Below are positions 1 to 64,000 of a stretch of DNA of 64,000 nucleotides, piece by piece. The notes under the pieces are model-generated. The model did no database searches. It saw only the letters and a program-made list of their open reading frames with translations, and was not told where the DNA came from. The first letter of the stretch is position 1. The number at the start of each line of letters is the position of its first letter. The translations under genes were made by a program, and so were the position numbers. The DNA is taken from positions 1-64,000 of the IMG/VR virus record IMGVR_UViG_3300047558_000137; one strand, given 5' to 3'.

Positions 1-854
1 AGGGTTTGCCATTCATTGTTATGGTTATAACGGTTAGCTACCCAACAGCAAGGGAATAATAATCCCTGACTATTGATGTATAAACCTTTGTTACCAATAC
101 CACATAAGGGCACTATGGAGCCATGATTTTTGAATTTTTTATATAAAGTTTGATTAATTAATGGAATGACTGGGTGTCTGTTGGTAAAATTTACTGTTTC
201 TCGTTCAAATCTTAGTGTTGAGCTAATTAATTTTTTACTAGGTTCTAACGTATCGTCTGTGCCATAAGAAGGATATATACTTCCAAATTTTGTGCTTTTG
301 GTAAGCTGAAAGCGATCAACGCCTAAGGTCCTAGCTAGCGTTTGCATACGATCTAGCCGATCCTCGTTAAATTTAAATGCAATTGCAGCCCATACAATAG
401 TGCAACGGCTGGCAGCTCTTAGTGTTTGCAGTCCAGCAATTATACTATCGTAGTCGCTGTTAATGCGATAGATATTATTACTGTAGTTATCAAAACCATC
501 TATACTAAAATGTACGCTGTCAATGTCAGTTAGTACAGATCCTAGTTCTGTCCACCAGGCAATCTTCTTGTGTGAACCGTTGGTAATAATAACGATTTCA
601 ACGGGTTTGATGCTTTTAATGTAAGCAATTACTGCAATTAGATCGTGTGCATACACAGGATCGCCGTCGTCTCCGCAAAATGTAATTTTTTCTACGTTTG
701 TAGTAATAAATTCAGGAGTAAAGTTTTTCTTAAAGAATTCTAAGTCTAGCTCAGTATTAACAAGTCCGTCAGGAACTTCCTGTCTAGCACAACGTGGACA
801 GGCTAATGTACATTTACTACTAATTTCAATGTGCCAGTGCCAAGTTGCTAGCAT
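1..854 (-). CDS. Radical SAM protein (3' end runs off the window; absent from the ORF track)
   Basis: Manual translation from ATG at 854: MLATWHWHIEISSKCTLACPRCARQ (CxxxCxxC), TFCGDDGDP, ITNGS, FSIDG, and SPASM-like LFPCCW. Start overlaps the TAG of the upstream radical SAM gene. Confidence 0.9.
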   Translation of the reverse strand, partial: MLATWHWHIEISSKCTLACPRCARQEVPDGLVNTELDLEFFKKNFTPEFITTNVEKITFCGDDGDPVYAHDLIAVIAYIKSIKPVEIVIITNGSHKKIAWWTELGSVLTDIDSVHFSIDGFDNYSNNIYRINSDYDSIIAGLQTLRAASRCTIVWAAIAFKFNEDRLDRMQTLARTLGVDRFQLTKSTKFGSIYPSYGTDDTLEPSKKLISSTLRFERETVNFTNRHPVIPLINQTLYKKFKNHGSIVPLCGIGNKGLYINSQGLLFPCCWVANRYNHNNEWQT

Positions 855-1717
855 AGTTGTACGTTCCTTTGCCATTGTCCGGTAAAATTTGATATATTAT
901 TAACAGTACTACAGGTTTCTTTACAGACAGGGTTACACGCATCAGTATTCCACGATGCACGTACTTGCTCAAAATCGTCTATTGTTGTTGATCCGTGTCC
1001 TAGCCAACAGCAAGGATGCCATACACCACGGGCACTAAGATATAAACTTTGATCGTTATCTCTAAAACAATCAATTGCGCCTTGTTCTATAACAGGGCGT
1101 GTCCAAGACTTAGGGGGATTAAGCCATTTCACAGTGGGCACACGTTTGCTAACTTTAGCTCGAAACCAATTGAAGCCCATATCTCGTGCTAGCTGTTCGC
1201 AGGCGTCAACTTGATGTTCATTGTGTTCATAAACTAACATATCCCATTGGGCATTGCCACCGGCAGAGATAAATGTTTCTGCGTTACGCATTACCCTATC
1301 CCAACTAACGTTTTTTCGATAGATATGATTTGTGTCCTCTAAGCCGTCGATACTAAACACAACATAGTCTGTAGGTTTGTATAAGATGTTGGCTAGATTA
1401 GCCCACCAATACTGTCCTTGTAGTCCACCGTTAGTATTCATACCTAGCACAATGCTACTGTTTACTTCTCGCACATAAGAGAACATGGAAGTTACTTCGC
1501 TGTTAGCAGCCGGATCTCCGTAGTTTCCGCACATAAACAACTTGTCTAATCTATAGATTAGTTTTTCGTACAGCTTGAGGTCGTTAACAGTTAACCAGTT
1601 CTGATGTTTCTTATTAAAGTTTGCATCTGTTTCTCGAGCACAAGAAGGGCATGCCGCCTGACAAACGTCAGTTGGTTCTACGTGCAATACCCTAACTGTT
1701 TCAAACAATTTCGACAT
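848..1717 (-). CDS. Radical SAM protein with SPASM/twitch-like C-terminus
   Basis: CQAACPSC, MCGNYGDP, NTNGG, FSIDG, WHPCCW. Likely start is MSKLF at 1717; the track start 1753 overlaps the gp46 gene more deeply. Confidence 0.9.
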   Translation of the reverse strand: MSKLFETVRVLHVEPTDVCQAACPSCARETDANFNKKHQNWLTVNDLKLYEKLIYRLDKLFMCGNYGDPAANSEVTSMFSYVREVNSSIVLGMNTNGGLQGQYWWANLANILYKPTDYVVFSIDGLEDTNHIYRKNVSWDRVMRNAETFISAGGNAQWDMLVYEHNEHQVDACEQLARDMGFNWFRAKVSKRVPTVKWLNPPKSWTRPVIEQGAIDCFRDNDQSLYLSARGVWHPCCWLGHGSTTIDDFEQVRASWNTDACNPVCKETCSTVNNISNFTGQWQRNVQLC

Positions 1718-3473
1718 CAGTATTATATGTTGTAAATCCGTTTTCTTTAACAACCCGCAAAGTATTGTTTACACGTCCGGCTAGTTCATCTTTGTGAGAT
1801 ACTAGCCAAATGCTACGATGATTTTCCCTACTCATTTTCTTAAGAATGGCTAGACTGTTTTCAACACCCGAACTGTCCATGCCACTATCGACTAGCTCAT
1901 CGATGAATAGCAAGTTAATAGGTTGATACAAACTTTCCCATACGTCACGGAACGCCCAGCTTAAACTTAAAATAAGTCTATTGCGTTCACCACGTGACAA
2001 GTTGTCAAAGTCCAGGTCCCTGCCTAGTTCTGTAATGCTCACGGACAAGTCGTTATTAAACTTAACTGTATGCGGTAGTCCAATACGGTCTAAGTATTGA
2101 CCTAGTCGTGCATTTAGATAGCTTAGATTCTGATCAATAATACGTTTACGAATAAAACTATCTTTGTTAGTTAACAACTTTAGCAAGAACTCTTGGTGCT
2201 CTTTAAGATTGTTTAGTTCGTTCATTACGTCATAACTAATTTCTTCAACACCTTGTGTTTGCATTTCAGTAATTTGATCTGCGTATGGATCTTGTTCAGC
2301 TTCTTTTGCTGATAGCTGTGCAAGTATACTGGCCATGCTTGAACGATGCTCAAATGCATCTGACTCTTGATCATAGAACACCTGCGGTTGTGGCCCCAGT
2401 TCGCCTAGCTCTTTAAGAGCATCAGTATGTTCCATCCACTGTGTGTTTGTTGCTAGTGCTTGTAATGCGGCTTCCTGTAATGCCTGGCGTTTTTCCTCTA
2501 GCAACGTTATCTGTTTATCATCGTGGAACGCTTGTCCACAACTATGACAAGTGTGATTTTCTAGTGATTCTATGTCAGCCTTAAGTTTAGCAATTTCTTT
2601 GTTTTCACGGGCTTCGTCTAGTTCACAGCGTTTAATCCAGGTGTTTAGATCTTTAATCTGCTTTGCTTTTTCATTGTAGCGAGTTAATGCAAGATGTGCA
2701 TCAAGTTCAGCTTCGATATCTATGTGAGCAAGTTGATCATAAGCCGCTTGCAACGCTGCAACATCGTCAGTCTTTTTTGTGTTCCATAAATTCTGGCGTC
2801 GTAAGAGTGCATCAATTTGATCCTGTATACGTTTGTTAGCATCGCCAACAGCTTTAATTCGAAATTCTTCTCTAGTGATTTCTTCTTTAGTTTTCTTAAT
2901 TAATTCTTTTAGGGCTTCTGCTTTTTCACTAAGCATAGTAATGCCTAGTAACTGCTCGATAATAGTGCGTTGATCGTTTGCTTTTAATGCTAGGAACGGC
3001 TCAGTATAAGTGTTAAGTGCAACAACGTGCTTGAACATGTCGTGGCTCATGCCCAACATACGTTCAATCTCTGCCTGTGTTTCTCTGCTGTCGCCCTGTG
3101 CATCGTCTGTAATTTCTTTTTCGTTGCCTGCCACCCAGAACTTCATAATGCCAGGTTTACGACCACGTTCAATCTTATAATCGATGCCGTCTTTTTCAAA
3201 ATCAATAGTAACCAACATGTTTTTAGCATTGGTCTTATTGATTAAGTTATCTTTCTTAATGTTAGTAAGGGCGTTGCCGTAAAGGGCATAGGATAAGGCA
3301 TTAATAATAGTTGTCTTGCCCGTACCGTTACGTGCTCCGCTGTCGTCGCCCCCAAGATCTAAGTTTTCGCCTAGTACTAGCGTTAAGTCGTTACGATCAA
3401 AGTTAACAGCCTGCGTGGCATTGCCCACGCTCATAAAGTTCTTCACGGTTAAATCTTTGATCTTGAAACTCAT
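1701..3473 (-). CDS. gp46: Recombination endonuclease ATPase subunit (T4 gp46 / SbcC / Rad50-like)
   Basis: Walker A NGTGKT, zinc hook CHSC in a coiled coil, signature LSRGE, Walker B LLFIDE, H-loop VSH. Confidence 0.95.
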   Translation of the reverse strand: MSFKIKDLTVKNFMSVGNATQAVNFDRNDLTLVLGENLDLGGDDSGARNGTGKTTIINALSYALYGNALTNIKKDNLINKTNAKNMLVTIDFEKDGIDYKIERGRKPGIMKFWVAGNEKEITDDAQGDSRETQAEIERMLGMSHDMFKHVVALNTYTEPFLALKANDQRTIIEQLLGITMLSEKAEALKELIKKTKEEITREEFRIKAVGDANKRIQDQIDALLRRQNLWNTKKTDDVAALQAAYDQLAHIDIEAELDAHLALTRYNEKAKQIKDLNTWIKRCELDEARENKEIAKLKADIESLENHTCHSCGQAFHDDKQITLLEEKRQALQEAALQALATNTQWMEHTDALKELGELGPQPQVFYDQESDAFEHRSSMASILAQLSAKEAEQDPYADQITEMQTQGVEEISYDVMNELNNLKEHQEFLLKLLTNKDSFIRKRIIDQNLSYLNARLGQYLDRIGLPHTVKFNNDLSVSITELGRDLDFDNLSRGERNRLILSLSWAFRDVWESLYQPINLLFIDELVDSGMDSSGVENSLAILKKMSRENHRSIWLVSHKDELAGRVNNTLRVVKENGFTTYNTDVEIV

Positions 3474-4063
3474 TTTTTATACTGCCTCATTAAATTTTCT
3501 TTCCATGGTAACATTCTTAAGTTTGTAATTTGTGCAGCTTGCTCAATCGTCCAACCTTGTTCAAAGCATTCTTTGATTGGTACAATATGATCCAACTGCC
3601 ACCCGCCTTCTACACCGCACAAGGTCCTTGGATGCAACTCCGGATTAATGGTATCAATATTTTGGGCATAGATCTTTTGGCTTAGTCCGTGTACTTGTCG
3701 AGAATATCGGCTATATTCCTTAGACAACGGGTTTCTAATTTTCCTAGTTCCTATGCCCTTCTTTGCTACATTAGCGGTACGCTGCTGACATGAATGTGAA
3801 CAGAATTTTTTCTTAGAGGCTTGACCAACAGTAAACTCGTTTTCGCACTCTCTGCCAATACATGCTCGAGTTACTTGCCGCATTTTCTTTGGATTCGCTT
3901 TGCCGGGTTTTGCACCAACTGCTAACTGTACGTTAAGCGACTTTCTAGCTCGATACACCGTTTGCGGATGAATATTGAGAATCTTTCCAATTTCTGCTGC
4001 GGTAAGCAACGGGTTGCATATTAATTTAAGCTCTTCTGTAGTGTACACTCTTGCGGTAGCCAT
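3470..4063 (-). mobile_element. Free-standing HNH homing endonuclease-like gene between gp47 and gp46
   Basis: N-terminal HTH-like segment, C-x4-C...FCSHSC zinc-ribbon-like motif, C-terminal WQLDHIVP...NLRMLPWKEN HNH motif; splits a normally adjacent gene pair. Confidence 0.8.
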
Positions 4064-4087
4064 AGTAAACTCCTTTGGAGTATTTAC
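4061..4087 (-). promoter_or_regulatory. Late-promoter-like GTAAATA inside a hairpin that sequesters the HNH gene's Shine-Dalgarno sequence
   Basis: Minus strand reads GTAAATACTCC-AAA-GGAGTTTAC-T-ATG: 9-bp stem with a 2-nt bulge, and GGAG lies in the 3' arm. Confidence 0.7.
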
Positions 4088-4118
4088 CGATTAACAGTTA
4101 TATCTTTTATTTTAAACA

Positions 4119-5135
4119 TTAGAGGTTTCTATAGATATCTAATAATAGGTTCTTATTGAACTTGTCGCTTTCAATGCTACTTAACTGCCCAGCAACAATT
4201 TGATCTACGCTTTCAAATGCAATATTGCCTTGTATTTCATAGTCGGTTAAGTCAGTTACTTTAGCAGGGATAAGTGTAATTTCACGTAGTTTGTATGTAT
4301 CAATAAATGTTTCTTTAATAAACGTTGCTTCTTCGTAGCTGATATCAATGTCAATGTTTACACGGCAATGCATGCCTGGCTGCAACATAGATTCTGTATG
4401 TGTAACAACATCACTTAGATTAAACACACGGTACTTGGGTTGATCGGGCCATGCATGATATTCAGGTTCCTTGCCCCACTCTAAGATACAGAGTCCGCGA
4501 TCATCGTCGCCGGCATCGGCATAATTGTGTGGGAAGCAATTACCAATGTAAGTTACATTACGTTTTGTTTGTCGCTTGTGAAAATGTCCAGTGAACACAT
4601 GCTCAAAGCCTTGCAGTGCATCTACACTCATCTCGCCATGCTCGGGCATAGCAACCATTGCATTCATTAGGTATCCGGGCAGCTCAAAGTGCCCAAACAT
4701 GTATTTGCCTTTTAGTTTAGCCAGGCGTTTATGGTCGTCGCCCACAAGCCAAGGAGCAATAACCACATTACCCTGATCAAACCAGTCGTTACAGATCTGT
4801 ACGTTGGGGAGATGTTTGGCCCATTCAACACTCTGGATATCTCTTTTATCGCGATAATAGAGATCGTGGTTACCAGGAATAAAGTAGACCCTATCAAAAT
4901 TTCCATTTAAATGCTCCAGAGCCTTAAGGCTATAGTTAAGTGTAACAATATTAATGTTAGCACGATTGTTGTGCCAGTCGCCGAGAAACAGTGCTGTTTC
5001 GCAGCCTTCTTCTCGTGCTTTGGCTGTTGCCCACTTAACAAAGTTTAGGCAATCGTCGTTGTGCAGTGTGCTGTTAGATTTTAGGCCGAAATGTATATCA
5101 GTAAAGATAGCCGCTTTGCGGAATAGGTTAGTCAT
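4119..5135 (-). CDS. gp47: Recombination endonuclease nuclease subunit (T4 gp47 / SbcD / Mre11-like)
   Basis: Phosphoesterase motifs DIH, GD, GNHD, GHF, GHFH. Confidence 0.95.
   Translation of the reverse strand: MTNLFRKAAIFTDIHFGLKSNSTLHNDDCLNFVKWATAKAREEGCETALFLGDWHNNRANINIVTLNYSLKALEHLNGNFDRVYFIPGNHDLYYRDKRDIQSVEWAKHLPNVQICNDWFDQGNVVIAPWLVGDDHKRLAKLKGKYMFGHFELPGYLMNAMVAMPEHGEMSVDALQGFEHVFTGHFHKRQTKRNVTYIGNCFPHNYADAGDDDRGLCILEWGKEPEYHAWPDQPKYRVFNLSDVVTHTESMLQPGMHCRVNIDIDISYEEATFIKETFIDTYKLREITLIPAKVTDLTDYEIQGNIAFESVDQIVAGQLSSIESDKFNKNLLLDIYRNL
4712..4906 (-). CDS. Putative nested +1-frame 64-aa two-TM protein inside gp47
   Basis: GGAG 7 nt before ATG, preceded directly by TAA; two hydrophobic segments. 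Confidence 0.5.
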   Translation of the reverse strand: MEILIGSTLFLVTTISIIAIKEISRVLNGPNISPTYRSVTTGLIRVMWLLLLGLWATTINAWLN

Positions 5136-5190
5136 TGTTATAGTTTACACGAGTTAGTATTCGTTGAGCAAGAGCCTGGCCGCTCAAAGG

Positions 5191-6108
5191 TCATGCAAGG
5201 TGATCAAAGTTTCGTATAACATGGCAGTTCATATTTTGTAAATGAACTAAACAACGGTTAGCTAACTGATCAAATTTTCTAGTAAAGTTAGCGTCAAATA
5301 GTTCTCTAGCCTCGTTGTAGTTTTTAACTAGACGTTTTTTGTCGTATGCAATGGCTTGGTGTGTAGTTAAATGTTGGTGTTTGATTAAGTCCGAAAATTC
5401 AATTATATAAACATTTAGGGTCGGGAAGTGAGTCCTAAAATGGCACATACTATTCCAGGTTGATTTAATTATTTCCACCATTCTTTCCATATCGCTAGCA
5501 GTAATCTCAAACGGAGGTAAACTCTCCCAATCAACATCATCAAAATAGTGATAGTAATCAAATTGGAGACAGATTTGATTACTAACAAACCAATCCCACC
5601 AATTTTTTCTGTATACAAAATAGATATCAGGCATGCTACGAGTTATTAGATCGTAAAAAATTTTATCATCATCGTGTAACCAATAATGATCACATGGAAT
5701 ATCTCTGGGATTCCACCTGCGGTCCTTAAGATAATCAAAGTGACGGTACAATATTGATTCTAAAAATACTGTGCCGCTCCGGGCTACGTGTATAACTTGC
5801 GCTTTAGGCGAACGTGGTTGCGAACCAAATTCAAGATTACGTATTAACAAATGATCTGCATCGCACCACTTGGGACTAACAAAATCTGTGTCTAGCTGGT
5901 AAAGACTTTTGTAAGTTTCTCCAGATACAGAGGTTAAATCTGTAACAGAGTCGGGTGGTATTTCCCACACAGCATCAAAGTTCTGAATAAACGGATTTTT
6001 GGGCCACTTGCCCCCAAACTCTGATTCAAACATGTGATGCCCGGGAAACTGAGATTGGATCCACTCTCTTTCGCCCGGAACATCCTGTGTAAAAATAATT
6101 TTATTCAT
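5191..6108 (-). CDS. Sulfotransferase/P-loop-like hypothetical protein
   Basis: HVARSGTVFLESIL resembles the 5'-PSB loop; YRKNWWDWFVS resembles the 3'-PB motif. ATG at 6108 overlaps the stop of the sigma gene. Confidence 0.5.
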   Translation of the reverse strand: MNKIIFTQDVPGEREWIQSQFPGHHMFESEFGGKWPKNPFIQNFDAVWEIPPDSVTDLTSVSGETYKSLYQLDTDFVSPKWCDADHLLIRNLEFGSQPRSPKAQVIHVARSGTVFLESILYRHFDYLKDRRWNPRDIPCDHYWLHDDDKIFYDLITRSMPDIYFVYRKNWWDWFVSNQICLQFDYYHYFDDVDWESLPPFEITASDMERMVEIIKSTWNSMCHFRTHFPTLNVYIIEFSDLIKHQHLTTHQAIAYDKKRLVKNYNEARELFDANFTRKFDQLANRCLVHLQNMNCHVIRNFDHLA

Positions 6109-6976
6109 CGGAATCGTAGTGTCCGCCACCAAAGCCCATGCCTTGTCTAGTGTACGACGGATTAAGGTTGTTCATTTCAAGTATGTCATCACGAAGGTTT
6201 TGGTTACGTTTTTCAATGTTAAGAACTCGTGTAAAACTATTAGTGATCGCGGCAGTATAATAGGCAAATGGGTTCTGTGACTTTGATTCATCAAACTGCA
6301 AACCAATCTGTGATAACTGCAATAAAGCCTGACTACGCATTTCATCATTGTAAGTATACCCTCGCCAGTTCGATCTTGTTGCATAACGCTCGCACAGCTT
6401 CATAAACATGTGTGCTAGTTTGTTAGTCATTTTACCATGTTCGCGGCTAAAATGCCCTGTATCCAATTCTCCGACCCAGTGACTCTTGCCAACTAATACT
6501 GGTTCACCTGCTTCATTTACACGATAATGTTGGAATGGTGGGAAGTTGCATTTAACGTATTTGGTATTGTTAGAAATATCAATTTCGCTATCGTCATCAT
6601 ACTCGCTAGTGGGCAGGCCTTCTTCTTCCATAGCTTTCAATGCAGCCTTTCGACTTTTAGCATCGTCGACAGGAATATGGTCCCAAGTCATAACTCGAAA
6701 TACTACATCAGTGTCGGGTACGTCTTTAAGTTTGATTTCGAACTCATCTAGTTTACGCTTTGTGCCATCTGCTGTTGCAGCTTCATGCGCTAACTTTGCT
6801 AGGCGTTCTGCACGATTTTGTCGAGCTTCTTTGATGTTCTTTTTGTTTATTTTGCTAACATCAGGAAGAATGATATCATAATCAGCATCTTCTGGGTTAG
6901 AATATTTGCAATAAGTGTTTTTGCTTTTGTGAATTTCTTTAAGAATGTCTTTGTTGTTAAGATAGTTGTAACGCAC
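6101..6976 (-). CDS. gp55: Late-transcription sigma factor (T4 gp55-like)
   Basis: NYLNNKDILKEI N-terminus; NWRGYTYNDEM...FDESKSQNPFAYYTAAITNSF...EKRNQ matches the gp55 pattern. GTG start with AAGGA Shine-Dalgarno. Confidence 0.85.
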   Translation of the reverse strand: MRYNYLNNKDILKEIHKSKNTYCKYSNPEDADYDIILPDVSKINKKNIKEARQNRAERLAKLAHEAATADGTKRKLDEFEIKLKDVPDTDVVFRVMTWDHIPVDDAKSRKAALKAMEEEGLPTSEYDDDSEIDISNNTKYVKCNFPPFQHYRVNEAGEPVLVGKSHWVGELDTGHFSREHGKMTNKLAHMFMKLCERYATRSNWRGYTYNDEMRSQALLQLSQIGLQFDESKSQNPFAYYTAAITNSFTRVLNIEKRNQNLRDDILEMNNLNPSYTRQGMGFGGGHYDSDE

Positions 6977-6998
6977 TATTGTTCCTTGCTCTGTAGGT

Positions 6999-7028
6999 AT
7001 AGTAACATATTTACATTACACTAGTCAA
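6999..7028 (-). promoter_or_regulatory. Sigma70-type promoter for the gp55-like gene
   Basis: TTGACT-N18-TACTAT with extended TGn on the minus strand. Confidence 0.6.
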
Positions 7029-7072
7029 GCCTTTCTAAAACTAAAACATTAAATACCCAGTTTTTGACAGCA

Positions 7073-7079
7073 ATAAATA
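7073..7079 (+). promoter_or_regulatory. Putative late promoter (ATAAATA) heading the baseplate operon
   Basis: T4-late-like motif about 20 nt before ATG 7100; same motif at 12508, 12915, 27305, 34320 and GTAAATA at 61659. Confidence 0.6.
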
Positions 7080-7099
7080 CAGTATAAATTAGGATCTTT

Positions 7100-8101
7100 A
7101 TGCCAGTATTACCAAATTCTCCAATGCCATCGGGCTACGACACATCATCGTCTGTAACCTCACAAATTGGATCTGCATTTAAGTCTAGTTTCCTTGGTGC
7201 AGTGGGGCTAAGTTCTGCTAGTGGTCGTCAAAGTACAGCAGATATGTTTCAGTATAGCAAACGTACATCAGGTCCGGTTACACCAGCGTATAACACAAAC
7301 TTTGCCAGCAATGATTGGCGTGTTAGGATTAGTTTAGCCCCTAACAGTAAGTATTTTTACAATGACCCAAATAATAAACTGTTAAGCCCATTAGTAAAAG
7401 AAATTGGTGGCGGGTCAACAGATCCTATTGCTAGTGGTGCAATTAACCTGTTTGGCCTAGGTGGTTCTGAGTTCAGACGCATTGGTGTTGTGTTTCCATA
7501 CACTCCACAATTAGCAATCACACACGCAGCTAACTATAGCCCACAGAAACTAACACACAACAACTATGCCAACTACTTCTATGATAACTCAGAAGTGCAG
7601 GCTATCACTATTAGTGGTGAGTTTACAGTACAGAACGTTAACGAAGGACAATATCTTCTAGCAAGTGTTTACTTCTTTAGAAGTGTAACAAAAATGTTTT
7701 TTGGAAATGACCCATTGGCTGGCAATCCTCCCCCGATGGTTTATCTAAACGGTTACGGGCAGTACTATTTGCCTAACGTACCATGTGTAGTTACAAACTT
7801 TACTCACACTATGCCGGCAGAAGTTGACTATATGGATATTCCTGAGCCTGCTGCAATTTACGATCCTAGAATAAACAACTATCGACTAAACAACACTCGT
7901 TTACCTACTAGTAGTACAATGAGTGTTACATTGCAACCAGTCTACAGCAGAAAGAGTCAAAGCCAGAGCTTTAGCCTCAATGATTTTGCACGAGGGGCAT
8001 TGGTTAATGCGCCCGGTAGTGCTAAACCTTCAAGTGCATTTGGTGCAACACAACCAATGATTACTAGTAACGGTCCTAAACCTAATGGCGGATTTATCTA
8101 A
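7100..8101 (+). CDS. Baseplate tail-tube initiator/cap protein (gp48/gp54-like)
   Basis: VFPYTP, ITISGEFT and GNPPP..YLNGYG...PCVVTNF tube-fold pattern; first gene of the baseplate operon. Confidence 0.6.
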   Translation: MPVLPNSPMPSGYDTSSSVTSQIGSAFKSSFLGAVGLSSASGRQSTADMFQYSKRTSGPVTPAYNTNFASNDWRVRISLAPNSKYFYNDPNNKLLSPLVKEIGGGSTDPIASGAINLFGLGGSEFRRIGVVFPYTPQLAITHAANYSPQKLTHNNYANYFYDNSEVQAITISGEFTVQNVNEGQYLLASVYFFRSVTKMFFGNDPLAGNPPPMVYLNGYGQYYLPNVPCVVTNFTHTMPAEVDYMDIPEPAAIYDPRINNYRLNNTRLPTSSTMSVTLQPVYSRKSQSQSFSLNDFARGALVNAPGSAKPSSAFGATQPMITSNGPKPNGGFI

Positions 8102-8400
8102 TGTCTACATATTCTAAAACAAGTTTTTATAACGGCACCGGAACATGGGGCCCGTTCTTGGATATATGGGAAGGTAAAACAATACCCGCAGATGTCACTG
8201 ATGCTCTATATCAAATTGATAGTGCATACGATCAACGTCCCGATTTATTGGCGTACGACATGTATCAAGACTCAAATTTGTGGTGGGTATTTGCAATACG
8301 AAATCCAGACATTCTAATAGATCCGCTAATGAGTTTCAGAACTGGCACAATAATATATGTCCCAACAAAAGCTGTAGTAACCGCTGCTCTAGGATTATAA
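8101..8400 (+). CDS. gp53: Baseplate wedge protein (gp53/LysM-like)
   Basis: RPDLLAYDMYQDSNLWWVFAIRN motif. Confidence 0.75.
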   Translation: MSTYSKTSFYNGTGTWGPFLDIWEGKTIPADVTDALYQIDSAYDQRPDLLAYDMYQDSNLWWVFAIRNPDILIDPLMSFRTGTIIYVPTKAVVTAALGL

Positions 8401-8401
8401 T

Positions 8402-10492
8402 ATGGCAACTATAAAGACGCCATCATCGACGGTATATATACCAAACCCTTTAAATGAATTTGCTTCATACACATATTCATGGAGTCTTTGGTATTTGGAT
8501 GTTGTAGACTACAATGGATTAATGAGTCAAACTGATGCTAATTCAGCAATGAATTATAACCTATCCAACAAAAGTTTTGTATTGGCACAGGATGGCGGTA
8601 TATTTCCATCTAGGCGAGTCCCTGGTAATCCGCTTAACTATAATATACAATCTGTAAAATTTAAAACAGCAATTGCTCCTGGAAAAATTAACAGAAGCAG
8701 TAATATGCTAGATGGGTCTATGGTTGTTGTAGAACCCTACGGTGTTACTTTTATTGAAAACTTAATAGAAGCTGGATTTAACAGCGGCGGTAACTATACA
8801 CTGCGCCCATATCTTTTACAATTAGAATTTAAAGGATACGACGACACTGGGGAGCCTATGCCTAGTTCGTTAACTACACATCTACGTAGACGCTTTCCGG
8901 TAATACTAAAGAATATAAAAGTAGGAATGACCAACAAAGGTGCTGAATACAACATAGATTTTACAGCAACAGGCTCGAAGGCATTTTATCCTAGTAATTC
9001 TTCGACCCCTAAAACTTTTACTGTCATAGCAGGAACAGTTGGAGAATTTTTTACACTGTTATCCGGTAGATATTATGAACATTTTGTGCAACAGGTATTA
9101 CAAGGAAATGCACAGTGGGTGGAAACAGTAAAATTTGAAATAGACCCAGAAATAGCAAAAAGTCCTATTGTTAATAAAAATCAAATACCATTGACCCATG
9201 CAAATAGTAGTGCTAAGGATATAGACTTTACTAAATCAACATTTACTATTCCTGCCAATACTCCTGTATTAGATATTATTACTAGAGTAATGTCGCACAG
9301 TGACTTTTTATTAAAAGAACAACTAAAGATAGATAACCTCGAAGGCAATGTAAAAAAATCCGAGTATGATGTATTCACAGCATTTAAAACTACATCTCGA
9401 GTTAAACTAGTTGGATCGGACTTTGAAGGAAATCCAATTGGCGAAGGTGTAATTGATAATGTTACTGGAAAATACCCATTGTCGATTACCTATGGAATTA
9501 GACCATATCCGACCTGGATGAGTAGCCATGCTGCGATGCCTAAGTTTTCTAATAGTAAGCCCTATACTATCAAAGAATACAACTACTATTACACCGGTAA
9601 AAACACAGATATCATTGAGTTAAAATTAGACTTTGATACAACATACTATTCAACAATGTTAGGATATACCAATGCAATTGCTGCACAAGAAACCACCCCG
9701 GTTACCGAGGATGCAGAAAATAGCATGGATATTACAAAACCTAAGGTTGTAACACCTAACCCTGCTGTTCAATTGGCGTCTATTCCTAACATTACACCTA
9801 TACAATATCGTCGTGTGGTTAATAATCCTAACGTTACTGTGGGCATGAACTTGTCTAGTAGACCTGCTGCACAAGTTGCTGCTGATGTATTAAATTCGAT
9901 ATATACATCAGATCCTGCAGCAGCTATTACACTGGACCTAACTATAACTGGCGATCCTATGTTGATTAAACAGGACGATTGGTTGTACTTTCCAAGTCCA
10001 ACTAATTCATCAGACTACAATAACTATGACAGCGTTAGCCAGGCAGACTTTGCTAAGAAGTATGGGCATCTCAGAATGGACACTGGAGAGCTAGTTGCGC
10101 TAGTTGTAATAAACACTCCAATGGATATTGACATAGATACTGTAAACCAAGGATTAGTAGACCCACTGCCTGGTTATAGTCGATCTATGTTTAGCGGAAG
10201 ATATCGTATATTAATGATTGACAGTACATTTGCAAATGGTAAGTTTGAACAAAAGTTAACTATGGCTAGATATCTAAGTGATGACTTAGCAGCAGTATTC
10301 AACCCCACAGGAAGTCAACGCCAGGATACTGATGCAGTAACAACTAGTAGGAACAATCAAACAAGCATTATTAGTGAAAATCAACAAGATTTTAACAGAC
10401 AAGTGTTAAAAGTACAGTCTGACGCCGCAGGCAACCCTGAAGGCGATTGGGGAACTCAAACAGGCGATCAGGGAAATCAAAAAAGAAATTAA
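8402..10492 (+). CDS. Baseplate hub protein (gp27-like)
   Basis: 696 aa between the gp53-like and gp5-like genes; LTITGDP and SGRYRILMIDSTFANGKFEQKL hub-type C-terminus. Confidence 0.6.
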   Translation: MATIKTPSSTVYIPNPLNEFASYTYSWSLWYLDVVDYNGLMSQTDANSAMNYNLSNKSFVLAQDGGIFPSRRVPGNPLNYNIQSVKFKTAIAPGKINRSSNMLDGSMVVVEPYGVTFIENLIEAGFNSGGNYTLRPYLLQLEFKGYDDTGEPMPSSLTTHLRRRFPVILKNIKVGMTNKGAEYNIDFTATGSKAFYPSNSSTPKTFTVIAGTVGEFFTLLSGRYYEHFVQQVLQGNAQWVETVKFEIDPEIAKSPIVNKNQIPLTHANSSAKDIDFTKSTFTIPANTPVLDIITRVMSHSDFLLKEQLKIDNLEGNVKKSEYDVFTAFKTTSRVKLVGSDFEGNPIGEGVIDNVTGKYPLSITYGIRPYPTWMSSHAAMPKFSNSKPYTIKEYNYYYTGKNTDIIELKLDFDTTYYSTMLGYTNAIAAQETTPVTEDAENSMDITKPKVVTPNPAVQLASIPNITPIQYRRVVNNPNVTVGMNLSSRPAAQVAADVLNSIYTSDPAAAITLDLTITGDPMLIKQDDWLYFPSPTNSSDYNNYDSVSQADFAKKYGHLRMDTGELVALVVINTPMDIDIDTVNQGLVDPLPGYSRSMFSGRYRILMIDSTFANGKFEQKLTMARYLSDDLAAVFNPTGSQRQDTDAVTTSRNNQTSIISENQQDFNRQVLKVQSDAAGNPEGDWGTQTGDQGNQKRN

Positions 10493-10502
10493 GGATCAAT
10501 AA

Positions 10503-11888
10503 ATGGGAAGTTCAGATAGTATAAGACGCTCTGGTGCAAATCCGGATGCAAGAGCAGACTCAAAAATTTCGGGTTATATCTCTGATGCTGGTCCCTACGA
10601 AGCTGTGGTTGTGGGAGTTGTTGAAGGCAGTCGCATGGGACAGTTATTAGTAGATATCATTGATTGGCAAGGCGCAATTACTGAACTAGGTTCCGGTGAT
10701 GTACATGCTATCCCTGTGTCCTATGCAAGTCCTTTTTACGGAACAACGTATGGTGCAGATTCACAACAATTGCCTGATGCACCTATTGCGTCAGCACAAA
10801 GTTATGGTATGTGGTTCGTTCCTCCGGACATTGGTAACAAAGTATTAGTTACATTTGTTGCTGGCGATATGAGCAGGGGATATTGGTTTGCCTGTATATA
10901 CGATACACCCAGTCACCATATGGTTCCAGCCATTGGTCGTAACGTTGGTGGTAAGGATAAAGTTCGGAATCCAGGTGACCAATTAAGTCGATATTTAACG
11001 AGTGATAGTATAGTTCCTGTTGCGGAGGCTAGAACGTCAGACCCAGAGCTATGGGGCAACGATGGTCTGGAAAAAGTTTCAAGATACCCCCACGAGGTAC
11101 AAACTTCAAAATTTGTTATGCAAGGACTTGATCGTGATCCTCTACGTGGTGCAATTAGTTCTAGTAGTCTTAGAGAAAGTCCCAGCAATGTTTACGGAAT
11201 CAGTACACCGGGTCGTAAGTTAGGAAATTCAATTGGTCAAATTGCCCAGGTACGAGCCGGGGGACATCAATTTGTAATGGATGACGGTGATAAAGATGGC
11301 AAAGATCAATTAATGCGCTTACGTACAAGTGGTGGGCATCAAATTTTGATGAACGATTCGGAAAACATAATGTACATAGCCAGTTCTACAGGTCAACAAT
11401 GGTTAGAATTTAGTGCAGACGGCAGTATTAACATCTTTGGCGCTGCGGGCATTAATATGAGATCAATGGGGCCAATTAACATGCATAGTGATAGTGCTAT
11501 TAACATGGATGCTATGGCAATTAAAATTAACGGATCGTTGTCTGTTGGTATTACTAGTTTAGGCACATTCAGTGCTAGTGCCATTGGCAGCGCAACAGTA
11601 AAAGCTAATGGCTCTTTATCACTAAGTGGAATGGGCATGGCCAGTTTAAGCGCCGGCGGAAGTTTAACAATGTCAGCAATGGGCGTATGTAGTGTGGCAG
11701 GATCAGCGTTGAAACTAAATTCACCTCCTGGTGGTAAGCCGCCTATGCCGGCGCTACCTTCATTGGGCAAGCCACACAAAGAGTCAAACTTCAATGGAAG
11801 TTATTGGCAAAAGGATGCAAAAATAACAACTTCGATTTGTACAGTAGTTCCAGCACATGAACCATGGGAAAGACCTGAGAAGAAATGA
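10503..11888 (+). CDS. Baseplate central spike (gp5/VgrG-like)
   Basis: OB-fold GMWFVPPDIGNKVLVTF, RTSGGHQILMND, beta-helix repeats, C-terminal CTVVPAHEPW. Confidence 0.75.
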   Translation: MGSSDSIRRSGANPDARADSKISGYISDAGPYEAVVVGVVEGSRMGQLLVDIIDWQGAITELGSGDVHAIPVSYASPFYGTTYGADSQQLPDAPIASAQSYGMWFVPPDIGNKVLVTFVAGDMSRGYWFACIYDTPSHHMVPAIGRNVGGKDKVRNPGDQLSRYLTSDSIVPVAEARTSDPELWGNDGLEKVSRYPHEVQTSKFVMQGLDRDPLRGAISSSSLRESPSNVYGISTPGRKLGNSIGQIAQVRAGGHQFVMDDGDKDGKDQLMRLRTSGGHQILMNDSENIMYIASSTGQQWLEFSADGSINIFGAAGINMRSMGPINMHSDSAINMDAMAIKINGSLSVGITSLGTFSASAIGSATVKANGSLSLSGMGMASLSAGGSLTMSAMGVCSVAGSALKLNSPPGGKPPMPALPSLGKPHKESNFNGSYWQKDAKITTSICTVVPAHEPWERPEKK

Positions 11889-12511
11889 TAGAACAAGGTT
11901 TATTTCACGCAGCAAAATTAGGAGTAAAAACTCCTTTACCTGCCAGCTGGCTAGGTCGTGCCGATGCGCCCAATCTGTTGCCACAATGGGCAACTATTAA
12001 TAATTTAACATCGGCCCAAGTACAAAATCTACAAGCACAGATAGGATACGATTATAGCACGTGGGATTATCGTAAGGTCGGCAACAATAATGAACTAGGT
12101 AGATATCAATTTACCACAACTCAACTTGAGGACTATGGACTACTTACATTTGGATCAAATAAAGCCTATGGTATTGATTGTATTAATCGCCGTGCTTGTT
12201 GGAAATCATCTATTATCCGCAGCAGTAATTCCTATGCAAATTACATATATAACGTAACAAATCTAGACGAATTTTTAAATAGCAAAGCATCGCAAGATCA
12301 CCTATGCTATCAAAGAATATATGATCTTTATAATGAATTAACAGTTAGCGGTGGGATACAACCCAGTGACACTGCTGAAACTATAGCCGGGATGATTTCT
12401 GTAGCATGGTTATTAGGCAACGGTGCATATAATTGGAGATACTATAATATAGGCGATGGGGCAAATGCTTTTAACAGTGGCCGCTATGCAGTCGCAGTAT
12501 TAAGTCAATAA
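11885..12511 (+). CDS. Possible tail-associated lysozyme-like protein
   Basis: LGRYQF motif typical of lysozyme-fold enzymes; follows a spike gene lacking a lysozyme domain. Confidence 0.45.
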   Translation: MIEQGLFHAAKLGVKTPLPASWLGRADAPNLLPQWATINNLTSAQVQNLQAQIGYDYSTWDYRKVGNNNELGRYQFTTTQLEDYGLLTFGSNKAYGIDCINRRACWKSSIIRSSNSYANYIYNVTNLDEFLNSKASQDHLCYQRIYDLYNELTVSGGIQPSDTAETIAGMISVAWLLGNGAYNWRYYNIGDGANAFNSGRYAVAVLSQ

Positions 12512-12519
12512 ATATTACT

Positions 12520-12894
12520 ATGATTACATACTCTGGGTTCAGCACAAAAGTCAATCTTAAACGATATAAGCTCAATGATTTTGAGCTAGTTAAACAAGAC
12601 TTGAAAAATTATTTAAGTATCAGACGTGGCGAAAAGTTAATGCAACCAAAGTTTGGGACCATAATATGGGAAATGCTGTTTGAACCATTGAATCAGGATA
12701 CAGAACAGCTAATCATACAAGATATTAACAAAATCGCTGCGTACGATCCTAGATTAACGATCACACAAGTTGCAATTGCACAGCAGGATACTGGACTTCT
12801 GATAGATTTAACATTAATTTATAATCCCACTAATCAACAAGAAGTCCTAAGTTTAAATTTCAACAGAAATACTCAAAGATTAACAACCAATTAA
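12520..12894 (+). CDS. gp25: Baseplate wedge subunit (gp25-like)
   Basis: RRGEKLMQPKFGTIIWEMLFEP...YDPRL. Confidence 0.9.
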   Translation: MITYSGFSTKVNLKRYKLNDFELVKQDLKNYLSIRRGEKLMQPKFGTIIWEMLFEPLNQDTEQLIIQDINKIAAYDPRLTITQVAIAQQDTGLLIDLTLIYNPTNQQEVLSLNFNRNTQRLTTN

Positions 12895-12939
12895 CTAGCC
12901 ATATTATACGTCTAATAAATACTAGATAAGGTATAGAAT

Positions 12940-15900
12940 ATGGCACAAACCACACGTCAAACAAATCTTTTAGTACAGCAAGACTGGACTAAAATCTACC
13001 AGACATTTACAAACGCGGACTTTACCAGCTACGATTTCGAAACGCTGCGTAATTCCATGATCAATTACTTAAAGACTTACTACCCAGAAACATTCAATGA
13101 TTTCATTGAAAGTAGCGAGTATCTTGCGCTAATTGATATGATTGCGTTCCTGGGACAAAGTTTGGCGTTCCGCACAGATTTAAACGCACGTGAGAACTTT
13201 ATTGATACTGCACAACGCCGTGACAGTATTTTAAAGCTAGCACGTATGTTAAGCTACAATCCTGGGCGTACAACAGCGGCATCTGGATTGTTAAAAATTA
13301 ACAGTATCAGAACCACTGAGTCAGTGTACGATAGCAATGGGGTAAACCTAGCCAACACTACAGTTAACTGGAATGATCTAACTAACGATAACTGGTTAGA
13401 ACAATTTACCTCAGTGTTTAACGCCAGTTTAATTTCAACTGAAATGATTGGTAAGCCTGGTAATAGCCAAAAACTAAATGGCATCCAAACAGAAGAATAC
13501 AGTATTGCGCTAAACCCAAATACTTTACCGGTTGCAAGTTTTAACGTAAACATACAAGGCAATCCTGTTGCATTTGAAGCGGTAAGTGCAACCACAGTGG
13601 GCAAAACATACATATATCAAGAAGATCCAACTATTCAAGGAAAATTTAATGTTCTGTACCGCAACGACAATAATGGCAACGGTAGTAATAACACTGGATT
13701 CTTTTTGTATTTTAAGCAAGGTACATTAAATGTTACACAGTTTAACATCACTAATGCTATCCCTAACAATTACGTAACCGTTGCTACAAATAATATTACC
13801 AATGAAGATCAATGGTTGTATGCATTAGATGTTAACGGAAACCCATCTGTGGCGTGGAATAAAGTACCTGCATTGCCGGGATACAACGTTGTGTTTAATA
13901 ACATGTCAGACAAAGACTTGTACCAAGTTAACACACGAAACAATGACCAAGTTGATTTGATTTTTGGCGATGGTAGTTTTGCCAACGTTCCTCAGGGCAA
14001 ATTCAAATTCTATTACAGAACAAGCAATGGTACAACCTACAGTATCACTCCTGATGACCTAAGTGCTGTAAGTATTGCCTTTAATTATATCAGTAAGAAG
14101 AATACTCCTGAGACGCTGACCGTAACAGCCAGCTTAAATTATACAGTTAATAATGCAAATGCTGCTCCGAGTTTAAGTAGTATCAAGAGTGCTGCCCCTC
14201 AACAATACTATACACAGAACCGCATGATAACCGGGGAAGATTACAATATCTTCCCACAGACAACTTTTAGTAGCATACAAAAGATTAAGGCAATTAATCG
14301 TACAAGCTCTGGAGTTAGTTTATATCTTGATGCCATTGATCCAACAGGTAGCTACAGTACAACTAACATATTTGGCGATGATGGTGTTATCTCGGCTAAC
14401 AGCGACACTAAATCTACTACATTTAGTTTCTTAACTACCAATGATGTTTACTCTGCAATTTATAACAAGGTTATTCCTATTATAGATTCAACAGAAGTTA
14501 AAAATTATTACTATTCAACATATCAACGTTACGATAGCACTCACGCCAATGTTACATTTAGTCAGACAGGAAATACTACAGTATCAAGTTCGGGGTATTT
14601 ACAATATAACAATACAACTCAACAAGTTGGCACAGGAATTGCAGGTAATTTAAGATATGTTAACACTGGCGCAACATTACGATTTTTTGCCCCGAGTGGA
14701 TATCACTTTAATTCACAGCATGAAATTATGCCTGGCGATCCTTTTGACTCTGGCGACACACTAAGTTTTTATGCTGCCGTGTCGGATGTAGTTAGTAACA
14801 GCGATGTCACAACTCCTAGTCTAGTTACATTTGCTACGGTTGTGCCTGATGGTGCAATACTTGGGGATATTACAGAAGCTGGGTTGAATTGTATCATTCC
14901 TGCCTACAAAAACGATCTGAGTACTGCGTTAATTAATACATTAATTACCCAAATTAAGGCTAAGGTTAATTTTGGACTAAAATTTGATCAAGTTAACCAG
15001 ATATGGAAAAACATTTTACCAGCCGACATTGGTAGCAGTACAGACTGGTTATTAAAGTTTACATATACACAAGGTTACTACACTATTAGCTATAAGTCAT
15101 TATCGTACTCTTTCACCACTAATGGAAGTACTAAATTTTATTTTGATCCTGCTACACGAGTTTACAATTCAACCACCGGATTAAATGTAATAGACACTAT
15201 TAAACTATTAAAAATTAATACCAAGCCTAGCTCTGCTGAAAGCCTAGGAGAGGACGTATTGTGGCAAATTTACAATACTATTACCTATCCCGATGGATAT
15301 GTAGATGATTCTACAATATTAGTTAGATCCACTGAATCGCAATTATTAGGTGTTCCTGATAATCCTGATTTGTATACTACGGTTGCTGATTCTGCATCAA
15401 GTCGCGGCGATTTGTATTTCCAATACAAACATAATGTGCCTGCACGTAATCGTGTTGATCCTACACCAGTTAATATTGTTGATTTATATATCTTAACATC
15501 ATCGTACTCAGCTGATTACATTAACTGGTTAAGAGATTTAACAGGAACAGTCACAGAGCCAGAACCAACTACTACAGGCGAACTAGAAATTGAATATGGC
15601 TCACTTGATAGTTATAAAGCTGTGAGCGACACTATTGTTTATAGTCCCGCAAGATTTAAACCATTGTTTGGAGATAAGGCCCCATCTAATTTACAGGCCG
15701 TGTTCCAGGTTGTTAAGAATCCTAATGTTGGTTTAACTGACAACGAAATTAAAACACAAGTTGTAGCAGAAATTAACAAATATTTTGATCCACAAAATTG
15801 GGATTTTGGTGAAACATTTTATTTTAGTGAGCTAGCAGCATATCTACATGCACAACTAGCACCAAACATATCTAGTGTGGTTATTGTTCCTGCGGATCAC

Positions 15901-16047
15901 ACTTTAGTGTTTGGTAATTACTTCCAAATTAACGCAGAGCCGTGGGAAATCATTACTAGTGCGGCAACTGTAAATAACATAAACGTGGTATCTGCGGTAA
16001 CGGCAGCATACTTGAATTTAGGAAATACCCTAGTAGGAACACCATGA
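12940..16047 (+). CDS. gp6: Baseplate wedge subunit (gp6-like)
   Basis: DFTSYDFETLR, NDFIESSE, ARENFIDTAQRRDSILKLARMLSYNP, FGDG, QNRMITGEDY. Confidence 0.88.
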   Translation: MAQTTRQTNLLVQQDWTKIYQTFTNADFTSYDFETLRNSMINYLKTYYPETFNDFIESSEYLALIDMIAFLGQSLAFRTDLNARENFIDTAQRRDSILKLARMLSYNPGRTTAASGLLKINSIRTTESVYDSNGVNLANTTVNWNDLTNDNWLEQFTSVFNASLISTEMIGKPGNSQKLNGIQTEEYSIALNPNTLPVASFNVNIQGNPVAFEAVSATTVGKTYIYQEDPTIQGKFNVLYRNDNNGNGSNNTGFFLYFKQGTLNVTQFNITNAIPNNYVTVATNNITNEDQWLYALDVNGNPSVAWNKVPALPGYNVVFNNMSDKDLYQVNTRNNDQVDLIFGDGSFANVPQGKFKFYYRTSNGTTYSITPDDLSAVSIAFNYISKKNTPETLTVTASLNYTVNNANAAPSLSSIKSAAPQQYYTQNRMITGEDYNIFPQTTFSSIQKIKAINRTSSGVSLYLDAIDPTGSYSTTNIFGDDGVISANSDTKSTTFSFLTTNDVYSAIYNKVIPIIDSTEVKNYYYSTYQRYDSTHANVTFSQTGNTTVSSSGYLQYNNTTQQVGTGIAGNLRYVNTGATLRFFAPSGYHFNSQHEIMPGDPFDSGDTLSFYAAVSDVVSNSDVTTPSLVTFATVVPDGAILGDITEAGLNCIIPAYKNDLSTALINTLITQIKAKVNFGLKFDQVNQIWKNILPADIGSSTDWLLKFTYTQGYYTISYKSLSYSFTTNGSTKFYFDPATRVYNSTTGLNVIDTIKLLKINTKPSSAESLGEDVLWQIYNTITYPDGYVDDSTILVRSTESQLLGVPDNPDLYTTVADSASSRGDLYFQYKHNVPARNRVDPTPVNIVDLYILTSSYSADYINWLRDLTGTVTEPEPTTTGELEIEYGSLDSYKAVSDTIVYSPARFKPLFGDKAPSNLQAVFQVVKNPNVGLTDNEIKTQVVAEINKYFDPQNWDFGETFYFSELAAYLHAQLAPNISSVVIVPADHTLVFGNYFQINAEPWEIITSAATVNNINVVSAVTAAYLNLGNTLVGTP

Positions 16048-19000
16048 GTTTAATTAATACAACAACATTTCTACCATCTACCTTCAGAACCCTAACAAAC
16101 CAAAGGTTCTTGGGTGCAACATTAGATCAATTGTACACTCCATCAGTTGATGTGCAGATCAATGGTTATATTGGTAGAACATTTGCTCCTACATACAAGT
16201 TAAAAGACAACTATGTACCTGAGTTGGATATTCTAAGAAAACATTATCAACTTGAACCTAGTCTAGTTACAAGAGACGAAAATGATAATGTAAGTTTTAG
16301 CACTGGCTACATCGATCTACTAAAAGAAATTGAAAATAATGGCGGCCTAGTTAATAACCATCAACGACTATTTTCTGCAGAGACTTACGAATTTGATGGG
16401 CATTTTGATTATGACAAGTTTGTAAACTATTACAATTATTATTGGTTGCCCAATGGTCCTGCGGCAGTTAATGTCTATGCAAACCGTGTTCCTAATCAAG
16501 CGACATTTACAGTTGAAAGAAACAAGGCTGTAGGCGGATATACCTTTGCTGAAGTTGGTACTCATCCTAATTTACAACTTACCCTAGCTCGCGGTGGTAC
16601 ATATACATTCAATCTAGACCAGGCAGGATACAATTTTTGGATTCAATCAAGCCCTGGGGTATCTGGTGTGGATCCAAATGTGTCAACCGTAACTACACGA
16701 GAAGTATTTGGTGTTAAGAATAATGGTTCTAGTACTGGTAGTATTACGTTCCGTGTGCCATTAAACACTGCACAGGAATTTTATACTAAGATGGATACTA
16801 ATCCTAAAATTCCTGTTACTGCGGCCGTAGACTTTCATTACTCAGATATTCAAGGAAAGCTGTTAAGCGAATTTTTAACTAATTTCCCCGATGGTATTGA
16901 TGGGCTAAATGCTGCCCTGCATAATAAGACATTGATATTTGTTTCCAATGATCAAGACGACTTCTTTTGGACAGCAGATAATACTACAGTAATAAGAGAA
17001 GACAGATGTAACGTCTGGCGTATTACATTAACGCCAGAAGGTGATGATCAGAGAATTGAATTAATTACAGATACCGTAGTAACAACTAAACAAAAAGTTT
17101 TTATTGGATCCGGTAAAACTTATGCATCTAATCAATTTTGGGTCGACAATACCTACAGATTTAAACTAGTACCGCCAATTACTGCGGCACAATCTTATTT
17201 GTATTATCAAGACAGCAGTGATCCTACATTCTACGGTCAAATTAAATTAGTTGACAATACAACCAGTACAATTGATGTAGCAAATGACATTCTAGGTAAA
17301 GTTGGCTACACAAGTCCAAACGGGGTAAAATTTACTAACGGATTAAAAATAGCATTTGATGATTCAGTTATCCCAAGTTACTACGCCAATAAAGAATTTT
17401 ATGTTGAAGGCGTTGGGACTGCAATTGGATTAGTCGCTGTTAGTGAAACAGAAGTACTTGAAGACTTTGGTGCAAACATCGATTCGGTACCAGATTACAT
17501 AACAATTAACAGATCAAGCCAAGACCGTAATCCGTGGTCACGTTATAACCGTTGGTTCCACAGAGATGTAATCAATGCGTCAGCAGCATTTCATAATACA
17601 TCTGCAGACTATGGTCCAAATATACCAGCACGTAGACCTATCATTGAGTTTGAACCAAATTTACAATTATTCAACTTTGGTAAGAAATCAAAACAGATCA
17701 TTGACTATATTACATTTGACGCCACTGACGCCTTTAATGATATTGAAGGAAATACTACAGCAGATATCGATGGAGTTACATTACAAACCGGTGATCGTGT
17801 TGTATTTGGTAATGATTATGACACAACTACTCTTAATAAGATCTACGTAGTAAACATTGAGACGATTAATAGTCTACATTATATTAACTTAGTACCGTCT
17901 GACGACAGTCCTATTTTGCCAGGTGAAAACGTTTTAGTTCGCGGTGGCGCAACAAACGCTACAAAGACTTTTAATTTTGATGGGACAGCGTGGAATCTTT
18001 GCCAGGCTAAGACTTCAGTAAACCAAGCACCATTGTTTGATCTATTAGATAATAATGGCTATAGCTTTGCAGACACTACTGTATATCCTGGTACTAATTT
18101 TGTTGGTACAAAATTCTTTGGATATACCCCAAATACATCAAGTACTACCAATGATTCAATTCTTGGATTTCCATTGAAATATCAAAACTTTACTAACGTT
18201 GGGGATATTAGTTTTAGTAATTTCTACGACACAGATACTTTTACCTACAGTGGCGGCACAGTAAAAACCAACACTGGATTTATTGCTAAAAATTCTAATT
18301 TATCAGTTACTGGGTTATACAATAACTGGGTTAAGTCAGAAGAACAATCAAAGCAGTACCAGCTGTTTACTAAATTCTTTGATGGTTACGTCATTGATGT
18401 AAACGGAACAGAAAAAGCATTTGTGCAAATTGACGTGGATGTTGGTAGCCAGACAAAAATCCCTTACACAAAAATATACTTAAACAACAAACTGTTAACA
18501 TATAAAACAGATTACGATATAATTGACTATGGTGTTTATAAAGTAGTTGTGTTTACAGACATGCCAGCAGTTGGCGATAAAATTGATGTTGCTATATTCA
18601 GCAACACTGCCAGTGAGTTAGCTTATTATGAAATCCCATTGAACTTAGATTTTAACCCGTTAAACGAATCGTTTGACACTATTGCATTGGGACAAATTCG
18701 TACACACTATAATAAGTTAATTGAAAACACTGCAATAACCAATACAAATAATATTCCTACACAGGATAATTATTTAAAAACTCGCGGCGGCACATTATTG
18801 CAACATAATGCTCCATTGGTTTATGCAATGGCGTTTTTAAACAATCCATCTATTAATTTTATGGAAGGATTGCAACTTGCAAGAAGAGAATACACTAAGT
18901 TTAAAAATAAATTTCTACATCTTTGCACTACATTGTCTAATTTAGATTATGCAGATCCGATAAGTGGAGTTGATACGATCTTAAAGAGTATTAACGCTGT

Positions 19001-22000
19001 TAAGAATAGCAGCTTTCCGTGGTATTACAGCGACATGGTTCCGCAGGGCGGCGACTTTACGTCTATCACCTATACTGTAATAAACGCTAGACAAAAGAAT
19101 TACGAAATACGTAGTATTTTTAATCTGTCAGAATTAAGCAATCGTGCAGTATTAATCTGGGTCAATGGCGTTCAGCAAATCCATGGTATAGACTATACAT
19201 TTAGTCCCAATACACCAGCGGTTATATTCTCTCGCACGTTTGCAGTAGATGACATTATTCTAATTAGAGATTACTTTAATACCGATGGTAACTACATTCC
19301 CGAGACGCCAACTAAGTTAGGTTTGTATCCTAGCTTTACTCCTGAGATCTATGAAGATACTACATATCTGGCCCCAACAGATGTTATAAGAGGACACGAT
19401 GGTAGCATTACACCGGCCTTTGGTGATTTTCGGGATCAGTATCTATTAGAACTTGAAAAACGTATCTACAATAATATTAAGATTGATTATAATAATAATT
19501 CAATTAATATCAATGATGTTGTTCCAGGAAGATTTAGAACAACAGAATATTCAACTGAAGAATACAATTACATATTATCCAAGTCGTTCGTTGCATGGGC
19601 CGGCGAGAATAGTGTGGACTATACGTTAAACGATACATTTGATACAAATAATCCATGGACTTGGAATTATAAAGCAAGCCCAGATATATTAGACAGACGT
19701 GCTTTAACTGGATCATGGCGTGCTATTTACAATTATTGGTTTGACACCGACACCCCTAATATAACACCTTGGGTAATGTTAGGTTTTAGTAGTGAGCCGT
19801 CTTGGTGGGAAGATAGGTATGGTGCGGCACCATACACTAGCGGTAATACGTTGTTATGGGAAGATTTGGAAGCAGGATATATCTGGAACAATGGGTCTCC
19901 GTATACAGATAAACGTTTTGCTCGCCTTGGGTTAACGGGATTCGTCCCTGTTGATACTGCAGGTAACTTATTACCCCCACCTGCGGTTCCAGTAACTGCC
20001 CAGGTTAGCACGAAGCACACTGGCGATCAATATTCTGCTTGTGAATATGGTCCTGCAGAAGTAGCATGGCGCAGAAGCAGCGATTATCCGTTTGCTATTC
20101 AAACTGTACTTGCACTAACCAAGCCGGCATTGTATTTTAGTACTCAACTTGATACCTCAAAATTCTATATCAATGAGCAAACCGGGCAGTTTTCAACTAG
20201 CGATAATAAGAAAATATCTCCGGCATATATTTCTGTAAACGGAGATACTAGTTCAGTCCCTGGCAGCACTATCAGAACAAGTGGTTACATTAATTGGGTT
20301 GCAGACTCAATTAAAACATTGGGCAAAGATCCGGTATCTATAATTAATTCTTACTTTAAGAATTTGTCTATCCAGCTGTCTTATAAGATTGGTGGATTCA
20401 CTGATAAGAACATTTTAAGTGTGTTTGCAGAACAAACTACACCTGGGTCAACTAATGCCAGTGTTATTGTGCCAGACACAAATTATGATATCTACTTAAA
20501 CAAATCTGTAGCACAAGAGAAATTAGTTTATAGTGCAGTTATTGTTGAGCGTACTATTAATGGATATGCAGTATCGGGATATGATACAACTAATCCATTC
20601 TTTAAAATTTATCCTAGCATTGTTAATAATAATAAACACCAGGTTACAATTGGCGAAGCAACTACAACAATTTATAACGATGCAGAAAAAACAACAAAGT
20701 TAATCCCTTACGGAACAGAATTCGCTACGGTCCAACAGGTTTCAGACTTTTTAATAAGTTATGAACGCTATTTAAGTTCGCTTGGATTCCAATTTACTAA
20801 ATTTGATGCAGATCTGGAAGTAGAAAGAAATTGGACATTAAGTGTAAGGGAGTTGTTACACTGGAGCCAACAAGCATGGGCACCTGGGACAATTATTATT
20901 TTAAATCCGGTATCATCTGCAATTGATCTTAGTATTAACGGAACTATAGTTGATGAAGTGTCTAATACACCACTAGGTAGTAAAATATTAGACCAAAACT
21001 TTTTACCTATTAGAAACAATGCATTTAGCATTGTAAGAACTGATAATCCAATATACGGAAACACTTTTAGAATTTCTGCTATTGATGGGTCTAACGTGTG
21101 TTTTGCAAGTTTGGATACTATACAATATGAACATGTTCTAATTGTTGATAATATTAGTGAGTTTGGGGATATTTTCTATGTTCCTAAGTTAGGCACACGT
21201 CAATTCCGTTTACGCCTATCTGGATCTAAAACAGGTGGATGGACCGGAGCATTAAGCGCACCCGGATACATCTACAATGACCCGATTATTAATACATGGT
21301 CTGCAGGAAAAGATTATAGACTTGGTGATTTAATTACCTATAAGAATTTATACTATACTGCAAATAAAAATATTCCAGCAGCAACCACATTTGATTCTAC
21401 TGTATGGACTCAAATTAATAAGTCTAGTATTAAAACTGGATTGTTACAAAGTTTCGGTCACAACGCACAGCAATTTGATCGCATATACGATATTGATAAA
21501 CCAATTAATAACGAAAAACTATTACAATACAGCGCAGGTTTAATTGGGTTTAGACAACGCTCATATTTAACAGACCTAGGTATTGATATTCCAACTCAGA
21601 CTAAATTCTATCAAGGATATATTAAAGAGAAGGGCAGTTTAAATTCAATATCAGCACTAACCTCAACTAACTTTAATAACGTTAGTGGTGCAATTAATAT
21701 TAATGAAGAATGGGCATTCCGTGTTGGCACTTACGGCGGAGTTAATGGCAATATTTTTAAAGAGTTTGTCTTAGACCAAAGTATATTTACAACTAATCCA
21801 GTAGCGTTTTTATTAACAGATACATATAACGCAGGTAACATTATCGTAAATCTTTCAACTGCAAATGTGTATAACGCAAGTAATATATCTAGTATTACAA
21901 CAGACATTTACAGTAATAGAACAATCGATCGTTACATGGCAGACATGCCAAGTGTTGGCTATGTAAATATGCAAGATATTGATTATACTTCATTTGATAT

Positions 22001-25000
22001 AGACCATTTTACTGGATCATTATCTGCTTTAGGGGCCGGAGATAAGATTTGGGTAGCAAAAGACACTGACCGAGGTTGGGACGTATTCCGTGTTAACGAA
22101 ACTGGAATCCATGCTACACAAATAAGTTATTCATTGAATGACTACGCACAAGTTAAATTTGATGCAGCACACTCATTTGTTGAAGATGACGCATTTGTAT
22201 TGAAATATTTCAATGATGCATTAGATGGTATATATCGTGTGGTAAACGTTGTAAACTCTACAACAGTAACAATTACAGTAACTGGTGCTGGTCGTAGTAA
22301 AGTTATTGTGGCCCCTGTAACGGGCAATGGTTCAATCTATTCATTAGATTCTGCACGATATCAAACTACACAAGAGTTCATTGATGCTCAAATTCCTCTA
22401 CATGGATGGAATAACAATGATCATATCTGGGTTGATCAAGCAACGTTCGATGGAACAAAGCAAGGGTGGGGTGTTTATACATTTAACAGACCATGGGCCG
22501 CTAACTTAGTAACACAAATAACTGCCAATACTGTTACAGGAAACGATCGTTTTGGTACAGCAGTATGCATTAGTACTGATTCTAAGTATGTTTATGTTGG
22601 TAATCCTGGTAACAAGAGTGTTCAAGTCTTTGCTAATGTAAACGGTACATTTGTTTCTAATGTAACGGTATCAAATGTTAATGCAAACTTTGGTAGCACG
22701 GTAGATAGTCAAGGCAATGTATTGGTAATCGGCAGTGGTAGTGATGCAAACGTTCACATATATCGTCACGCTAGCGGTACAGTGACTAAACTACAAACTA
22801 TTAACTCATCGAACGTATCTGCTGTTAGCAGTGTAACAGTAAGTTCGGATCTGCATTGGTTGTATGTTGGCGATGCAAATACTAATATTGTGGAAGCCTA
22901 TTATTCAAACAATGGCGGAACAACATACACCTGGGCCAATAAAATTACTGGCACTGCAAGTAGCAAATTTGGTAATGTAATTAAAACATCGAGTGATGGT
23001 GCTTTGCTATTTGTTGCTGCACCGAACGCAACCAATGTATATGCAAGAAATGGTAATGTTTATTATTATACAAGAACAGCTAATGCATTTGCATTAACAC
23101 AAACAATATCAAGTCAAAGTCAGAATGATTCTGCGTTGTTTGGGTATAGCATAGACATTGACTCAACAGGCGGCAATCTATTCATTGGTGCACCAGGAAG
23201 CACAGCATCAGGGTATCCTACTGGCGTAGTTGAAAGACATATACTTGGCGGCCTAGGCCAGTTTTATTATGACCAAACGTTTGAGCAACCCACAAACGAC
23301 ATAGGTCGAATGGGAACAAGTGTAAGTGTAAACAACAACTCAACACTACTGGCAGTAGGAAGTCAAGGTAGTGCCACTGATGAGCATACATATTTTGATG
23401 ATTACTTAACTATTATTGATTCTGATACAACAAAGTTTGTTGATGAAATATACAATAGTGGTGTTACATACATATATGAAAATATTATTGACCCATTTAT
23501 TACCAATGATAAAGGTCGATTTGTATTTGTACAAGAATTAGAAACTCAATTATATTCCGGAGATCAATTTGGCCAAGCAGTTGATGTTACAGATGGATTA
23601 ATTACAGTGGGAGCACCGGGGTCAAGTAATAATGCAGGTGCCTCATACATATTCTCAAACCCTACACACAGTACCGCATGGACAATTACTAGAAAACAAG
23701 AACCTAAAGTTGATATTAACAGTATCAGTCGATCATTTATCTATAACAAGAAGAATGATAACATTCTAGCGGCACTTGATTATATTGATCCAGCAAAAGG
23801 AAAGATATTAGATGCAGCCGATCGAGATATCGACTTCCGTACAACCAAAGATCCTGCACTATATAACAATGGTTCCCGCGGAATCCACGCCGATTTGCAC
23901 TGGAATGCTTCGCAAGTTGGTAAGATATGGTGGAATTTGGATACAATTCGCTTCATTGATTATGAACAAGATGCGTTAATCTATAGATTGACTAACTGGG
24001 GCAAACAATTCCCAGGAAGTACAGTTGATGTATACGAATGGGTTGAAAGCACAGTATTACCGAGCCAGTACACTGGTCCAGGTATTGCAGTTTATGCTGA
24101 TGACAGTGCATACAGTACCTACGGTTACGTAGATCAAAGCGGCAATGTTAAAGTAAAATATTATTTCTGGGTTAAAGAAAAAAATACAATCAATACTCGG
24201 GCCGGAAAACGTAACAGTGTATTAAGTATCGCGGCATCAATTGATAATCCACTTAGCCAAGGTATACCTTATGCTACTGTTTTACGCAATGACAGTGTAG
24301 CATTATATAATGTTAACAATGTATTAATGGGTCAAAATTCAGTATTGCATTTAGGTACTAAAGTTAGCGATGCGAATTTGATACATTCTGAATATAGATT
24401 AGTTGATGAGGGCGTGGGAACAAAACTCCCAACAAATATCGTTAATAAATTAATCGATAGTTTATCAGGAATTGACCAGGCTGGTAATCCTGTTCCTGAT
24501 CCAGCACTACCAGTAAGCCAACGGTACGGTATTAATGTTAGACCTCGTCAAACTATGGTAATCGATACTGCCGAAGCTCTATATAGCACAATATCGTTAA
24601 TCAATTTATATTTGTCTCAATACCCAGTAGTTAAACGTAAATCTTTAACTACATTAAACAGCAGTGAAGACATTCCAGCAGAAGATTCTGGCGATTACGA
24701 TTTAGCTGTTGAGACTAAAGATGAATTAGGTTATGTGAATACAGCGGGTCTAACAGCCGGATACCGAGTTTTAGTAACAACAGATAGTTCACAGTCAACT
24801 AAATGGGCAATTTACGAATATAACGGTACAGCGTTTGATACTACACCTGTAAGAGTACAGAGTTATAAAACTAACTTGTATTGGAATTATATTGACTGGT
24901 TTGATAGTTCATATGACCCAACCTCAATTCCAGATATAACAGTTAATACTCTATTAGATTTAGGTAAACTGACCTTAGTTGCAGGGCAATATATTAAAGT

Positions 25001-27305
25001 ATTAGATGACGGTCATGGAAAGTTTGTAGTTTACTACGTAAATAGTGATTTAACGACAACTATTGTTGGCATTGAAAGCGGAACAATTTATGTTCCTGTA
25101 GAAACAGCACCGCCTCCATTAGAAACTCGTCAGATGTTACTAGCGGCATTAAATGAAATATTTGTTGATGATATTGCTGATCAATTTAACAACATATTCT
25201 TTACTATGGTACGTTATGTTCTAAGTGAGCAGAAGAACGTTGACTGGGTGTTTAAGACTAGCTTTATTAGTGCAGTTCAAAACATTCGTAAGCTAGAGGA
25301 ATTCCCGGCATATATTGCTGATAATCAGGATTTCTATTTAGACTATATCAATGAAGTTAAACCATACAGAACAGTAATCCGTGAATTTATTATTGATTAC
25401 GAGCGTAATGATAGCTTTAGTGGTGATATCACCGACTTTGATTTAGTTCCTTATTGGGATGCAAACGTACAAGTTTATCGTAGCCCAAGCGGAGAGCAAG
25501 TATACGATCGAGCATTACAACAATCTGGAGTTAACAGCCAATGGTATAAAAATTATACCTATGGGGTAGTTGATGTATTAATTGAAGATGCTGGCTCAGG
25601 GTATCTTTTTGCACCTCAGATTACAATTGTTGGAAATGGCACAGGGGCAGAAGGCTATGCTGAGATCGTTGACAATAAATTATCTAGAATTGTTATAACA
25701 AAACCTGGTACTGGGTATACAGAAATACCTAGAATTATAATTAATGGTACAGGTTCTGGTGCTCGTGCGCGGGCCGTATTAAGAAATGTGTTTAGTGGAG
25801 ATAATACAGGCCACAATGTTGTACGCAGTATCAAGACCAATATTAAATTTGACCGAGTGTCTTACCATGCAGCCAATACATTTGTAAATTGGGACACAGT
25901 ATCAAACGCACAAGTTATTGCTGCTAATACTGTTATTAATTTAAATGATACACTATTTAGATTAAATGAATTTGATTATACAGTTAACTCTAGCATAGAC
26001 TTCCCAATTGGTAATGTTACTCAAATTAGTGCGGCAGAGTTTAACTTAGCCAACGATCGTATTACCGCGTTTAACGGTAACATTGATTTATCATTGATGG
26101 TTGACGGTATAAGTTATCCTGGTGTTACTGTTGATGGTAATACTGCTATCTTGTGGACTCCAGAATTACTAGCATACCCAGATACATTAATTACATATGA
26201 AGGTAATTTATATATTACCACTGGCAATGTGTTTGATGTTGGCGGAACATTTGCAAATATTTCAGCTAATGTTAAATTAGTTGACGTTAACTCAATGACT
26301 AAAGTAGGGATCGGTACTGATAGCATCATAATGAGTCAATATACAGATACATTTGGCGTAGATCCAAGTGAGATTCTGATAGACGGCGGAAAATACGTTG
26401 ATCGATTTAGTAGTCATGCACCTGAAGAAATGGTCCCAGGTCGTATTTTTGACAGTTTAAATCTAACAGTATTCTCAAATACAAGTACTACATCAAATGA
26501 TTATGCATTTAGATTGTTTGATAATATGAATGAGAATCACAGTTTCTATAGAATTAGTGATGTAAACACAACTACGTTAAGTGCTAATCTAGCAATTACT
26601 GATACCGAAATACAAGTTACAGACGCTAGTGTATTTCCTGCACCAAACCCAACGTTGGCTATACCTGGCGTAGTATTTGTTAATAATGAAAAGATTACCT
26701 ATTATTCAATTGACACAGTGGCCAATACATTAGGCAATATTCGTCGTGCAGTAGACGGTACAGCGCCTGCTGATATGCATACTACAGGCTCGCTAGTAGT
26801 TGATGCAAGTATTCAGCAGATAGTGCCCGACACTTCTATTACTACAGCAAACGTTACATCAACTACAACCTATACTGCTACAGCAAACGTTACACTAGCA
26901 TTGCAGTTAACTGGTAATGTGACAGCTAATATCGGCGAATACATTGTTCAGAAGTTTGCAAATACTACAGTTGCAGCAAATCTTCGTGTACTTGGAAATG
27001 TAACGTCCGCCAATGTTGTTCCTGTAGTTAAGATTAGTGGAGCATTAACTACGCTAACCGGAAATACTATGACAATTCATGGCGCAGCCAGTGCAAGTAC
27101 TATTACCGCAGCAACACCTGTTGGTAGTGTATATGCAAACGGCAATGTCGTAATATCTGCAACAACGGCCAACTATAAATTGTTGAAACAAACACAGGCA
27201 TGGTATACACCAGGCGGGTCTACACCAACAGACGGCACTGGATTAATTAACAGTACTACCGATCAAGCGGTCTTCTTGTTAGCACAACCAGGGTATATGC
27301 CATGA
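16044..27305 (+). CDS. Giant virion structural protein (3753 aa) with an FG-GAP-like beta-propeller
   Basis: Follows gp6; repeated FGxxV...GAPG motifs at about 22540-23660; GSGY/GTGA/KPGTGY wedge-type repeats near 25590-25770. Confidence 0.75.
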   Translation: MSLINTTTFLPSTFRTLTNQRFLGATLDQLYTPSVDVQINGYIGRTFAPTYKLKDNYVPELDILRKHYQLEPSLVTRDENDNVSFSTGYIDLLKEIENNGGLVNNHQRLFSAETYEFDGHFDYDKFVNYYNYYWLPNGPAAVNVYANRVPNQATFTVERNKAVGGYTFAEVGTHPNLQLTLARGGTYTFNLDQAGYNFWIQSSPGVSGVDPNVSTVTTREVFGVKNNGSSTGSITFRVPLNTAQEFYTKMDTNPKIPVTAAVDFHYSDIQGKLLSEFLTNFPDGIDGLNAALHNKTLIFVSNDQDDFFWTADNTTVIREDRCNVWRITLTPEGDDQRIELITDTVVTTKQKVFIGSGKTYASNQFWVDNTYRFKLVPPITAAQSYLYYQDSSDPTFYGQIKLVDNTTSTIDVANDILGKVGYTSPNGVKFTNGLKIAFDDSVIPSYYANKEFYVEGVGTAIGLVAVSETEVLEDFGANIDSVPDYITINRSSQDRNPWSRYNRWFHRDVINASAAFHNTSADYGPNIPARRPIIEFEPNLQLFNFGKKSKQIIDYITFDATDAFNDIEGNTTADIDGVTLQTGDRVVFGNDYDTTTLNKIYVVNIETINSLHYINLVPSDDSPILPGENVLVRGGATNATKTFNFDGTAWNLCQAKTSVNQAPLFDLLDNNGYSFADTTVYPGTNFVGTKFFGYTPNTSSTTNDSILGFPLKYQNFTNVGDISFSNFYDTDTFTYSGGTVKTNTGFIAKNSNLSVTGLYNNWVKSEEQSKQYQLFTKFFDGYVIDVNGTEKAFVQIDVDVGSQTKIPYTKIYLNNKLLTYKTDYDIIDYGVYKVVVFTDMPAVGDKIDVAIFSNTASELAYYEIPLNLDFNPLNESFDTIALGQIRTHYNKLIENTAITNTNNIPTQDNYLKTRGGTLLQHNAPLVYAMAFLNNPSINFMEGLQLARREYTKFKNKFLHLCTTLSNLDYADPISGVDTILKSINAVKNSSFPWYYSDMVPQGGDFTSITYTVINARQKNYEIRSIFNLSELSNRAVLIWVNGVQQIHGIDYTFSPNTPAVIFSRTFAVDDIILIRDYFNTDGNYIPETPTKLGLYPSFTPEIYEDTTYLAPTDVIRGHDGSITPAFGDFRDQYLLELEKRIYNNIKIDYNNNSININDVVPGRFRTTEYSTEEYNYILSKSFVAWAGENSVDYTLNDTFDTNNPWTWNYKASPDILDRRALTGSWRAIYNYWFDTDTPNITPWVMLGFSSEPSWWEDRYGAAPYTSGNTLLWEDLEAGYIWNNGSPYTDKRFARLGLTGFVPVDTAGNLLPPPAVPVTAQVSTKHTGDQYSACEYGPAEVAWRRSSDYPFAIQTVLALTKPALYFSTQLDTSKFYINEQTGQFSTSDNKKISPAYISVNGDTSSVPGSTIRTSGYINWVADSIKTLGKDPVSIINSYFKNLSIQLSYKIGGFTDKNILSVFAEQTTPGSTNASVIVPDTNYDIYLNKSVAQEKLVYSAVIVERTINGYAVSGYDTTNPFFKIYPSIVNNNKHQVTIGEATTTIYNDAEKTTKLIPYGTEFATVQQVSDFLISYERYLSSLGFQFTKFDADLEVERNWTLSVRELLHWSQQAWAPGTIIILNPVSSAIDLSINGTIVDEVSNTPLGSKILDQNFLPIRNNAFSIVRTDNPIYGNTFRISAIDGSNVCFASLDTIQYEHVLIVDNISEFGDIFYVPKLGTRQFRLRLSGSKTGGWTGALSAPGYIYNDPIINTWSAGKDYRLGDLITYKNLYYTANKNIPAATTFDSTVWTQINKSSIKTGLLQSFGHNAQQFDRIYDIDKPINNEKLLQYSAGLIGFRQRSYLTDLGIDIPTQTKFYQGYIKEKGSLNSISALTSTNFNNVSGAININEEWAFRVGTYGGVNGNIFKEFVLDQSIFTTNPVAFLLTDTYNAGNIIVNLSTANVYNASNISSITTDIYSNRTIDRYMADMPSVGYVNMQDIDYTSFDIDHFTGSLSALGAGDKIWVAKDTDRGWDVFRVNETGIHATQISYSLNDYAQVKFDAAHSFVEDDAFVLKYFNDALDGIYRVVNVVNSTTVTITVTGAGRSKVIVAPVTGNGSIYSLDSARYQTTQEFIDAQIPLHGWNNNDHIWVDQATFDGTKQGWGVYTFNRPWAANLVTQITANTVTGNDRFGTAVCISTDSKYVYVGNPGNKSVQVFANVNGTFVSNVTVSNVNANFGSTVDSQGNVLVIGSGSDANVHIYRHASGTVTKLQTINSSNVSAVSSVTVSSDLHWLYVGDANTNIVEAYYSNNGGTTYTWANKITGTASSKFGNVIKTSSDGALLFVAAPNATNVYARNGNVYYYTRTANAFALTQTISSQSQNDSALFGYSIDIDSTGGNLFIGAPGSTASGYPTGVVERHILGGLGQFYYDQTFEQPTNDIGRMGTSVSVNNNSTLLAVGSQGSATDEHTYFDDYLTIIDSDTTKFVDEIYNSGVTYIYENIIDPFITNDKGRFVFVQELETQLYSGDQFGQAVDVTDGLITVGAPGSSNNAGASYIFSNPTHSTAWTITRKQEPKVDINSISRSFIYNKKNDNILAALDYIDPAKGKILDAADRDIDFRTTKDPALYNNGSRGIHADLHWNASQVGKIWWNLDTIRFIDYEQDALIYRLTNWGKQFPGSTVDVYEWVESTVLPSQYTGPGIAVYADDSAYSTYGYVDQSGNVKVKYYFWVKEKNTINTRAGKRNSVLSIAASIDNPLSQGIPYATVLRNDSVALYNVNNVLMGQNSVLHLGTKVSDANLIHSEYRLVDEGVGTKLPTNIVNKLIDSLSGIDQAGNPVPDPALPVSQRYGINVRPRQTMVIDTAEALYSTISLINLYLSQYPVVKRKSLTTLNSSEDIPAEDSGDYDLAVETKDELGYVNTAGLTAGYRVLVTTDSSQSTKWAIYEYNGTAFDTTPVRVQSYKTNLYWNYIDWFDSSYDPTSIPDITVNTLLDLGKLTLVAGQYIKVLDDGHGKFVVYYVNSDLTTTIVGIESGTIYVPVETAPPPLETRQMLLAALNEIFVDDIADQFNNIFFTMVRYVLSEQKNVDWVFKTSFISAVQNIRKLEEFPAYIADNQDFYLDYINEVKPYRTVIREFIIDYERNDSFSGDITDFDLVPYWDANVQVYRSPSGEQVYDRALQQSGVNSQWYKNYTYGVVDVLIEDAGSGYLFAPQITIVGNGTGAEGYAEIVDNKLSRIVITKPGTGYTEIPRIIINGTGSGARARAVLRNVFSGDNTGHNVVRSIKTNIKFDRVSYHAANTFVNWDTVSNAQVIAANTVINLNDTLFRLNEFDYTVNSSIDFPIGNVTQISAAEFNLANDRITAFNGNIDLSLMVDGISYPGVTVDGNTAILWTPELLAYPDTLITYEGNLYITTGNVFDVGGTFANISANVKLVDVNSMTKVGIGTDSIIMSQYTDTFGVDPSEILIDGGKYVDRFSSHAPEEMVPGRIFDSLNLTVFSNTSTTSNDYAFRLFDNMNENHSFYRISDVNTTTLSANLAITDTEIQVTDASVFPAPNPTLAIPGVVFVNNEKITYYSIDTVANTLGNIRRAVDGTAPADMHTTGSLVVDASIQQIVPDTSITTANVTSTTTYTATANVTLALQLTGNVTANIGEYIVQKFANTTVAANLRVLGNVTSANVVPVVKISGALTTLTGNTMTIHGAASASTITAATPVGSVYANGNVVISATTANYKLLKQTQAWYTPGGSTPTDGTGLINSTTDQAVFLLAQPGYMP

Positions 27306-27364
27306 TAAATACTGATAAATCGCAATTATCAAATAATAATTCGGAACAAACTGAGGAAAATACA

Positions 27365-28009
27365 GTGGAAAATACACAACAGCGCCCAAATGAAAACGGT
27401 GGAATCTATGTTAGAGGTCATATTAAGATTTTTGATCCAGAAACTAAAGAAGTTTTCATTGATAAAAGCAACGCAATTCACTATGAGAACTTCTCTGTAG
27501 CGTTGGCCAACAGTATTGCTAACAAAAGTCAAAATTTTATCTATGAAATGACCTTTGGTAACGGTGGTACTAGCGTCGACCCAACAGGTATTATCACTTA
27601 TTTGCCCACAAACACAGTTGGACAAAACACAAACTTGTACAACCCAACTTATAGCAAGATTATTGATGACACAAGTATTGCTAACGTTGATCCGTTAAAC
27701 AATAAAATGACCGTAAGTCATATTCCGGGTACCATTTATACAGACATTTTAGTTACTTGTCTATTAGACTATGGTGAACCAAATGGACAAAGTGCGTTTG
27801 ATAACAGTCAAAACTTAAATGGCGAATATGTTTTTGATGAATTAGGTTTGCGTGGCCGTAGCACTGACGGTACAGTTGGTCTGACTAGTACCGGGTTACT
27901 ATTAACACACGTTGTTTTTCATCCTGTACAAAAAGCCCTAAACAGATTAATTCAAATCGATTATACCGTGCGTGTTCAAACATTAACTAATCTAAGCACA
28001 ACAGGATAA
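27365..28009 (+). CDS. Virion structural protein (probable baseplate/fibre adaptor)
   Basis: GHIKIFDP...NAIHYEN...FDELGL...LLTHVVFHPVQK. GTG 27365 has GAGGA 7 nt upstream and lies downstream of the late-promoter motif, so preferred over track start 27302. Confidence 0.65.
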   Translation: MENTQQRPNENGGIYVRGHIKIFDPETKEVFIDKSNAIHYENFSVALANSIANKSQNFIYEMTFGNGGTSVDPTGIITYLPTNTVGQNTNLYNPTYSKIIDDTSIANVDPLNNKMTVSHIPGTIYTDILVTCLLDYGEPNGQSAFDNSQNLNGEYVFDELGLRGRSTDGTVGLTSTGLLLTHVVFHPVQKALNRLIQIDYTVRVQTLTNLSTTG

Positions 28010-28013
28010 TACA

Positions 28014-29624
28014 ATGAGCTATAAAATTAATAAGACCAACGGCGATGAGTTAGTAGAGCTGTTTGACGGAACAACGAACACAGATACAGGGCTAACATTA
28101 ATTGGTCGTAATTATATTAGTTACGGTGAAATTCAAAACGAAAACTTTATACGTTTACTAGAGAATTTTGCTGATACTATACCGCCAGGGCAAAGTGTGG
28201 GCTTCACTCCTATTGCTGGACAGTTATGGTGGGACACCGGAGCACTACGTTTAAAAGTATATGATGATAATACTGGTGAATTTATTCCTGTTAGCGAACA
28301 AACCTCTTCAAGTACAGAGCCAACAATAAAACAAACTGGTGACCAGTGGTGGGATATTAGCACACAGCAATTAAAAATATACACCGGAACCGGATGGCAA
28401 TTAATTGGTCCGATATATACACAGGCACAAGGCGTTAGTGGCGAAGTAGTAAGTACAATTACCGATACACATTCTGTTAGCCATTTAGTTGTAAATCAGT
28501 ATGTAGGCGGAAACCTAGTTGCTATTGTTAGTGCAGATACAGAATTTGCACCAGACCCGATTATTTCTGGGTTTGGTAATATTAGTCCTGGTATTAACTT
28601 AAAGTCCACAGAAATACTTAACTCTACTGCTAATAATGCAGTAAGAGTTGGTGGATTATATGCTAACGTTCTAGCCAGAACTGATGTTAACACAACATTT
28701 ACTAACGATGTATTTGTTGAAGGAACATTAGTATTAACTGATGCAAACGTTTATTTTGATAACAAATCTTTAGTACTACAAAATAAAAACTCCAATGGCA
28801 ACGTTGAAGTTTACATTAATAGCACAGTCAATGGTAACGTTAAGGCGTTAATGGTAGACGGTGATACAGGGTTGACTTATGTTTATGATGATCCAATAAA
28901 CAATACTGGTGTTGCAACCAAACGTTATGTTGATGTTGTTAATAGTGCATTAACAGGAATTGTTGGAACACAAATTGCTGAAATCAATGGTAACGTTGAA
29001 CAATTAAGTCAAGACGTTTACGCTAACATTGGATATAATATTAATTGGCTAAATGCTAATTTAGACTCAGTGCATTCTTATATTGATGCAAACGTAACTG
29101 CATTATCAAATTCTACTGATTTTAGATTTGCAGATGCAACAGCAAATGCCGCTGCACAGAGCGTACAGATAGATAACTTAGTAGCCGATGTTGCACTAAA
29201 GGCATACATTCACAATCCAAGTTTTACAGGAACCGTTACAGCGCCTAATGTGGCAGCAAATAATAACAGCAACGTTGTTGCAACTACTGCATACGTTGAT
29301 GGTTCTGCTGCAACAATGAGATCGGATTATATTAGCCGTGTTACTGCCGCTGAGACTATGGCTAACGTACAGTTGGCAGCAGGACTAGCATTAAAAGCAA
29401 ACATTGCTGGACCTATATTTACTGGTGAGCCTAAAGCAGATACTCCTGCTACAGGTGACAACAGCACAAGACTTGCTACTACTGCATTTGTTAATACTGC
29501 AATAACTAACAAACAATTTAATTACACGGTTGCATCAACTGCTGCTGGTGATTTAAATGGATTAATTTCTAGTACCAACAGCGGCGCAGGAAATGACGGA
29601 GACTTTTGGTTCCAGATTGGATAA
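28014..29624 (+). CDS. Tail fibre protein
   Basis: N-terminal module (GRNYISYGE.QNENF..LLENFA, GQLWWD) shared with the 32369 and 34350 genes; ATKRYVD, ATTAYVD and ATTAFV fibre motifs. Confidence 0.75.
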   Translation: MSYKINKTNGDELVELFDGTTNTDTGLTLIGRNYISYGEIQNENFIRLLENFADTIPPGQSVGFTPIAGQLWWDTGALRLKVYDDNTGEFIPVSEQTSSSTEPTIKQTGDQWWDISTQQLKIYTGTGWQLIGPIYTQAQGVSGEVVSTITDTHSVSHLVVNQYVGGNLVAIVSADTEFAPDPIISGFGNISPGINLKSTEILNSTANNAVRVGGLYANVLARTDVNTTFTNDVFVEGTLVLTDANVYFDNKSLVLQNKNSNGNVEVYINSTVNGNVKALMVDGDTGLTYVYDDPINNTGVATKRYVDVVNSALTGIVGTQIAEINGNVEQLSQDVYANIGYNINWLNANLDSVHSYIDANVTALSNSTDFRFADATANAAAQSVQIDNLVADVALKAYIHNPSFTGTVTAPNVAANNNSNVVATTAYVDGSAATMRSDYISRVTAAETMANVQLAAGLALKANIAGPIFTGEPKADTPATGDNSTRLATTAFVNTAITNKQFNYTVASTAAGDLNGLISSTNSGAGNDGDFWFQIG

Positions 29625-29627
29625 TAC

Positions 29628-31322
29628 ATGCAATTAAATCGCGGAATTTATGTTAGACATCCTGGTACACGCGAGGAAGCATGGACTGCAATTACTGTTA
29701 CAGCAGTTGGCGGAGCCGGGGGCACCGGCGGAAATGATTCCCGAGCTGGGCACATAGGATACTCGGGTCGTATTGTATCTGGAACAATTGAGGTTCCGTT
29801 AACTACTTCATATGAAATTTTTATTGGCGGCGGCGGCGAACCTGGTGTTAGTGGCCGAGGTAGAGCCGCTGGCGGCCAAGGTGGAACTAGTTCAGCTGGA
29901 ATGCCTGGCGGCGCAGGGGGCAGCGCAGGACCATATGGATCATCAGGTGGTGGTGGCGGTGGCGGTGGTGCAACTGTTATTAAGCTAAATGGTCAGTATT
30001 GGATTGTAGCCGGCGGCGGCGCAGGTGGCGGCGGCGGCGGACAATATGGCACCGGTAAAGATACTGTAGGATTCAGGGCAAGTAATACGTTATATGGCGG
30101 CAACGGCGATTCACACGCCGGAGATGGCGGTGGCGGCGGCGGCGGTGGCGGTGGCTACGTTAGTGGCGGCCTCGGCGGATCTGTGTATGAAGATGATGGC
30201 ACCGCCTTGGGAGATGTCGGTGGATATTCAGGGTCGTGGGGCGATTCATTATACCCATATGGATTCTATGACAATGCTGATGGTACAAATGCCCCAAGCT
30301 CACGCGGATTTGTTACTGTCAATTATTCGTCGAACACCGGTGCTCCTTATTTTTCTGGCGGCATTATATCTTATGGGCCCACGCAAAATGGACAAACTCC
30401 TATAACCCATACATTTAATTCTGATGGTAAACTCATTGGTTTAGGTTCAACTAACAAAACTTCTGTGGCATGGCAACAATTGTTAAACCCATACTATAAA
30501 CAAGGGGACGATTGGAAACCTATCAGGGCAGTACATACAAAAAGAAATGGCGAATGGAAGAAAGTTTGGCCATCAAACGGCAAAGTAGAATACACTATAC
30601 CTGGCGCACACGAATTTACTGTACCGCCAGGAATATACAGTCTTACTATCGTAGCTGCCGGCGGTGGTGGCGGAGGTGGCGGTGGTGTTAGTTCGACTGC
30701 CGGCGGTGGTGGTGGGGCAGGAGAATACACTACTCAAACAGTAAGTGTTACTCCTGGTCAAAAGTTGGCAGTATTTGTTGGCGCAGGTGGCGATGGTGGC
30801 CAGGGGCTTGATGAACAGTATGGATCAGCATCTACTGGTGCCAATGGACGAGGAACTACAGTAACAGGCACTGGTGTGTCTATTAGTGTGGCAGGTGGAA
30901 CTGGTGGCACCGGCGGCGTTGCAACAGCACCACCTTCAGGCGGTGGTGGCGGATGTTGTGTTATATCTACTGCACTCGCTGATCGAGGAGTATGGTCTCA
31001 GAGAGATAAATTTGATCTTATTGCTTGGTGTGAAAAATATCTACACGGCACTTGGTGGGGCGAAACATTCAGAAGAGGATATCAAGTACTTGGATCTAAA
31101 GTTGTTATTCCTACATTATTAAAGAAGGATGGATCTTTACTGGCCAACTACGCAAACTGGGCATTTACTAATGGATGTAATCTAGTTCGCGGTAAGAAAT
31201 TTAGCCTATGGTCGCTACCAAGCAGTGTATTATGGATTGCTGCATTTATGGCGGTGGGCACAGTAGTATCTACTAAGTATGCAACTAAGTGCTGGAAAGC
31301 ATTGTATAAGGATCGAGAATAA
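29628..31322 (+). CDS. Glycine-rich tail fibre/tip protein with a C-terminal CFI-box-CTERM-like domain
   Basis: Two glycine-rich modules (FTVPPGIYSLTIVAAGGGGGG), then CCVISTA...GETFRRGY and a hydrophobic tail. Confidence 0.65.
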   Translation: MQLNRGIYVRHPGTREEAWTAITVTAVGGAGGTGGNDSRAGHIGYSGRIVSGTIEVPLTTSYEIFIGGGGEPGVSGRGRAAGGQGGTSSAGMPGGAGGSAGPYGSSGGGGGGGGATVIKLNGQYWIVAGGGAGGGGGGQYGTGKDTVGFRASNTLYGGNGDSHAGDGGGGGGGGGGYVSGGLGGSVYEDDGTALGDVGGYSGSWGDSLYPYGFYDNADGTNAPSSRGFVTVNYSSNTGAPYFSGGIISYGPTQNGQTPITHTFNSDGKLIGLGSTNKTSVAWQQLLNPYYKQGDDWKPIRAVHTKRNGEWKKVWPSNGKVEYTIPGAHEFTVPPGIYSLTIVAAGGGGGGGGGVSSTAGGGGGAGEYTTQTVSVTPGQKLAVFVGAGGDGGQGLDEQYGSASTGANGRGTTVTGTGVSISVAGGTGGTGGVATAPPSGGGGGCCVISTALADRGVWSQRDKFDLIAWCEKYLHGTWWGETFRRGYQVLGSKVVIPTLLKKDGSLLANYANWAFTNGCNLVRGKKFSLWSLPSSVLWIAAFMAVGTVVSTKYATKCWKALYKDRE

Positions 31323-31735
31323 TGGGAATTACTGTTGAAGAATATTTAAAAGATAGGCAAGCCTGTTCAGTATGTGAAGATGAAGGCAATGTAGAACACT
31401 GTGTGACTCATATGTTGAGTCGCCCAGATAACTGCATGATGTACAATTCTATTAATTACAATGGCAATCCTAAAGATGATGCAGATGTATTACTATTACA
31501 AAATTTACGTGCAACACCCGGCGGCGAGCGCAAAGTATTAGAATACTATCTAAGAGCAGAACCAATTGTTAAAAAAATTAAAGGCGTACATGGCGAGGAT
31601 CCTGTAATTTGGGCTATGTATTATCGTAAGTATGTATCAGGAATTATAGAATCATTGCGCGGCGGTAACAGCCAATTGGCAATGGATCAAGTATTTCTCA
31701 TGTTAGATGATCTAGAAACTAAGGAAACAGTATGA
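31322..31735 (+). CDS. Stand-alone CFI-box-CTERM-like protein
   Basis: LLLQNLRATPGGERKVLEYYLRAEPIVKKI resembles the LRxFRD...GxxxVxEYYxxAPxIV pattern. Confidence 0.5.
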   Translation: MGITVEEYLKDRQACSVCEDEGNVEHCVTHMLSRPDNCMMYNSINYNGNPKDDADVLLLQNLRATPGGERKVLEYYLRAEPIVKKIKGVHGEDPVIWAMYYRKYVSGIIESLRGGNSQLAMDQVFLMLDDLETKETV

Positions 31736-32316
31736 GTGACGGAGCAGGGACAGCACTTGGCGCAGGAGGCGGGCCGGGATTTGATTCTCCTAGCCCGGCC
31801 GGTGGGGGCGGGGGTGGCGCAGCACCCGCCGCGTTAAACCCTAGTACATATATTTTTGACGCAAAAACATACGGCGACCCAGTAAATATTCAGTGGATGG
31901 ATACTGGGGCAAGTGTGGTCCCAGGAATGACTGATCCTACTTTTTCTAGTTGGCTAAATGACCGCGGAATATGGATACGACGACCTGATGGAATTCCGTT
32001 AGATAGTGTTATGTTGCAATATACCGTTAATGTCCCACATAGCGGATGGTATTCTTTTATATTCGGTGCTTATGGGTGGGGTACCGTTTATATAAATGGA
32101 CGAGATTTTTACCGTGTATATAACGGTGAAGCATGGATCAGAGATGCGTACCTACAATACGGGCCTAACACAATATATTTGCAAGCTGGAAATCAAGGCT
32201 ATGTAAGTGCCCAAACTCCCTGGACCGGTGGTGCAGTGGCATGCCAAATTGGTTATCAAGCTGGCGAAGATGGTGGCCGCGGGGGCAACGGTTATGTTAG
32301 TATCCAGTGGGACTGA
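31732..32316 (+). CDS. Glycine-rich/beta-sandwich tail-associated protein
   Basis: Starts glycine-rich and ends GGRGGNGYVSIQWD, the usual terminus of phage glycine-rich fibre modules. Confidence 0.6.
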   Translation: MSDGAGTALGAGGGPGFDSPSPAGGGGGGAAPAALNPSTYIFDAKTYGDPVNIQWMDTGASVVPGMTDPTFSSWLNDRGIWIRRPDGIPLDSVMLQYTVNVPHSGWYSFIFGAYGWGTVYINGRDFYRVYNGEAWIRDAYLQYGPNTIYLQAGNQGYVSAQTPWTGGAVACQIGYQAGEDGGRGGNGYVSIQWD

Positions 32317-32368
32317 TAAATTAATTAGATTTTTGATAAGTATACTATAAAGAAAAGAATAACGTATT

Positions 32369-34312
32369 ATGCCATATACTATCACAAAAAGTGACGGAAC
32401 TCAACTAGCTGTTATTGCAGACGGTGCAGTTGACACCACCACCAGTTTAGAATTGCCAGGTCCTAATTATGTAGGATATGGGCAAAAACTCAATGAAAAT
32501 TTAGTATACCTCTTAGAAAATTTCTGTGCAAACACAGCACCAGCTGGTGTAAACTTGCAAGGTCAACTATGGTTTGATCAATTCAATCAAAAGTTAAACG
32601 TGTTTACGCAGCAGGGGTATGCTCCAGTTTCGGGCATTGTTAACTCTAGTACCCAGCCTTTAGTGGCACATGATGGTGATATATGGTATAATCAGGTTAC
32701 TGAACAGGCCTACATTTATGATGTGGGTGCATGGAAATTAATAGGCCCATTATATACAAAAGCAATGGGACTAAGTGGTGCTATCCCCGATACTGTTACA
32801 GCTTCGGGTACCGGACAGCCACATAATATTATTAAATTACAAAACGGTAATAGAATAGTTGCTATAGTTAGTTTTGACGCATCTTTTGTTCCAGCTACTA
32901 CAATAGATGGATTTCCAAGAATATATCCGGGCATAACATTTAACAGTGAAATTAATGCAACAATTAACTCTAACTTAACTGGTGCAGTTACTGGTAGTTT
33001 AGTTGGTACAATGACTGGGTCAATGTACGGAACATTAAGCGGAACTGTAACTGGCAATGTAACTGGTAATGTAACTGGTGATGTTACTGGAGACCTAACT
33101 GGTGATGTAACAGGAAACATCGTAGGAAGCGTTGGTACTTTAAGTACACTTCATTCAACTAATATAAATGTAACAGGTGGTTATGCAACAGGGCTGTCAG
33201 ACATTACATCTTCAACTGCATTAATCACTTCAGGTAATGTCTTAACACTAACATCTAATCTAATTATTGCAGCAAATGCCCAGATATCATTGGGTAATGT
33301 AACAGGACTAACAAATTTAACTAGTACAAACGGTAATATTACAAATTTAAGCACCGGCAACCTGACAGTTACTAGTGGCACCATTACCGGATTAACTAAC
33401 TTTTCTGCGACTACCGGGCAATTAACAAATTTTAGTACAGCCAATGCACAGATTAGTGGCGGCAACGTTACCGGCATTGGATCCTTAAGCGTAACTACAG
33501 GTGTAATTAATAATTTTAGCACTGCTAATGCACAAATTACTAATGGATCAATCACTGGTATAACCACTCTAACTGCCACAACTGGTAACGTAATAAACTT
33601 AACAACAGGTAATGCATTAATCACCGGCGGCGGAATTTACAACGTTGTTGGGGCAAATGCAACAATCACTGGGGCAAACTTAATAAACTCTGTTGCAACA
33701 ACTGCCAACGCATCTACTAGTAATACAGCCATTGCTACTACAGCATTTGTACATGCAGTAGTGCCACGTGGTGTTATTTGGATGTGGAACAGTTCTGCTG
33801 CAACTATCCCTTACGGGTTTCAACTTTGCGATGGTACCAACGGAACGCCAGATCTACGTGATAGATTTATTGTAGGTGCAGGAACAACATATACTGTAGG
33901 AAATACAGGCGGTGTAAACAGCGTAACATTAACATTAGATACTATGCCAACGCATAGTCATTATGGCAATACTTTAACAGCCTCTACTGCATCAGGTGGT
34001 GATCATACACACACTGCATCTAGCACTGTAGTTGACCCCGGTCACCGTCATAGTTACACTCCTCCGCCATCTGCACCAACGGGAGGATACACGGTCCCTG
34101 GATACCCTATAGAAGGGTATGCTGGCGCAGGCGCTGGTACAACAACAGGTGTGGCAGTAACAGGTGTAACAGTTTCGACAACTATTACAGCAAACGCAGG
34201 GCATACGCACACAACAACAATATCAGGTAACACAGCGGTACACGGCAGCGGCCAACCGCACGAAAACCGTCCGCCTTACTATGCATTGTGCTACATACAA
34301 AAAGTCATTTAA
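32369..34312 (+). CDS. Tail fibre with tail-collar domain
   Basis: PRGVIWMW...GFQLCDGTNGTPDLRDRFIVGAG collar; HENRPPYYALCYIQK terminus. Confidence 0.85.
   Translation: MPYTITKSDGTQLAVIADGAVDTTTSLELPGPNYVGYGQKLNENLVYLLENFCANTAPAGVNLQGQLWFDQFNQKLNVFTQQGYAPVSGIVNSSTQPLVAHDGDIWYNQVTEQAYIYDVGAWKLIGPLYTKAMGLSGAIPDTVTASGTGQPHNIIKLQNGNRIVAIVSFDASFVPATTIDGFPRIYPGITFNSEINATINSNLTGAVTGSLVGTMTGSMYGTLSGTVTGNVTGNVTGDVTGDLTGDVTGNIVGSVGTLSTLHSTNINVTGGYATGLSDITSSTALITSGNVLTLTSNLIIAANAQISLGNVTGLTNLTSTNGNITNLSTGNLTVTSGTITGLTNFSATTGQLTNFSTANAQISGGNVTGIGSLSVTTGVINNFSTANAQITNGSITGITTLTATTGNVINLTTGNALITGGGIYNVVGANATITGANLINSVATTANASTSNTAIATTAFVHAVVPRGVIWMWNSSAATIPYGFQLCDGTNGTPDLRDRFIVGAGTTYTVGNTGGVNSVTLTLDTMPTHSHYGNTLTASTASGGDHTHTASSTVVDPGHRHSYTPPPSAPTGGYTVPGYPIEGYAGAGAGTTTGVAVTGVTVSTTITANAGHTHTTTISGNTAVHGSGQPHENRPPYYALCYIQKVI
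32975..33640 (+). repeat. Coding tandem repeats: 12-bp TG(N/D/A/S)V units, then about 20-aa T/N/G beta-helix repeats
   Basis: gtaactggcaat gtaactggtaat gtaactggtgat...; repeated NFSTANAQI(S/T)GG-type units. Confidence 0.8.
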
Positions 34313-34349
34313 TAAGCCCATAAATATACTAAAGATCAAAGGATAAAAC

Positions 34350-35861
34350 GTGTCGTATACAATTAATTTAACTAACGGAACTAACTTAATCCCGGGGGGA
34401 TTGTCCGAAGGTACCTACGACAATTCGCACACTAGCTTAGTATTAATTGGTAAGAATTATGCAGGATACGGCGAATTTCTAAACACAAACTTTGTTCACT
34501 TATTAGAAAATTTCGCTAGCACAAGTAGCCCTGCTAACCCATTAAAAGGACAACTTTGGTGGGATACTAGAAACAATATTCTTAAAGTTTACTCGGGACA
34601 AAGTTGGAAGATTAGTACAGGTGCTACAAGTAGCCCTGCTAACAGCCCACCGGGTGACCTAAGTACACTAGGTGGTGACTTATGGTTTGATACAACTAAC
34701 GCACAGTTAAAAGTTTATTCTGGTACACAGTGGGTTGTTGTTGGACCAGCTGCTACCGCAGCAACTGGTGATACTGGTGCATTTCCATTGTTAATGCCGG
34801 ACACACTAGGCGGTAGTCACTTGGTAATTCAATTGCGTTTTAGTGGTGTAGTGTATGCATTATTCTCAAAAGATACATTTACACAGAACGTTATTGATGG
34901 ATTTGCTACAGTTAAAGCAGGTCTAAACTTTAGTACCATTGCAAGCCCGACATGGGGTATTAGTACACAAGACGTACTTGCGACACGTGATACTCTGGTA
35001 ATAAGAGATGGCGCAGGTGGCGCCGCGGTAACAACTTTGACTGCCGGTGCAGTTAATTCAGGATCAGTTACTGCAACTACAATAACAGGTAACTTAGTTA
35101 TTCCTAGTACAGCCACATTTACTGCCAACGGTTATTCCACATATAACGGGTATGAAATTGCTACAATTGGCGGTGGCGCAACGTTCTCTAGTATTAACAA
35201 TACTGTAATTGGTAACGCCAGCCCAGCAGCCGGCCAATTTACTTCACTTGTTGTAACAGGTACAGCAGGAGTATCGCTAAGTTCTGGTGGGGTAAAACCT
35301 AGCGCAAACATCACAGGTAATGTTGGTTCATCAACTAACTATTTTAATAATACCTACTCTAATAATGTTGTTGTACTAAATGGTATTGTTCCAACTGCTA
35401 ACATGGCAGCAAATATTGGTAGCAGTACAACTTGGTTTAACACATTTTTTGGTAAATCTGTGCAGGCACAGTATGCTGACTTGGCAGAACGATTTGAAGC
35501 AGATGCTAGTTATGAGCCCGGGACTGTCGTAGAAATTGGTGGCCCAGCAGAAGTTACAGCAGTTGGACAGGATTTAAGTGAAAATGTATTTGGAGTCATA
35601 AGTACAAATGCAGCTTATCTAATGAACTCTGGCGCTGGATCAGATGAAACGCATCCCCCGATTGCAGTACAAGGCCGAGTTCCTGTTAAAGTAACAGGAA
35701 AAATCCGTAAAGGTGATCGTTTGGTAAGTGCAGGAAATGGTATTGCTAGAGCAGGTACCAAAGCAGAAATTAATACGTGGAACGTCATTGGACGGGCACT
35801 AGAAAATAAAACAACCGACGGTGTAGGTACAATTGAAGCCGTGGTTAAATTGAATTCGTAA
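34350..35861 (+). CDS. Tail fibre with C-terminal intramolecular chaperone/autoproteolytic (peptidase G2-like) domain
   Basis: YADLAERF..D..YEPGTVV, GVISTNAAYLMN, GRVPVKVTG.IRKGDRLVS. Confidence 0.8.
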   Translation: MSYTINLTNGTNLIPGGLSEGTYDNSHTSLVLIGKNYAGYGEFLNTNFVHLLENFASTSSPANPLKGQLWWDTRNNILKVYSGQSWKISTGATSSPANSPPGDLSTLGGDLWFDTTNAQLKVYSGTQWVVVGPAATAATGDTGAFPLLMPDTLGGSHLVIQLRFSGVVYALFSKDTFTQNVIDGFATVKAGLNFSTIASPTWGISTQDVLATRDTLVIRDGAGGAAVTTLTAGAVNSGSVTATTITGNLVIPSTATFTANGYSTYNGYEIATIGGGATFSSINNTVIGNASPAAGQFTSLVVTGTAGVSLSSGGVKPSANITGNVGSSTNYFNNTYSNNVVVLNGIVPTANMAANIGSSTTWFNTFFGKSVQAQYADLAERFEADASYEPGTVVEIGGPAEVTAVGQDLSENVFGVISTNAAYLMNSGAGSDETHPPIAVQGRVPVKVTGKIRKGDRLVSAGNGIARAGTKAEINTWNVIGRALENKTTDGVGTIEAVVKLNS

Positions 35862-35873
35862 GGATAAAGTAGA

Positions 35874-36869
35874 ATGGCATATTCACAAGGTGGATTAATT
35901 ACAGCAGGCGACTACAACACATTAGTTGGTACTAGTCCCAGCAGCACAGTCAACACAATTAATACCGTTTGGGCAGTAGGTAGCGGTAGTGCTGGATATG
36001 GCCAAACAGCTATTTCCCAAGTTTCGACAGCTGGCACTATTACAGCCACACAATGGGCAACATTAATTAACAATTTAAACAGCATATTAACACACCAAAG
36101 TGGCTCAGGTTCTGGTATCAGTGCAGTTACCGCAGGTTCTACAATTAACTACTTGTCTACACTAACAACAAACATTACTACAGCCTATACTAACCGTTTG
36201 AACTTTGCATCAAACTCGGCAGTCACAGTTGGAACGAACCAAGCTACTGCATGGTCGGCTACTATTAGTAATGCAGGTAGTAACCCACCTGTTGGTGCAA
36301 CAAGCCCAACATCATTGTCTAGAGCGTTTGGTATTCGTGCTGCATTTTCTAGTGCTGATCAAGCACGTTATTTCTTTAACGCAGGCGGCCGATTGAAACT
36401 AAATTGCTCAGGTTCACAGAACGCCAGTACAACTGCACGTACAAATGAAATTATTGCCATGTTAGGCTTCTTAGGCGGAGTAGCAACCTTCGGCGCCAAC
36501 ACAAACGGTGGCCGTACAGGTACATTAGGTACACTAGGTACAAACGATACTACAAAAGGTTATTATACAAGTACATACAATGCCAACGTAACATTGGTTA
36601 GTGTAACAAGTACAACAACAAACTATACTGCTGATACTTGTAACATTACTGTAAACACAAATGGTACACAAGGCTCAAACAACGATCGTGGTCTAAACGT
36701 TGACTTCTGGATTAACTTAACAACTAATTCGGGCACAGACGGCACAGGTGGTGCATTTGGTTTTGATGACTCATTCGGTGTAAACGTTAACCTCTCGATC
36801 GACATTAGCTATCCAGAAACTACTAACCTTAGCAACAGCTGGGGCTCAGTAACTATTACAGCTCTGTAA
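35874..36869 (+). CDS. Virion structural protein
   Basis: S/T/G/N-rich, GYGQT and RYFFNAGG motifs; last gene of the tail module. Confidence 0.6.
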   Translation: MAYSQGGLITAGDYNTLVGTSPSSTVNTINTVWAVGSGSAGYGQTAISQVSTAGTITATQWATLINNLNSILTHQSGSGSGISAVTAGSTINYLSTLTTNITTAYTNRLNFASNSAVTVGTNQATAWSATISNAGSNPPVGATSPTSLSRAFGIRAAFSSADQARYFFNAGGRLKLNCSGSQNASTTARTNEIIAMLGFLGGVATFGANTNGGRTGTLGTLGTNDTTKGYYTSTYNANVTLVSVTSTTTNYTADTCNITVNTNGTQGSNNDRGLNVDFWINLTTNSGTDGTGGAFGFDDSFGVNVNLSIDISYPETTNLSNSWGSVTITAL

Positions 36870-36880
36870 TCCCAATCCAA

Positions 36881-36917
36881 TTGACTTCTACTGTAGCCTG
36901 TTTTATAATAGGCTACA
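36881..36917 (+). promoter_or_regulatory. Sigma70 promoter with an inverted repeat around the -10 box
   Basis: TTGACT(36881)-N17-TATAAT(36904); TGTAGCCT (36892-36899) and AGGCTACA (36910-36917) are perfect inverted arms. Confidence 0.75.
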
Positions 36918-36932
36918 TTTCTCTATATATCA

Positions 36933-37250
36933 ATGAGCGAAGAAATAACAGACCTAATTAAGCAGGTTCGTTTGTCTACAGATTTTCAAGTTAACAAACG
37001 AATACTAAAAGAAAAAATTCAAACAGACCTACACTTTGCACACAGTGGTGGCATGTTTAAGATTACGCCCGAACTATTGGCGTTTGTTCAATCGTGGCCG
37101 ATAGATGAACTGTATCTTGAAGATGTATACGAAAATCCTGTTGCTGTAGACAAGCAGGTATTTCTAATTATGGCACAACAGCACTATCATAGAGTAATGA
37201 ACGATTGGCATACACAATATGAAGAGCTTAGAAAAATCCGTAAAGTCTAA
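36933..37250 (+). CDS. Hypothetical protein
   Basis: 105-aa ORF directly downstream of the promoter. Confidence 0.7.
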   Translation: MSEEITDLIKQVRLSTDFQVNKRILKEKIQTDLHFAHSGGMFKITPELLAFVQSWPIDELYLEDVYENPVAVDKQVFLIMAQQHYHRVMNDWHTQYEELRKIRKV

Positions 37251-37998
37251 AGGTATTGTCGCGTTTGCCTATAATACAGAGCAGACTGATTATCAAGCTA
37301 TTGCAGAACAAACATTGGCGCAGGCTAGCCGAGTGTTAGGAATACCTTATACAGTTATATCAGACGACTATCTGGCAGAGTTCCGTAACACTCGTTACAG
37401 TATAGATACTGACGAATTTGTTGAGTGGCGTAACGTGGGTCGCAATGCAGCCTATGAACTTAGCCCGTATGACGAAACATTAGTAATTGATGTTGACTAT
37501 GTTGTGCTAGAGCCCAGTCTACTAGAAATCTTCAAACAAGATTGGGATTATATTCTGTTGCGTAACAGTCACGCACTTACGCAAGAGTATCCTCGATCGA
37601 TGGGCAACAACAGTTTGCCGTTTGTCTGGGCCACAGTATTTGCCTTTCGCAAAACAGCACGAGCAAAACAATTCTTTGATCTAGTATCACGTATACAACA
37701 CAATTATGAATACTACAAGGCCTTGTTTAATGTACACGGTGGTTCTTATAGAAATGATTATGCCTTTGCCATGGCAGACATTATCTTAAACGGATACACT
37801 GTTTCTAATACAGGTATTCCTGGCAGCATGTTAACTGTGGACCAACCCGTTAACACAATTGAGGTGCAGGAAAATAGATTAGTAATCAAAGATGACACAA
37901 GAGCATACGTTGTACCACGTACAAATTTGCATATTATGAGCAAACGTTATTTACAAAGTGACAATTTTCGAGAGTTTATAAAAAATGTCTCAGCATAA
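37219..37998 (+). CDS. Glycosyltransferase-like protein (GT-A fold)
   Basis: YELSPYDETLVIDVDY (DxD motif). Confidence 0.6.
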   Translation: MKSLEKSVKSKGIVAFAYNTEQTDYQAIAEQTLAQASRVLGIPYTVISDDYLAEFRNTRYSIDTDEFVEWRNVGRNAAYELSPYDETLVIDVDYVVLEPSLLEIFKQDWDYILLRNSHALTQEYPRSMGNNSLPFVWATVFAFRKTARAKQFFDLVSRIQHNYEYYKALFNVHGGSYRNDYAFAMADIILNGYTVSNTGIPGSMLTVDQPVNTIEVQENRLVIKDDTRAYVVPRTNLHIMSKRYLQSDNFREFIKNVSA

Positions 37999-38812
37999 AG
38001 AACAACAAGGATATCTAACGTTTGCCAAGAATACAGATGTAGATTATCTACACCTTGCCTATGTACAGGCATTAAATGTCAAAGCCACGCAAAAGATAAA
38101 TCGTTATGCTGTTGTGGTTGACACAGCGACTAACGAATTGATCACAGATGAACATCGTAAGGCGTTTGACTATGTTATTGTTTATGATAGTCTAGGTCCA
38201 TATGATGCAGAAGCAATGGCCTTTTGGTTAACACCTTTCAAAGAAACTGTTAAGTTAGAAAGCGACTTACTGTTTACACGTAGTATTGACCATTGGTGGG
38301 ATACATTCAGACTACGTGATATAGTATTAAGCACTGGCTGCAGAAACTACGAGCAGCAATTAAGTACGGTTAAAAAGTATAGACAGGTTATACAAGATAA
38401 TAACTTACCTGATGTCTACAATGGTCTAATGTATTTTAGATTTAGTATGCCAGCTAGAAATTTCTTTTTAACAGCAAGACAAATATTTGAACAATGGGCA
38501 AATGTAAAAAGAGAATTAGTCTTATGCAACGAAGAACCTAGCACTGATTTGGTATATGCCATTGCCGCAGATGTAGTAGGCAGAGAAACCTGTACATTGC
38601 CCAGCGCAGACTTTGTTAATTTTGTACACATGAAACCTGCAATAAATGGCTTCCCTGACGGTGTAGATTTTACAGATGTTTATACTACAGTGTTTGATCA
38701 AGGCATGATACGCATTAACAACGTAAATCAATATCATCCCATACACTATTATGTTAAAGACTTTGTCACAGATGAAATGATTGAATACTATGCTAGATCC
38801 AGAAATACTTAA
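37985..38812 (+). CDS. Glycosyltransferase-like protein (GT8-like)
   Basis: TPFKETVKLESD, YNGLMYF, FVHMKP, HYYVK. Confidence 0.55.
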   Translation: MSQHKEQQGYLTFAKNTDVDYLHLAYVQALNVKATQKINRYAVVVDTATNELITDEHRKAFDYVIVYDSLGPYDAEAMAFWLTPFKETVKLESDLLFTRSIDHWWDTFRLRDIVLSTGCRNYEQQLSTVKKYRQVIQDNNLPDVYNGLMYFRFSMPARNFFLTARQIFEQWANVKRELVLCNEEPSTDLVYAIAADVVGRETCTLPSADFVNFVHMKPAINGFPDGVDFTDVYTTVFDQGMIRINNVNQYHPIHYYVKDFVTDEMIEYYARSRNT

Positions 38813-39155
38813 AGCACTCGAAATGGTTGCCGAATATGATAGGCAACGCCCTGTAATTGTTAAAGAGTACCGGTTGTACTATAGAGCAGATGGTAGTATA
38901 ATAGGCCTGTGGGAATCTGATTTCCCAGATGGTGAGTACGTGGTGCTGGAAGATTTAGAATTCTTTAACACTCATAACACACAGCTAATGCGTGTAGTTA
39001 AAGGTCAGTTAACTTTGCTAGACCCAAATGCACCGTTTCGTGCCAGACTAAGACGATCTACAACAGGGCAACCAGTTGTAAAAGGGCATCCTGCTGTTGC
39101 ATTACGTGCAGGAGAAGAATATCCGGAAATAGAATACTATGACAGAAATAGTTGA
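38790..39155 (+). CDS. Hypothetical protein
   Basis: ORF coupled to both neighbours; ATG at 38790 preferred. Confidence 0.65.
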   Translation: MLDPEILKALEMVAEYDRQRPVIVKEYRLYYRADGSIIGLWESDFPDGEYVVLEDLEFFNTHNTQLMRVVKGQLTLLDPNAPFRARLRRSTTGQPVVKGHPAVALRAGEEYPEIEYYDRNS

Positions 39156-40032
39156 TGTAGCAGATTTAGATTGTATATACTTAACCTATGACGAGCCAAA
39201 GAAAGAAGAGTTTTGGGCAACTATTCAAAATATTGTTCCCTGGGCCAAGCGAGTGGACGGAGTTAAGGGCTCGGATGCGGCACATAAAGCGGCCGCTGAT
39301 GCAAGTGATACAGACCGGTTCATCCTCATTGACGGGGATAACCTCCCCGATCCTGCTTTCTTTAATCAACAGATGGTGTTGGATGACACTAACCGTGATT
39401 GCGTTTTCAGATGGCGGGCACGTAACAATATAAATGGATTAATGTATGGTAATGGCGGACTTAGCTCGTGGACTAAGGATTTTGTTTACAATATGCGGAC
39501 CCACGAGGCCACCGATGGGACTGCGGAGACGCTTGTGGAATTTTGCTTTCACCCAAAGTACTGGGCCATGGCCGACTGTTTTTCCACAACGTATCCTAAT
39601 GGAAGCCCCTTCCAAGCCTGGCGTGCGGGGTTTCGTGAAGGTGTTAAAATGTGCTTGGATCGTGGATCCCGCCCGAATCTCTTTGACTTTAAGAAGAGAG
39701 TGGTATCACGGAACTACGATAACTTATGCATCTGGCAGACAGTTGGGAAAGACGTGGGCAACGGGGCAATGGCTATATACGGTGCCAGACTGGGCACTTA
39801 TCTCACAATGCTTACAGAATGGGACTACACAGAAGTCCAAGACTTCTCCCGACTTGCAGAACTCTGGAAAGAACACCAAGATCAACAAAAGTTGAATATG
39901 TTTGAAATTACAGAAGCACTAACTACACGCCTAGGATTACCCATTGTAGAAATGTCAGCTGAGCAAAGCATATTTTTCAAACATCATTATCAAAGTCAGT
40001 TTAAAAATCGAGGCATAATGGTTCGCGAATGA
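39139..40032 (+). CDS. Glycosyltransferase-like protein
   Basis: LTYDEP, RVDGVKG, AHKAAA, FILIDGDN (DxD motif). Confidence 0.6.
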   Translation: MTEIVDVADLDCIYLTYDEPKKEEFWATIQNIVPWAKRVDGVKGSDAAHKAAADASDTDRFILIDGDNLPDPAFFNQQMVLDDTNRDCVFRWRARNNINGLMYGNGGLSSWTKDFVYNMRTHEATDGTAETLVEFCFHPKYWAMADCFSTTYPNGSPFQAWRAGFREGVKMCLDRGSRPNLFDFKKRVVSRNYDNLCIWQTVGKDVGNGAMAIYGARLGTYLTMLTEWDYTEVQDFSRLAELWKEHQDQQKLNMFEITEALTTRLGLPIVEMSAEQSIFFKHHYQSQFKNRGIMVRE

Positions 40033-40583
40033 ATACAGTAATTTGTTATTATCCTGGGTCGGGCGGACATAGATATAAAAACTTTTTAACTGACCAAGAA
40101 TATACAACCCCATCTAAAATTTACGATAATAATCAAAAAGATATTTACAATATTAGATATATAACCAACGACACTAAAGTAGTCAATTGTGACAAGACAA
40201 TATTGTTAACACATTGCATGAATAGTTCATTGATTAATGAAAAAATACCAAATAGTCGTATTATTAAAATAGTTGCAAATTTACAACTTAGTTTAGCCCG
40301 CGGGTGGGGCAATTTTTTTAAAGATCTAAAACAATTTGATAGCGATTTGGATAACGCATTTACTACAATTAAATGGCATCTTGAATATTACAATCAATAT
40401 CCAGCTGACATAACAGCAGATGAATTGGTACTAGTGGATATAGATTCAACAACATTTTGCCAAACAATGCGTAGTGAATTAACCAATTACAGCAATCAAA
40501 CATTTAATCGAGCATGGGAAATTTATTCTAAATTTGGCCCGCAAGCACCAGTACTGGATATAGAGCGTAATGAACAAAAGTGA
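40029..40583 (+). CDS. Hypothetical protein (weak sulfotransferase/P-loop-like start)
   Basis: YYPGSGG near the N-terminus; very AT-rich. Confidence 0.55.
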   Translation: MNTVICYYPGSGGHRYKNFLTDQEYTTPSKIYDNNQKDIYNIRYITNDTKVVNCDKTILLTHCMNSSLINEKIPNSRIIKIVANLQLSLARGWGNFFKDLKQFDSDLDNAFTTIKWHLEYYNQYPADITADELVLVDIDSTTFCQTMRSELTNYSNQTFNRAWEIYSKFGPQAPVLDIERNEQK

Positions 40584-41952
40584 TTTTATGGCTAATGCCG
40601 AATGGATGAAAGAGAATTTAGGCAAAGGTCTTTGTCTTGCCAAATGGCAGCAGGTAAGCCTACACTTGCCCACGGGATTAACTAACAGTTGTTATCACCC
40701 GCCACTACATCAGATTCCAGTGGAGCCACTAACAACTAATCCCAGCGCATTACATAACACTGAATATAAAAAAACACAGCGTGTTATAATGCTTAAAGAC
40801 GAGCGCCCGCAGGAATGTAGTTACTGCTGGACACAAGAAGATTTAGGTAATCTAAGCGACAGACATTATAGATCAGGAGAGCCCTGGGCAGCAGAACACT
40901 ATGAAGAAATCCGAAATTCTACAGGATCCGAGGATCCAACGCCTAGTTATGTGGAAGTCAATTTTAATCACGTCTGTAACCTTAAGTGTAGTTATTGCAG
41001 CCCTCAGTTTAGTAGTACTTGGTCTGACGAAGTTACCCGGTATGGTGGCTATCCAACTAGCACTACCCATAATGATCCTGGGCATTTTAAAGACGCTAGA
41101 CGACCTATCCCTGCTCGTGAAGCTAATCCATACGTGGACGCTTTTTGGGAGTGGTGGCCCGAGCTTTACCCTCGACTTAAACACTTCAGGATGACCGGCG
41201 GCGAGCCAATACTAGATCGGAACACATACAAGGTTTTTGATTATGTACTAGCCTTTCCTAAACCAGACCTGCATCTAAACGTTACCAGTAATTTCAGCGT
41301 AGAGCCTGCGATGTTTGACAAGTATCTTGACTATGTTAAACAGTTATGTGATACACAAATTGAACACTTCATGCAGTATGTTAGTCTTGATACTGGCATA
41401 GCAGAACATGCAGAGTATATTAGACACGGAATGTTCTTCAGGCGTGTCGCAACAAATGTTTTACGATATCTACAAGAAGCACCATATCGCAACAGTTTGA
41501 CGTTTATTATTACTATGAACAATCTAAGTGTTCTAGGAATTCAAAGGCAGCTAGAATGGATCTTAGAATTGAGAAAAGTATATAGTGAAACATACCAACG
41601 TGTTTGGTTTGATACGCCCTTACTACGCAGTCCAAGTTGGCAGAGTCTGCAGATCCTACCACCTGTGTATGCTGACCGTTTAGAGCAAGTTGCCAATTGG
41701 ATGGAGTTGCATAGGGAAACGCCAGATGAGCCATTTCAAGGGTTTAAGGACTATGAGATACAGCGTATGCGCCGTGATGTAGATTGGATGCGAGAAGGTA
41801 GCAAACTGGACCCTGAATATGTTAAACTACAACGTGCTGACTTTTATCGTTTCTTCAATGAACACGACAAGCGCAGACGCACAGATTTTTTAAAGACGTT
41901 CCCACAAATGAAAGAGTTCTGGGACGAATGTAGATACCATGCCCAAAATTAA
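40570..41952 (+). CDS. Twitch-domain radical SAM protein
   Basis: CLAKW...SCYH N-terminal module, CSYCW, CNLKCSYC, TGGEP. Confidence 0.88.
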   Translation: MNKSDFMANAEWMKENLGKGLCLAKWQQVSLHLPTGLTNSCYHPPLHQIPVEPLTTNPSALHNTEYKKTQRVIMLKDERPQECSYCWTQEDLGNLSDRHYRSGEPWAAEHYEEIRNSTGSEDPTPSYVEVNFNHVCNLKCSYCSPQFSSTWSDEVTRYGGYPTSTTHNDPGHFKDARRPIPAREANPYVDAFWEWWPELYPRLKHFRMTGGEPILDRNTYKVFDYVLAFPKPDLHLNVTSNFSVEPAMFDKYLDYVKQLCDTQIEHFMQYVSLDTGIAEHAEYIRHGMFFRRVATNVLRYLQEAPYRNSLTFIITMNNLSVLGIQRQLEWILELRKVYSETYQRVWFDTPLLRSPSWQSLQILPPVYADRLEQVANWMELHRETPDEPFQGFKDYEIQRMRRDVDWMREGSKLDPEYVKLQRADFYRFFNEHDKRRRTDFLKTFPQMKEFWDECRYHAQN

Positions 41953-43318
41953 TAACGAAACCGATTCACAATATAAACGCAGAGTCATTGACATCAAGTC
42001 AAATAGTTTCTGCGGCGCCAAATGGTATAACGCCACTATCTGGTTAGGATCGGGGCAAACAACTAGTTGTCATCATCCTTTGCCACATCAAGTTAGTGTA
42101 GAAGATGTAATAGCAAATCCCAAAGCATTGCACAATACACAAAAGAAAAAAATGGAACGTGAGCAGATGCAACGTGGCGAACGCCCAAGTGGATGCGAGT
42201 ACTGTTGGAAAATTGAGGATATGTACAAGGATCCAAAATTTGCTGGCCGCGATGTTGCAGAGCCCATAAGTGATCGCGTATACAAAACAGTTATATATTC
42301 AGATGAGGATTTAAATGCAGCATTTCGTACTCCAGCAAGCGAGGACACAGACCTCCAAACCCTTGAAATTGCGTTCGATCGCACTTGTCAGTTTGCTTGT
42401 TCTTACTGTAACCCAGCTTTTAGTAGTACTTGGGTTAAGGACATTAAACAACATGGACCCTATACCAACTTGGTTAGTGACGGTAGGAACCACTTTACTC
42501 ACACTCACGATAGTAGCCAATTGTATAAGTTCGGTGATCGTAATCCGTACGTGGATGCGTTCCATGCGTGGTGGGAAAGCGACCTCCACAGAACACTAAA
42601 GGAACTACGCATTACTGGCGGCGAACCTTTGATGTCAGGTGAGACATGGAAGTTGATTGACTGGTTTAAAACTAACAAAGGCAAGAGTACGACACGCCTT
42701 GCTATTAACAGTAATCTTGGTACAGACGTTGATATCGATCGTCTATTAGATAGCATTGATGGTGTAGAAGTGGATCTATACACTAGTAATGAAGCTGTTG
42801 GTTTACAGGCTGAATATATTCGTGACGGGTTGGTATTTGATGACTGGGCTAACAATGTAGAACGTTTACTAGACTCAGGTAAGTTCCGTGGTTTGCATAC
42901 AATGTGTACTATCAACGCACTATGCTTGAGTAGCCTAGACAGTTTCCTCGAAATGGTATACAATTGGAAATTAGAGTACGGCAAGGATTCAATTAACTTT
43001 TCACTAAATATATTACGATTCCCAAGTTTTCAAAGTCCTCTAGTACTGCCCGACGATATCCGAACAGAATACCAGGCTAGACTAGCAACGTTTCTAGTAG
43101 ACCACAAAGGCGACAGCACATTCCACGAATATGAAATTAATCAATTGATTAGATTGATTGATTATCTTGATGTAGTTAAGACTCCACACGAAGGTGCAGT
43201 GGCACAGAGTATACTTCAACGCGACTTTAAGAACTTCTATCAACAGTATGACCAACGTAGAGGTAAAAACTTTGATAACACATTCCCAGAGTTAGCAGAA
43301 TGGTACAAAACACTGTAA
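41939..43318 (+). CDS. Twitch-domain radical SAM protein
   Basis: CGAKW...SCHH, CEYCW, CQFACSYC, TGGEP. Confidence 0.88.
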   Translation: MPKINNETDSQYKRRVIDIKSNSFCGAKWYNATIWLGSGQTTSCHHPLPHQVSVEDVIANPKALHNTQKKKMEREQMQRGERPSGCEYCWKIEDMYKDPKFAGRDVAEPISDRVYKTVIYSDEDLNAAFRTPASEDTDLQTLEIAFDRTCQFACSYCNPAFSSTWVKDIKQHGPYTNLVSDGRNHFTHTHDSSQLYKFGDRNPYVDAFHAWWESDLHRTLKELRITGGEPLMSGETWKLIDWFKTNKGKSTTRLAINSNLGTDVDIDRLLDSIDGVEVDLYTSNEAVGLQAEYIRDGLVFDDWANNVERLLDSGKFRGLHTMCTINALCLSSLDSFLEMVYNWKLEYGKDSINFSLNILRFPSFQSPLVLPDDIRTEYQARLATFLVDHKGDSTFHEYEINQLIRLIDYLDVVKTPHEGAVAQSILQRDFKNFYQQYDQRRGKNFDNTFPELAEWYKTL

Positions 43319-44079
43319 AATCTCGATTTAAGAATTTAGTTGTATCTGGGTGCAGCTTTACCCACGAACCAATTAATGAATGGAATCCTTTTAGTTGGGC
43401 AAATACGTTTGGCCATTTAACTGATATGGTGGTACATAATCTTGCTATGCCCGGTGCCGGGAACGATCATATTTCAAAAAGTATAATTTTGTATATGGAA
43501 AGAAATTCATTTGATCCTGCTGATACGTTAGTATTAGTCATGTGGTCCGGAGTGGGAAGAATCGACTGGATTGCAGATAGATCTAAATCAAATTTTGGTG
43601 ACGAGTATCCGTTTACATATAACTATGATGATAACAATGAATTAGTTTTAGGTGGTAACTGGTGGAATAAAAAGAATCCAAGTCCATTAATAAAAACATT
43701 AATAAACTATTCTAAATATCAATCCGACAGCACGTTTGCATTGCACACTTGGTTGGCCATGCAAAATTTATCTAATTATCTAAAAGTAAACAATTTCGAA
43801 TATTACTACACATCATTCTTAAATTACAACAACACAAAAATCAAAGGTGATGCACTAACTGTCAACTTCTTTAAAGAGTTAGAAAATTTAAATCTATCAA
43901 TTGATTATAATCATTGGCTAGATTTTCAAGATGAAGAATACTATGGCGATTGGTCAAGAATACACAATTTTTTAGATGATGACGGCTTTCATCCTAGGTA
44001 TCCAAAAGCAACTGAAGGTTGGACTAAAGAAATTTTAATACCAAAATTAATTAAACTGGGAATTTTATATAACGTATGA
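43300..44079 (+). CDS. SGNH/GDSL-like hydrolase or acyltransferase
   Basis: VSGCSFT, NLAMPGAGND, DGFHP. Confidence 0.65.
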   Translation: MVQNTVKSRFKNLVVSGCSFTHEPINEWNPFSWANTFGHLTDMVVHNLAMPGAGNDHISKSIILYMERNSFDPADTLVLVMWSGVGRIDWIADRSKSNFGDEYPFTYNYDDNNELVLGGNWWNKKNPSPLIKTLINYSKYQSDSTFALHTWLAMQNLSNYLKVNNFEYYYTSFLNYNNTKIKGDALTVNFFKELENLNLSIDYNHWLDFQDEEYYGDWSRIHNFLDDDGFHPRYPKATEGWTKEILIPKLIKLGILYNV

Positions 44080-45410
44080 CAGATAAAACAGTAGCAGGAT
44101 TTTACGATAATGGGTACGATTACAATGCTCGTGCTCCTTATTTCATTGAGCGTGATCAACTAACTGATGACCAATGGAAAAAATTAACAGAAAGCAAAAC
44201 ATTTTGTATGATGCCATGGGTTCATATGCACGCCTTCCCAGATGGTCGTGCGTATCCTTGCTGTTTAGCAGACTACTGGCATCCCGTCGGCGACCTTCGT
44301 AAGAATACTATGAAGGAAATTTGGAACCAGGACAAGTATCGGCAGATCCGAGTAAACATGTTGGAGGATAAAGAGTGTATAGAATGCACTAAGTGTTATG
44401 AAAGAGAACAACACGGTGCGTTTAGTATGCGTAATGATGCCAATCGTAATTATGGGCAGTACATTAAAGAAGTAGAGTCAACGCTCGAAGATGGTACACA
44501 CCCAGAATTTAAGATTAGATACTGGGATGTTCGTTTTAGTAACCTTTGTAATTTTAGTTGCCGTAGTTGCGGTCCTATTTTTAGTAGCAATTGGTATAAT
44601 GATCACGTAAAGTTATACAACCGTAAACCTGATGTACTGGGCAGAGACATGTTGCGTGTAGAATATACCACAGGCGACGAAGATGACATGATTGCTCAAA
44701 TGATGCCGCATCTACCTTACTTGGAACAAGTTTACTTTGCTGGCGGTGAACCATTAATCATGAAGGAACACTACTTCATGTTAGAAAAGTTAATTGAGCT
44801 AGGTAAAACAGATATACGTTTACAGTACAATACAAATTTTAGTGAACTACGTTTCAAAGACAAACATGTGTTTGACTACTGGAAACATTTTAAAAATGTA
44901 AGTGTGGGCGCAAGCCTAGACGCATCGGGCGCCAGAGCAGAACTGATGCGTAAAGGAACTGATTGGCAGCAAACAGTAGACAATCGTAAACGCATGATGC
45001 AAGAAGTACCGCACGTAGACTTCTATATCAGTGCAACAGTAAGTTCAATGAATGTATTACACGTATTAGATTTCCATAAAGAATGGTGCGACTTGGGATT
45101 AATACAACCTAAAGATTTTAATATTAATATATGCCAGGATAGTAAGTGGTATCGTACTGACATATTTCCCTCATGGTTTAAAGAAGAAATTATAACTCCT
45201 GCTTACCAAGAGCACATTAAATGGCTAGAGCCACAAGACTCATTGTCTCGAGCAACCAACGGATTTAAGAGTGTATTGAGCTTTACTAACGCAACAGATA
45301 ACACCAGTGAATGGTCACGTTTTATTGAAGAAACAAGTAAGTTGGACAAAATTAGAAATGAAAACTTTTGGGATGTATTTCCTGAAATTAAAAAGGCCTT
45401 ATCAAAATGA
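44076..45410 (+). CDS. Twitch-domain radical SAM protein
   Basis: CMMPWVH...PCC, CNFSCRSC, AGGEP, YNTN. Confidence 0.9.
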   Translation: MTDKTVAGFYDNGYDYNARAPYFIERDQLTDDQWKKLTESKTFCMMPWVHMHAFPDGRAYPCCLADYWHPVGDLRKNTMKEIWNQDKYRQIRVNMLEDKECIECTKCYEREQHGAFSMRNDANRNYGQYIKEVESTLEDGTHPEFKIRYWDVRFSNLCNFSCRSCGPIFSSNWYNDHVKLYNRKPDVLGRDMLRVEYTTGDEDDMIAQMMPHLPYLEQVYFAGGEPLIMKEHYFMLEKLIELGKTDIRLQYNTNFSELRFKDKHVFDYWKHFKNVSVGASLDASGARAELMRKGTDWQQTVDNRKRMMQEVPHVDFYISATVSSMNVLHVLDFHKEWCDLGLIQPKDFNINICQDSKWYRTDIFPSWFKEEIITPAYQEHIKWLEPQDSLSRATNGFKSVLSFTNATDNTSEWSRFIEETSKLDKIRNENFWDVFPEIKKALSK

Positions 45411-46627
45411 CATTGCCATCAACTATTTGCATGTTGCCCTGGATGAGTATTGAAGCTAGCCCAATGGGCACAGCTCGTCCCTGCTGTTTGGCTAGAGAGG
45501 AAATCACAGATGAAAATGGAAGTAAGTTTAGTCTCAAGGATACGCCCCTCGAAACCATTTATAAAAGTGAATATATGCAGACTCTTAGACGACAGTTTCG
45601 TGCTGGCGATAAACCAGAAACCTGTCGTCTTTGTTGGGAAGAAGAAGCCGCAGGCCGCGATAGCAAGAGGATTCATAGCCGAGTTCGTCTCAAAGAATTA
45701 TATCAGCAGGTCGATTGGTATAATGACTGTCCTGACCAACTCTGGTTTATTGACCTTAAACTTGGTAACATTTGCAACTTAAAGTGCCGTATATGTGGCA
45801 GTTGGTCTAGCAGTAAGTGGGCCGCAGAAGAAATGGATTACTTACCTAAAGGTGCTAATAAGAAAGAACACATTGCTTATCAATGGTTAAAGCAGGGCAA
45901 GTGGCCCGAAGAAAGCCCCGACTTCTGGGAAAATCTAAAATCACTGTTGCCCAACATCAAGTACTTTGAGTTCACTGGTGGAGAGCCCTGGCTCATTGAA
46001 GAACACTGGGACTTGTTAAAGTATGCAGTAGAAACTGGCGACAGCAAGCATATTGATATTCACTACAATACTAATGCTACTGTGGACCCAATGGGTAAAG
46101 ATAAGTCTTGGGTGTGGGGCGAGTTTGGCCGTGTTGACATTGCATTTAGTATCGACAACGTAGAAGAAAGATTTGAGTACGAACGTTACGGCGCAAATTG
46201 GATTGAAGCAAACAACATCATCAACGACATTCACATGTCTAGATATATTGATAATCCAAACATCACTACTCAGCTTTGCTTTACCATCAACATTCAAAAC
46301 GTTTACTACTTAGATGAGCTGTTGGCCTGGGCAGAAACAAAAGAATTTGGCAGCATCTATTTTAATATGTTACATAGTCCCGATCATATGAGCATACAGC
46401 GCATGACACCAGCGGCCAAGGATTTAGTACTAAACAAACTAAAAACAACATTTTGGTCTACAGACAAGTATCAACAAGAAATAGATAATGTTATACAGTT
46501 TATCGAAAATGGTCCAGGTAGTGATGGTACTGAATTCTTAGAAAAAATGCAGCGCACAGATGCGTATCGTAAACAAAACTTTATGGATACACATCCTGAA
46601 ATAGCTCGCGCAATGGGATACCAATGA
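45407..46627 (+). CDS. Twitch-domain radical SAM protein
   Basis: CMLPW...PCC, CNLKCRIC, TGGEP, YNTN. Confidence 0.9.
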   Translation: MTLPSTICMLPWMSIEASPMGTARPCCLAREEITDENGSKFSLKDTPLETIYKSEYMQTLRRQFRAGDKPETCRLCWEEEAAGRDSKRIHSRVRLKELYQQVDWYNDCPDQLWFIDLKLGNICNLKCRICGSWSSSKWAAEEMDYLPKGANKKEHIAYQWLKQGKWPEESPDFWENLKSLLPNIKYFEFTGGEPWLIEEHWDLLKYAVETGDSKHIDIHYNTNATVDPMGKDKSWVWGEFGRVDIAFSIDNVEERFEYERYGANWIEANNIINDIHMSRYIDNPNITTQLCFTINIQNVYYLDELLAWAETKEFGSIYFNMLHSPDHMSIQRMTPAAKDLVLNKLKTTFWSTDKYQQEIDNVIQFIENGPGSDGTEFLEKMQRTDAYRKQNFMDTHPEIARAMGYQ

Positions 46628-47307
46628 CATCGGCTATAATTGGTTACACTGGATTTATTGGCAAGTATCTGTGTCGTAATACAAAGTTTGATTATTTCTT
46701 TAATTCTGAGAATATCGATGAAATAACAAAAAACAGTTATGACGTAGTCTATTGTGCCGCACCTCATGGTAATAGAATTTTATCAAGTGCTGACCCTGCG
46801 GCCGATTGTGCCAATGTGGAAAAATTAATATCCAGTTTAACTAAACTAGACACCAATAGATTTATATTAATTGGTACTGTTGATGCATTGGTATCTAATA
46901 GAGATTACGGAAAGAATAGAAAACTATTAGAAGATTTTGTTAAACAGAATTTTCATTCATATAACATTGTAAGATTAAGTTCATTGATATTTGATACTAT
47001 ACAAAAAAATCTATTGTATGATTTAAAACATCAACAATGGTTAGAATCAATTAATCCGGAGTCAACACTACAGTGGTATCCGTTAGAAAAAATAATTGAT
47101 GATATTGCCTGGGCAGTTGATAACCGCGTCAACGAACTAAATCTAGTATCTGAACCTGTTAACAATTTAGAAATTATTCAGCAATTTGCACCCAACTGTC
47201 TTGCCAGTATCTCAGAGAAGAAGGATGCAACGCATTACAATATCACACCATATCGTTTTAGTAAAAAAGAAATATTTTCTTACATTGAAAGATATATGCA
47301 GCAATGA
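46624..47307 (+). CDS. NAD-dependent epimerase/dehydratase-like protein
   Basis: IIGYTGFIG Rossmann motif, YGKNR, IVRL. Confidence 0.7.
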   Translation: MTSAIIGYTGFIGKYLCRNTKFDYFFNSENIDEITKNSYDVVYCAAPHGNRILSSADPAADCANVEKLISSLTKLDTNRFILIGTVDALVSNRDYGKNRKLLEDFVKQNFHSYNIVRLSSLIFDTIQKNLLYDLKHQQWLESINPESTLQWYPLEKIIDDIAWAVDNRVNELNLVSEPVNNLEIIQQFAPNCLASISEKKDATHYNITPYRFSKKEIFSYIERYMQQ

Positions 47308-48203
47308 TAGACCTGGTACTACGTCCCAATGAATTTACTAGTTTTACTTCTTTTTATCTAGAGCAGTTCTGGAGAAAGTTTTTTAACATATCATACTATG
47401 ATCCAACTAAAACATATGATAAGAATAGAACACTATTTGCAGTATGGTGGCAAACCGTAGATTCGGATCCCTGGCCAGCTCATATGAGAGATTTGGGCTA
47501 TAAGGTTGTGGTTGATAATATATGGGAAAGGCAACAGTTTCGTACAGATTACCATTGGATAGAACACAAATATTCAATGTGTTGGAATGAAAGTCTGTGG
47601 TGGGAAAGTCTAGGCTATGCTGATTATGTTCCACAAAGAAATTTAGAGTATCTTGCATTTATGCAGATGCGCTTGGCAAAGCCCGAGAGAGATAAGATAC
47701 ACAAAGAGCTTGATCCATTCTTAGATAGAATGTTATGGAGTTACTTAGCAAAGAATCAAACACTTGATGACGACACAGACGATAAGCTGTCGGGCCAACG
47801 ATATATGCATCCAAATTGGTACAACAAAACCTATTGCAGTATAGTAGTAGAAACCTATGTAAATGGCGGGCTACATGCGTCGGAGAAGACATATAAACCT
47901 ATAGCATACTATCACCCTTTTATGACTATAAGTGTTCCTGGTACACTGGCATTTTTAAAAGAGGCTGGGTTTGAAACATTTGATAATTTATTTGATGAAA
48001 GCTACGATAACATACATAATTTAGATTTACGATTAGATATTATAAAATCAAATTTGGAATCTATTAGATTAGATAAATCATATGATAAACTAACATTAGA
48101 TAAAATAGAATATAATCATAATAAATTTTTTAATAAACAAGAAACCTTAACATCAATGGAACAAGAAATAGTTAATCCATTATTAGAATATGCAGAAGCC
48201 TGA
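47304..48203 (+). CDS. Hypothetical protein, possibly GT-B-like glycan-related
   Basis: SIVVET...SEKTYKPI...GFETFDNLFDESYD C-terminal pattern. Confidence 0.55.
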   Translation: MIDLVLRPNEFTSFTSFYLEQFWRKFFNISYYDPTKTYDKNRTLFAVWWQTVDSDPWPAHMRDLGYKVVVDNIWERQQFRTDYHWIEHKYSMCWNESLWWESLGYADYVPQRNLEYLAFMQMRLAKPERDKIHKELDPFLDRMLWSYLAKNQTLDDDTDDKLSGQRYMHPNWYNKTYCSIVVETYVNGGLHASEKTYKPIAYYHPFMTISVPGTLAFLKEAGFETFDNLFDESYDNIHNLDLRLDIIKSNLESIRLDKSYDKLTLDKIEYNHNKFFNKQETLTSMEQEIVNPLLEYAEA

Positions 48204-49497
48204 TACACTATGCATGGCGCCGTGGACGCACACATACCTAAGCCCACAAACAGAACGTAGGATGTGTTGTGCCAGCCGAGAACCTGCACAAAACTTTCAG
48301 CAGTATATCGACACTAGCGCCGGCACCGGGCGATATATACCTATCACTTTGGATGAACACTGGAATGGAGAGCACATGAGGTCCGTGCGCCTACGTATGA
48401 TGCGTGGGGAAATCCTCCCAGAGTGCGAAGTATGTAATGATCGACTGTTGAATACTTCCGTTTACCGCAGTTATTTTAATCAACTGTTTGGTCATAAGTA
48501 CAATGAAGCAATGGCAAATACAGCCGAAGATGGTACGACTACATTGCAGCCAGTTAGTTGGGATTACCGTTTTAGTAATCTCTGTAACTTCAAATGTCGC
48601 ATGTGTGGGGACATGTTAAGCAGTGCTTGGGAGTCCGAGCAACGCCAACACAACATGATCAATTGGCACGATCCAAAGAACAATTGGATGAAGCCTGAGA
48701 TCAAAAAACAAATTGAAAGTTTTCAAGAAGGTCAAATAGAAGCCGAGTTCTCAAAGGCAGTTGAAGAACACAGAGTTGAAGAAGTATACTGGGTAGGTGG
48801 CGAGCCACTAATGTATGAACAACACTGGCGTTACATGGCTCGCATAGTTGAACTAGGAGATGGACCAAATGTTTACGCTCGTTATAACACCAACTTATCT
48901 CGCGTTAATTACAAGGGTATCAATTTGTATAGTGATATTCTTAGCCGGGTTCGTGACTGGCAAATATGCGCTTCAATTGATGGCACTGGGAAAATCGGGG
49001 AGTATATCAGAACCGGACTCGATTATGATCAATGGCTTAGAAACTTCCGTGCAGGAGTTGAGATCGCAACTCACAGACGTCAGATGCGAATTGACTTTAC
49101 ACTCACACTGCCAGGAATGTTCGAAGTTGAACGAATACAACAGCTCGCAGACAAGTTAAATGTAGACGTACTTGCTAAAGTAATTTTTAGTTTTAGCCCG
49201 GACATAGTTATGTCACCTTTAGCACTACCCAGAGAACTTCTAGATCCCTGGATAGACGAAACACTAAGAGAATTCGATTCAATTGGCACGAGCCCGTTAA
49301 AGGATATCCTTGTCCAGCTAAAAACTAGACCTACATTTGAAGAACAATGGCCCGACGAATACCGTACGGCTATTGCAAAAGGCAAAGCTCGTGTGTTAAA
49401 ATTAGAGCAAATACGTACACAGTCAATTACTATGACCGATATATTAAGTCAACGTCCGGACGTATTAGAATGGTGGATGAGCATTGAAACAATTTAA
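48190..49497 (+). CDS. Twitch-domain radical SAM protein
   Basis: CMAPWTH...MCC, CNFKCRMC, VGGEP, YNTN, ASIDG. Confidence 0.9.
   Translation: MQKPDTLCMAPWTHTYLSPQTERRMCCASREPAQNFQQYIDTSAGTGRYIPITLDEHWNGEHMRSVRLRMMRGEILPECEVCNDRLLNTSVYRSYFNQLFGHKYNEAMANTAEDGTTTLQPVSWDYRFSNLCNFKCRMCGDMLSSAWESEQRQHNMINWHDPKNNWMKPEIKKQIESFQEGQIEAEFSKAVEEHRVEEVYWVGGEPLMYEQHWRYMARIVELGDGPNVYARYNTNLSRVNYKGINLYSDILSRVRDWQICASIDGTGKIGEYIRTGLDYDQWLRNFRAGVEIATHRRQMRIDFTLTLPGMFEVERIQQLADKLNVDVLAKVIFSFSPDIVMSPLALPRELLDPWIDETLREFDSIGTSPLKDILVQLKTRPTFEEQWPDEYRTAIAKGKARVLKLEQIRTQSITMTDILSQRPDVLEWWMSIETI
48869..49159 (+). CDS. Putative nested +1-frame protein with N-terminal TM and coiled coil
   Basis: AGGAG 9 nt before ATG 48869; +1 stops are dense on both flanks and absent inside. 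Confidence 0.5.
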   Translation: MFTLVITPTYLALITRVSICIVIFLAGFVTGKYALQLMALGKSGSISEPDSIMINGLETSVQELRSQLTDVRCELTLHSHCQECSKLNEYNSSQTS

Positions 49498-49705
49498 AAT
49501 CAAAAACAGCATGATACCAGAAGTTACCCGATGGTGTCTGGAGAATTTAGGTAAAGAAAATATTCGTTGGTGGGTGTCACCTATTGGTACAGGTAACTGG
49601 AATGGTACCACATCAAAGTTTGAAAATGATATACAGTTGTTTATTGATGTTACTGAAGAAGAAGAAACCAACTTAACATATTTTGTTTTACGATATGATC
49701 AATAA
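49484..49705 (+). CDS. Hypothetical protein
   Basis: 73-aa ORF coupled to neighbours. Confidence 0.6.
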   Translation: MKQFKIKNSMIPEVTRWCLENLGKENIRWWVSPIGTGNWNGTTSKFENDIQLFIDVTEEEETNLTYFVLRYDQ

Positions 49706-50771
49706 AGTTATTGTTACACTACGTAACCCGCTGGCAAAAAATGAAACGTTAGACTACATAATTGAAGTAAACGATAGTCCAATGGGTTCTCGTTGGTACA
49801 TGGCCCTATATGATCTATTAAAGCAAAACCGGTATCTTGAAAAGAACTTTTGCTTTTTAGGTTTTCCTGACAGTGCCCGCGACCTAGAATATATTTGTCA
49901 AGAACTAGAATGGGCCGTTAAGCAGATTAATAGTTTCTTTGATCCCAGTGACTACTACATAGGACAGGCCTTTACGCCAGACAATCTGCGAGAAGGACTC
50001 GATCCTAATCAAGCGATGTTCAACGTATTGCACAATCACTTTGAGCACTTACAAGGTACAGTTTGGGGTCTAAGTGAATGGTACAAACGTGCCGACTATG
50101 AAACTAAGTTTGCCATTAGACAACTAAACAATCTATGTCACGAAGCAGAAAGCCTACTACTAAGTCAACGCAAACAGGTAGAAGCACCAGACTGGGTTAG
50201 ACCCAGTCAAATAACTACATTCTTAAATGCACAGCGATTGGAATTCCCCGATGAACTTAAAACGACTTTTGAAGAAACGAGATATGATCGTAAATTCGGT
50301 CAGGTATACTTACATTGGACCCAAATTGGGAAGACGCTATACGAGGTATTTAGAGATGAAGGGGGCGTGGCGGTGGATCAAGCCACTTGCGATGCTATTA
50401 CTCACTTACGATACTATTCGGGTGAATTTGATATTGAGTGGGCGCAGGACGTTGTCTATGGTGGACCGCATCCTTGGCACACCCGAGAAATTGATTTATT
50501 CAGATCTTGGCTTGAACAAAACAGATTCAACTTGGTGGACAGAAATTACAATTTTGGATATCACGCCGTCGGCCAAGTTAATCTTGCAGAGTCTTTTGGA
50601 ACAACCAACCACCGTGAAGTTTGGCCCATACTCTCTAGACACCTCGATATCTATAGCATACAAGCCGGCAGTGCCAAGTCAGTATACGACTATAACTGGA
50701 CAGACGTAGATTACTACCAACAACAAATAGAAAGATTGAAACCCGGATATGATTATAGTAGCAGGCGGTGA
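49695..50771 (+). CDS. Hypothetical protein
   Basis: About 358 aa; ATG 49695 preferred over TTG 49683. Confidence 0.75.
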   Translation: MINKVIVTLRNPLAKNETLDYIIEVNDSPMGSRWYMALYDLLKQNRYLEKNFCFLGFPDSARDLEYICQELEWAVKQINSFFDPSDYYIGQAFTPDNLREGLDPNQAMFNVLHNHFEHLQGTVWGLSEWYKRADYETKFAIRQLNNLCHEAESLLLSQRKQVEAPDWVRPSQITTFLNAQRLEFPDELKTTFEETRYDRKFGQVYLHWTQIGKTLYEVFRDEGGVAVDQATCDAITHLRYYSGEFDIEWAQDVVYGGPHPWHTREIDLFRSWLEQNRFNLVDRNYNFGYHAVGQVNLAESFGTTNHREVWPILSRHLDIYSIQAGSAKSVYDYNWTDVDYYQQQIERLKPGYDYSSRR

Positions 50772-51570
50772 TAGTTTTATATTTGGATCTGAATTAGCAG
50801 ATCAAACTGGTGCCCGCGCAAGCATGAATACTATTCCTGCCTTGCTTAGTAAAAGCATTGGGGCCGAATATACGTGTCTAGCAGTTCCCGGTAATGCCAA
50901 CAATGCTATTGCTAGACAGGTAATGGACTATTGCGAAACATACAAAGAAAATAAAATGTTTGTTTTTGTTATGTGGACATTTGTACACAGATACGATTTC
51001 AGATTCAATTACTCCACTGGGCGTAAAACAAGTCCCTGGCATAGCATAAACTTATGGGATATAGTAGACGATGTTGCAACACTTAAAAAAGAATTTGCAA
51101 ATCAAAATCAAAATGTTTTTGATGAATTAGTAAACGATAGATACCGAGCTGATTCAACTGGATTATCTGAGTTTTCTAAAATGTTTTACAAGCATGTTGG
51201 TAATAGTGAATACTATGAATTTTATACTAGTCTTAAAGAAATTGTGTTTTTGCAGAATTATCTAGACATAAACAATATACCATTTATGTTTACCTTTGCT
51301 GACATACATTTTAAAGACAGCGATCAAATTAAGCGTCATTTAACTGACCCCAGTATGCGTACACTTTACAATCAAATCAAGTGGGACCACTGGTATGAAT
51401 TTCCTGCAGGAACTAAAAAAGGCGAAACATTGGATCCAAGAGGTTTTTATCAGTGGGCTGTGGAGAATAAATATCAAGTAGGCACTACACATCCGCTAGA
51501 ACAAGCACACGCAGATGCTGCCCAATTAATGCAGGAAAAATTCAATGAAATGGTTAAAAAATCTCTATAA
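50749..51570 (+). CDS. SGNH/GDSL-like hydrolase or acyltransferase
   Basis: GGDSFIFG, AVPGNAN, THP. Confidence 0.65.
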   Translation: MIIVAGGDSFIFGSELADQTGARASMNTIPALLSKSIGAEYTCLAVPGNANNAIARQVMDYCETYKENKMFVFVMWTFVHRYDFRFNYSTGRKTSPWHSINLWDIVDDVATLKKEFANQNQNVFDELVNDRYRADSTGLSEFSKMFYKHVGNSEYYEFYTSLKEIVFLQNYLDINNIPFMFTFADIHFKDSDQIKRHLTDPSMRTLYNQIKWDHWYEFPAGTKKGETLDPRGFYQWAVENKYQVGTTHPLEQAHADAAQLMQEKFNEMVKKSL

Positions 51571-51646
51571 CCGAATTGTGCTCGAAATTCGTTATCGTAA
51601 AAAACTCAAAGAGCTACGTAAACGCGATCCATTTATCTATAAATGA
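51545..51646 (+). CDS. Small basic protein (33 aa, ends DPFIYK; below the track cut-off)
   Basis: MKWLKNLYNRIVLEIRYRKKLKELRKRDPFIYK fills the gap and its TGA overlaps the next ATG. Confidence 0.6.
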   Translation: MKWLKNLYNRIVLEIRYRKKLKELRKRDPFIYK

Positions 51647-52305
51647 TTAAACACATACTAACTGTCGGCGACAGTTTTACCTACGGGGAAGAACTTGAAA
51701 ACAGAGACAATGCATATCCCTATTATCTTGCTAAAGGGTTAAAAGCTGAAGTAGTTAATCTTGGACAGCCTAGTGGTGGTAATCGTCAAATGGTACGCAA
51801 AGTAATAGATTATGTTCTAAGTGGTGAACCGTTAGATCTAGTAATCATTGGGTGGACAAGTCCCGGGCGTATAGAGTTTGCAGATGCCAATGGTGTGTTT
51901 GATATATGGCCCGGCTACGGGGGAGACCTGTTTAGACGTGACGGGCAAGAGTGGCGACTAGAATTACTAGACTACATTAACAAGCATCACGATCCAGAAT
52001 ATCTATATAGACAACATCTTAACGATATTATTCTGTTACAGAGTTTTTTACAACAGCGTAACATACGTTATCTAATGTTAAAGGTAGTTGGTAATGAGTA
52101 TTATCACAATACCTACTACAATGAAGATGCAGTATTGCCTAAACAAATTGATGCAACACACTTTGTGGGATGGCCCAATCAAGGGATGGCAGAATGGACA
52201 AACGGATGTCGACGTGGACCACGTGGGCATTTTCTCGAAGAAGGTCACAGAAAGGTGACAGCAAAACTTTATGAACATATTAGGAATCTCGGCTGGCTTT
52301 CATGA
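51643..52305 (+). CDS. SGNH/GDSL-like hydrolase or acyltransferase
   Basis: VGDSFTYG, NLGQPSGGN, GHF. Confidence 0.7.
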   Translation: MIKHILTVGDSFTYGEELENRDNAYPYYLAKGLKAEVVNLGQPSGGNRQMVRKVIDYVLSGEPLDLVIIGWTSPGRIEFADANGVFDIWPGYGGDLFRRDGQEWRLELLDYINKHHDPEYLYRQHLNDIILLQSFLQQRNIRYLMLKVVGNEYYHNTYYNEDAVLPKQIDATHFVGWPNQGMAEWTNGCRRGPRGHFLEEGHRKVTAKLYEHIRNLGWLS

Positions 52306-53761
52306 TGCAGCCGCAACAGTATTAGACGATGATGGGAACATCTTATTTGCCTCACACAGCGAGCGTTACAGTAAGCAGAAGTCTGATGCTAATTTTTGCA
52401 GCCCTCTTATTCGTGAGCTTGAGCAGTACAATCCAATTGGAACCGCAGCCTACTATGAGCGCCCATTGGTTAAACAGCTACGACAGCTTTATGCAGGACA
52501 GGGATTTGAATGGAACAAACTATCTACAAAGAAGTTGGTACATGATCAAATTGGTTATGCCAAGTGGTGGGACCTTAGCAAGTACAGAAGTTTCAACCAC
52601 CATCTTAGTCATGCAGCCGCTGGATTCCAGACTAGCAGTTTTGATAGGGCAACGGTCGTTGTAATCGATGCAATAGGTGAATTTGAAACAGTAACCATAT
52701 GGGGTGCAGAATATGATAGCACAGGTCGAGCAGTTTATAAAAAGTTGTGGCAACGCAATTACCCGCATAGCATTGGACTCTTTTACACTGGAGCTACTAA
52801 GCGGGTTGGCCTTAAGCCACTAGACGAAGAATACATTCTAATGGGCATGGCCGCCTATGGCAACCGCGGATTCAGCGATTTACTAAAGATGGACTTAATT
52901 GACAATGAATGGGAAATTAAATTCAAACAGAATATGCACACAGGGCTAACATTAAAGTATCTAAATGATGCAACAGCAGATTTTGATGTAGCAGCCGCGG
53001 CCCAAGATCTAGTAGAAGATTTAATACTTAACGTTATGCTTAGAGCCAAACAGTTTAAGTGGAGTGACAATTTAGTTTACATGGGCGGGTGCGCCCTTAA
53101 TTGTAGTGCCAATGCACGTATAGGAGCTTACTTTGATAATATATGGATTATGCCTAATCCTGGTGACGCTGGTAGCAGCCTTGGTGCTGCCGCTTTGGCT
53201 TATGGGCGTAGAATTAACTGGACCAGTGCTTATCTCGGGCATAATATTCCTGGCAATTATCCCGTTATGGAGCTTTTGGATAGGCTACTTGCTGAACAGA
53301 TTGTGGGAGTGGCAAGTGGACGTGCCGAATTCGGCCCCCGCGCACTCGGAAACCGTAGCCTCCTTGCGGACCCTCGAGGCAGCGAGATTAAGGAGAGAGT
53401 AAATGACATTAAACGTAGGCAACAGTTCAGACCCTTTGCGCCAGTTATTTTGGAAGAGTTGGCTGACACTTACTTTGATATGCCTCGCGGTTGGGGTAAC
53501 AGTAGGTATATGCAAACAGTCGCTCGTTGTAGGTTTCCTGACCTATTTCCTGCTATCGTTCATCATGACGGCACTAGTCGTGTACAAACTGTGCCGCGTG
53601 ATGGATCGGGAATACGAGAGCTGTTAGAACGATGGTTTGTAATGACTGACTGCCCTATGCTGCTCAATACAAGCCTGAACATACGTGGCGAACCAATGGT
53701 TAATGATCGTGCAGATGCAGATCGATTTGAAAAATTATATGGTATAAAGGTCTGCTCATGA
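52271..53761 (+). CDS. Carbamoyltransferase (NodU/CmcH family)
   Basis: GFHDAAA, HSERY, HHLSHAAAG, GDAGSSLGAA, GRAEFGPRALGNRSLLADP, RPFAP, LLNTSLN. Confidence 0.93.
   Translation: MNILGISAGFHDAAATVLDDDGNILFASHSERYSKQKSDANFCSPLIRELEQYNPIGTAAYYERPLVKQLRQLYAGQGFEWNKLSTKKLVHDQIGYAKWWDLSKYRSFNHHLSHAAAGFQTSSFDRATVVVIDAIGEFETVTIWGAEYDSTGRAVYKKLWQRNYPHSIGLFYTGATKRVGLKPLDEEYILMGMAAYGNRGFSDLLKMDLIDNEWEIKFKQNMHTGLTLKYLNDATADFDVAAAAQDLVEDLILNVMLRAKQFKWSDNLVYMGGCALNCSANARIGAYFDNIWIMPNPGDAGSSLGAAALAYGRRINWTSAYLGHNIPGNYPVMELLDRLLAEQIVGVASGRAEFGPRALGNRSLLADPRGSEIKERVNDIKRRQQFRPFAPVILEELADTYFDMPRGWGNSRYMQTVARCRFPDLFPAIVHHDGTSRVQTVPRDGSGIRELLERWFVMTDCPMLLNTSLNIRGEPMVNDRADADRFEKLYGIKVCS
53133..53402 (+). CDS. 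Putative nested +1-frame 89-aa two-TM protein in the carbamoyltransferase gene
   Basis: AGGAG 6 nt before TTG; two hydrophobic helices. Confidence 0.55.
   Translation: MIIYGLCLILVTLVAALVLPLWLMGVELTGPVLISGIIFLAIIPLWSFWIGYLLNRLWEWQVDVPNSAPAHSETVASLRTLEAARLRRE
53403..53627 (+). CDS. Putative nested +1-frame 74-aa two-TM protein in the carbamoyltransferase gene
   Basis: TAAGGAG 7 nt before ATG; TAA-ATG junction with the preceding nested ORF. Confidence 0.6.
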   Translation: MTLNVGNSSDPLRQLFWKSWLTLTLICLAVGVTVGICKQSLVVGFLTYFLLSFIMTALVVYKLCRVMDREYESC

Positions 53762-54486
53762 CGCAAACTAGATGGGATTACACTACGTCCCAAAGTAAAT
53801 GGCATTTTAATACACACGCATCATCTGCGCCCGGTGTTGATAATTTTATACATGTTTGCAGATTTAATGCAGATTTTCCAGAGGCATGTACCTTAGCCGA
53901 AGGTGGATTAAAACCAAATAACTGGAGCACAGGGGTGCTTCGTCCTTGGCTTAAAAATCAAGAAGTCGGGCCGGATCAAGCAGACTTAGTACGTGCAGGA
54001 GCCGACCCTAATGGCGAAATATACGACAGGGCACCAGCAGATCATGTACCATTGTTTTGTGCTATATCGGACTATCTTGGAATGGAAAAGCCTATCATTA
54101 AATATCATGTTCAACGTACAGGACAATATGTAGTTACACATATAGATGATTTTTTTCAAACTGGATTCAATCGTTGGAATTGGTTAGAACGCAATAGAGG
54201 TGAGCCGTTAACAGAACCAAGAGATGTAAAAATAAGAAGATTTGCAATTATGTTAGATGATTGGAAATTAGGACAAATATTTCAAGTTGGTACAGCAAAC
54301 TGGCACCAATGGCGTGCGGGAGATTGCATTACATGGGATTGGTATAATACACCGCACTCTACAGCAAATCTAGGATGGGCGCCTCGCCATATGTTACAAA
54401 TCACAGGTGCAGAAACACTGCGTACACAAGAAGTATTAGCACAAGCTAATATCAACAAAATTATAGATATAAAGGAACTGTTATGA
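53758..54486 (+). CDS. Cupin / 2OG-Fe(II) oxygenase-like protein
   Basis: HIDD (HxD) and PHSTANLG...RHMLQITG. Confidence 0.55.
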   Translation: MTQTRWDYTTSQSKWHFNTHASSAPGVDNFIHVCRFNADFPEACTLAEGGLKPNNWSTGVLRPWLKNQEVGPDQADLVRAGADPNGEIYDRAPADHVPLFCAISDYLGMEKPIIKYHVQRTGQYVVTHIDDFFQTGFNRWNWLERNRGEPLTEPRDVKIRRFAIMLDDWKLGQIFQVGTANWHQWRAGDCITWDWYNTPHSTANLGWAPRHMLQITGAETLRTQEVLAQANINKIIDIKELL

Positions 54487-55283
54487 AAACGCCACAACGT
54501 ATTCTTATTATGGGCTTACCCGGTGCAGGTAAGACTTACTTAGCACAGCACATACTAGATCATTTACAGGCTGAGAAAAAACGTGTAGGTTGGTTAAACG
54601 CTGACGATGTACGTAAGAAGTATAACGATTGGGACTTTAGTGTTGATGGTCGCATACGTCAAAGTCATCGTATGCGTGAACTAGCAGACTCAATGGCGGA
54701 TATGGATTATGTGATCTGTGACTTTGTTGCACCACTAGTGGAAATGCGTAACAACTTTAAAGCAGATTGGACTGTTTGGGTAGACACGATTGATAAGGGA
54801 CGGTTTGAAGATACAAACAAGGCCTTTATTGCTCCTGATATCTACGACTTTAGAGTAACAGAACAGAGATCAGAGTGGTGGGGCGAATTTATTGCCGCAC
54901 ACATACTAGACAATCGCAGACGTCCTGTGTTCGATTGGCAAAAGGAAACAGTACAGATGTTAGGACGTTGGCAACCTTGGCATGCCGGTCATCGTGCATT
55001 GTTTGAACGTGCTATTGCCAAGACTGGACAGGTAGTAATTCAAATACGTGACTGCCAAGGTTGGCAAGGATCAAACCCATTTGCTATCGAACAGGTTAAG
55101 AGCTTTATTCGTAGAGACTTGGATCCCATCTATCAAGGACAGTATGAAATCCAAGTGGTGCCCAACATTGTAAACATTACCTATGGTCGAGATGTGGGCT
55201 ACAAGATAGAGCAAGAAATGTTTGATGAATCAATTACAGATATCTCTGCAACAAAGATTCGTCGGAGCATGGGTCTTGAGTGA
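54483..55283 (+). CDS. Adenylylsulfate-kinase-like domain fused to a nucleotidyltransferase domain
   Basis: GLPGAGKT, LNADDVR, then GRWQPWHAGH (HxGH). Confidence 0.8.
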   Translation: MKTPQRILIMGLPGAGKTYLAQHILDHLQAEKKRVGWLNADDVRKKYNDWDFSVDGRIRQSHRMRELADSMADMDYVICDFVAPLVEMRNNFKADWTVWVDTIDKGRFEDTNKAFIAPDIYDFRVTEQRSEWWGEFIAAHILDNRRRPVFDWQKETVQMLGRWQPWHAGHRALFERAIAKTGQVVIQIRDCQGWQGSNPFAIEQVKSFIRRDLDPIYQGQYEIQVVPNIVNITYGRDVGYKIEQEMFDESITDISATKIRRSMGLE

Positions 55284-55479
55284 TACCCCAAAACGTAGTC
55301 TAGCAAAGACTATCAGCTGGCGCATAACTGGTAGTGGCGCAACGTTTGCTATCAGTTATGCCATCCTGGGTGATGTAACGGTATCCAGCACAATAGCAGT
55401 TATCCAGCTAACTTTTAATACAATCTTGTATTTTGCCCACGAGCGTTTGTGGGACAAAATCCGCTGGGGGCGGAATTAA
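55276..55479 (+). CDS. DUF2061-like small membrane protein
   Basis: RSLAKTISWR...YFAHERLW; TTG start overlapping the upstream stop. Confidence 0.75.
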   Translation: MSDTPKRSLAKTISWRITGSGATFAISYAILGDVTVSSTIAVIQLTFNTILYFAHERLWDKIRWGRN

Positions 55480-55486
55480 ACCCTAA

Positions 55487-55573
55487 AAAGTAATACTTTA
55501 GTACTACTTTGTTGTAAAAATACAACAAAAATTCCTGATTTTTGGCGTCTTTTGCCCAAAATGGTGTTATACT
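55487..55573 (+). promoter_or_regulatory. Palindromic operator cluster and early-type promoter
   Basis: AAAGTA-A-TACTTT, AGTA-C-TACT, TTTGTTGTA-AAAA-TACAACAAA, then CAAAA-N6-TATACT. Confidence 0.6.
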
Positions 55574-55608
55574 AATGACATAGCAACACACAACCAGGAG
55601 TTGAAAAA

Positions 55609-55830
55609 ATGGAACTTACAGTAGGAACAAAAATTCGTTATACTAGCGCCGCTGGTACACGCAACGCAGAAATCGTCAGCATCAAAGTTGGTCCAACTGC
55701 TAAGAAGGGTTTTTTGAATACTTGGCTTACATTGTTTGTTCCAGCACAAAATGGTGCCAAATTTGACACACATGTTCAAATCCCCGCAGACGACGCCAGT
55801 GTTAAAATGTTCAAAATCCAAACTATCTAA
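55609..55830 (+). CDS. Hypothetical early protein
   Basis: AGGAG Shine-Dalgarno. Confidence 0.7.
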   Translation: MELTVGTKIRYTSAAGTRNAEIVSIKVGPTAKKGFLNTWLTLFVPAQNGAKFDTHVQIPADDASVKMFKIQTI

Positions 55831-55840
55831 GGAGCCGAAA

Positions 55841-56098
55841 ATGAAAGCACTCAACGCATACGTGGCACAAACAAACAAGTGGAATGCTATGTTTAAAGGT
55901 CGTCAATTTGATTTGACAGTGGCCGCAGATCGCCAAGCACTTGCTGATCGTATTGACGCCGCACTTAGCCCAGAGAATCTTACATGCGATGGCGAACTGA
56001 GCCGCGCAGAAGTTAACCGTCGCTACAAAGAACTTACAACTGTTGCAAAAGAGCTACAGAAGTTGGATCCAAGTGTAACATTTTACGAATTTGGTTAA
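55841..56098 (+). CDS. Hypothetical early protein
   Basis: TAAGGAG Shine-Dalgarno before ATG 55841; LSPENLTCDGE motif. Confidence 0.7.
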   Translation: MKALNAYVAQTNKWNAMFKGRQFDLTVAADRQALADRIDAALSPENLTCDGELSRAEVNRRYKELTTVAKELQKLDPSVTFYEFG

Positions 56099-56158
56099 AA
56101 TGGGCCAAAAAGCCTGTATAATCAATACATGTTCAACAAACTGCTAAAGGATAGCAAA

Positions 56159-56470
56159 ATGAAAGTTCAAACTAAAACCGGTTACATCCACAAAGGCAAC
56201 TACGGTGCTGAATACACTGCCGATGGCGAAGTAATTGCCAAAGCCCGTGTCAAGTCCGGCAAGCGTGGTCGTCCTGCTAAAGTAGAAGCACCTGCTTTCT
56301 GCACTAACATTACTAACGATCTGTTTGGTCGTGTCCCACTTACTGCCCCATCGGGCATCAAAGGTCGTGTTGTTATTGGTAAGGCCAGCGCCAACGCTGT
56401 CTACGCTGATGACACCGAAGAATTGGTTGTAGACGAAGTCTTCAGCCCGTTCAAAACCGTTAACAGCTGA
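56159..56470 (+). CDS. Hypothetical early protein (KRGRP AT-hook-like motif)
   Basis: TAAGGA Shine-Dalgarno before ATG 56159. Confidence 0.65.
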   Translation: MKVQTKTGYIHKGNYGAEYTADGEVIAKARVKSGKRGRPAKVEAPAFCTNITNDLFGRVPLTAPSGIKGRVVIGKASANAVYADDTEELVVDEVFSPFKTVNS

Positions 56471-56564
56471 AAATAATTTTGTTCACGCAAAAATTAAATT
56501 CAAATCTGTTATACAATAGAGACTCACTAGTTTTAACAACAGCAATTTTTTTAAGGAGTTCCAA

Positions 56565-57665
56565 ATGGCTGTGACTGAGCATCGTTCCGTAACCCCCCAC
56601 GAGGCACGTAGCCGTGTCCTTCGTGCATTTAAAAACAAGCGTCCCGTGTTCCTGTGGGGCCCTCCAGGTATTGGTAAATCCGAGCTTATCCAAGGTTTGA
56701 CCAATGATCTTGGTGGTGCATGTATTGACGTGCGCTTGGGCCAATGTGAGCCAACTGACTTGCGTGGTATTCCTTATTTTGATCGCGACAAAGGCGTGAT
56801 GAATTGGGCACCTCCAATTGACTTGCCAAGCGAAGAATTTGCTAGCAAGTATCCGATCGTTGTTTTGTTCTTGGATGAAATGAACTCGGCTGCTCCTGCT
56901 GTGCAAGGCGCCGCATATCAACTTATCTTGAACCGACAAGTTGGTACTTATAAGTTGCCTGACAACGTTGTTATGGTTGCCGCTGGTAACCGTGAAAGCG
57001 ACAAAGGTGTTTCTTATCGTATGCCTAGCCCACTGGCTAACCGTTTCGTTCACTTGGAAGTGCGTCAAGACTTTGACTCATGGTTCAATTGGGCTGTTAA
57101 CAACAACATCCACAAGGACGTTGTAGGTTACATTGGTTTTGCCAAGCAAGATTTGTTTGACTTTGATCCAAAGTCTGCAAGCCGTGCGTTTGCTACACCA
57201 CGTACTTGGACATTCGTGTCTGACTTCTTGTACGACGACGATGCTACTGATGCAGAGTTGACTGACTTGATCGCTGGTACTGTTGGCGAAGGTTTGGCAG
57301 TTAAGTTTATGGCTCACCGCAAGGTTGCAGGCCAAATGCCTAACCCTACTGACGTGTTGAGTGGCAAAGTAACTGAGTTGAAAGTTAAAGAAGTGTCTGC
57401 CATGTACTCTTTGACTATTAGCTTGTGCTACGAATTGCAAGAGCAATACAAGAAGTTGGGCAAGGACAAGATTGCAGATTGGCACAAACAAGCTGACAAT
57501 TTCCTGAGCTTTATGATGAACAACTTCAGCACTGAGTTGGTTGTGATGGGTGCTCGTGTTGCACTTACCACATACAACTTGCCAATGGTGCCTGGCAAAA
57601 TGCCGAACTTTGACGAGTTCCACAAGCGTTTTGGCAAGTACATCATTGCCGCAAGTGGCAAGTAA
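56565..57665 (+). CDS. MoxR-like AAA+ ATPase
   Basis: GPPGIGKS, LFLDEMN, AAGN, PLANRF, TPRTW. Confidence 0.9.
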   Translation: MAVTEHRSVTPHEARSRVLRAFKNKRPVFLWGPPGIGKSELIQGLTNDLGGACIDVRLGQCEPTDLRGIPYFDRDKGVMNWAPPIDLPSEEFASKYPIVVLFLDEMNSAAPAVQGAAYQLILNRQVGTYKLPDNVVMVAAGNRESDKGVSYRMPSPLANRFVHLEVRQDFDSWFNWAVNNNIHKDVVGYIGFAKQDLFDFDPKSASRAFATPRTWTFVSDFLYDDDATDAELTDLIAGTVGEGLAVKFMAHRKVAGQMPNPTDVLSGKVTELKVKEVSAMYSLTISLCYELQEQYKKLGKDKIADWHKQADNFLSFMMNNFSTELVVMGARVALTTYNLPMVPGKMPNFDEFHKRFGKYIIAASGK

Positions 57666-57670
57666 GGTTT

Positions 57671-57722
57671 CCTGCTAGTCACAGGCCGGAGGCAGGTAGC
57701 AATACCGTAAGTCCTCCTTTTT
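57671..57722 (+). terminator. Structured intergenic element, terminator-like
   Basis: GGAGG...CCTCC stem enclosing a GGTA-GCAA-TACC tetraloop hairpin, followed by TTTTT. Confidence 0.45.
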
Positions 57723-57725
57723 GTT

Positions 57726-58049
57726 ATGAAAAAATTCATACTTCAAAAGCTAGACTCTAGACATCATGGTAGTGCTTGGTTCACTCACAGAGTTGAGGTA
57801 CTAGGCAGCATGGAAACCAAAGCACAGATGTTACATACGGTTCGTATTTGGTGTTGGGAGACATTTGGTCCAAGTTGCGAACTAGATTATCTCAATGATT
57901 GCTACAAGGAACCCGTTGATCCAACAGTAAAAAAGTATCCATGGGATCTTGGTATAACTGTAGACTGGGCTTGGCGTGTTGATGATCGACGTATGTTTGT
58001 ATATCTTAGAAATTCTGCACTAACACATTTTCAATTGAAATGGATGTAA
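57726..58049 (+). CDS. Hypothetical protein
   Basis: 107-aa ORF. Confidence 0.65.
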   Translation: MKKFILQKLDSRHHGSAWFTHRVEVLGSMETKAQMLHTVRIWCWETFGPSCELDYLNDCYKEPVDPTVKKYPWDLGITVDWAWRVDDRRMFVYLRNSALTHFQLKWM

Positions 58050-58050
58050 T

Positions 58051-58509
58051 ATGGAACAAGAACAAAGTATTGAAGAAGAAGTTCTACTAGAATTTCGACG
58101 CTTTCCAGCTGAAAAGCAAGAGCAAGTTCGTGCCCTAGTTAACTATGCAACTCTAATGGGACTCAACGGTAAGGACCTGGTTAGCATTGGTGGCAAACTT
58201 GATCGGATCAAGACCAAGCAAGAAACTGAGCGTAACCGCACAATCGTGCGTTCTATGAAACTACGTACTATCGGCAACGATCGTAACTGCTACACTCGTT
58301 GGGCGTATACCACAGCAGATGGCACAATCTATCACTTTAGTAACGCTCAGTGGAGCGATGTTAAAGTCACTAACACTAAAACTAAAGTGGTTGCCCGTGT
58401 ATCTTATTCTAACGACAAATATCCCGTTGGCCGTTGGAGTTGGATGGGAAACCGTGCTATAGCAAATGTAATGCTTAATGTTTACCATGGCGATACTAAA
58501 TTGCCCTGA
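58051..58509 (+). CDS. Hypothetical protein
   Basis: 152-aa ORF. Confidence 0.7.
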   Translation: MEQEQSIEEEVLLEFRRFPAEKQEQVRALVNYATLMGLNGKDLVSIGGKLDRIKTKQETERNRTIVRSMKLRTIGNDRNCYTRWAYTTADGTIYHFSNAQWSDVKVTNTKTKVVARVSYSNDKYPVGRWSWMGNRAIANVMLNVYHGDTKLP

Positions 58510-58562
58510 GAATTTAATTCAAAAATCGTGTATAATATACATATCACAACAAGGAGTATTCT

Positions 58563-59834
58563 ATGTCTGACAGCACCCTAGCAGAAAAAGCTAAAAAAGT
58601 AACAGAAACTGATCCTAAGATCGACGCATCAGCTAAAGAAAAGCTGATTACTGCTCGTATCGGTTTGCTGTTGAAAGCACCGTTCTTTGGTAACTTGGCC
58701 ACCCGCATGAAGTTGGTTAATGCTGACGCATGGTGCCCTACTGCCGCAACAGACGGACGCACCTTCTATTACAACAGCGTGTTTGTTAATAACATGCCGT
58801 TGAAGCAGGTTGAGTTCTTGGTTGGTCACGAAGTGCTACACGCAGTTTATGACCACATGGGACGCCGCGGTGACCGTGATCCAAAAATTTGGAACATTGC
58901 AGACGACTTCTGCGTTAACAGTGACTTGATTGACCAACGTGTTGGCGAAAAGATTACTGTTGTGCCTATGTTGTATGATCCAAAGTACAAAGGTATGTCA
59001 GCTGAAGAAGTGTATCAAGACTTGATGGATAATGCTAACAAGGTTGACATCAACAAGTTGGCTCAACAAGTTTTGGACCAGCACTTGGATGGCAATGGCG
59101 ACAGCGATGGTGAAGGCGGCGATGGCCAAGATGGCAACGGTCCTCCTAAACTGAGCAAAGAAGAACGTGACGCTATCCGCGACGAGATCAAAGAAGCTAC
59201 CCTGCAGGCCGCACAGGCTGTGGGTGCAGGTAACTTGCCTGGTAACGTGCGCCGCATGATCAAGGACTTGACTGAGCCACAGATTAGTTGGAAAGAACTG
59301 TTGGAGCAACAAATCCAAAGTACTATTAAGAACGACTACACCTTTGCTCGTCCAGGTCGTAAGAGCTGGCACATGGATGCAATTTTGCCCGGTCTCAAGC
59401 CAGGCGAAACAATTGATATCTTTATTGGTATTGATACATCTGGTTCTATTTCTAGCAATGACTTGAAGATCTTCTTTAGCGAGATCCAAGGTATCATGGA
59501 TTCTTACACAGAATACAAGATCAAGGTTGTTGGTTGGGACACTGAAATCGGCGGCATTGGCGAGTTCACAAGCGAGAACATGGAAGATATCTGCAACTTC
59601 GACCCTAAGGGTGGTGGTGGCACTGATCCAATGTGCGTTTGGGAATATCTCAAAGAGCAAGGCGAAGAGCCTAAGAAGCTGATCATGTTTACTGACTACT
59701 GCTTCTTTGGTTGGGATCCAGACAGCGTTGCAGACTACTGCGATACAGTTTGGATTATCAAAGGTAACCCTAGTGCCGAACCCGAGTTTGGTATTTGGGC
59801 ACACTACGAAGAAGAAAAGCAAAAGGGCAAGTAA
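58563..59834 (+). CDS. VWA-domain / putative metallopeptidase (DUF2201-like), MoxR partner
   Basis: TAATDGR, HEVLH (HExxH), DTSGS MIDAS, GGGGTD, FTD. Confidence 0.88.
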   Translation: MSDSTLAEKAKKVTETDPKIDASAKEKLITARIGLLLKAPFFGNLATRMKLVNADAWCPTAATDGRTFYYNSVFVNNMPLKQVEFLVGHEVLHAVYDHMGRRGDRDPKIWNIADDFCVNSDLIDQRVGEKITVVPMLYDPKYKGMSAEEVYQDLMDNANKVDINKLAQQVLDQHLDGNGDSDGEGGDGQDGNGPPKLSKEERDAIRDEIKEATLQAAQAVGAGNLPGNVRRMIKDLTEPQISWKELLEQQIQSTIKNDYTFARPGRKSWHMDAILPGLKPGETIDIFIGIDTSGSISSNDLKIFFSEIQGIMDSYTEYKIKVVGWDTEIGGIGEFTSENMEDICNFDPKGGGGTDPMCVWEYLKEQGEEPKKLIMFTDYCFFGWDPDSVADYCDTVWIIKGNPSAEPEFGIWAHYEEEKQKGK

Positions 59835-60025
59835 TGCGAAGCATTGCTATTGTAGTGTTAGGCTTAACCTTAGGGTTTTGCCTATCACATTTTCTTCTAC
59901 CACAAAAAGGTCGGTACTATGATTGCAGTATTTCAGAAATTAGTCCCGACTATACGACAGAAGTTCGACAAGAATGTCGGAAAGTCCAATCAGAAAAGAT
60001 AATTAATAGTACAATACAAAAGTAA
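59834..60025 (+). CDS. Small membrane-anchored hypothetical protein
   Basis: N-terminal TM, YYDCSISEISPD...ECRK. Confidence 0.6.
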   Translation: MRSIAIVVLGLTLGFCLSHFLLPQKGRYYDCSISEISPDYTTEVRQECRKVQSEKIINSTIQK

Positions 60026-60035
60026 AGGAACTATT

Positions 60036-60278
60036 ATGGAAATCGAAACAGCGGCAGAATTTTTGGTAGGCAGTATATTGTTTGGCATAGGCTTTTGCAT
60101 CATTGCAGTCGGCCTAGTTGTTGTAAACAATATATTCCACAAATATTGGAAACCTGTTACAATATGGTTACCAAAGTATATGGATCAAACTCAGTCAACT
60201 CGTTTTGCAACAGACGAAGAAATGGCTAAGATTGCTCCAACTATGGACCCAGACCCTTCTTCATCAACTAAACGTTAA
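60036..60278 (+). CDS. Small membrane protein
   Basis: One TM, AAGGA Shine-Dalgarno. Confidence 0.65.
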   Translation: MEIETAAEFLVGSILFGIGFCIIAVGLVVVNNIFHKYWKPVTIWLPKYMDQTQSTRFATDEEMAKIAPTMDPDPSSSTKR

Positions 60279-60289
60279 AGGACGTAAAA

Positions 60290-60634
60290 ATGTCAAATGA
60301 ACTGCTCGACGATATGCGTATGACTCCCGAACAGGAGATGGAACATATCAAAGAACATTGCGAGAACGCACCAGCTGATTACTTTACTGCGGTAAAACGC
60401 ATTATGGAAATCGAAATGCGTCTTGAAGATCTTGCCCGTGCTGCCGAGCTGGCAGAAATTACAGGTCAGATTAATATGATCGAGAGCTTTCGTAAGCAGG
60501 CAGAAGAAAGCCTGCAAAACAAAATGACTATCAAGCGTGAAGCCAATGGTGACATGAAGCTCACTGTTGTTACAGGTCAACTTGACCCCGCGTTGGCCGG
60601 CCAACTTGGCAACCAACAACCACAACCTATCTAA
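60290..60634 (+). CDS. Hypothetical protein
   Basis: AAGGA Shine-Dalgarno, acidic helical protein. Confidence 0.65.
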   Translation: MSNELLDDMRMTPEQEMEHIKEHCENAPADYFTAVKRIMEIEMRLEDLARAAELAEITGQINMIESFRKQAEESLQNKMTIKREANGDMKLTVVTGQLDPALAGQLGNQQPQPI

Positions 60635-60643
60635 GGAGACAAT

Positions 60644-61336
60644 ATGTTTGCAACAAGCGTTTATCGCGATGCCCCGGCAATCAACGCCGCTATGGGCCGT
60701 GTTTATTTTCATATGATGTGTGCTGTACTGACTAGTATGATTGTTAGTTATGTTATTGGCACTACACCTGCACTTGCACAGTTCTTCCTAACTGGTGCAA
60801 TGCACTGGGTGGTAGTTTTTGCTCCACTTGTGTTTATTTTTATTGTGCCAATTATCCTAAACAGTAATCCGCCTGCACCGATTGCAGTAGGAACGCTTCA
60901 TGCCTTTGCTGGGTTAATGGGGTTAAGCCTTAGTGCTATTTTTATTGTCTATGCAATGACTAGCATCTTTACTGCGTTTATGGGTGCGGCTGTGTTGTTT
61001 GGTGTAATGAGCTTTTATGGTTACTTCACTAAGCGTAGTTTAGAAGGCATGGGCAGTTTCTTGTTTGTTGGATTAATTGCGATTATCATTGCCAGCGTTA
61101 TCAACATCTTTGTTGGTAGCACAGTAATGCAAATGGTCATCAGTGCTATTGCAATTCTAATCTTCTTGGGATTTACTGCATACGATACACAACAAATTCG
61201 CGAAGCTGTGAGTGTGCAAGGTGACGACTGGATGGCAGTTGAAATTATGGGTGCGTTGCAACTGTATCTTGACTTCATCAACTTGTTTGTTAACTTGCTA
61301 CAACTTATTGGAGTCGCTCCAGGCAACGACGACTAA
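60644..61336 (+). CDS. Bax inhibitor-1 / YccA family membrane protein
   Basis: About seven TM segments, FTAYDTQQI, ALQLYLDFINLF. Confidence 0.9.
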   Translation: MFATSVYRDAPAINAAMGRVYFHMMCAVLTSMIVSYVIGTTPALAQFFLTGAMHWVVVFAPLVFIFIVPIILNSNPPAPIAVGTLHAFAGLMGLSLSAIFIVYAMTSIFTAFMGAAVLFGVMSFYGYFTKRSLEGMGSFLFVGLIAIIIASVINIFVGSTVMQMVISAIAILIFLGFTAYDTQQIREAVSVQGDDWMAVEIMGALQLYLDFINLFVNLLQLIGVAPGNDD

Positions 61337-61337
61337 T

Positions 61338-61631
61338 ATGCTAAAGCACAACGAAGCAAATCCGTTGAGCGTACATCAAATGCGGGAGGTAAGTCATTTA
61401 CCCCCGCATTTTACTCGAGTGTTCTTTACTCTGAGTACGCAACCTAAAAACATTTCCGATTGGATTTGGGAAAATCTAGAAGGGCGTTTTTACTACGGTG
61501 ACTTTTATTCTGAAAAAGAAGGTGGCGCAATCGATGTACAAAAAGTAGTGGCTTTTGAGTACCCCGGCGAAGCCAGCTTATTTGCGCTTATATTAGATAC
61601 CATTAATACCTACTCCGAAGAAGTATTCTAA
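61338..61631 (+). CDS. Hypothetical protein
   Basis: ATG 61338 directly after the YccA stop; the track start is an upstream extension. Confidence 0.65.
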   Translation: MLKHNEANPLSVHQMREVSHLPPHFTRVFFTLSTQPKNISDWIWENLEGRFYYGDFYSEKEGGAIDVQKVVAFEYPGEASLFALILDTINTYSEEVF

Positions 61632-61688
61632 AAAATTTTTCCTTGATTCAATCTGGTCGTAAATATATACATAGTTTACGGAGATACT

Positions 61689-61919
61689 ATGTCAGACCAG
61701 ACAACAGAACAAGCAACAGCACAACAGCCACAGCTACAATTAGCTGACTTATTGGCTTGCATCCAAATTATTCAGGTTGCAAGCCAACGTGGTGCTTTTA
61801 AAGCAGAAGAATTCACTCAAATTGGTGGCGTACATGATCGCATCATGGGCTTCTTAAAAGCCAGTGGCGCACTCAAAACAGAAGCCCCAGCTGATGAATC
61901 GGCAACACCAGCTGAATAA
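61689..61919 (+). CDS. Hypothetical protein
   Basis: GGAG Shine-Dalgarno; GTAAATA motif upstream; ASQRGAFKAEE. Confidence 0.7.
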   Translation: MSDQTTEQATAQQPQLQLADLLACIQIIQVASQRGAFKAEEFTQIGGVHDRIMGFLKASGALKTEAPADESATPAE

Positions 61920-61931
61920 AAGGAAAAATAA

Positions 61932-62630
61932 ATGATTAAACATGTAGGTAAACACAATAACAAACGTATCGTTTTGTTATGGCGCCGTGTTCCAAATGAA
62001 GGCCATATGGCACTAGTTGTCTATAGTGACACATTGCCACGTATGATCCACGACGAAGTTATGCGTCAATTAGAAAGTCCGGTTGGCCAAAACGCCAAAG
62101 AACTCAGTGACGTATTATTCCGTACAGTAATGGCCGATGGTCGTAATGCTTTAGAAGTATTGCACCGTGAAGGCTTTATTAAGAAAGTTCCTACTAGCCA
62201 AGTGTTAATTACACCAACTAGTAAGAGCACAGTTCGTTTAGATGAACTCAACGACATCTTAGACGAAATGGAAAAGGGTGAAGAAGCCGTTAAACGTTTA
62301 CAAGACATTGATAAAAACTCTGGTATGCAAACCAAGAAGCGTGTTCGTGAAGGCCGCGAAGTTGGTATGCCACCAAACAATCAAAGTCTAAGTAGAACCA
62401 ATGTTGATGTTAACGCTACTGATAGTGCGGCAGCATATCTAAAGGGCGCTTTAAGCGACAGTGATCTTGCAGAACAGCGCAAGAGCCAAGCTGAACAAAT
62501 GAAGCGTCAGGCCGAGCAGTTACTTGCTGAAGCCAAGAGATTAGAAACTGAAGCAAATGAACTATCACCTGCAAATGTCAAAACAACAAGAGCCAAAAAA
62601 GCCCCGAAGACAAAAAAGCAAGAGGCTTAA
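61932..62630 (+). CDS. Hypothetical protein with C-terminal coiled coil
   Basis: 232 aa, AAGGA Shine-Dalgarno. Confidence 0.75.
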   Translation: MIKHVGKHNNKRIVLLWRRVPNEGHMALVVYSDTLPRMIHDEVMRQLESPVGQNAKELSDVLFRTVMADGRNALEVLHREGFIKKVPTSQVLITPTSKSTVRLDELNDILDEMEKGEEAVKRLQDIDKNSGMQTKKRVREGREVGMPPNNQSLSRTNVDVNATDSAAAYLKGALSDSDLAEQRKSQAEQMKRQAEQLLAEAKRLETEANELSPANVKTTRAKKAPKTKKQEA

Positions 62631-62922
62631 TTTAAATAAAAGAGAACAATGGGAGCGATTACTCAAGGAAGTTAATACTGAGTACGCACCCATTGGTGTT
62701 ATTTTATTCTTAACAGTTAACTTAAAAGACGGAACTAAGGTCGAAGTTAACATAGCCGAAATGCTCGAAGACGGTGCCGATCCTGAAGTGATCGAAAACA
62801 TCGTCACCAAGAAACTAAATGAACTAGATCACATTATTAGTGACGTTGACTTTCATATCAGCGTTGATAGTGTTGCAAAGACAGTTCAACCCTTTACCGA
62901 TCAACTTTTAAGAGACTTATGA
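62575..62922 (+). CDS. Hypothetical protein
   Basis: Overlaps the upstream gene end; stop overlaps the DHFR start. Confidence 0.65.
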   Translation: MSKQQEPKKPRRQKSKRLNLNKREQWERLLKEVNTEYAPIGVILFLTVNLKDGTKVEVNIAEMLEDGADPEVIENIVTKKLNELDHIISDVDFHISVDSVAKTVQPFTDQLLRDL

Positions 62923-63428
62923 TTAACGCCTTATTCGCCGTAGACAGTTACGGCGGAATGGGGTTTAATGGTACAATGCCATGGCCTCACAATTCCGCTG
63001 ACTTACAAAATTTTAAATCTTTAACAATGGGACATGTTGTTGTCATGGGTCGTAAGACTTGGTCTGACAAAAACTTACCAAAGCCCTTATTAGGAAGAAC
63101 AACTTACGTTGCTACGAACAAACCGTTCTTACCATACACATCAACTATTTCTGGAGATTTAAAAACAGAAATTCTTAAACTAGAAGACCTACACCGAGAC
63201 AAAATTATTTGGGTCATTGGCGGTCCTGAAGTATTAGAACAATGTGATGGAATTTTTGATCGTTTATATTTGACTCACTACAAAGGATCGTATAAAATAG
63301 ATACTAAGTTAAATCTAAAAAACTTTTTATCTGGGTGGAGTCAAAAGACAGCCACAGCAGATCCTAAAACAAATTTTACAACAGTGGTATATGAAAGTTT
63401 ATTTAAACGCACTTCAAGAAGTTCTTAA
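62919..63428 (+). CDS. folA: Dihydrofolate reductase
   Basis: GMGFNGTMPW, DL..FK, VVMGRKTW, PLLGR, WVIGG. Confidence 0.93.
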   Translation: MINALFAVDSYGGMGFNGTMPWPHNSADLQNFKSLTMGHVVVMGRKTWSDKNLPKPLLGRTTYVATNKPFLPYTSTISGDLKTEILKLEDLHRDKIIWVIGGPEVLEQCDGIFDRLYLTHYKGSYKIDTKLNLKNFLSGWSQKTATADPKTNFTTVVYESLFKRTSRSS

Positions 63429-64000
63429 TAATGGAACCGTTAAGCAAGATCGAACTGGCACTGGAACTATTAGTCAATTTGGTATGCAACAGAGATATAA
63501 TCTTGCAGAATCCTTTCCAGCGGTTACAACTAAAAAACTAGCCTGGAAATCTGTTGTATCAGAGTTGCTGTGGTTCATTGAAGGTTCAGGAGATGAAAAG
63601 CGGTTGCGAGAGATATTACATGGTAGCACCGAGTCTAGCAAGACGACTATCTGGACTGCAAATGCCACAGCACCTTATTGGCAACCTAAGGCCAAATACG
63701 AAGGAGACTTAGGTCGTGTATATGGAGTACAATGGCGCAAGTGGCGCACTCCAGTAGAACACAAACAAGAAACATTTAAAGATGATTTTGGTAGCACATA
63801 CAGTAGAGATGGATATGTGCATTTTAAAGAAGTCGATCAACTAAAGTCGTTGATTGAGGGTATTAAAGCAGACCCACACGGACGAAGACACATATTGACA
63901 GCGTGGAACCCCGGAGAATTAGAACTCATGGCTCTGCCCCCGTGTCATTGCTTTTCACAGTTTTATGTTAGTGCAGATGGCCGACTAAGTTGCCAAATGT
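63391..64000 (+). CDS. thyA: Thymidylate synthase (3' end runs off the window; absent from the ORF track)
   Basis: Manual translation: DRTGTGT, FPAVTTKK, ELLWFI, LGRVYGVQWR, RRHILTAWNP, ALPPCH. Confidence 0.95.
   Translation, partial: MKVYLNALQEVLNNGTVKQDRTGTGTISQFGMQQRYNLAESFPAVTTKKLAWKSVVSELLWFIEGSGDEKRLREILHGSTESSKTTIWTANATAPYWQPKAKYEGDLGRVYGVQWRKWRTPVEHKQETFKDDFGSTYSRDGYVHFKEVDQLKSLIEGIKADPHGRRHILTAWNPGELELMALPPCHCFSQFYVSADGRLSCQM

What the first reader, a model, noticed from the sequence alone, without database searches (positions are those of the whole stretch)
48855..49159. Nested TM + coiled-coil protein (i-spanin-like topology) in a radical SAM gene
AGGAG-N9-ATG (48869) gives MFTLVITPTYLALITRVSICIVIFLAGFVTGKYAL...INGLETSVQELRSQLTDVRCEL...HCQEC. 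The heptad-like polar segment is not explained by T-ending codon bias. I count four +1 stops in the ~65 nt before the ORF, none in its ~100 codons, and six in the ~100 nt after. Embedded spanin genes (Rz/Rz1) are the known precedent for nested phage membrane genes; no o-spanin lipobox partner was seen.
Basis: partly seen in the sequence, partly recalled or inferred. Interest (0 to 1): 0.65.

Follow-up and report, generated by a model that had tools for sequence, protein, structure and literature searches.

The report
Real nested membrane-protein gene, not spanin
A 96-codon reading frame hidden in the +1 frame of a jumbo-phage radical-SAM enzyme gene is a genuine, conserved gene for a small single-pass membrane protein, which even survives as a free-standing gene where the enzyme gene has decayed; it does not look like a spanin, and its function is unknown.

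Summary
AGGAG-N9-ATG (48869) opens a stop-free +1 frame of 100 codons (48857-49156) inside a SPASM/radical-SAM gene (48190-49497) of a 374-kb T4-like jumbo phage. On this sequence alone the case is weak: six longer +1 runs exist in the window, and the three I tested are not conserved.

Comparison with orthologues decides it. Among 126 distinct orthologues (59-84% host identity, synonymous sites near saturation), 90 keep the frame open (1 stop against 378 expected in the core). The same 90 also keep:
- the GGAG and the ATG;
- T at host third positions through the hydrophobic segment;
- a 4-3-4-3 heptad pattern.

In 16 orthologues that lack the ORF, all these signals sit at expectation (77 stops against 71). 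In other contigs (L083, L082, L081) the radical-SAM frame has decayed to a relic with stops or is gone, yet the small gene persists free-standing, once behind an 11/12 sigma-70 promoter.

The product is an N-terminal transmembrane helix followed by an amphipathic heptad helix. Charge distribution predicts N-out/C-in, the opposite of an i-spanin. No lipobox partner recurs within ±6 kb in 80 loci, and no protein family matches.

Verdict: a real overprinted gene and a new protein family. The spanin reading is not supported.

The parts
48190..49497 (+). Host gene: 435-aa SPASM plus radical-SAM enzyme. It is one of five radical-SAM paralogues between 40570 and 49497.
   Evidence: Pfam PF13186 and PF04055. 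The overlap region aligns without a break to paralogue 44076-45410, so the host frame is the ancestral one here.
48854..48856 (+). TAG that closes the +1 frame just upstream of the nested ORF.
   Evidence: A stop occupies this column in 61% of the first 80 orthologues.
48855..48859 (+). Shine-Dalgarno AGGAG, formed by host codons Leu-Gly-Asp.
   Evidence: The host Gly codon here is GGA 70, GGG 15, GGC 4, GGT 1 in the 90 ORF-bearing orthologues. In the 16 ORF-less ones it is GGA 1, GGC 6, GGT 6, AGA 2, GCC 1. GGAG is present in 68/90 against 1/16.
48860..48862 (+). First in-frame ATG. It abuts the SD, so it is a poor initiator; it would give a 99-aa product.
   Evidence: An ATG is present here in 68/90 ORF-bearing orthologues.
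48869..49159 (+). Nested CDS from the likely start (ATG nine bases after the SD) to TAA: 96 aa, in the +1 frame of the host.
   Evidence: An ATG sits at this position in 64/90 ORF-bearing orthologues against 1/16 ORF-less ones. The frame is open in 90 of 126 distinct orthologues.
48899..48955 (+). Hydrophobic core of the transmembrane helix (best 19-residue window).
   Evidence: Kyte-Doolittle 19-mer mean is 2.49 in the window copy and averages 2.49 over the 75 sequences scored (72 orthologue products of at least 70 aa plus the 3 free-standing homologues). Host third-position T is 1.43x expectation in ORF-bearing lineages and 0.97x in ORF-less ones. The AlphaFold2 helix spans residues 3-41.
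48992..49015 (+). Gly/Ser/Pro-rich break (residues 42-49), peculiar to this genome's copy.
   Evidence: The AlphaFold2 model breaks here with pLDDT below 50 at residues 43-45. The window copy carries Ser where the consensus has the heptad Leu at three positions. The consensus-like orthologue from L067 folds as one helix, residues 3-94.
49016..49150 (+). C-terminal amphipathic helix. The best 28-residue heptad window is 49028-49111.
   Evidence: AlphaFold2 helix at residues 50-94. In the window copy, a/d positions are 0.88 hydrophobic against 0.05 elsewhere, z = 4.1 against shuffles.
49085..49120 (+). Cys/His cluster (C-x4-H-x-H-C-x2-C) in the variable tail.
   Evidence: Cys is present in only about half to two-thirds of orthologues at these columns, and the tail is absent from the 72-77-aa short forms, so it is not a core feature.
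49157..49159 (+). TAA stop of the nested ORF.

Best explanation
Window 48869-49159 is a genuine protein-coding gene that arose by overprinting in the +1 frame of the conserved core of a radical-SAM enzyme gene in a family of T4-like jumbo phages.

Shown:
- The frame, its SD/ATG, the hydrophobicity of its N-terminal segment and a heptad pattern in its second half are held by selection across orthologues whose synonymous sites are near saturation.
- All these signals vanish together in lineages that lack the ORF.
- The gene persists as a free-standing gene after the host frame decays.

Inferred:
- It is translated by internal initiation at AGGAG-N9-AUG on the radical-SAM mRNA, as an independent protein of about 96 aa.
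- It inserts into the inner membrane through its N-terminal helix with a very short acidic N-tail outside and the C-terminus inside (N-out/C-in).
- It presents a cytoplasmic amphipathic heptad helix that self-associates or binds a partner.
- The variable tail is dispensable.

The transmembrane segment is the part kept even in truncated natural variants. I therefore think its activity is centred on the membrane helix: a small membrane-targeted effector in the manner of holins/antiholins or phiX174 E, or else a membrane tether. It is not an i-spanin. The biochemical role remains unknown. The confidence given applies to the gene being real and encoding a single-pass membrane protein with a heptad helix; the specific functional guess is much less certain.
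For: - Frame conservation: 80 orthologues at 72-84% host identity, with a median four-fold-site difference of 0.63. In the wider set of 126 distinct sequences, 68 are long, 22 short, 20 truncated and 16 absent.
- Stop avoidance is specific to frame and region: 16 against 293 in the core, 1.04 outside, and +2 frame 1.45.
- Internal control: the ORF-bearing group has 1 stop against 378 expected, GGAG in 68/90, ATG at the start position in 64/90, and third-position T at 1.43x (transmembrane segment), 2.47x (heptad a/d) and 0.27x (polar sites). The ORF-less group has 77 against 71, GGAG 1/16, ATG 1/16, and T at 0.97x, 0.72x and 0.86x.
- Method control: three longer +1 ORFs in neighbouring genes are not conserved.
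- Synonymous variability is 0.92 in the overlap against 1.02 outside.
- Free-standing homologues: L081 625-915, L082 1730-2038 and L083 3085-3342. They share 40-53% identity with nested products.
- Decay of the host frame: in L083 the radical-SAM frame over the gene is a relic with stops. The small protein is 67.5% identical to the nested ORF of L153, whose host gene is intact, while the host frame is only 39% identical.
- L081 has a TTGACA-17-TAAAAT promoter and a hairpin upstream.
- Structure: helix 3-94 at pLDDT 74 for a consensus-like member; helices 3-41 and 50-94 for the window copy.
- Topology and heptads.
Against: - There is no expression evidence of any kind; all sequences are metagenomic.
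- The window's own copy departs from the consensus, with three heptad Leu positions as Ser and a Pro-containing break, so this particular copy could be drifting.
- About 29% of sampled orthologues carry a truncated or absent ORF, so the gene is dispensable in some lineages.
- The topology rests on the positive-inside rule alone.
- The nested-frame identity test does not discriminate: 0.43 observed against 0.32 codon-randomised in ORF-bearing lineages, but also 0.40 against 0.33 in ORF-less ones.
- The function is inferred from architecture only.
Confidence: 0.8

Rival explanations
1. It is an i-spanin. The protein would be an inner-membrane-anchored, periplasmic coiled-coil protein that bridges to an outer-membrane partner and fuses the two membranes at lysis.
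For: The architecture is an N-terminal transmembrane segment plus a helical heptad domain. Several orthologues give weak hits to Rz-like spanin PHROGs, with a best E of 5e-4 for phrog_214 and eight Rz-like families among the top 25. Cys residues occur in the tail of many members. The nearest cultured relatives infect Gram-negative hosts, and T4-like phages scatter their lysis genes.
Against: The predicted orientation is N-out/C-in in 77% of members and never the reverse, and this includes the unconstrained free-standing homologues. No recurrent lipobox ORF exists within ±6 kb in 80 loci or anywhere credible in the window. The PHROG hits cover only the transmembrane segment plus the first helix, are not significant, and are absent for the free-standing homologues. 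The short forms (72-77 aa) and truncated forms (58-65 aa) would be too short to cross a periplasm. The tail Cys residues are not conserved.
Confidence: 0.06
2. It is a membrane tether or adaptor for the surrounding radical-SAM/carbamoyltransferase/kinase modification cluster. The cytoplasmic helix would recruit one or more of these enzymes to the inner membrane, where a lipid-linked or envelope substrate sits.
For: The gene is embedded in one cluster enzyme. Free-standing copies in L082 and L083-L085 still sit directly downstream of a radical-SAM paralogue of the 40570 type. In L083-L085 a 65-aa two-transmembrane protein lies next to it. The cluster content is given. The predicted C-in orientation puts the helix where soluble enzymes are.
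Against: The proximity can be explained purely by descent, since the gene was born inside the cluster. L081 shows it between an unrelated 128-aa gene and a dCMP deaminase, with its own promoter. The gene outlives its own host enzyme. No interaction was tested.
Confidence: 0.2
3. It is not a gene. The open frame would be a by-product of host amino-acid sequence, local codon bias, or an RNA-level constraint.
For: Long +1 ORFs are common in this window and most are meaningless. T-ending codons automatically yield hydrophobic +1 residues. There is no expression evidence.
Against: With the same host protein (about 74% pairwise identity), the lineages without the ORF show stops at expectation (77 against 71) and no SD, ATG or third-position-T signals. 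The depletion is specific to the +1 frame. The third-position pattern alternates T-rich and T-poor with heptad spacing, which codon bias cannot produce. Free-standing copies keep the small protein while the radical-SAM frame decays.
Confidence: 0.04
4. The frame is reached by programmed +1 ribosomal frameshifting, which would give a fusion of the N-terminal half of the radical-SAM enzyme to a membrane anchor rather than an independent small protein.
For: Two metagenomic gene calls (P0009 at 309 aa, P0023 at 148 aa) read from the radical-SAM frame straight into the nested frame. Many orthologues have an A-run (GGA AAA AAT G) at the junction.
Against: A +1-frame stop lies immediately upstream in most orthologues, and the SD plus ATG are selected. 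The A-run is not conserved; the window has GGA CCA AAT. Free-standing homologues start at the equivalent Met with their own SD and promoter. P0009 and P0023 are single clusters and are best explained by indels or sequencing errors.
Confidence: 0.03

Closest known systems
phiX174 lysis gene E nested in scaffolding gene D
   Same: Both are ORFs of about 90-100 codons lying wholly inside an unrelated, older gene in the +1 frame. Both arose by overprinting. Both products are small proteins with an N-terminal transmembrane helix and a C-terminal part that tolerates much change. In both, hydrophobic residues come from T-rich host third positions. The orientation (N-terminus out, C-terminus in the cytoplasm) is the one predicted here. 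What I state about E comes from established knowledge, not from a test here.
   Different: There is no sequence similarity. phiX174 has a 5.4-kb genome under strong coding pressure, whereas this genome is 374 kb. E has no heptad helix and acts through a conserved Pro-containing transmembrane segment on MraY, and no such target is shown here. Jumbo T4-like phages are expected to lyse with holin and endolysin.
Lambda Rz1 embedded in Rz, and i-spanins in general (PMC6139136)
   Same: It is a phage gene fully embedded in the +1 frame of another gene. The product's architecture (N-terminal transmembrane segment plus helical heptad domain) resembles an i-spanin on paper. Weak PHROG hits to Rz-like families exist.
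   Different: In lambda the embedded gene is the lipoprotein partner of its own host gene, whereas here the host is an enzyme of unrelated function. The predicted orientation is opposite to class II i-spanins. There is no o-spanin. The protein is much shorter, with natural forms of 58-77 aa.
Single-gene lysis proteins of ssRNA phages (for example MS2 L), which evolved repeatedly by overprinting
   Same: These are small membrane proteins born de novo in alternative frames of conserved genes, and they are lineage-restricted and fast-evolving. Here the nested product is 30-52% identical between orthologues while the host is 72-84% identical.
   Different: Those occur in tiny RNA genomes and have a demonstrated lytic function. 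Here the genome is a large dsDNA one and the function is unknown.
phi29 p16.7 (membrane-anchored early replication organiser)
   Same: Both have an N-terminal membrane anchor followed by a cytoplasmic coiled coil. Three members gave weak hits to the GP16.7-like PHROG (E 0.03). The free-standing homologue in L081 has an early-type sigma-70 promoter.
   Different: p16.7 carries a C-terminal DNA-binding domain that has no counterpart here. The hits are not significant. The resemblance is architectural only.
Holins and antiholins
   Same: Both are small, membrane-helix-centred proteins with a charged cytoplasmic C-terminus. Two closely spaced Met codons (M-x-K/Q-M) in many orthologues recall dual-start motifs.
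   Different: There is no adjacent endolysin. Canonical one-helix (class III) holins are N-in/C-out. The dual Met is partly dictated by the host codons and is not kept in the free-standing homologues. No family match was found.

Membership tests
Overprinted (fully nested, out-of-frame) protein-coding gene | The alternative frame stays open across orthologues whose synonymous sites have diverged. | tested here: met
   90 of 126 distinct orthologues keep an ORF of at least 68 codons. The median four-fold-site difference is 0.63.
Overprinted (fully nested, out-of-frame) protein-coding gene | Stop-codon depletion is specific to that frame and that stretch, beyond what host amino acids and codon usage predict. 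| tested here: met
   16 against 293 in the core and 1.04 outside. The +2 frame is at 1.45. ORF-less lineages show 77 against 71. Neighbouring decoy ORFs give 0.78-0.87.
Overprinted (fully nested, out-of-frame) protein-coding gene | Translation signals (SD and start codon) are conserved through host-synonymous choices. | tested here: met
   GGAG in 68/90 against 1/16. ATG at the 48869-equivalent position in 64/90 against 1/16. An ATG at one of the three start-region positions in 89/90 ORF-bearing orthologues, although also in 15/16 ORF-less ones, so that count does not discriminate.
Overprinted (fully nested, out-of-frame) protein-coding gene | Protein-level selection acts in the new frame. 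| tested here: met
   Host third positions are site-specifically T-rich or T-poor, matching the transmembrane segment and heptad positions, only in ORF-bearing lineages. After loss of the host frame, the small protein stays 67.5% identical while the host frame drops to 39% with stops. The pairwise-identity test was not discriminating.
Overprinted (fully nested, out-of-frame) protein-coding gene | The product is actually made. | not testable with these tools
   The sequences are metagenomic only, with no transcript, ribosome-profiling or peptide data.
i-spanin (Rz-like) | Class II inner-membrane protein: N-in, C-out (PMC6139136). | tested here: not met
   Positive-inside rule: Lys/Arg 0.41 on the N side against 1.83 on the C flank. 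C exceeds N in 77% of members and the reverse never occurs. Free-standing homologues give 0-1 against 2-4. This is a prediction, not a measurement.
i-spanin (Rz-like) | A cognate o-spanin lipoprotein gene is embedded, overlapped or nearby (up to about 1 kb in the survey of PMC6139136). | tested here: not met
   No credible lipobox ORF exists in the window. No lipobox ORF recurs at any position within ±6 kb of the gene in 80 loci; the maximum is 7/80, and those are antisense. The rest of the 374-kb genome was not available.
i-spanin (Rz-like) | A helical, coiled-coil-prone soluble domain long enough to span the periplasm. | tested here: inconclusive
   A helical heptad domain is present. However, it is only about 45-65 residues, shorter in natural variants, and predicted to be cytoplasmic.
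i-spanin (Rz-like) | Sequence membership in a known spanin family. | tested here: not met
   The best hit is E 5e-4 for one member to phrog_214. Most members and all free-standing homologues have none. There are no Pfam hits.
Holin | Small membrane protein with a charged C-terminus that is lethal on induction, triggers on membrane depolarisation and releases endolysin. | not testable with these tools
   The size, transmembrane segment and charged tail fit. No endolysin neighbour was found in the window. The function is untested.

The most novel reading that the evidence does not exclude
The sampled sequences record the full course of a de novo gene. It was born by overprinting inside the conserved fold of a radical-SAM enzyme of a 374-kb phage, where genome compression is not a motive. 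It was fixed and refined into a protein with a transmembrane segment and a coiled coil. It was lost in some lineages. In others it became independent, as a free-standing, self-promoted gene after its host gene decayed. The product would found a new family of small jumbo-phage membrane effectors whose activity lies in the transmembrane helix.
Probability: 0.5. Interest if true: 0.8.

Novelty: new variant of a known kind. Interest (0 to 1): 0.7.

Why it matters
Fully nested out-of-frame genes are textbook features of tiny phages, and of the lambda Rz/Rz1 pair, where they are explained by coding economy or by partnership. Here one sits in the catalytic core of an enzyme gene in a jumbo phage. It is invisible to gene callers: only 6 calls exist among 5.8 billion clustered proteins, all on contig fragments.

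The comparative signal is clean, with a built-in negative control and natural examples of the gene becoming free-standing. This bears on three points:
- Large phage genomes hide conserved overlapping genes.
- The case offers a tractable natural model for how overprinted genes are born and become independent.
- It adds an uncharacterised small membrane protein family, present in at least a hundred environmental jumbo-phage contigs, to the candidates for host-envelope manipulation.

It also shows that ORF length or shuffle statistics on a single genome are unreliable. Three longer decoy ORFs next door failed the same test.

Tried and rejected
- Nucleotide and protein searches of cultured-phage records. 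There was no nucleotide match. The host protein has only relatives at 22-25% identity, and the nested protein has none.
- Family and structure-sequence searches of the nested family: Pfam, PDB sequence profile (only spurious ubiquitin-repeat matches) and PHROGs. No significant family was found.
- Homodimer prediction: no verdict (score 0.01). This is not evidence either way.
- Fold search of the models was not run, because a single long helix gives meaningless matches.
- Nested-frame pairwise identity against codon-randomised sequences. It is elevated in both ORF-bearing and ORF-less groups, so it is confounded by relatedness and I discarded it as evidence.
- Synonymous-shuffle p-values on the window alone. 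The null is miscalibrated, so they serve only as a pointer.
- Rooting with the window's paralogues. The outgroup branches are about 10 substitutions per site. The result places the truncated and absent forms inside a derived clade, which suggests secondary loss, but it is unreliable.
- Search for second copies of the small gene in the flanks of ORF-less loci: none found.
- Search for viral contigs carrying the L081-type free-standing gene: none found.
- A weak promoter-like site at 48761-48790 (9/12). There is no synonymous constraint there, so I did not pursue it.
- Frameshift fusion: rejected (see rival explanations).
Full report
1. What is in the sequence

The finding's coordinates and details are correct. 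AGGAG lies at 48855-48859. ATG codons lie at 48860 and, nine bases after the AGGAG, at 48869. The +1 frame of the host gene is free of stops from 48857 to 49156 (100 codons). It is bounded by TAG at 48854 and TAA at 49157, with four +1 stops in the 65 nt before and six more in the 100 nt after.

The host gene, 48190-49497, encodes a 435-aa protein with an N-terminal SPASM-type Cys cluster and a radical-SAM core. It is one of five radical-SAM paralogues between 40570 and 49497. The cluster also holds an epimerase-like gene, a NodU/CmcH-type carbamoyltransferase, an APS-kinase-like P-loop protein and a GDSL-like protein, and it lies downstream of baseplate and tail-fibre genes.

The window is part of IMG/VR contig UViG_3300047558_000137, which is 374,314 bp. 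Its gp46-like nuclease is closest (48%) to Pseudomonas phage PA5oct, Sinorhizobium phage Phosso and Agrobacterium phage Atu_ph07. This makes it a distant T4-like jumbo phage, probably of a Gram-negative host.

2. Is it more than chance?

From this genome alone the answer is unclear. The 100-codon run is only the seventh longest +1 run in the window; the others are 160, 150, 112, 112, 111 and 111 codons. A synonymous-codon shuffle of the gene gives P = 0.0014 for a run this long and 0.0002 for this stretch being open. The same null gives p <= 0.01 for 6 of 49 genes, so it is not trustworthy.

3. Orthologues decide it

A scan of IMG/VR returned more than 600 matches, of which 80 were kept, at 72-84% protein identity. 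Four-fold degenerate sites differ at a median of 0.63 between them, which is close to saturation.

In a codon alignment, the +1 frame is open for at least 92 codons in 59 of the 80 orthologues. It is open for 72-77 codons in 14, and broken earlier in 7.

I derived the expected number of +1 stops from each orthologue's own amino-acid pairs and pooled codon usage:
- First 76 codons of the ORF: 16 observed against 293 expected (0.055).
- Last 24 codons: 63 against 172 (0.37).
- Rest of the gene: ratio 1.04.
- A subset of 32 sequences with pairwise four-fold difference of at least 0.5: 14 against 114.
- The +2 frame over the same stretch: 1.45.

As a control on the method, three longer +1 ORFs in neighbouring genes (50227-50709, 45450-45782, 52329-52664) gave inside ratios of 0.78-0.87. 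They are open in only 0-4 orthologues. Synonymous variability dips modestly over the overlap, to 0.92 against 1.02, as expected when sites are saturated.

4. An internal negative control

A second scan centred on a divergent orthologue raised the set to 126 distinct host sequences, at 59-84% identity to the window. By length of the nested ORF they divide into 68 long, 22 short, 20 truncated (38-65 codons) and 16 absent, where a stop falls inside the hydrophobic segment. Host-protein identity within the groups is the same, at about 0.74.

| Signal | 90 ORF-bearing sequences | 16 ORF-less sequences |
|---|---|---|
| +1 stops in the core, observed vs expected | 1 vs 378 | 77 vs 71 |
| Gly codon forming the SD | GGA 70, GGG 15, GGC 4, GGT 1 | GGA 1, GGC 6, GGT 6, AGA 2, GCC 1 |
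| GGAG present | 68 of 90 | 1 of 16 |
| ATG at the 48869-equivalent position | 64 of 90 | 1 of 16 |
| Third-position T, hydrophobic segment | 1.43x expectation | 0.97x |
| Third-position T, eight heptad a/d sites | 2.47x | 0.72x |
| Third-position T, nine intervening polar sites | 0.27x | 0.86x |

The eight heptad a/d sites are spaced 4-3-4-3. An ATG at one of the three start-region positions is present in 89 of 90 ORF-bearing sequences, but also in 15 of 16 ORF-less ones, so that count does not discriminate.

The groups were defined by stops only. The SD, start-codon and third-position signals are therefore independent confirmation. Codon bias or an RNA structure cannot explain an alternating T-rich/T-poor pattern that appears only where the frame is open.

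The truncated group keeps the T enrichment of the hydrophobic segment (1.38x) but not the heptad pattern (0.99x).

5. The gene outlives its host

An exhaustive profile search of 1.84 billion representative proteins found 38 hits. Most are the same nested ORF, called on short contig fragments. In the 5.8-billion-cluster database it was called only six times.

Three hits are free-standing genes with no overlapping long ORF: L081 625-915, L082 1730-2038, and L083 3085-3342, which recurs in L084 and L085. They are 40-53% identical to nested products, with E values down to 7e-14.

In L083 the frame that corresponds to the radical-SAM protein is still recognisable. Host residues 210-287 align at 36-40% identity with E 4e-7 to 7e-9, but the frame is interrupted by several stops.

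L153 carries an intact host gene (70.6% identical to the window's) with the nested ORF inside it. Compared with L153, the L083 gene is 67.5% identical in the small-protein frame but only 39% identical in the radical-SAM frame. Selection there acts on the small protein alone.

In L081 no significant host-frame similarity is left. That gene has a TTGACA-17-TAAAAT promoter match (11 of 12) about 60 nt upstream, a hairpin after the preceding gene, and its own GAGGG-type SD.

The overlap region of the host aligns colinearly with paralogue 44076-45410 and lies inside the Pfam radical-SAM match. The enzyme frame is therefore the older one and the small gene is the overprint. Rooting with the paralogues places the truncated and absent forms in a derived clade, which suggests secondary loss. 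The outgroup branches are far too long to rely on this.

6. The product

The nested products are only 30-52% identical to the window's but share an architecture:
- A short, usually acidic N-tail of 4-8 residues.
- A hydrophobic helix, with a mean Kyte-Doolittle 19-mer score of 2.49 and a minimum of 1.53.
- A Gly-Lys/Arg junction.
- A helix with heptad periodicity: a/d positions are 0.85 hydrophobic against 0.15 elsewhere, and z exceeds 2 against shuffles in 75% of members.
- A variable tail, often basic and sometimes carrying a C-x7-C-x2-C motif, which is missing from the short forms.

AlphaFold2 folds a consensus-like member as one continuous helix, residues 3-94, at pLDDT 74.

The window's own copy is atypical. 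Three conserved heptad Leu positions are Ser, and a Gly/Ser/Pro stretch breaks the model into helices 3-41 and 50-94, at pLDDT 65.

Lys/Arg counts are 0.41 before the membrane helix and 1.83 in the 15 residues after it. The order is never reversed, and the three unconstrained free-standing homologues give 0-1 against 2-4. By the positive-inside rule the protein is N-out/C-in, with the heptad helix in the cytoplasm.

7. What it is not, and what it may be

i-spanins are class II (N-in, C-out) proteins with periplasmic coiled coils and a cognate lipoprotein gene that is embedded, overlapping or nearby (PMC6139136). Here the evidence runs against that:
- The predicted orientation is the opposite.
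- No lipobox ORF is credible in the window, and none recurs within ±6 kb in 80 loci.
- Pfam, PDB and PHROG searches give no significant family. The weak Rz-like PHROG hits cover only the transmembrane segment plus the first helix in a few members.
- Natural forms of 58-77 aa are too short to bridge a periplasm.

I therefore reject membership. I rate "works like a spanin" at about 6%.

The membrane helix is the feature retained in every variant, including the truncated ones. On that basis I favour an activity centred on the helix in the inner membrane, with the cytoplasmic heptad helix serving oligomerisation or partner binding. The closest analogue in gene anatomy and protein layout is phiX174 E nested in D. 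Holins/antiholins and phi29 p16.7 are looser architectural parallels. A tether for the neighbouring modification enzymes is the main functional rival.

None of these functions was tested. A homodimer prediction returned no verdict. Literature searches found no description of this gene.

8. Verdict

The spanin analogy is not supported. This is a new protein family and a new example of an overprinted phage gene. It is unusual in sitting inside an enzyme core in a jumbo genome, and in having natural descendants that became free-standing genes.

Noticed in passing
window 40570-55283: A large auxiliary cluster lies downstream of the tail-fibre genes. It contains five radical-SAM paralogues (40570, 41939, 44076, 45407, 48190; three with an N-terminal SPASM-type Cys cluster), an epimerase-like gene (46624), a GDSL/DUF6071 protein (51643), a NodU/CmcH-type carbamoyltransferase (52271) and an APS-kinase-like P-loop protein (54483). 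It looks like a sugar or polysaccharide modification pathway.
   Followed up: partly
window 50227-50709, 45450-45782, 52329-52664 (tested); 39446-39895, 40901-41194, 30094-30405, and +1 runs in 8101-8400 and 11885-12511 (untested): There are other long +1 ORFs or runs with low shuffle p-values. The three I tested are not conserved in orthologues. The others were not examined.
   Followed up: partly
P0009 (309 aa) and P0023 (148 aa), metagenomic gene calls: These are natural or artefactual indel variants in which the N-terminal half of the radical-SAM protein reads straight into the nested frame. One of them switches at or near a junction where many orthologues carry an A-run (GGA AAA AAT G).
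   Followed up: partly
L083 2714-2911 (also L084, L085): A 65-aa predicted two-transmembrane protein lies directly upstream of the free-standing homologue and downstream of a 40570-type radical-SAM gene. It has no family match.
   Followed up: no
window 60644-61336: A phage-encoded Bax inhibitor-1/YccA-family membrane protein (PF01027, E 2.6e-53). It is an unusual host-like membrane protein for a phage and may be relevant to control of membrane proteolysis or cell death.
   Followed up: no
window 16044-27305: A single ORF of 3,753 codons lies in the baseplate/tail-fibre region. It was not analysed.
   Followed up: no
whole window: The T4 late-promoter octamer TATAAATA is absent from all 64 kb on both strands, against 8.3 ± 2.8 expected. 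Either this phage uses a different late promoter or the motif is avoided.
   Followed up: no
window 58998-59822 (-), 56460-57068 (-), 57078-57623 (-): There are very long antisense ORFs of 274, 202 and 181 codons. The first lies opposite the HNH-endonuclease-like gene 58563-59834 and the other two opposite the AAA-ATPase gene 56565-57665. Conservation was not tested.
   Followed up: no
window 48992-49015 against alignment A1: The window's own nested copy has Ser at three heptad positions where the consensus has Leu, plus a Pro. This makes it an outlier among the long forms. It may reflect relaxed constraint in this genome.
   Followed up: partly

What the first reader, a model, noticed from the sequence alone, without database searches (positions are those of the whole stretch)
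50227..50709. Longest nested +1 ORF (160 codons) in the 49695 hypothetical gene
The frame opens at a TAA-ATG junction (50227) and has a second start with GAGGT 8 nt before ATG 50356 (117 aa, MKGAWRWIKPLAMLLL...). By hand count, all nine NTA host codons in the patch are followed by C/T and none of five NTG codons is followed by A, while the flanks have frequent +1 stops. The product is mostly soluble, so not every nested gene is a membrane protein. Selecting the longest open stretch biases this count.
Basis: partly seen in the sequence, partly recalled or inferred. Interest (0 to 1): 0.6.

Follow-up and report, generated by a model that had tools for sequence, protein, structure and literature searches.

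The report
Conserved hidden gene inside phage gene
A 160-codon reading frame hidden in the +1 frame of a conserved jumbo-phage gene is kept free of stop codons in this phage and in a whole branch of related lake phages, so it is a strong but still untranslated-on-paper candidate for a second, newly evolved protein gene written over an older one.

Summary

It is far beyond chance. Synonymous shuffles expect 8.7 stops in the patch (5.9 when only the patch is shuffled) against 0 observed. The longest shuffled frame was 144 codons in 20,000 trials. The ORF is the top outlier in the window and second of 632 tests in the 374-kb phage genome.

Among 101 distinct orthologues, a 27-member clade keeps the same frame open for 139-175 codons in 24 members, although synonymous sites are saturated. 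In the 5' half, observed stops equal expected stops everywhere. Deep orthologues show no depletion in the patch.

In the open clade the overlap shows 24% fewer host-synonymous changes and 45% more host amino-acid changes.

The best reading is an overprinted, same-strand nested gene for a basic (pI about 10) protein with no relatives and no confident fold.

Weak points: the start codon and ribosome-binding site are not conserved, a dNN/dNS test was not significant, no expression data were available, and the window's closest relatives by host-protein identity (73-75%) carry stops. A 92%-identical copy does keep the ORF.

The parts
49695..50771 (+). Host gene: 358-aa conserved protein of unknown function. 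No Pfam or PHROG family. Confident AlphaFold model, cyclophilin-like barrel with a helical insert.
   Evidence: 3775 homologues; pLDDT 86, pTM 0.85
50224..50226 (+). TAA in the +1 frame that opens the nested frame. It is made by host codons Leu-Asn (TTA AAT) and is present in nearly all orthologues.
50227..50709 (+). Nested +1 ORF: 160 codons plus TAG stop at 50707-50709. The predicted product is basic (pI 9.9), contains no Cys, and has no relatives outside this locus.
50227..50229 (+). First candidate start ATG. It has no SD-like motif. An ATG at this position is shared by part of the clade.
50284..50286 (+). Candidate start ATG from host codons Tyr-Asp (TAT GAT). It is the ATG position most widely shared with orthologues outside the clade. 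It would give a 141-aa product.
50343..50347 (+). GAGGT, SD-like, 8 nt before ATG 50356. The spacing resembles the AGGA motifs of this phage's other genes.
50356..50358 (+). Candidate internal start ATG (117-aa product). It is not conserved in the clade, where most sequences have Thr here.
50749..51570 (+). Downstream gene, 273 aa, with an N-terminal GDS motif that looks SGNH/GDSL-like. It overlaps the host gene's last 23 nt and is in the same frame as the nested ORF. Three +1 stops (50707, 50728, 50737) separate it from the nested ORF.

Best explanation
A second protein-coding gene has been overprinted on the 3' half of an older, conserved jumbo-phage gene. It lies on the same strand in the +1 frame and is fully nested.

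Shown:
- The frame is kept free of stop codons by selection in this phage's lineage and in a 27-member clade of related freshwater phages.
- The overlapped stretch evolves as dual-coding DNA does, with fewer host-synonymous and more host amino-acid changes.
- A few host-synonymous sites are frozen in the clade: His207 CAT, Ile211 ATT, Cys232 TGT and Glu244 GAG.

Inferred:
- The mRNA of the host gene is also read by ribosomes that start internally. In the window this would be at one of ATG 50227, 50251, 50284 or 50356. In the clade it would be at an ATG made by host Tyr/His-Glu at codons 182-183.
- The product is a 14-19 kDa basic protein (pI about 10), predicted helical in its first half and poorly ordered overall, with no relatives elsewhere. 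That profile is typical of young de novo proteins.
- Its weak sequence constraint together with strong stop avoidance suggests a young gene whose length and composition matter more than an exact fold. Its cellular role is unknown.
- A stop-free core over host codons 183-265 is seen in a wider set of orthologues. This suggests a shorter ORF that was later extended in the 3' direction.
For: - Length and stop depletion. The ORF is an outlier window-wide and genome-wide.
- Orthologues: 23 of 101 distinct sequences have 0 patch stops where 3-8 are expected, and 6 more have a single 3'-terminal stop. The 5' half gives 1284 observed against 1303 expected, so the null model is calibrated. Deep groups show no depletion, with ratios of 0.94-0.95.
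- Clade structure: 24 of 27 members of one clade are open. The clade is also recovered from the non-overlapped half of the protein alone.
- Independence: synonymous sites inside the clade are saturated in many pairs (dS above 1, or not computable), so open frames in different sublineages are effectively independent.
- Dual-coding signature by Fitch counts on the tree: host-synonymous changes in patch versus 5' half are 0.80 in the clade and 1.05 outside it. The ratio of ratios is 0.76 (bootstrap CI 0.68-0.85). Amino-acid changes are 1.45x (CI 1.22-1.73). The two curves coincide up to about codon 160 and separate from about codon 171 onward.
- Frozen synonymous sites occur only in the patch: 3 of 52 against 0 of 81.
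- A 92%-identical relative keeps all 160 codons. The patch is the most conserved stretch of that locus, at 96.5% nt identity against 89% for the rest of the gene and about 75% for the neighbours.
- At equal host identity, the window's nested product is closer to the clade's products (39%) than to the +1 translations of non-open orthologues (32.5%). There is no such difference in the 5' half.
- A profile of the nested proteins finds nothing in 1.84 billion proteins except calls of this same locus.
Against: - There is no expression or peptide evidence.
- No start codon or SD-like motif is conserved across the clade. The window's GAGGT-ATG 50356 is lineage-specific.
- An OLGenie-style dNN/dNS for the nested frame was 0.87 (CI 0.69-1.10). 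That is no lower than the control regions at 0.77-0.99.
- The excess of codon homozygosity at conserved host residues is weak overall (p 0.09).
- AlphaFold gives no confident fold for the nested protein (pLDDT 42.7).
- The window's place in the tree is unresolved. Its nearest relatives at 73-75% host identity carry +1 stops, so the window's ORF may be a separate gain rather than an inheritance from the clade. An AU test does not reject a single clade (p 0.69).
- The high identity to the 92% relative could be recombination mosaicism, since other patches of that locus are equally conserved.
Confidence: 0.68

Rival explanations
1. Chance open frame plus inheritance. The frame lost its stops by accident in an ancestor, descendants still show this, and nothing is translated.
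For: Thousands of homologues exist, so some lineage will reach zero stops by chance at about e^-6. The nested-frame dNN/dNS is not below controls. The nested protein has no confident fold.
Against: Synonymous sites within the clade are saturated, so an unselected frame would have regained about 3-8 stops in every sublineage. Instead 24 of 27 remain open, each with p between <0.0005 and 0.13 under the strict within-patch shuffle. The 5' half and the deep orthologues match the null model. The overlap shows a reduced synonymous rate. The ORF is second of 632 tests genome-wide.
Confidence: 0.1
2. The +1 frame is translated but the peptide does not matter. It acts as a long upstream reading frame that delivers or couples ribosomes to the next gene. 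That gene is in the same frame, and in most clade members it starts 9 nt after the nested stop.
For: The nested ORF is in the same frame as the downstream gene 50749. In many clade members the nested stop (host TTA AAG read as TAA) lies three codons before the downstream ATG. The pattern of strong stop avoidance with weak amino-acid constraint fits this idea.
Against: Ribosomes on the host frame already pass over that ATG and terminate 20 nt later, so extra coupling seems unnecessary. In the L014/L073/L133 subgroup the downstream gene is a different one, yet the ORF is kept. In the window itself the nested ORF ends 40 nt and three stops before the ATG. A few nested residues look fixed.
Confidence: 0.1
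3. Programmed +1 (or -2) ribosomal frameshift. The open frame is the alternative C-terminal half of a fusion protein that begins with the host gene's first ~180 residues, so it needs no start codon.
For: No start codon or SD-like motif is conserved. The open frame begins directly after a +1 stop that is fixed by the host protein sequence.
Against: No conserved slippery or pausing motif was seen just after the +1 stop. Nearly every open sequence has an ATG within the first 5 codons, or at codon 20. The only host-nested chimeras in the protein library are a deletion and a reversed frame switch in single contigs, which look like assembly or indel artefacts.
Confidence: 0.07
4. A non-coding constraint on the RNA or DNA of this stretch (structure, binding site or packaging signal) lowers synonymous change and removes stops as a by-product.
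For: The synonymous rate is reduced in the patch. The patch is highly conserved against the 92% relative.
Against: Such a constraint has no reason to remove stops from one frame only over 480 nt. The +2 frame of the same stretch carries many stops. The synonymous reduction is diffuse over the whole patch rather than focal. Promoter and terminator scans are at chance level.
Confidence: 0.05

Closest known systems
Phage lambda Rz/Rz1 (embedded o-spanin gene in the +1 frame of the i-spanin gene); from my own knowledge of the literature
   Same: Tailed dsDNA phage; same strand; the smaller gene lies wholly inside the larger one in the +1 frame; it has its own internal start.
   Different: Rz1 is a short lipoprotein with a signal peptide and lipobox Cys, and Rz is a membrane-anchored protein. 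Here the nested product has no Cys at all and no signal-like N-terminus, the host protein is a globular cyclophilin-like barrel, and the overlap is about 2.5 times longer. It is not a spanin pair.
Overprinted genes of small viruses (phiX174 E in D, B in A, K; tombusvirus p19 in p22); reviews PMC8227390, PMC3494269, PMC11044054
   Same: A de novo protein born in an alternative frame of an older gene. The young protein is restricted to a sub-lineage, compositionally biased and poorly ordered. The host frame shows lowered synonymous change.
   Different: Those occur in tiny genomes where coding space is limiting, and they are experimentally proven. This one sits in a 374-kb genome with no obvious pressure to compress, and it rests on comparative evidence only.
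Same-strand nested ORFs in bacteria, e.g. GndA inside E. coli gnd (PMC11230408), and long overlapping ORFs in Pseudomonas and E. coli (PMC8850804, PMC9927249)
   Same: An alternative-frame ORF inside an annotated gene that annotation pipelines systematically discard. It was detected here by ORF-length randomisation as in PMC6188560.
   Different: GndA is 36 aa, and most bacterial cases are antisense. Here the ORF is 160-175 codons, in the sense direction, and supported by many diverged orthologues rather than by ribosome profiling.

Membership tests
Overprinted (same-strand nested) protein-coding overlapping gene | Alternative-frame ORF significantly longer than expected from the host gene's protein sequence and codon usage | tested here: met
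   160 codons against a mean of 52 and a maximum of 144 in 20,000 synonymous shuffles. The within-patch shuffle expects 5.9 stops against 0 observed. z is 7.7 in the window and 8.5 (rank 2 of 632) in the genome.
Overprinted (same-strand nested) protein-coding overlapping gene | ORF kept open in diverged orthologues beyond what ancestry explains | tested here: met
   24 of 27 members of one clade, plus L005/L085, L114/L116 and the 92% relative, are open for 135-175 codons. Synonymous sites are saturated. In the 5' half observed equals expected, and deep orthologues are not depleted.
Overprinted (same-strand nested) protein-coding overlapping gene | Reduced synonymous substitution in the host frame across the overlap | tested here: met
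   Patch/5'-half ratio is 0.80 in the open clade and 1.05 elsewhere. Ratio of ratios 0.76 (CI 0.68-0.85). Host amino-acid changes are 1.45x. The effect is modest.
Overprinted (same-strand nested) protein-coding overlapping gene | Purifying selection on the nested amino-acid sequence (nested dN/dS below 1) | tested here: inconclusive
   OLGenie-style dNN/dNS is 0.87 (CI 0.69-1.10) against 0.77-0.99 in control regions. Four frozen host-synonymous sites occur in the patch only.
Overprinted (same-strand nested) protein-coding overlapping gene | Own translation start with a ribosome-binding site | tested here: inconclusive
   ATG codons lie near the 5' end in nearly all open sequences, but at varying positions and without a conserved SD-like motif. 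The window has GAGGT 8 nt before ATG 50356 only. About half of this phage's ordinary genes also lack an SD-like motif.
Overprinted (same-strand nested) protein-coding overlapping gene | Product detected (ribosome footprints, peptides) | not testable with these tools
No proteomic data are on hand.
Rz/Rz1-type embedded spanin pair | Nested product is a lipoprotein (signal sequence plus lipobox Cys) and the host product is a membrane-anchored i-spanin | tested here: not met
   The window's nested product has no Cys and a charged N-terminus. The host protein is a confidently folded globular protein without a hydrophobic anchor.
Programmed ribosomal frameshift product | Conserved slippery or pause site at the frame junction and absence of an independent start | tested here: inconclusive
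   No conserved shift motif was seen after the +1 stop by inspecting the codon alignment, and ATGs are present near the 5' end. No dedicated motif search or junction-peptide data were available.

The most novel reading that the evidence does not exclude
This gene family records the stepwise birth of a de novo gene in a giant phage genome. Deep orthologues have a +1 frame with the expected number of stops. A wider middle group has a stop-free core over host codons 183-265. One clade and the window's lineage have extended it to 160-175 codons, possibly more than once independently, while a few members are losing it again. If so, it would be a densely sampled natural time series of overprinting in a 374-kb genome where space saving cannot be the driver.
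Probability: 0.3. Interest if true: 0.75.

Novelty: new member of a known kind. Interest (0 to 1): 0.6.

Why it matters
Long same-strand nested genes are routinely discarded by phage annotation and are thought to be a device of tiny genomes. A selected 480-nt nested frame in a 374-kb phage would show that overprinting also creates genes where coding space is not limiting.

With thousands of metagenomic orthologues at different stages, the family is a tractable system for studying how a de novo protein is born, extended and lost. It also flags a conserved but unannotated phage protein. A second candidate of the same strength lies elsewhere in the same genome.

Tried and rejected
- Phage GenBank collection, DNA and protein searches: no match for the host gene.
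- Pfam and PHROGs: nothing for the host or nested protein.
- AlphaFold of the nested protein with 23 homologous frames: pLDDT 42.7, so no usable model and no fold search.
- Host model, Foldseek against PDB: nothing. VIA-wide gave cyclophilin-like hits at Z 8-9, which is borderline. The Atlas searches by shape and by features gave no lead.
- Profile of nested proteins against 1.84 billion proteins: only the same locus and two repetitive giants.
- OLGenie-style estimator: the controls are themselves below 1, so it does not discriminate.
- Pairwise NG86 dS: noisy and often saturated. It was replaced by tree-based counts.
- Promoter/terminator scan inside the host gene: chance level.
- Two further AU tests, for larger unions of open lineages, did not finish in time.
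- Membrane-protein idea: the central hydrophobic stretch reaches 1.3-2.1 on a 19-residue scale in some members but carries charges in the L017 subgroup, so it was rejected as a conserved helix.
- Spanin idea: rejected (see membership test).
- Literature search for nested genes in jumbo phages: no report found.

Full report
**Context.** The window is the first 64 kb of a 374,314-bp virus record classed as complete. It carries baseplate-like genes, a 3753-aa ORF, at least three radical-SAM/SPASM genes, a carbamoyltransferase and an APS-kinase-like gene.

The gene at 49695..50771 encodes a 358-aa protein with no Pfam or PHROG family. It has 3775 homologues of about 357 aa in metagenomes, many on contigs of 100-360 kb. 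The loci fetched come largely from lake metagenomes. AlphaFold models the protein confidently over its whole length, including the overlapped half (pLDDT 86, pTM 0.85). Structural search gives only borderline cyclophilin-like barrel matches with a helical insert (Z 8-9; Foldseek found nothing). The host reading frame is therefore certainly a real gene.

**The observation.** The +1 ORF 50227..50709 exists exactly as described.
- It starts at an ATG that directly follows a +1-frame TAA.
- GAGGT lies 8 nt before ATG 50356.
- All 9 NTA host codons in the patch are followed by C/T and all 5 NTG codons by G.
- Upstream, 14 of 22 NTA codons and 1 of 7 NTG codons make stops.
- +1 stops number 15 in the 177 codons before the patch, 0 in its 160 codons, and 3 in the 21 codons after it.

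**Chance.** I kept the host protein sequence and shuffled synonymous codons, in the spirit of the randomisation test of PMC6188560.
- The longest +1 run has mean 52 and maximum 144 in 20,000 shuffles.
- 8.7 stops are expected in the patch, and no shuffle had none.
- Shuffling only within the patch, which preserves its own codon make-up, still expects 5.9 stops (p < 1/2000).
In the window this ORF has z 7.7 and the next has 4.4.
- In the whole genome (316 crude genes, two sense frames) it ranks second at z 8.5, behind one ORF outside the window. All others are at 5.5 or below.

**Orthologues.** I collected 52 IMG/VR and 80 metagenome loci, which gave 101 distinct full-length orthologues. For each one I counted +1 stops and compared them with its own shuffles.
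- In the 5' half, observed equals expected throughout (1284 against 1303), so the null model is calibrated.
- In the patch, 23 sequences have no stop where 3-8 are expected.
- Six more have one stop close to the 3' end.
- The most distant groups have as many stops as expected, with ratios of 0.94-0.95.

On the protein tree, 24 of the open sequences fall in one clade of 27. That clade is also recovered from the non-overlapped half of the protein alone. Within this clade many pairs have dS above 1 or beyond estimation in the 5' half, and the fraction of identical codons at identical residues is near its floor. An unselected frame would therefore have regained stops in each sublineage. The frame is instead open for 139-175 codons between the same two host-encoded stops. 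Three members (L032, L011, L028) carry 2-4 stops and look like losses.

**Dual-coding signature.** I made Fitch counts of codon and amino-acid changes per alignment column on the tree.
- In the open clade, host-synonymous changes in the patch are 0.80 of those in the 5' half.
- In the other 69 sequences the ratio is 1.05.
- The ratio of ratios is 0.76 (bootstrap CI 0.68-0.85).
- Host amino-acid changes are raised 1.45-fold (CI 1.22-1.73).
- In sliding windows the two groups track each other closely up to about codon 160. From about codon 171 to the end of the gene, the open clade is lower in every window.
- Four host-synonymous sites are frozen or nearly frozen in the clade but free elsewhere: His207 CAT, Ile211 ATT, Cys232 TGT and Glu244 GAG. 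No such site exists among 81 comparable sites in the 5' half.
- The overall excess of codon homozygosity is weak (p 0.09). An OLGenie-style dNN/dNS for the nested frame (0.87, CI 0.69-1.10) is not below the controls.
- Selection against stops is therefore strong, while selection on the amino-acid sequence is weak to moderate.

**The window's own lineage.**
- A Logan contig 92% identical in the host protein keeps all 160 codons. Over the patch the two differ at 17 nt (96.5% identity), against about 89% in the middle of the gene and about 75% in the neighbouring genes. The locus is mosaic, so this is only suggestive.
- The window sits on a long branch in an unresolved part of the tree.
- Its nearest relatives at 73-75% host identity carry stops at host codons 182, 266 and 317.
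- An AU test does not reject a tree that joins the window to the open clade (p 0.69).
- At equal host identity, the window's nested product is more like the clade's products (39%) than like the +1 translations of non-open orthologues (32.5%). About half of that gap is simply the stops. There is no such difference in the 5' half.
- Whether the window inherited the gene or opened the frame independently remains open.
- The first 83 codons of the patch (host codons 183-265) are also stop-free in several non-clade groups (0-0.4 observed against about 2 expected). This hints at an older, shorter ORF that was later extended.

**The product.** The predicted proteins have these features.
- They are 135-175 aa long and basic (pI 9.5-11.2).
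- They have a moderately hydrophobic central stretch that is not conserved as a membrane helix.
- AlphaFold predicts helices in the first half but with low confidence (pLDDT 42.7).
- They have no Pfam or PHROG match.
- A profile search of 1.84 billion proteins finds only gene calls of this same locus. These include two frame-shifted chimeras that look like indel artefacts.

This fits a de novo origin.

**The start.**
- In the clade, an ATG formed by host Tyr/His-Glu at codons 182-183 is nearly universal.
- The window has Leu (TTG) there and uses other ATGs: 50227, 50251, 50284 and 50356.
- No SD-like motif is conserved. About half of this phage's ordinary genes also lack one.

**Relation to the next gene.** The nested frame is the frame of the downstream SGNH-like gene 50749. 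In most clade members the nested stop lies three codons before that gene's ATG. This allows a rival reading in which translation of the frame serves coupling rather than a protein. Against it, the ORF is kept in a subgroup with a different downstream gene, and in the window it ends 40 nt earlier.

**Verdict.** The most likely explanation (about 0.68) is a genuine overprinted nested gene, a new member of a known kind. It remains unproven at the level of translation.

Noticed in passing
G000:C1:274846-276018 (minus strand; outside the window): The only gene in the 374-kb genome with a more extreme +1 ORF than the one studied: 115 codons against a shuffle mean of 37 and maximum of 60, z 9.8. It is a second nested-gene candidate.
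   Followed up: no
window 52329..52664, 48860..49159, 39446..39895: Weaker +1 ORFs lie inside the carbamoyltransferase gene (111 aa, z about 4), the radical-SAM gene 48190 (99 aa, p < 0.003) and gene 39139 (149 aa, p 0.013). None approaches the 49695 case.
   Followed up: partly
window 50707..50751 and loci L010, L017, L022, L064, L106, L111: The nested ORF shares its frame with the downstream gene 50749..51570. In many relatives its stop lies 9 nt before that gene's ATG. The host gene's last 23 nt overlap the downstream gene.
   Followed up: partly
window 40570..41952, 44076..45410, 48190..49497, 52271..53761, 54483..55283: A run of three radical-SAM/SPASM genes, a carbamoyltransferase and an APS-kinase-like P-loop gene surrounds the host gene, next to two GDSL/SGNH-like genes. 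It looks like a modification or biosynthesis cluster of unknown product.
   Followed up: no
window 49695..50771 (host protein): The host protein has invariant Cys53, Cys68, Cys148-His149, Cys232, His113 and His207 across 30 diverse homologues. Its model is a cyclophilin-like barrel with a four-helix insert and has no Foldseek match. It may be a metal-binding enzyme of a new family.
   Followed up: partly
P0122, P0124 (protein library): Two database proteins are chimeras that switch between the host frame and the nested frame, one through a deletion of about 30 codons plus 1 nt. They are probably indel or assembly artefacts in single contigs.
   Followed up: partly
window 16044..27305: A single 3753-aa ORF follows the baseplate-like genes. 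It was not examined.
   Followed up: no

What the first reader, a model, noticed from the sequence alone, without database searches (positions are those of the whole stretch)
53122..53627. Two-gene nested mini-operon inside the carbamoyltransferase gene
About 165 host codons contain a single +1 stop, and that stop is the junction of two ORFs. The first runs TAGGAG-N6-TTG (53133) for 89 aa (IIYGLCLILVTLVAALVLPLWLMG...PVLISGIIFLAIIPLWSFWIGYLL). The second runs TAAGGAG-N7 with TAA|ATG (53403) for 74 aa (WLTLTLICLAVGVTVGI...LVVGFLTYFLLSFIMTALVVY). The near-perfect Shine-Dalgarno comes from host codons AAG GAG AGA (K-E-R). Two coupled two-TM proteins suggest a complex or a holin/antiholin- or toxin/antitoxin-like pair (inference). 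This is the strongest single case for the nested layer.
Basis: partly seen in the sequence, partly recalled or inferred. Interest (0 to 1): 0.8.

Follow-up and report, generated by a model that had tools for sequence, protein, structure and literature searches.

The report
Two hidden genes inside enzyme gene
Inside the carbamoyltransferase gene of a giant freshwater phage, a second reading frame carries two small membrane-protein genes that dozens of related phages have kept intact, and one of them also occurs elsewhere as an independent gene, a rare visible case of a gene born by overprinting and then leaving its nest.

Summary
The +1 frame of the carbamoyltransferase gene (52271-53761) holds ORF1 (53133-53402, TTG, 89 aa) and ORF2 (53403-53627, ATG, 74 aa), each behind a Shine-Dalgarno motif.

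- **Conservation:** In 61 dereplicated orthologues (63-86% identical host protein), +1 stops fall to about 15% of expectation in two sharply bounded blocks and are normal between and around them.
- **Stop avoidance:** NTA codons are avoided only where the next base would make a +1 stop (5% against 36%).
- **Translation signals:** Start codons and Shine-Dalgarno motifs are held at synonymous host sites.
- **Outgroups:** Carbamoyltransferases at 41-51% identity lack both ORFs.
- **ORF2 family:** ORF2 belongs to an undescribed family of small two-helix membrane proteins that also occurs as free-standing genes (hhalign 99.65%).
- **Transitional copy:** One free copy (L094) still carries, in its -1 frame, a decayed fossil of exactly the overlapped carbamoyltransferase segment. 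The gene was therefore born nested and later escaped.
- **ORF1:** It has no free relatives, and its support is somewhat weaker.

The holin/antiholin, toxin-antitoxin and obligate-complex ideas find no support, because the two ORFs are lost independently. Function is unknown. Translation has not been shown experimentally.

The parts
52271..53761 (+). Host gene: Nol-like carbamoyltransferase, 496 aa. This is the older reading frame.
   Evidence: Pfam Carbam_trans_N 1.9e-34 and Carbam_trans_C 3.4e-46. PHROG 1601 8.7e-92. 80 orthologous loci.
53121..53126 (+). TAGGAG: a +1-frame stop (TAG 53121-53123) immediately 5' of ORF1, overlapping its Shine-Dalgarno AGGAG (53122-53126).
   Evidence: The host codon here is NTA in 48/61 orthologues and the next is GGA in 46/61 (family background for GGA 0.27). 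A Shine-Dalgarno 4-mer is present in 40/61 against 12.8 in synonymous shuffles, max 20. The genome's own genes use GGAG with a 6-8 nt spacer.
53133..53402 (+). ORF1, +1 frame, TTG start, 89 aa, stop TAA 53400-53402. Predicted helices 3-23 and 32-63 form a membrane hairpin, followed by a variable tail.
   Evidence: TTG is conserved in 58/61 (host Phe = TTT; background 0.76; null 46, max 53). Intact with TTG and at least 60 aa in 44/60 orthologues. Hydropathy. AlphaFold2 pLDDT 72.
53135..53306 (+). Block A: the conserved core of ORF1 (the two hydrophobic helices), where +1 stops are purged.
   Evidence: +1 stops are 0.15-0.19 of expectation across 61 orthologues. The column-permutation null gives 149+-26 stops against 37 observed (P<5e-4); the block is open in 48/61 against 4.4 expected.
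53321..53400 (+). Linker between the two conserved blocks. It holds the non-conserved ORF1 tail, and +1 stops occur at or above expectation although the host protein is highly conserved here.
   Evidence: Observed/expected 0.98-1.37. Fully conserved host Leu-Gly sites use TTA/CTA in 28/61 and 21/61 orthologues here, against 2-5/61 inside the blocks.
53389..53395 (+). TAAGGAG: Shine-Dalgarno of ORF2, 7 nt before its ATG.
   Evidence: A Shine-Dalgarno 5-mer is present in 48/61 orthologues against 20.2 in synonymous shuffles, max 30. Alignment of the junction. The motif is retained (AAGGA) in the free-standing copy L094.
53403..53627 (+). ORF2, +1 frame, ATG start, 74 aa, stop TAG 53625-53627. 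It has a polar N-terminus with an LR..FW+ motif, helix 1 with GxxxG, a short turn and helix 2. It is a member of an undescribed family of small membrane proteins.
   Evidence: ATG in 59/61 (host Asn = AAT 60/61; background 0.58). Block B (53405-53579) has 22 stops against 85+-21 and is open in 49/61 against 12.3. It scores 88 bits against a profile built only from free-standing genes, while synonymous shuffles give 10+-8, max 39. hhalign 99.65%. AlphaFold2 helices 11-36 and 41-73.

Best explanation
The carbamoyltransferase gene of this freshwater jumbo myovirus is dual-coding over about 500 nt. Two genes were created by overprinting in its +1 frame, where the host's third codon base becomes the new frame's second base.

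Expression (inferred from sequence). Each gene is translated from its own internal ribosome-binding site on the carbamoyltransferase mRNA: AGGAG-6 nt-TTG for ORF1 and AAGGAG-7 nt-ATG for ORF2. A +1 stop lies directly upstream of each start.

Products (predicted). Each product is a small inner-membrane helical hairpin with both ends probably in the cytoplasm.

Origin (supported by comparison). Both ORFs arose after the split from carbamoyltransferases 41-51% identical and before the radiation of the clade at 63% identity or more. They have since been held by purifying selection, with scattered independent losses. ORF2 founded a family. A roughly 300-nt piece holding ORF2 and its ribosome-binding site was copied out of the gene, and the enzyme frame decayed in the copy. 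Free-standing descendants now sit in related large phages, often in the same radical-SAM/SPASM cluster.

Function (least certain, about 0.3). I take them to be small membrane adaptor proteins that act at the host inner membrane together with the surrounding radical-SAM/carbamoyltransferase/sugar-activation cluster. I do not think they are a lysis pair or a toxin-antitoxin pair.
For: - Family-wide purge of +1 stops confined to two blocks. Observed/expected is 0.37 and 0.41 over the ORFs against 0.97 in the rest of the gene. It is 0.09-0.24 inside the blocks and 1.0-1.37 in the linker and flanks. This holds under a column-permutation null that keeps phylogeny.
- The avoidance is of stops, not of codons. 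Leu/Ile/Val NTA codons make up 5.1% when the next codon starts with a purine and 36% when it starts with a pyrimidine. Outside the blocks the values are 39% and 44%. All 13 in-block purine-context columns are at or below 0.10, against a median of 0.34 in 30 outside columns.
- Start codons and Shine-Dalgarno motifs are kept at synonymous host sites. Shine-Dalgarno plus start is present in 39/61 for ORF1 (null 9.7, max 15) and 48/61 for ORF2 (null 11, max 21). The genome uses this motif and spacing for its own genes.
- Protein-level tuning. Fourfold third positions are 58% T in the blocks and 28% outside. In ORF2 the T3 share follows helix-turn-helix-tail: 0.63, 0.10, 0.61, 0.26. The host Leu that gives the conserved Trp of ORF2 is NTG in 46/61, against a background of 0.33.
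- Independent family. The ORF2 profile finds free-standing 61-79 aa genes among 1.84 billion proteins. A profile built from the free genes alone scores the window's ORF2 at 88 bits, against 10+-8 for synonymous shuffles and about 0 for outgroup alternative frames. hhalign gives 99.65%, E 3.7e-25. ORF1 against the same profile gives nothing, which controls for composition.
- Direction of evolution. The outgroups lack both ORFs. Both are open across the whole ingroup tree. The free copy L094:2651-2992 aligns at DNA level to window 53330-53640. Its -1 frame still reads host residues 378-453 at 70% identity (E 1.4e-29) with catalytic motifs mutated, stops upstream and a 1-nt deletion at GTA(A)ATG.
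- Controls. The same method gives no signal for two other long +1 ORFs nearby.
Against: - No experimental evidence of translation exists. The only RNA-library data are short contigs that may be DNA carry-over.
- Synonymous diversity in the blocks is only mildly reduced (0.6-1.0 of expectation). The constraint is on openness and residue class rather than exact sequence, especially for ORF1.
- ORF1 rests on a TTG start, has no independent homologues, diverges to 28% identity, and carries 5-7 stops in four lineages.
- ORF2 is broken in 12 of 61 orthologues.
- Nothing tested here reveals a function. Free copies sit in varied contexts: primase/helicase, methyltransferase and a REC fusion. This weakens a specific link to the carbamoyltransferase.
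- The L093 record (186 kb, about half a genome) has the free gene but no carbamoyltransferase.
Confidence: 0.8

Rival explanations
1. Only ORF2 is a real gene. ORF1's open, hydrophobic frame is a side effect of another constraint on that stretch (for example U-rich third positions or mRNA accessibility), or it is a translated peptide without sequence-specific function.
For: ORF1 has no free-standing homologues. Identity to the window's copy falls to 28-45%. Its T3 pattern is less clearly helix-turn-helix: 0.56, 0.52, 0.60. It has a TTG start and a tail of variable length. Synonymous diversity in its middle is at expectation.
Against: The context-specific avoidance of +1 stops includes the block A columns. 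The 5' edge of the purge coincides with the TTG, and a conserved Shine-Dalgarno and stop lie just upstream. The block is open in 48/61 against 4.4 expected. ORF1 remains intact in L089.
Confidence: 0.12
2. One reading: the two products form a functional pair, either holin/antiholin for lysis timing or a toxin-antitoxin-like pair, expressed by translational coupling.
For: Both are small two-helix membrane proteins with charged C-termini, as class II holins are (holin classes from general knowledge). TAA|ATG abuts in the window. One free family member has a weak Pfam LydA-holin hit, E 0.0056. No endolysin could be located in the genome to rule a lysis role in or out.
Against: The two ORFs are lost independently. 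ORF2 relatives occur without any ORF1. The abutment is not conserved. There are no holin, toxin-antitoxin or defence family matches. The scanned neighbours are biosynthetic enzymes, not lysis genes. The complex prediction was uninformative.
Confidence: 0.08
3. Neither ORF is a gene. The open hydrophobic +1 frame is the ordinary shadow of T-rich third codon positions and of a conserved host protein.
For: The frame relation (host position 3 becomes alternative position 2) makes hydrophobic, stop-poor shadows common. Genome-wide, +1 stops are 8.6% below the shuffle expectation, and several genes show long +1 gaps. Two nearby long +1 ORFs are indeed chance.
Against: NTA codons are used freely in the blocks whenever they make no stop. 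Equally conserved host segments such as the linker and the N-terminus show no purge. Start and Shine-Dalgarno conservation is far above the null. ORF2 is homologous to independent free-standing genes, and synonymous recoding destroys that similarity. The outgroups show no purge.
Confidence: 0.04
4. The +1 segments are reached by programmed ribosomal frameshifting from the enzyme frame, giving enzyme-hairpin fusion proteins rather than separate small proteins.
For: Public protein sets contain host/alternative-frame chimeras (P0006, P0010, P0013, P0017).
Against: A +1 stop lies immediately upstream of each start and is enriched there (48/61 and 60/61). The starts and Shine-Dalgarno motifs are conserved. 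Free-standing relatives begin at the same Met. The chimeras come from fragmentary or split gene calls typical of assembly indels.
Confidence: 0.03

Closest known systems
phiX174 lysis gene E nested in gene D (Microviridae)
   Same: A small membrane protein gene lies wholly inside another gene on the same strand. The frame relation is the same: the T-rich third position of the host frame becomes the second position of the new frame and yields Leu-rich transmembrane sequence (review PMC8227390). It has its own ribosome-binding site and arose by overprinting.
   Different: The phage here is a 374-kb dsDNA phage under no obvious pressure for genome compression. There are two successive nested genes, each a two-helix hairpin rather than a single helix. 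No lysis function has been shown. One nested gene has free-standing relatives.
Lambda Rz1 embedded in Rz (spanin genes)
   Same: In a tailed dsDNA phage, a small envelope-protein gene is fully embedded in the +1 frame of another gene with its own start. In other phages the equivalent genes are overlapped or fully separated (general knowledge, not tested here).
   Different: Rz1 is a lipoprotein that works with the protein encoded by its host gene in lysis. Here the host gene is a soluble-type enzyme, the nested products are helical hairpins with no lipobox, and no lysis cassette is nearby.
Proposed 'loss of overlap' of overprinted genes (Sabath et al. 2012, PMC3494269; Rogozin et al. 2002 as cited there)
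   Same: That paper suggests genes that overlap nothing today may have been born by overprinting and later lost the overlap, possibly by duplication. The present series matches this: nested, then nested plus a free copy downstream (L089), then a free copy with a host-frame fossil (L094), then free copies without trace.
   Different: There it is a hypothesis. Here a transitional form is visible at DNA level.
EMC6 (Pfam PF07019), small two-helix subunit of the ER membrane protein complex
   Same: Size, two-helix hairpin and glycine-rich first helix. Pfam gives 23.7 bits against a cut-off of 23.3 for the window's ORF2; 13/48 nested and 3/9 free members match at E<0.01. It is also the first hit by protein-language-model features (0.85, 199/256 shared).
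   Different: The family profiles do not find any solved EMC6 chain. ORF2 arose in an alternative frame of a phage enzyme gene, so common descent is excluded. The likeness is convergent and is only a lead.
T4 Imm-type small membrane proteins of superinfection exclusion
   Same: Phage-encoded membrane proteins of about 80 aa with two predicted helices, expressed with non-structural genes (general knowledge). One free ORF2 relative lies between primase and helicase genes.
   Different: No sequence similarity was found (PHROGs). Exclusion was not tested.

Membership tests
Overprinted nested phage genes (phiX174 E-in-D, lambda Rz1-in-Rz type) | ORF lies wholly inside another protein-coding gene, same strand, different frame | tested here: met
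   ORF1 53133-53402 and ORF2 53403-53627 lie in the +1 frame of 52271-53761.
Overprinted nested phage genes (phiX174 E-in-D, lambda Rz1-in-Rz type) | Own translation initiation signals | tested here: met
   AGGAG-6 nt-TTG and AAGGAG-7 nt-ATG. Both are conserved far above synonymous-shuffle nulls and match the genome's Shine-Dalgarno usage. This is sequence-level evidence only.
Overprinted nested phage genes (phiX174 E-in-D, lambda Rz1-in-Rz type) | Open frame maintained by selection across relatives | tested here: met
Overprinted nested phage genes (phiX174 E-in-D, lambda Rz1-in-Rz type) | Host frame has the wider phylogenetic distribution (it is older) | tested here: met
   Carbamoyltransferases of RsoM2USA, AG-345-D19 and C48C1 (41-51% identity) have +1 stops at the expected rate, and their alternative frames score about 0 bits.
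Overprinted nested phage genes (phiX174 E-in-D, lambda Rz1-in-Rz type) | Product demonstrated in infected cells | not testable with these tools
   The phage is uncultivated and comes from a freshwater metagenome. Metatranscriptome contigs are inconclusive.
ORF2-like small membrane proteins (unnamed; free-standing genes P0014, P0016, P0018, P0020-P0024) | Reciprocal profile similarity over the full length | tested here: met
   The nested profile finds the free genes at E 2.5e-9 to 3e-4 among 1.84 billion proteins. The free-only profile scores the window's ORF2 at 88 bits. hhalign gives 99.65% over 71 columns.
ORF2-like small membrane proteins (unnamed; free-standing genes P0014, P0016, P0018, P0020-P0024) | Family motifs: R..FW+ before helix 1, GxxxG in helix 1, Ser in the turn, G..(T)Y in helix 2 | tested here: met
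   Alignments A1 and A3. The window has LRQLFWK, VGVTVG, KQS and GFLTY. The Tyr after GxxxG-I in most free copies is Cys in the nested ones.
Holin (class II) / holin-antiholin pair | Small protein with two transmembrane helices and a charged C-terminus | tested here: inconclusive
   Hydropathy and AlphaFold2 fit, but the feature is shared by many unrelated small membrane proteins.
Holin (class II) / holin-antiholin pair | Encoded in a lysis cassette next to an endolysin or spanin | tested here: not met
   The scanned neighbours are GDSL-like, DUF6071, APS-kinase/cytidylyltransferase, DUF2061 and radical SAM/SPASM genes. No PF00959, PF01510 or PF01464 domain occurs anywhere in the genome.
Holin (class II) / holin-antiholin pair | Match to a holin family model | tested here: not met
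   No PHROG or Pfam holin hit for ORF1 or ORF2 or their orthologues. One free member has a weak LydA hit, E 0.0056.
Toxin-antitoxin pair | Two partners co-conserved and co-inherited | tested here: not met
   Losses are independent on the tree. ORF2 relatives occur without ORF1.
Toxin-antitoxin pair | Match to known toxin, antitoxin or defence models | tested here: not met
   PADLOC gives no hits. Pfam gives none.
EMC6 (PF07019) | Score above Pfam's gathering threshold across the family | tested here: inconclusive
   The window's ORF2 scores 23.7 against 23.3. Only 13/48 nested and 3/9 free members match at E<0.01.
EMC6 (PF07019) | Sequence relation to solved EMC6 subunits or common descent | tested here: not met
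   Profiles A1 and A3 find no EMC6 chain in the PDB at E<=10. A de novo origin in an alternative frame excludes homology.

The most novel reading that the evidence does not exclude
A whole family of free-standing small membrane proteins of large freshwater phages was born de novo in the alternative reading frame of a carbamoyltransferase gene. This family would include the membrane module fused behind a response-regulator receiver domain (P0019). It was then emancipated by copying out the overlapped segment. The signature motif of the family (LR..FW+) would be the frozen +1 'shadow' of the enzyme's universal FRPFAPVILE motif. All stages are still extant: pre-gene outgroups, nested gene, nested plus free paralogue, free gene with enzyme fossil, free gene without trace, and domain fusion.
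Probability: 0.55. Interest if true: 0.85.

Novelty: new member of a known kind. Interest (0 to 1): 0.72.

Why it matters
Gene callers forbid genes nested in the same strand, so such genes go unseen. In the public protein sets these ORFs appear only where the enzyme gene is split or cut short, or as host/+1-frame chimeras.

Here a purely comparative test separates real nested genes from the many chance +1 ORFs in the same region. The test rests on context-specific stop avoidance, on conservation of Shine-Dalgarno and start codon at synonymous sites, and on recoding controls against an independent family profile.

The case shows overprinting at work in a 374-kb phage, where genome compression cannot be the motive. 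It also supplies what the overprinting literature has mostly had to assume (PMC3494269): a visible route from a nested gene to an ordinary free-standing gene family, including a transitional copy that still carries the fossil of the parent frame. That makes the long-standing idea that some orphan genes are escaped overprinted genes directly testable in a natural series.

It also adds an uncharacterised small membrane protein family linked to a phage radical-SAM/carbamoyltransferase cluster.

Tried and rejected
- **Codon bias at conserved residues as the cause of the purge.** Rejected, because the equally conserved linker and N-terminus show normal NTA use.
- **General T-rich third positions as the cause.** Rejected by the purine/pyrimidine context test.
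- **EMC6 membership.** The Pfam and language-model likeness is not backed by profile search of solved chains and is incompatible with the origin.
- **ORF1+ORF2 complex prediction.** Score 0.00, no verdict. It is not evidence either way.
- **Locus search with the free-family alignment.** P0020 alone found nothing in viral contigs. P0016 found one more free copy (L093).
- **Host-frame remnants in other free copies.** None in L084-L087, L090, L093, L095 or the L089 downstream copy. Only L094 has one.
- **ORF1 relatives.** The word-index search found only nested copies on split gene calls.
- **Reads.** Only assembled contigs were available. Short pieces from one metatranscriptome match, but DNA carry-over cannot be excluded.
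- **Endolysin search with three common families.** Nothing found, so a lysis cassette could not be located.
- **PADLOC and PHROGs.** No informative hits.
- **Literature.** No paper was found on nested genes in phage carbamoyltransferases or jumbo phages.
Full report
**What is there**

The window belongs to a single 374,314-bp virus record with baseplate, tail-lysozyme and tail-fibre genes, so it is a jumbo tailed phage. It comes from freshwater metagenomes. The finding lies in a 496-aa Nol-like carbamoyltransferase gene, 52271-53761.

This gene sits in a cluster with:
- five SPASM/radical-SAM genes;
- a GDSL-like protein and a DUF6071 protein;
- an APS-kinase/cytidylyltransferase fusion;
- a DUF2061 membrane protein.

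- ORF1 is 53133-53402 (TTG, 89 aa), behind TAGGAG and 6 nt.
- ORF2 is 53403-53627 (ATG, 74 aa), behind TAAGGAG and 7 nt.
- TAA|ATG abuts, and there is one +1 stop in 167 host codons.

The frame is the one in which the host's third codon base is the middle base of the new codon. T-rich wobble positions therefore give hydrophobic, stop-poor 'shadows' as a matter of course. That is the obvious null, and I set out to test it.

**One sequence is suggestive, not decisive**

Shuffling synonymous codons within the gene predicts 8.3 +1 stops in the region against 1 seen (0 of 5000 shuffles). The same null applied to 316 long ORFs of the genome is too narrow. 5.4% of genes reach P<=0.01, +1 stops are 8.6% low genome-wide, and this gene is one of about seven outliers.

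**Comparative test**

A scan of viral contigs gave 80 orthologous loci, 62-100% identical in the enzyme, and 61 remained after dereplication. Summed over them, observed against expected +1 stops are:
- 125 against 335 in the ORF1 part;
- 71 against 174 in the ORF2 part;
- 1427 against 1478 in the rest of the gene.

In 20-codon windows the ratio is 0.15-0.19 at 53141-53290 and 0.09-0.24 at 53411-53560. It is 0.98-1.37 in the 80-nt linker between them and about 1 elsewhere.

A null that permutes whole alignment columns among columns with the same conserved amino acid keeps the phylogeny.
- Block A: 149+-26 stops against 37 observed, and open in 4.4 sequences against 48 of 61.
- Block B: 85+-21 against 22, and open in 12.3 against 49 of 61 (P<5e-4 and P=0.001).

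**Stops are avoided, not codons**

Inside the blocks, Leu/Ile/Val codons ending in A make up 5.1% when the next codon begins with a purine, which would create TAA or TAG in the +1 frame. They make up 36% when the next codon begins with a pyrimidine. Outside the blocks the figures are 39% and 44%.

All 13 in-block purine-context columns are at or below 0.10. The 30 such columns outside have a median of 0.34.

Fully conserved Leu-Gly sites use TTA/CTA in 2-5 of 61 sequences inside the blocks but in 21-28 of 61 in the linker. Neither conservation of the host residue nor a dislike of NTA codons explains the pattern. Selection for an open +1 frame does.

**Translation signals sit at synonymous sites**

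For ORF1:
- the host Phe codon is TTT in 58/61, which gives TTG;
- the preceding Gly is GGA in 46/61 (family background 0.27);
- the codon before that ends in TA in 48/61, giving TAGGA: a +1 stop fused to a Shine-Dalgarno.

For ORF2:
- the host Asn is AAT in 60/61 (background 0.58), which gives ATG;
- the preceding Val is GTA or GTG in 60/61, giving a +1 stop;
- AAGGA lies upstream.

Shine-Dalgarno plus start is present in 39/61 for ORF1 and 48/61 for ORF2. Synonymous shuffles give 9.7 (max 15) and 11 (max 21). The genome's own genes use AGGA/GGAG with a 6-8 nt spacer.

**Protein-level signal**

- Fourfold third positions are 58% T in the blocks and 28% outside.
- In ORF2 the T share follows the predicted architecture: N-terminus 0.39, helix 1 0.63, turn 0.10, helix 2 0.61, tail 0.26.
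- The host Leu codon that yields the conserved Trp of ORF2 is NTG in 46/61, against a background of 0.33.
- Hydropathy exceeds the recoded null, with median z of 3.0 and 2.4.
- AlphaFold2 gives helical hairpins: ORF2 helices 11-36 and 41-73, ORF1 helices 3-23 and 32-63 plus a tail helix, both at pLDDT 72.
- The distribution of charges suggests both ends are cytoplasmic (inference).

**Age and losses**

Three outgroup carbamoyltransferases at 41-51% identity have +1 stops at the expected rate in both blocks. These are Ralstonia phage RsoM2USA, marine virus AG-345-D19 and phage C48C1. Their alternative frames score about 0 bits against the ORF2 family.

On the enzyme tree both blocks are open throughout the ingroup, including its earliest branches. 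Breaks are scattered. ORF1 carries 5-7 stops in L041, L069, L075 and L076, where ORF2 is open in three. ORF2 is broken in L044, L080, L038, L017 and others, where ORF1 is open. The two are therefore not an obligate pair.

**The unexpected part: ORF2 has free-standing relatives**

A profile of 48 nested ORF2 sequences (A1) was searched against 1.84 billion representatives and gave 24 hits. About half are the nested ORF itself, called on fragments or as frame chimeras.

P0014, P0016, P0018 and P0020-P0024 (61-79 aa) are ordinary free-standing genes, and P0019 carries the module behind a receiver domain. Their host-equivalent frame is full of stops.

Support for real homology:
- A profile built only from the free genes (A3) scores the window's nested ORF2 at 88 bits. 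That is as high as true members (76-94 bits), and it finds about 70 nested copies.
- hhalign of A1 against A3 gives 99.65%, E 3.7e-25, over 71 columns. ORF1 (A2) against A3 gives nothing, so hydrophobic composition is not the cause.
- Recoding the enzyme gene synonymously drops the A3 score from 65-90 bits to 10+-8, max 46, in 9 of the 12 orthologues tested. The other three score 26-41 bits against nulls of 2-13.

The phages with free copies are relatives of this one. Their flanking genes match window 35874-36860, window 41002-41934 and genome 66.8-69.3 kb at 30-39% identity. Several free copies lie beside SPASM/radical-SAM genes (L084, L086, L093). One lies directly after a carbamoyltransferase gene that still holds both nested ORFs (L089).

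**Direction of evolution**

The enzyme segment under ORF2 is colinear with all carbamoyltransferases and holds their FRPFAP and HHDGTSR motifs. It therefore cannot be the newcomer.

A transitional form exists. L094:2651-2992 is a free-standing family member with no carbamoyltransferase on its 6.9-kb scaffold.
- The DNA aligns to window 53330-53640.
- Its -1 frame still reads host residues 378-453 at 70% identity (E 1.4e-29).
- The motifs have decayed to FRLFTP and HVDRTSR, there are stops upstream, and one base is deleted at GTA(A)ATG.
- The retained piece is just ORF2 plus its ribosome-binding region.

This is the 'loss of overlap' route that Sabath et al. proposed as a possibility (PMC3494269). 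ORF1 has no free relatives.

**What it does**

This is not shown. Pfam, PHROGs, PADLOC and solved structures give nothing firm.

A likeness to EMC6 appears in Pfam at threshold and in language-model features (0.85). It must be convergent.

No endolysin family was found in the genome, and the scanned neighbours are biosynthetic genes. The holin reading therefore has no positive support.

The recurrent neighbourhood suggests a small membrane adaptor working with this biosynthetic cluster. That neighbourhood consists of radical SAM/SPASM genes, a carbamoyltransferase and a 517-583-aa unknown protein. The receiver-domain fusion also fits an adaptor or anchor. I hold this at about 0.3. Other contexts (primase/helicase, methyltransferases) leave exclusion-type or other membrane roles open.

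**Controls and limits**

The same pipeline finds no conservation for the 111-aa +1 ORF at 52329-52664, which is open in 3/61. It also finds none for the 160-aa +1 ORF at 50227-50709, with ratio 0.85 against 0.92 and open in 8/56. A general 'nested layer' is therefore not supported.

Limits:
- Synonymous diversity in the blocks is only mildly reduced.
- Translation has not been observed.
- The RNA-library contigs are inconclusive.
- The complex prediction gave no answer.

Noticed in passing
window 52329-52664 (+): A 111-aa +1 ORF in the N-terminal half of the same carbamoyltransferase gene. It is open in only 3 of 61 orthologues (typically 4-7 stops), so it is a chance ORF and a useful negative control.
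   Followed up: yes
window 50227-50709 (+), inside gene 49683-50771: A 160-aa basic, non-hydrophobic +1 ORF nested in the upstream gene. Family-wide +1 stop ratio is 0.85 against 0.92 in the rest of that gene, and it is open in 8 of 56 orthologues. It is not conserved; it may be very young or chance.
   Followed up: yes
window 40570-49497 (+): Five paralogous radical-SAM genes. Three of them carry a SPASM domain placed N-terminal to the radical-SAM core. The same kind of cluster flanks free-standing ORF2-like genes in related phages (L084, L089, L093). The product of the cluster is unknown.
   Followed up: partly
L089:6518-8186: A related phage contig has the carbamoyltransferase gene with both nested ORFs and also a free ORF2-family gene starting 14 nt before the enzyme's stop. 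Its nested ORF2 has lost the FW motif, carries polar residues in the helices and scores only 22 bits against the free-family profile. This could mean relaxation, but it is a single case.
   Followed up: partly
protein P0019 (ENA metagenome contig, no DNA available): A 203-aa protein with a response-regulator receiver domain followed by the ORF2-type two-helix module. It lies next to another receiver gene and an HD-domain gene. The module may have been recruited as a membrane anchor.
   Followed up: no
proteins P0006, P0010, P0013, P0017; loci L091, L092: Public protein sets contain chimeras that switch between the enzyme frame and the +1 frame, and carbamoyltransferase genes split into pieces with ORF1 called in between. 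These are probably indel errors of assemblies. They are the only reason the nested ORFs appear in protein databases.
   Followed up: partly
genome coordinates 127826-128584 (+), 274846-276018 (-), 222442-222921 (-), 210353-211270 (-), outside the window: Other genes of this genome with +1 open stretches far longer than synonymous shuffles give (P<1/300). They have not been tested comparatively. Genome-wide, +1 stops are 8.6% below expectation.
   Followed up: no
whole genome (374,314 bp): No match to the common endolysin families PF00959, PF01510 or PF01464 in a record rated complete, apart from the baseplate hub/tail lysozyme PHROG hit at 10503-11888. The lysis genes of this phage are unidentified.
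   Followed up: partly
window 53096-53590: Contigs from four freshwater runs pile up 10-50 times more deeply here than on the rest of the gene at 85% identity or more. The dual-coding stretch is the part best conserved at nucleotide level among environmental relatives.
   Followed up: no
window 16044-27305 (+): A single 3753-aa ORF, next to a 1035-aa one, in the structural region. Not examined.
   Followed up: no
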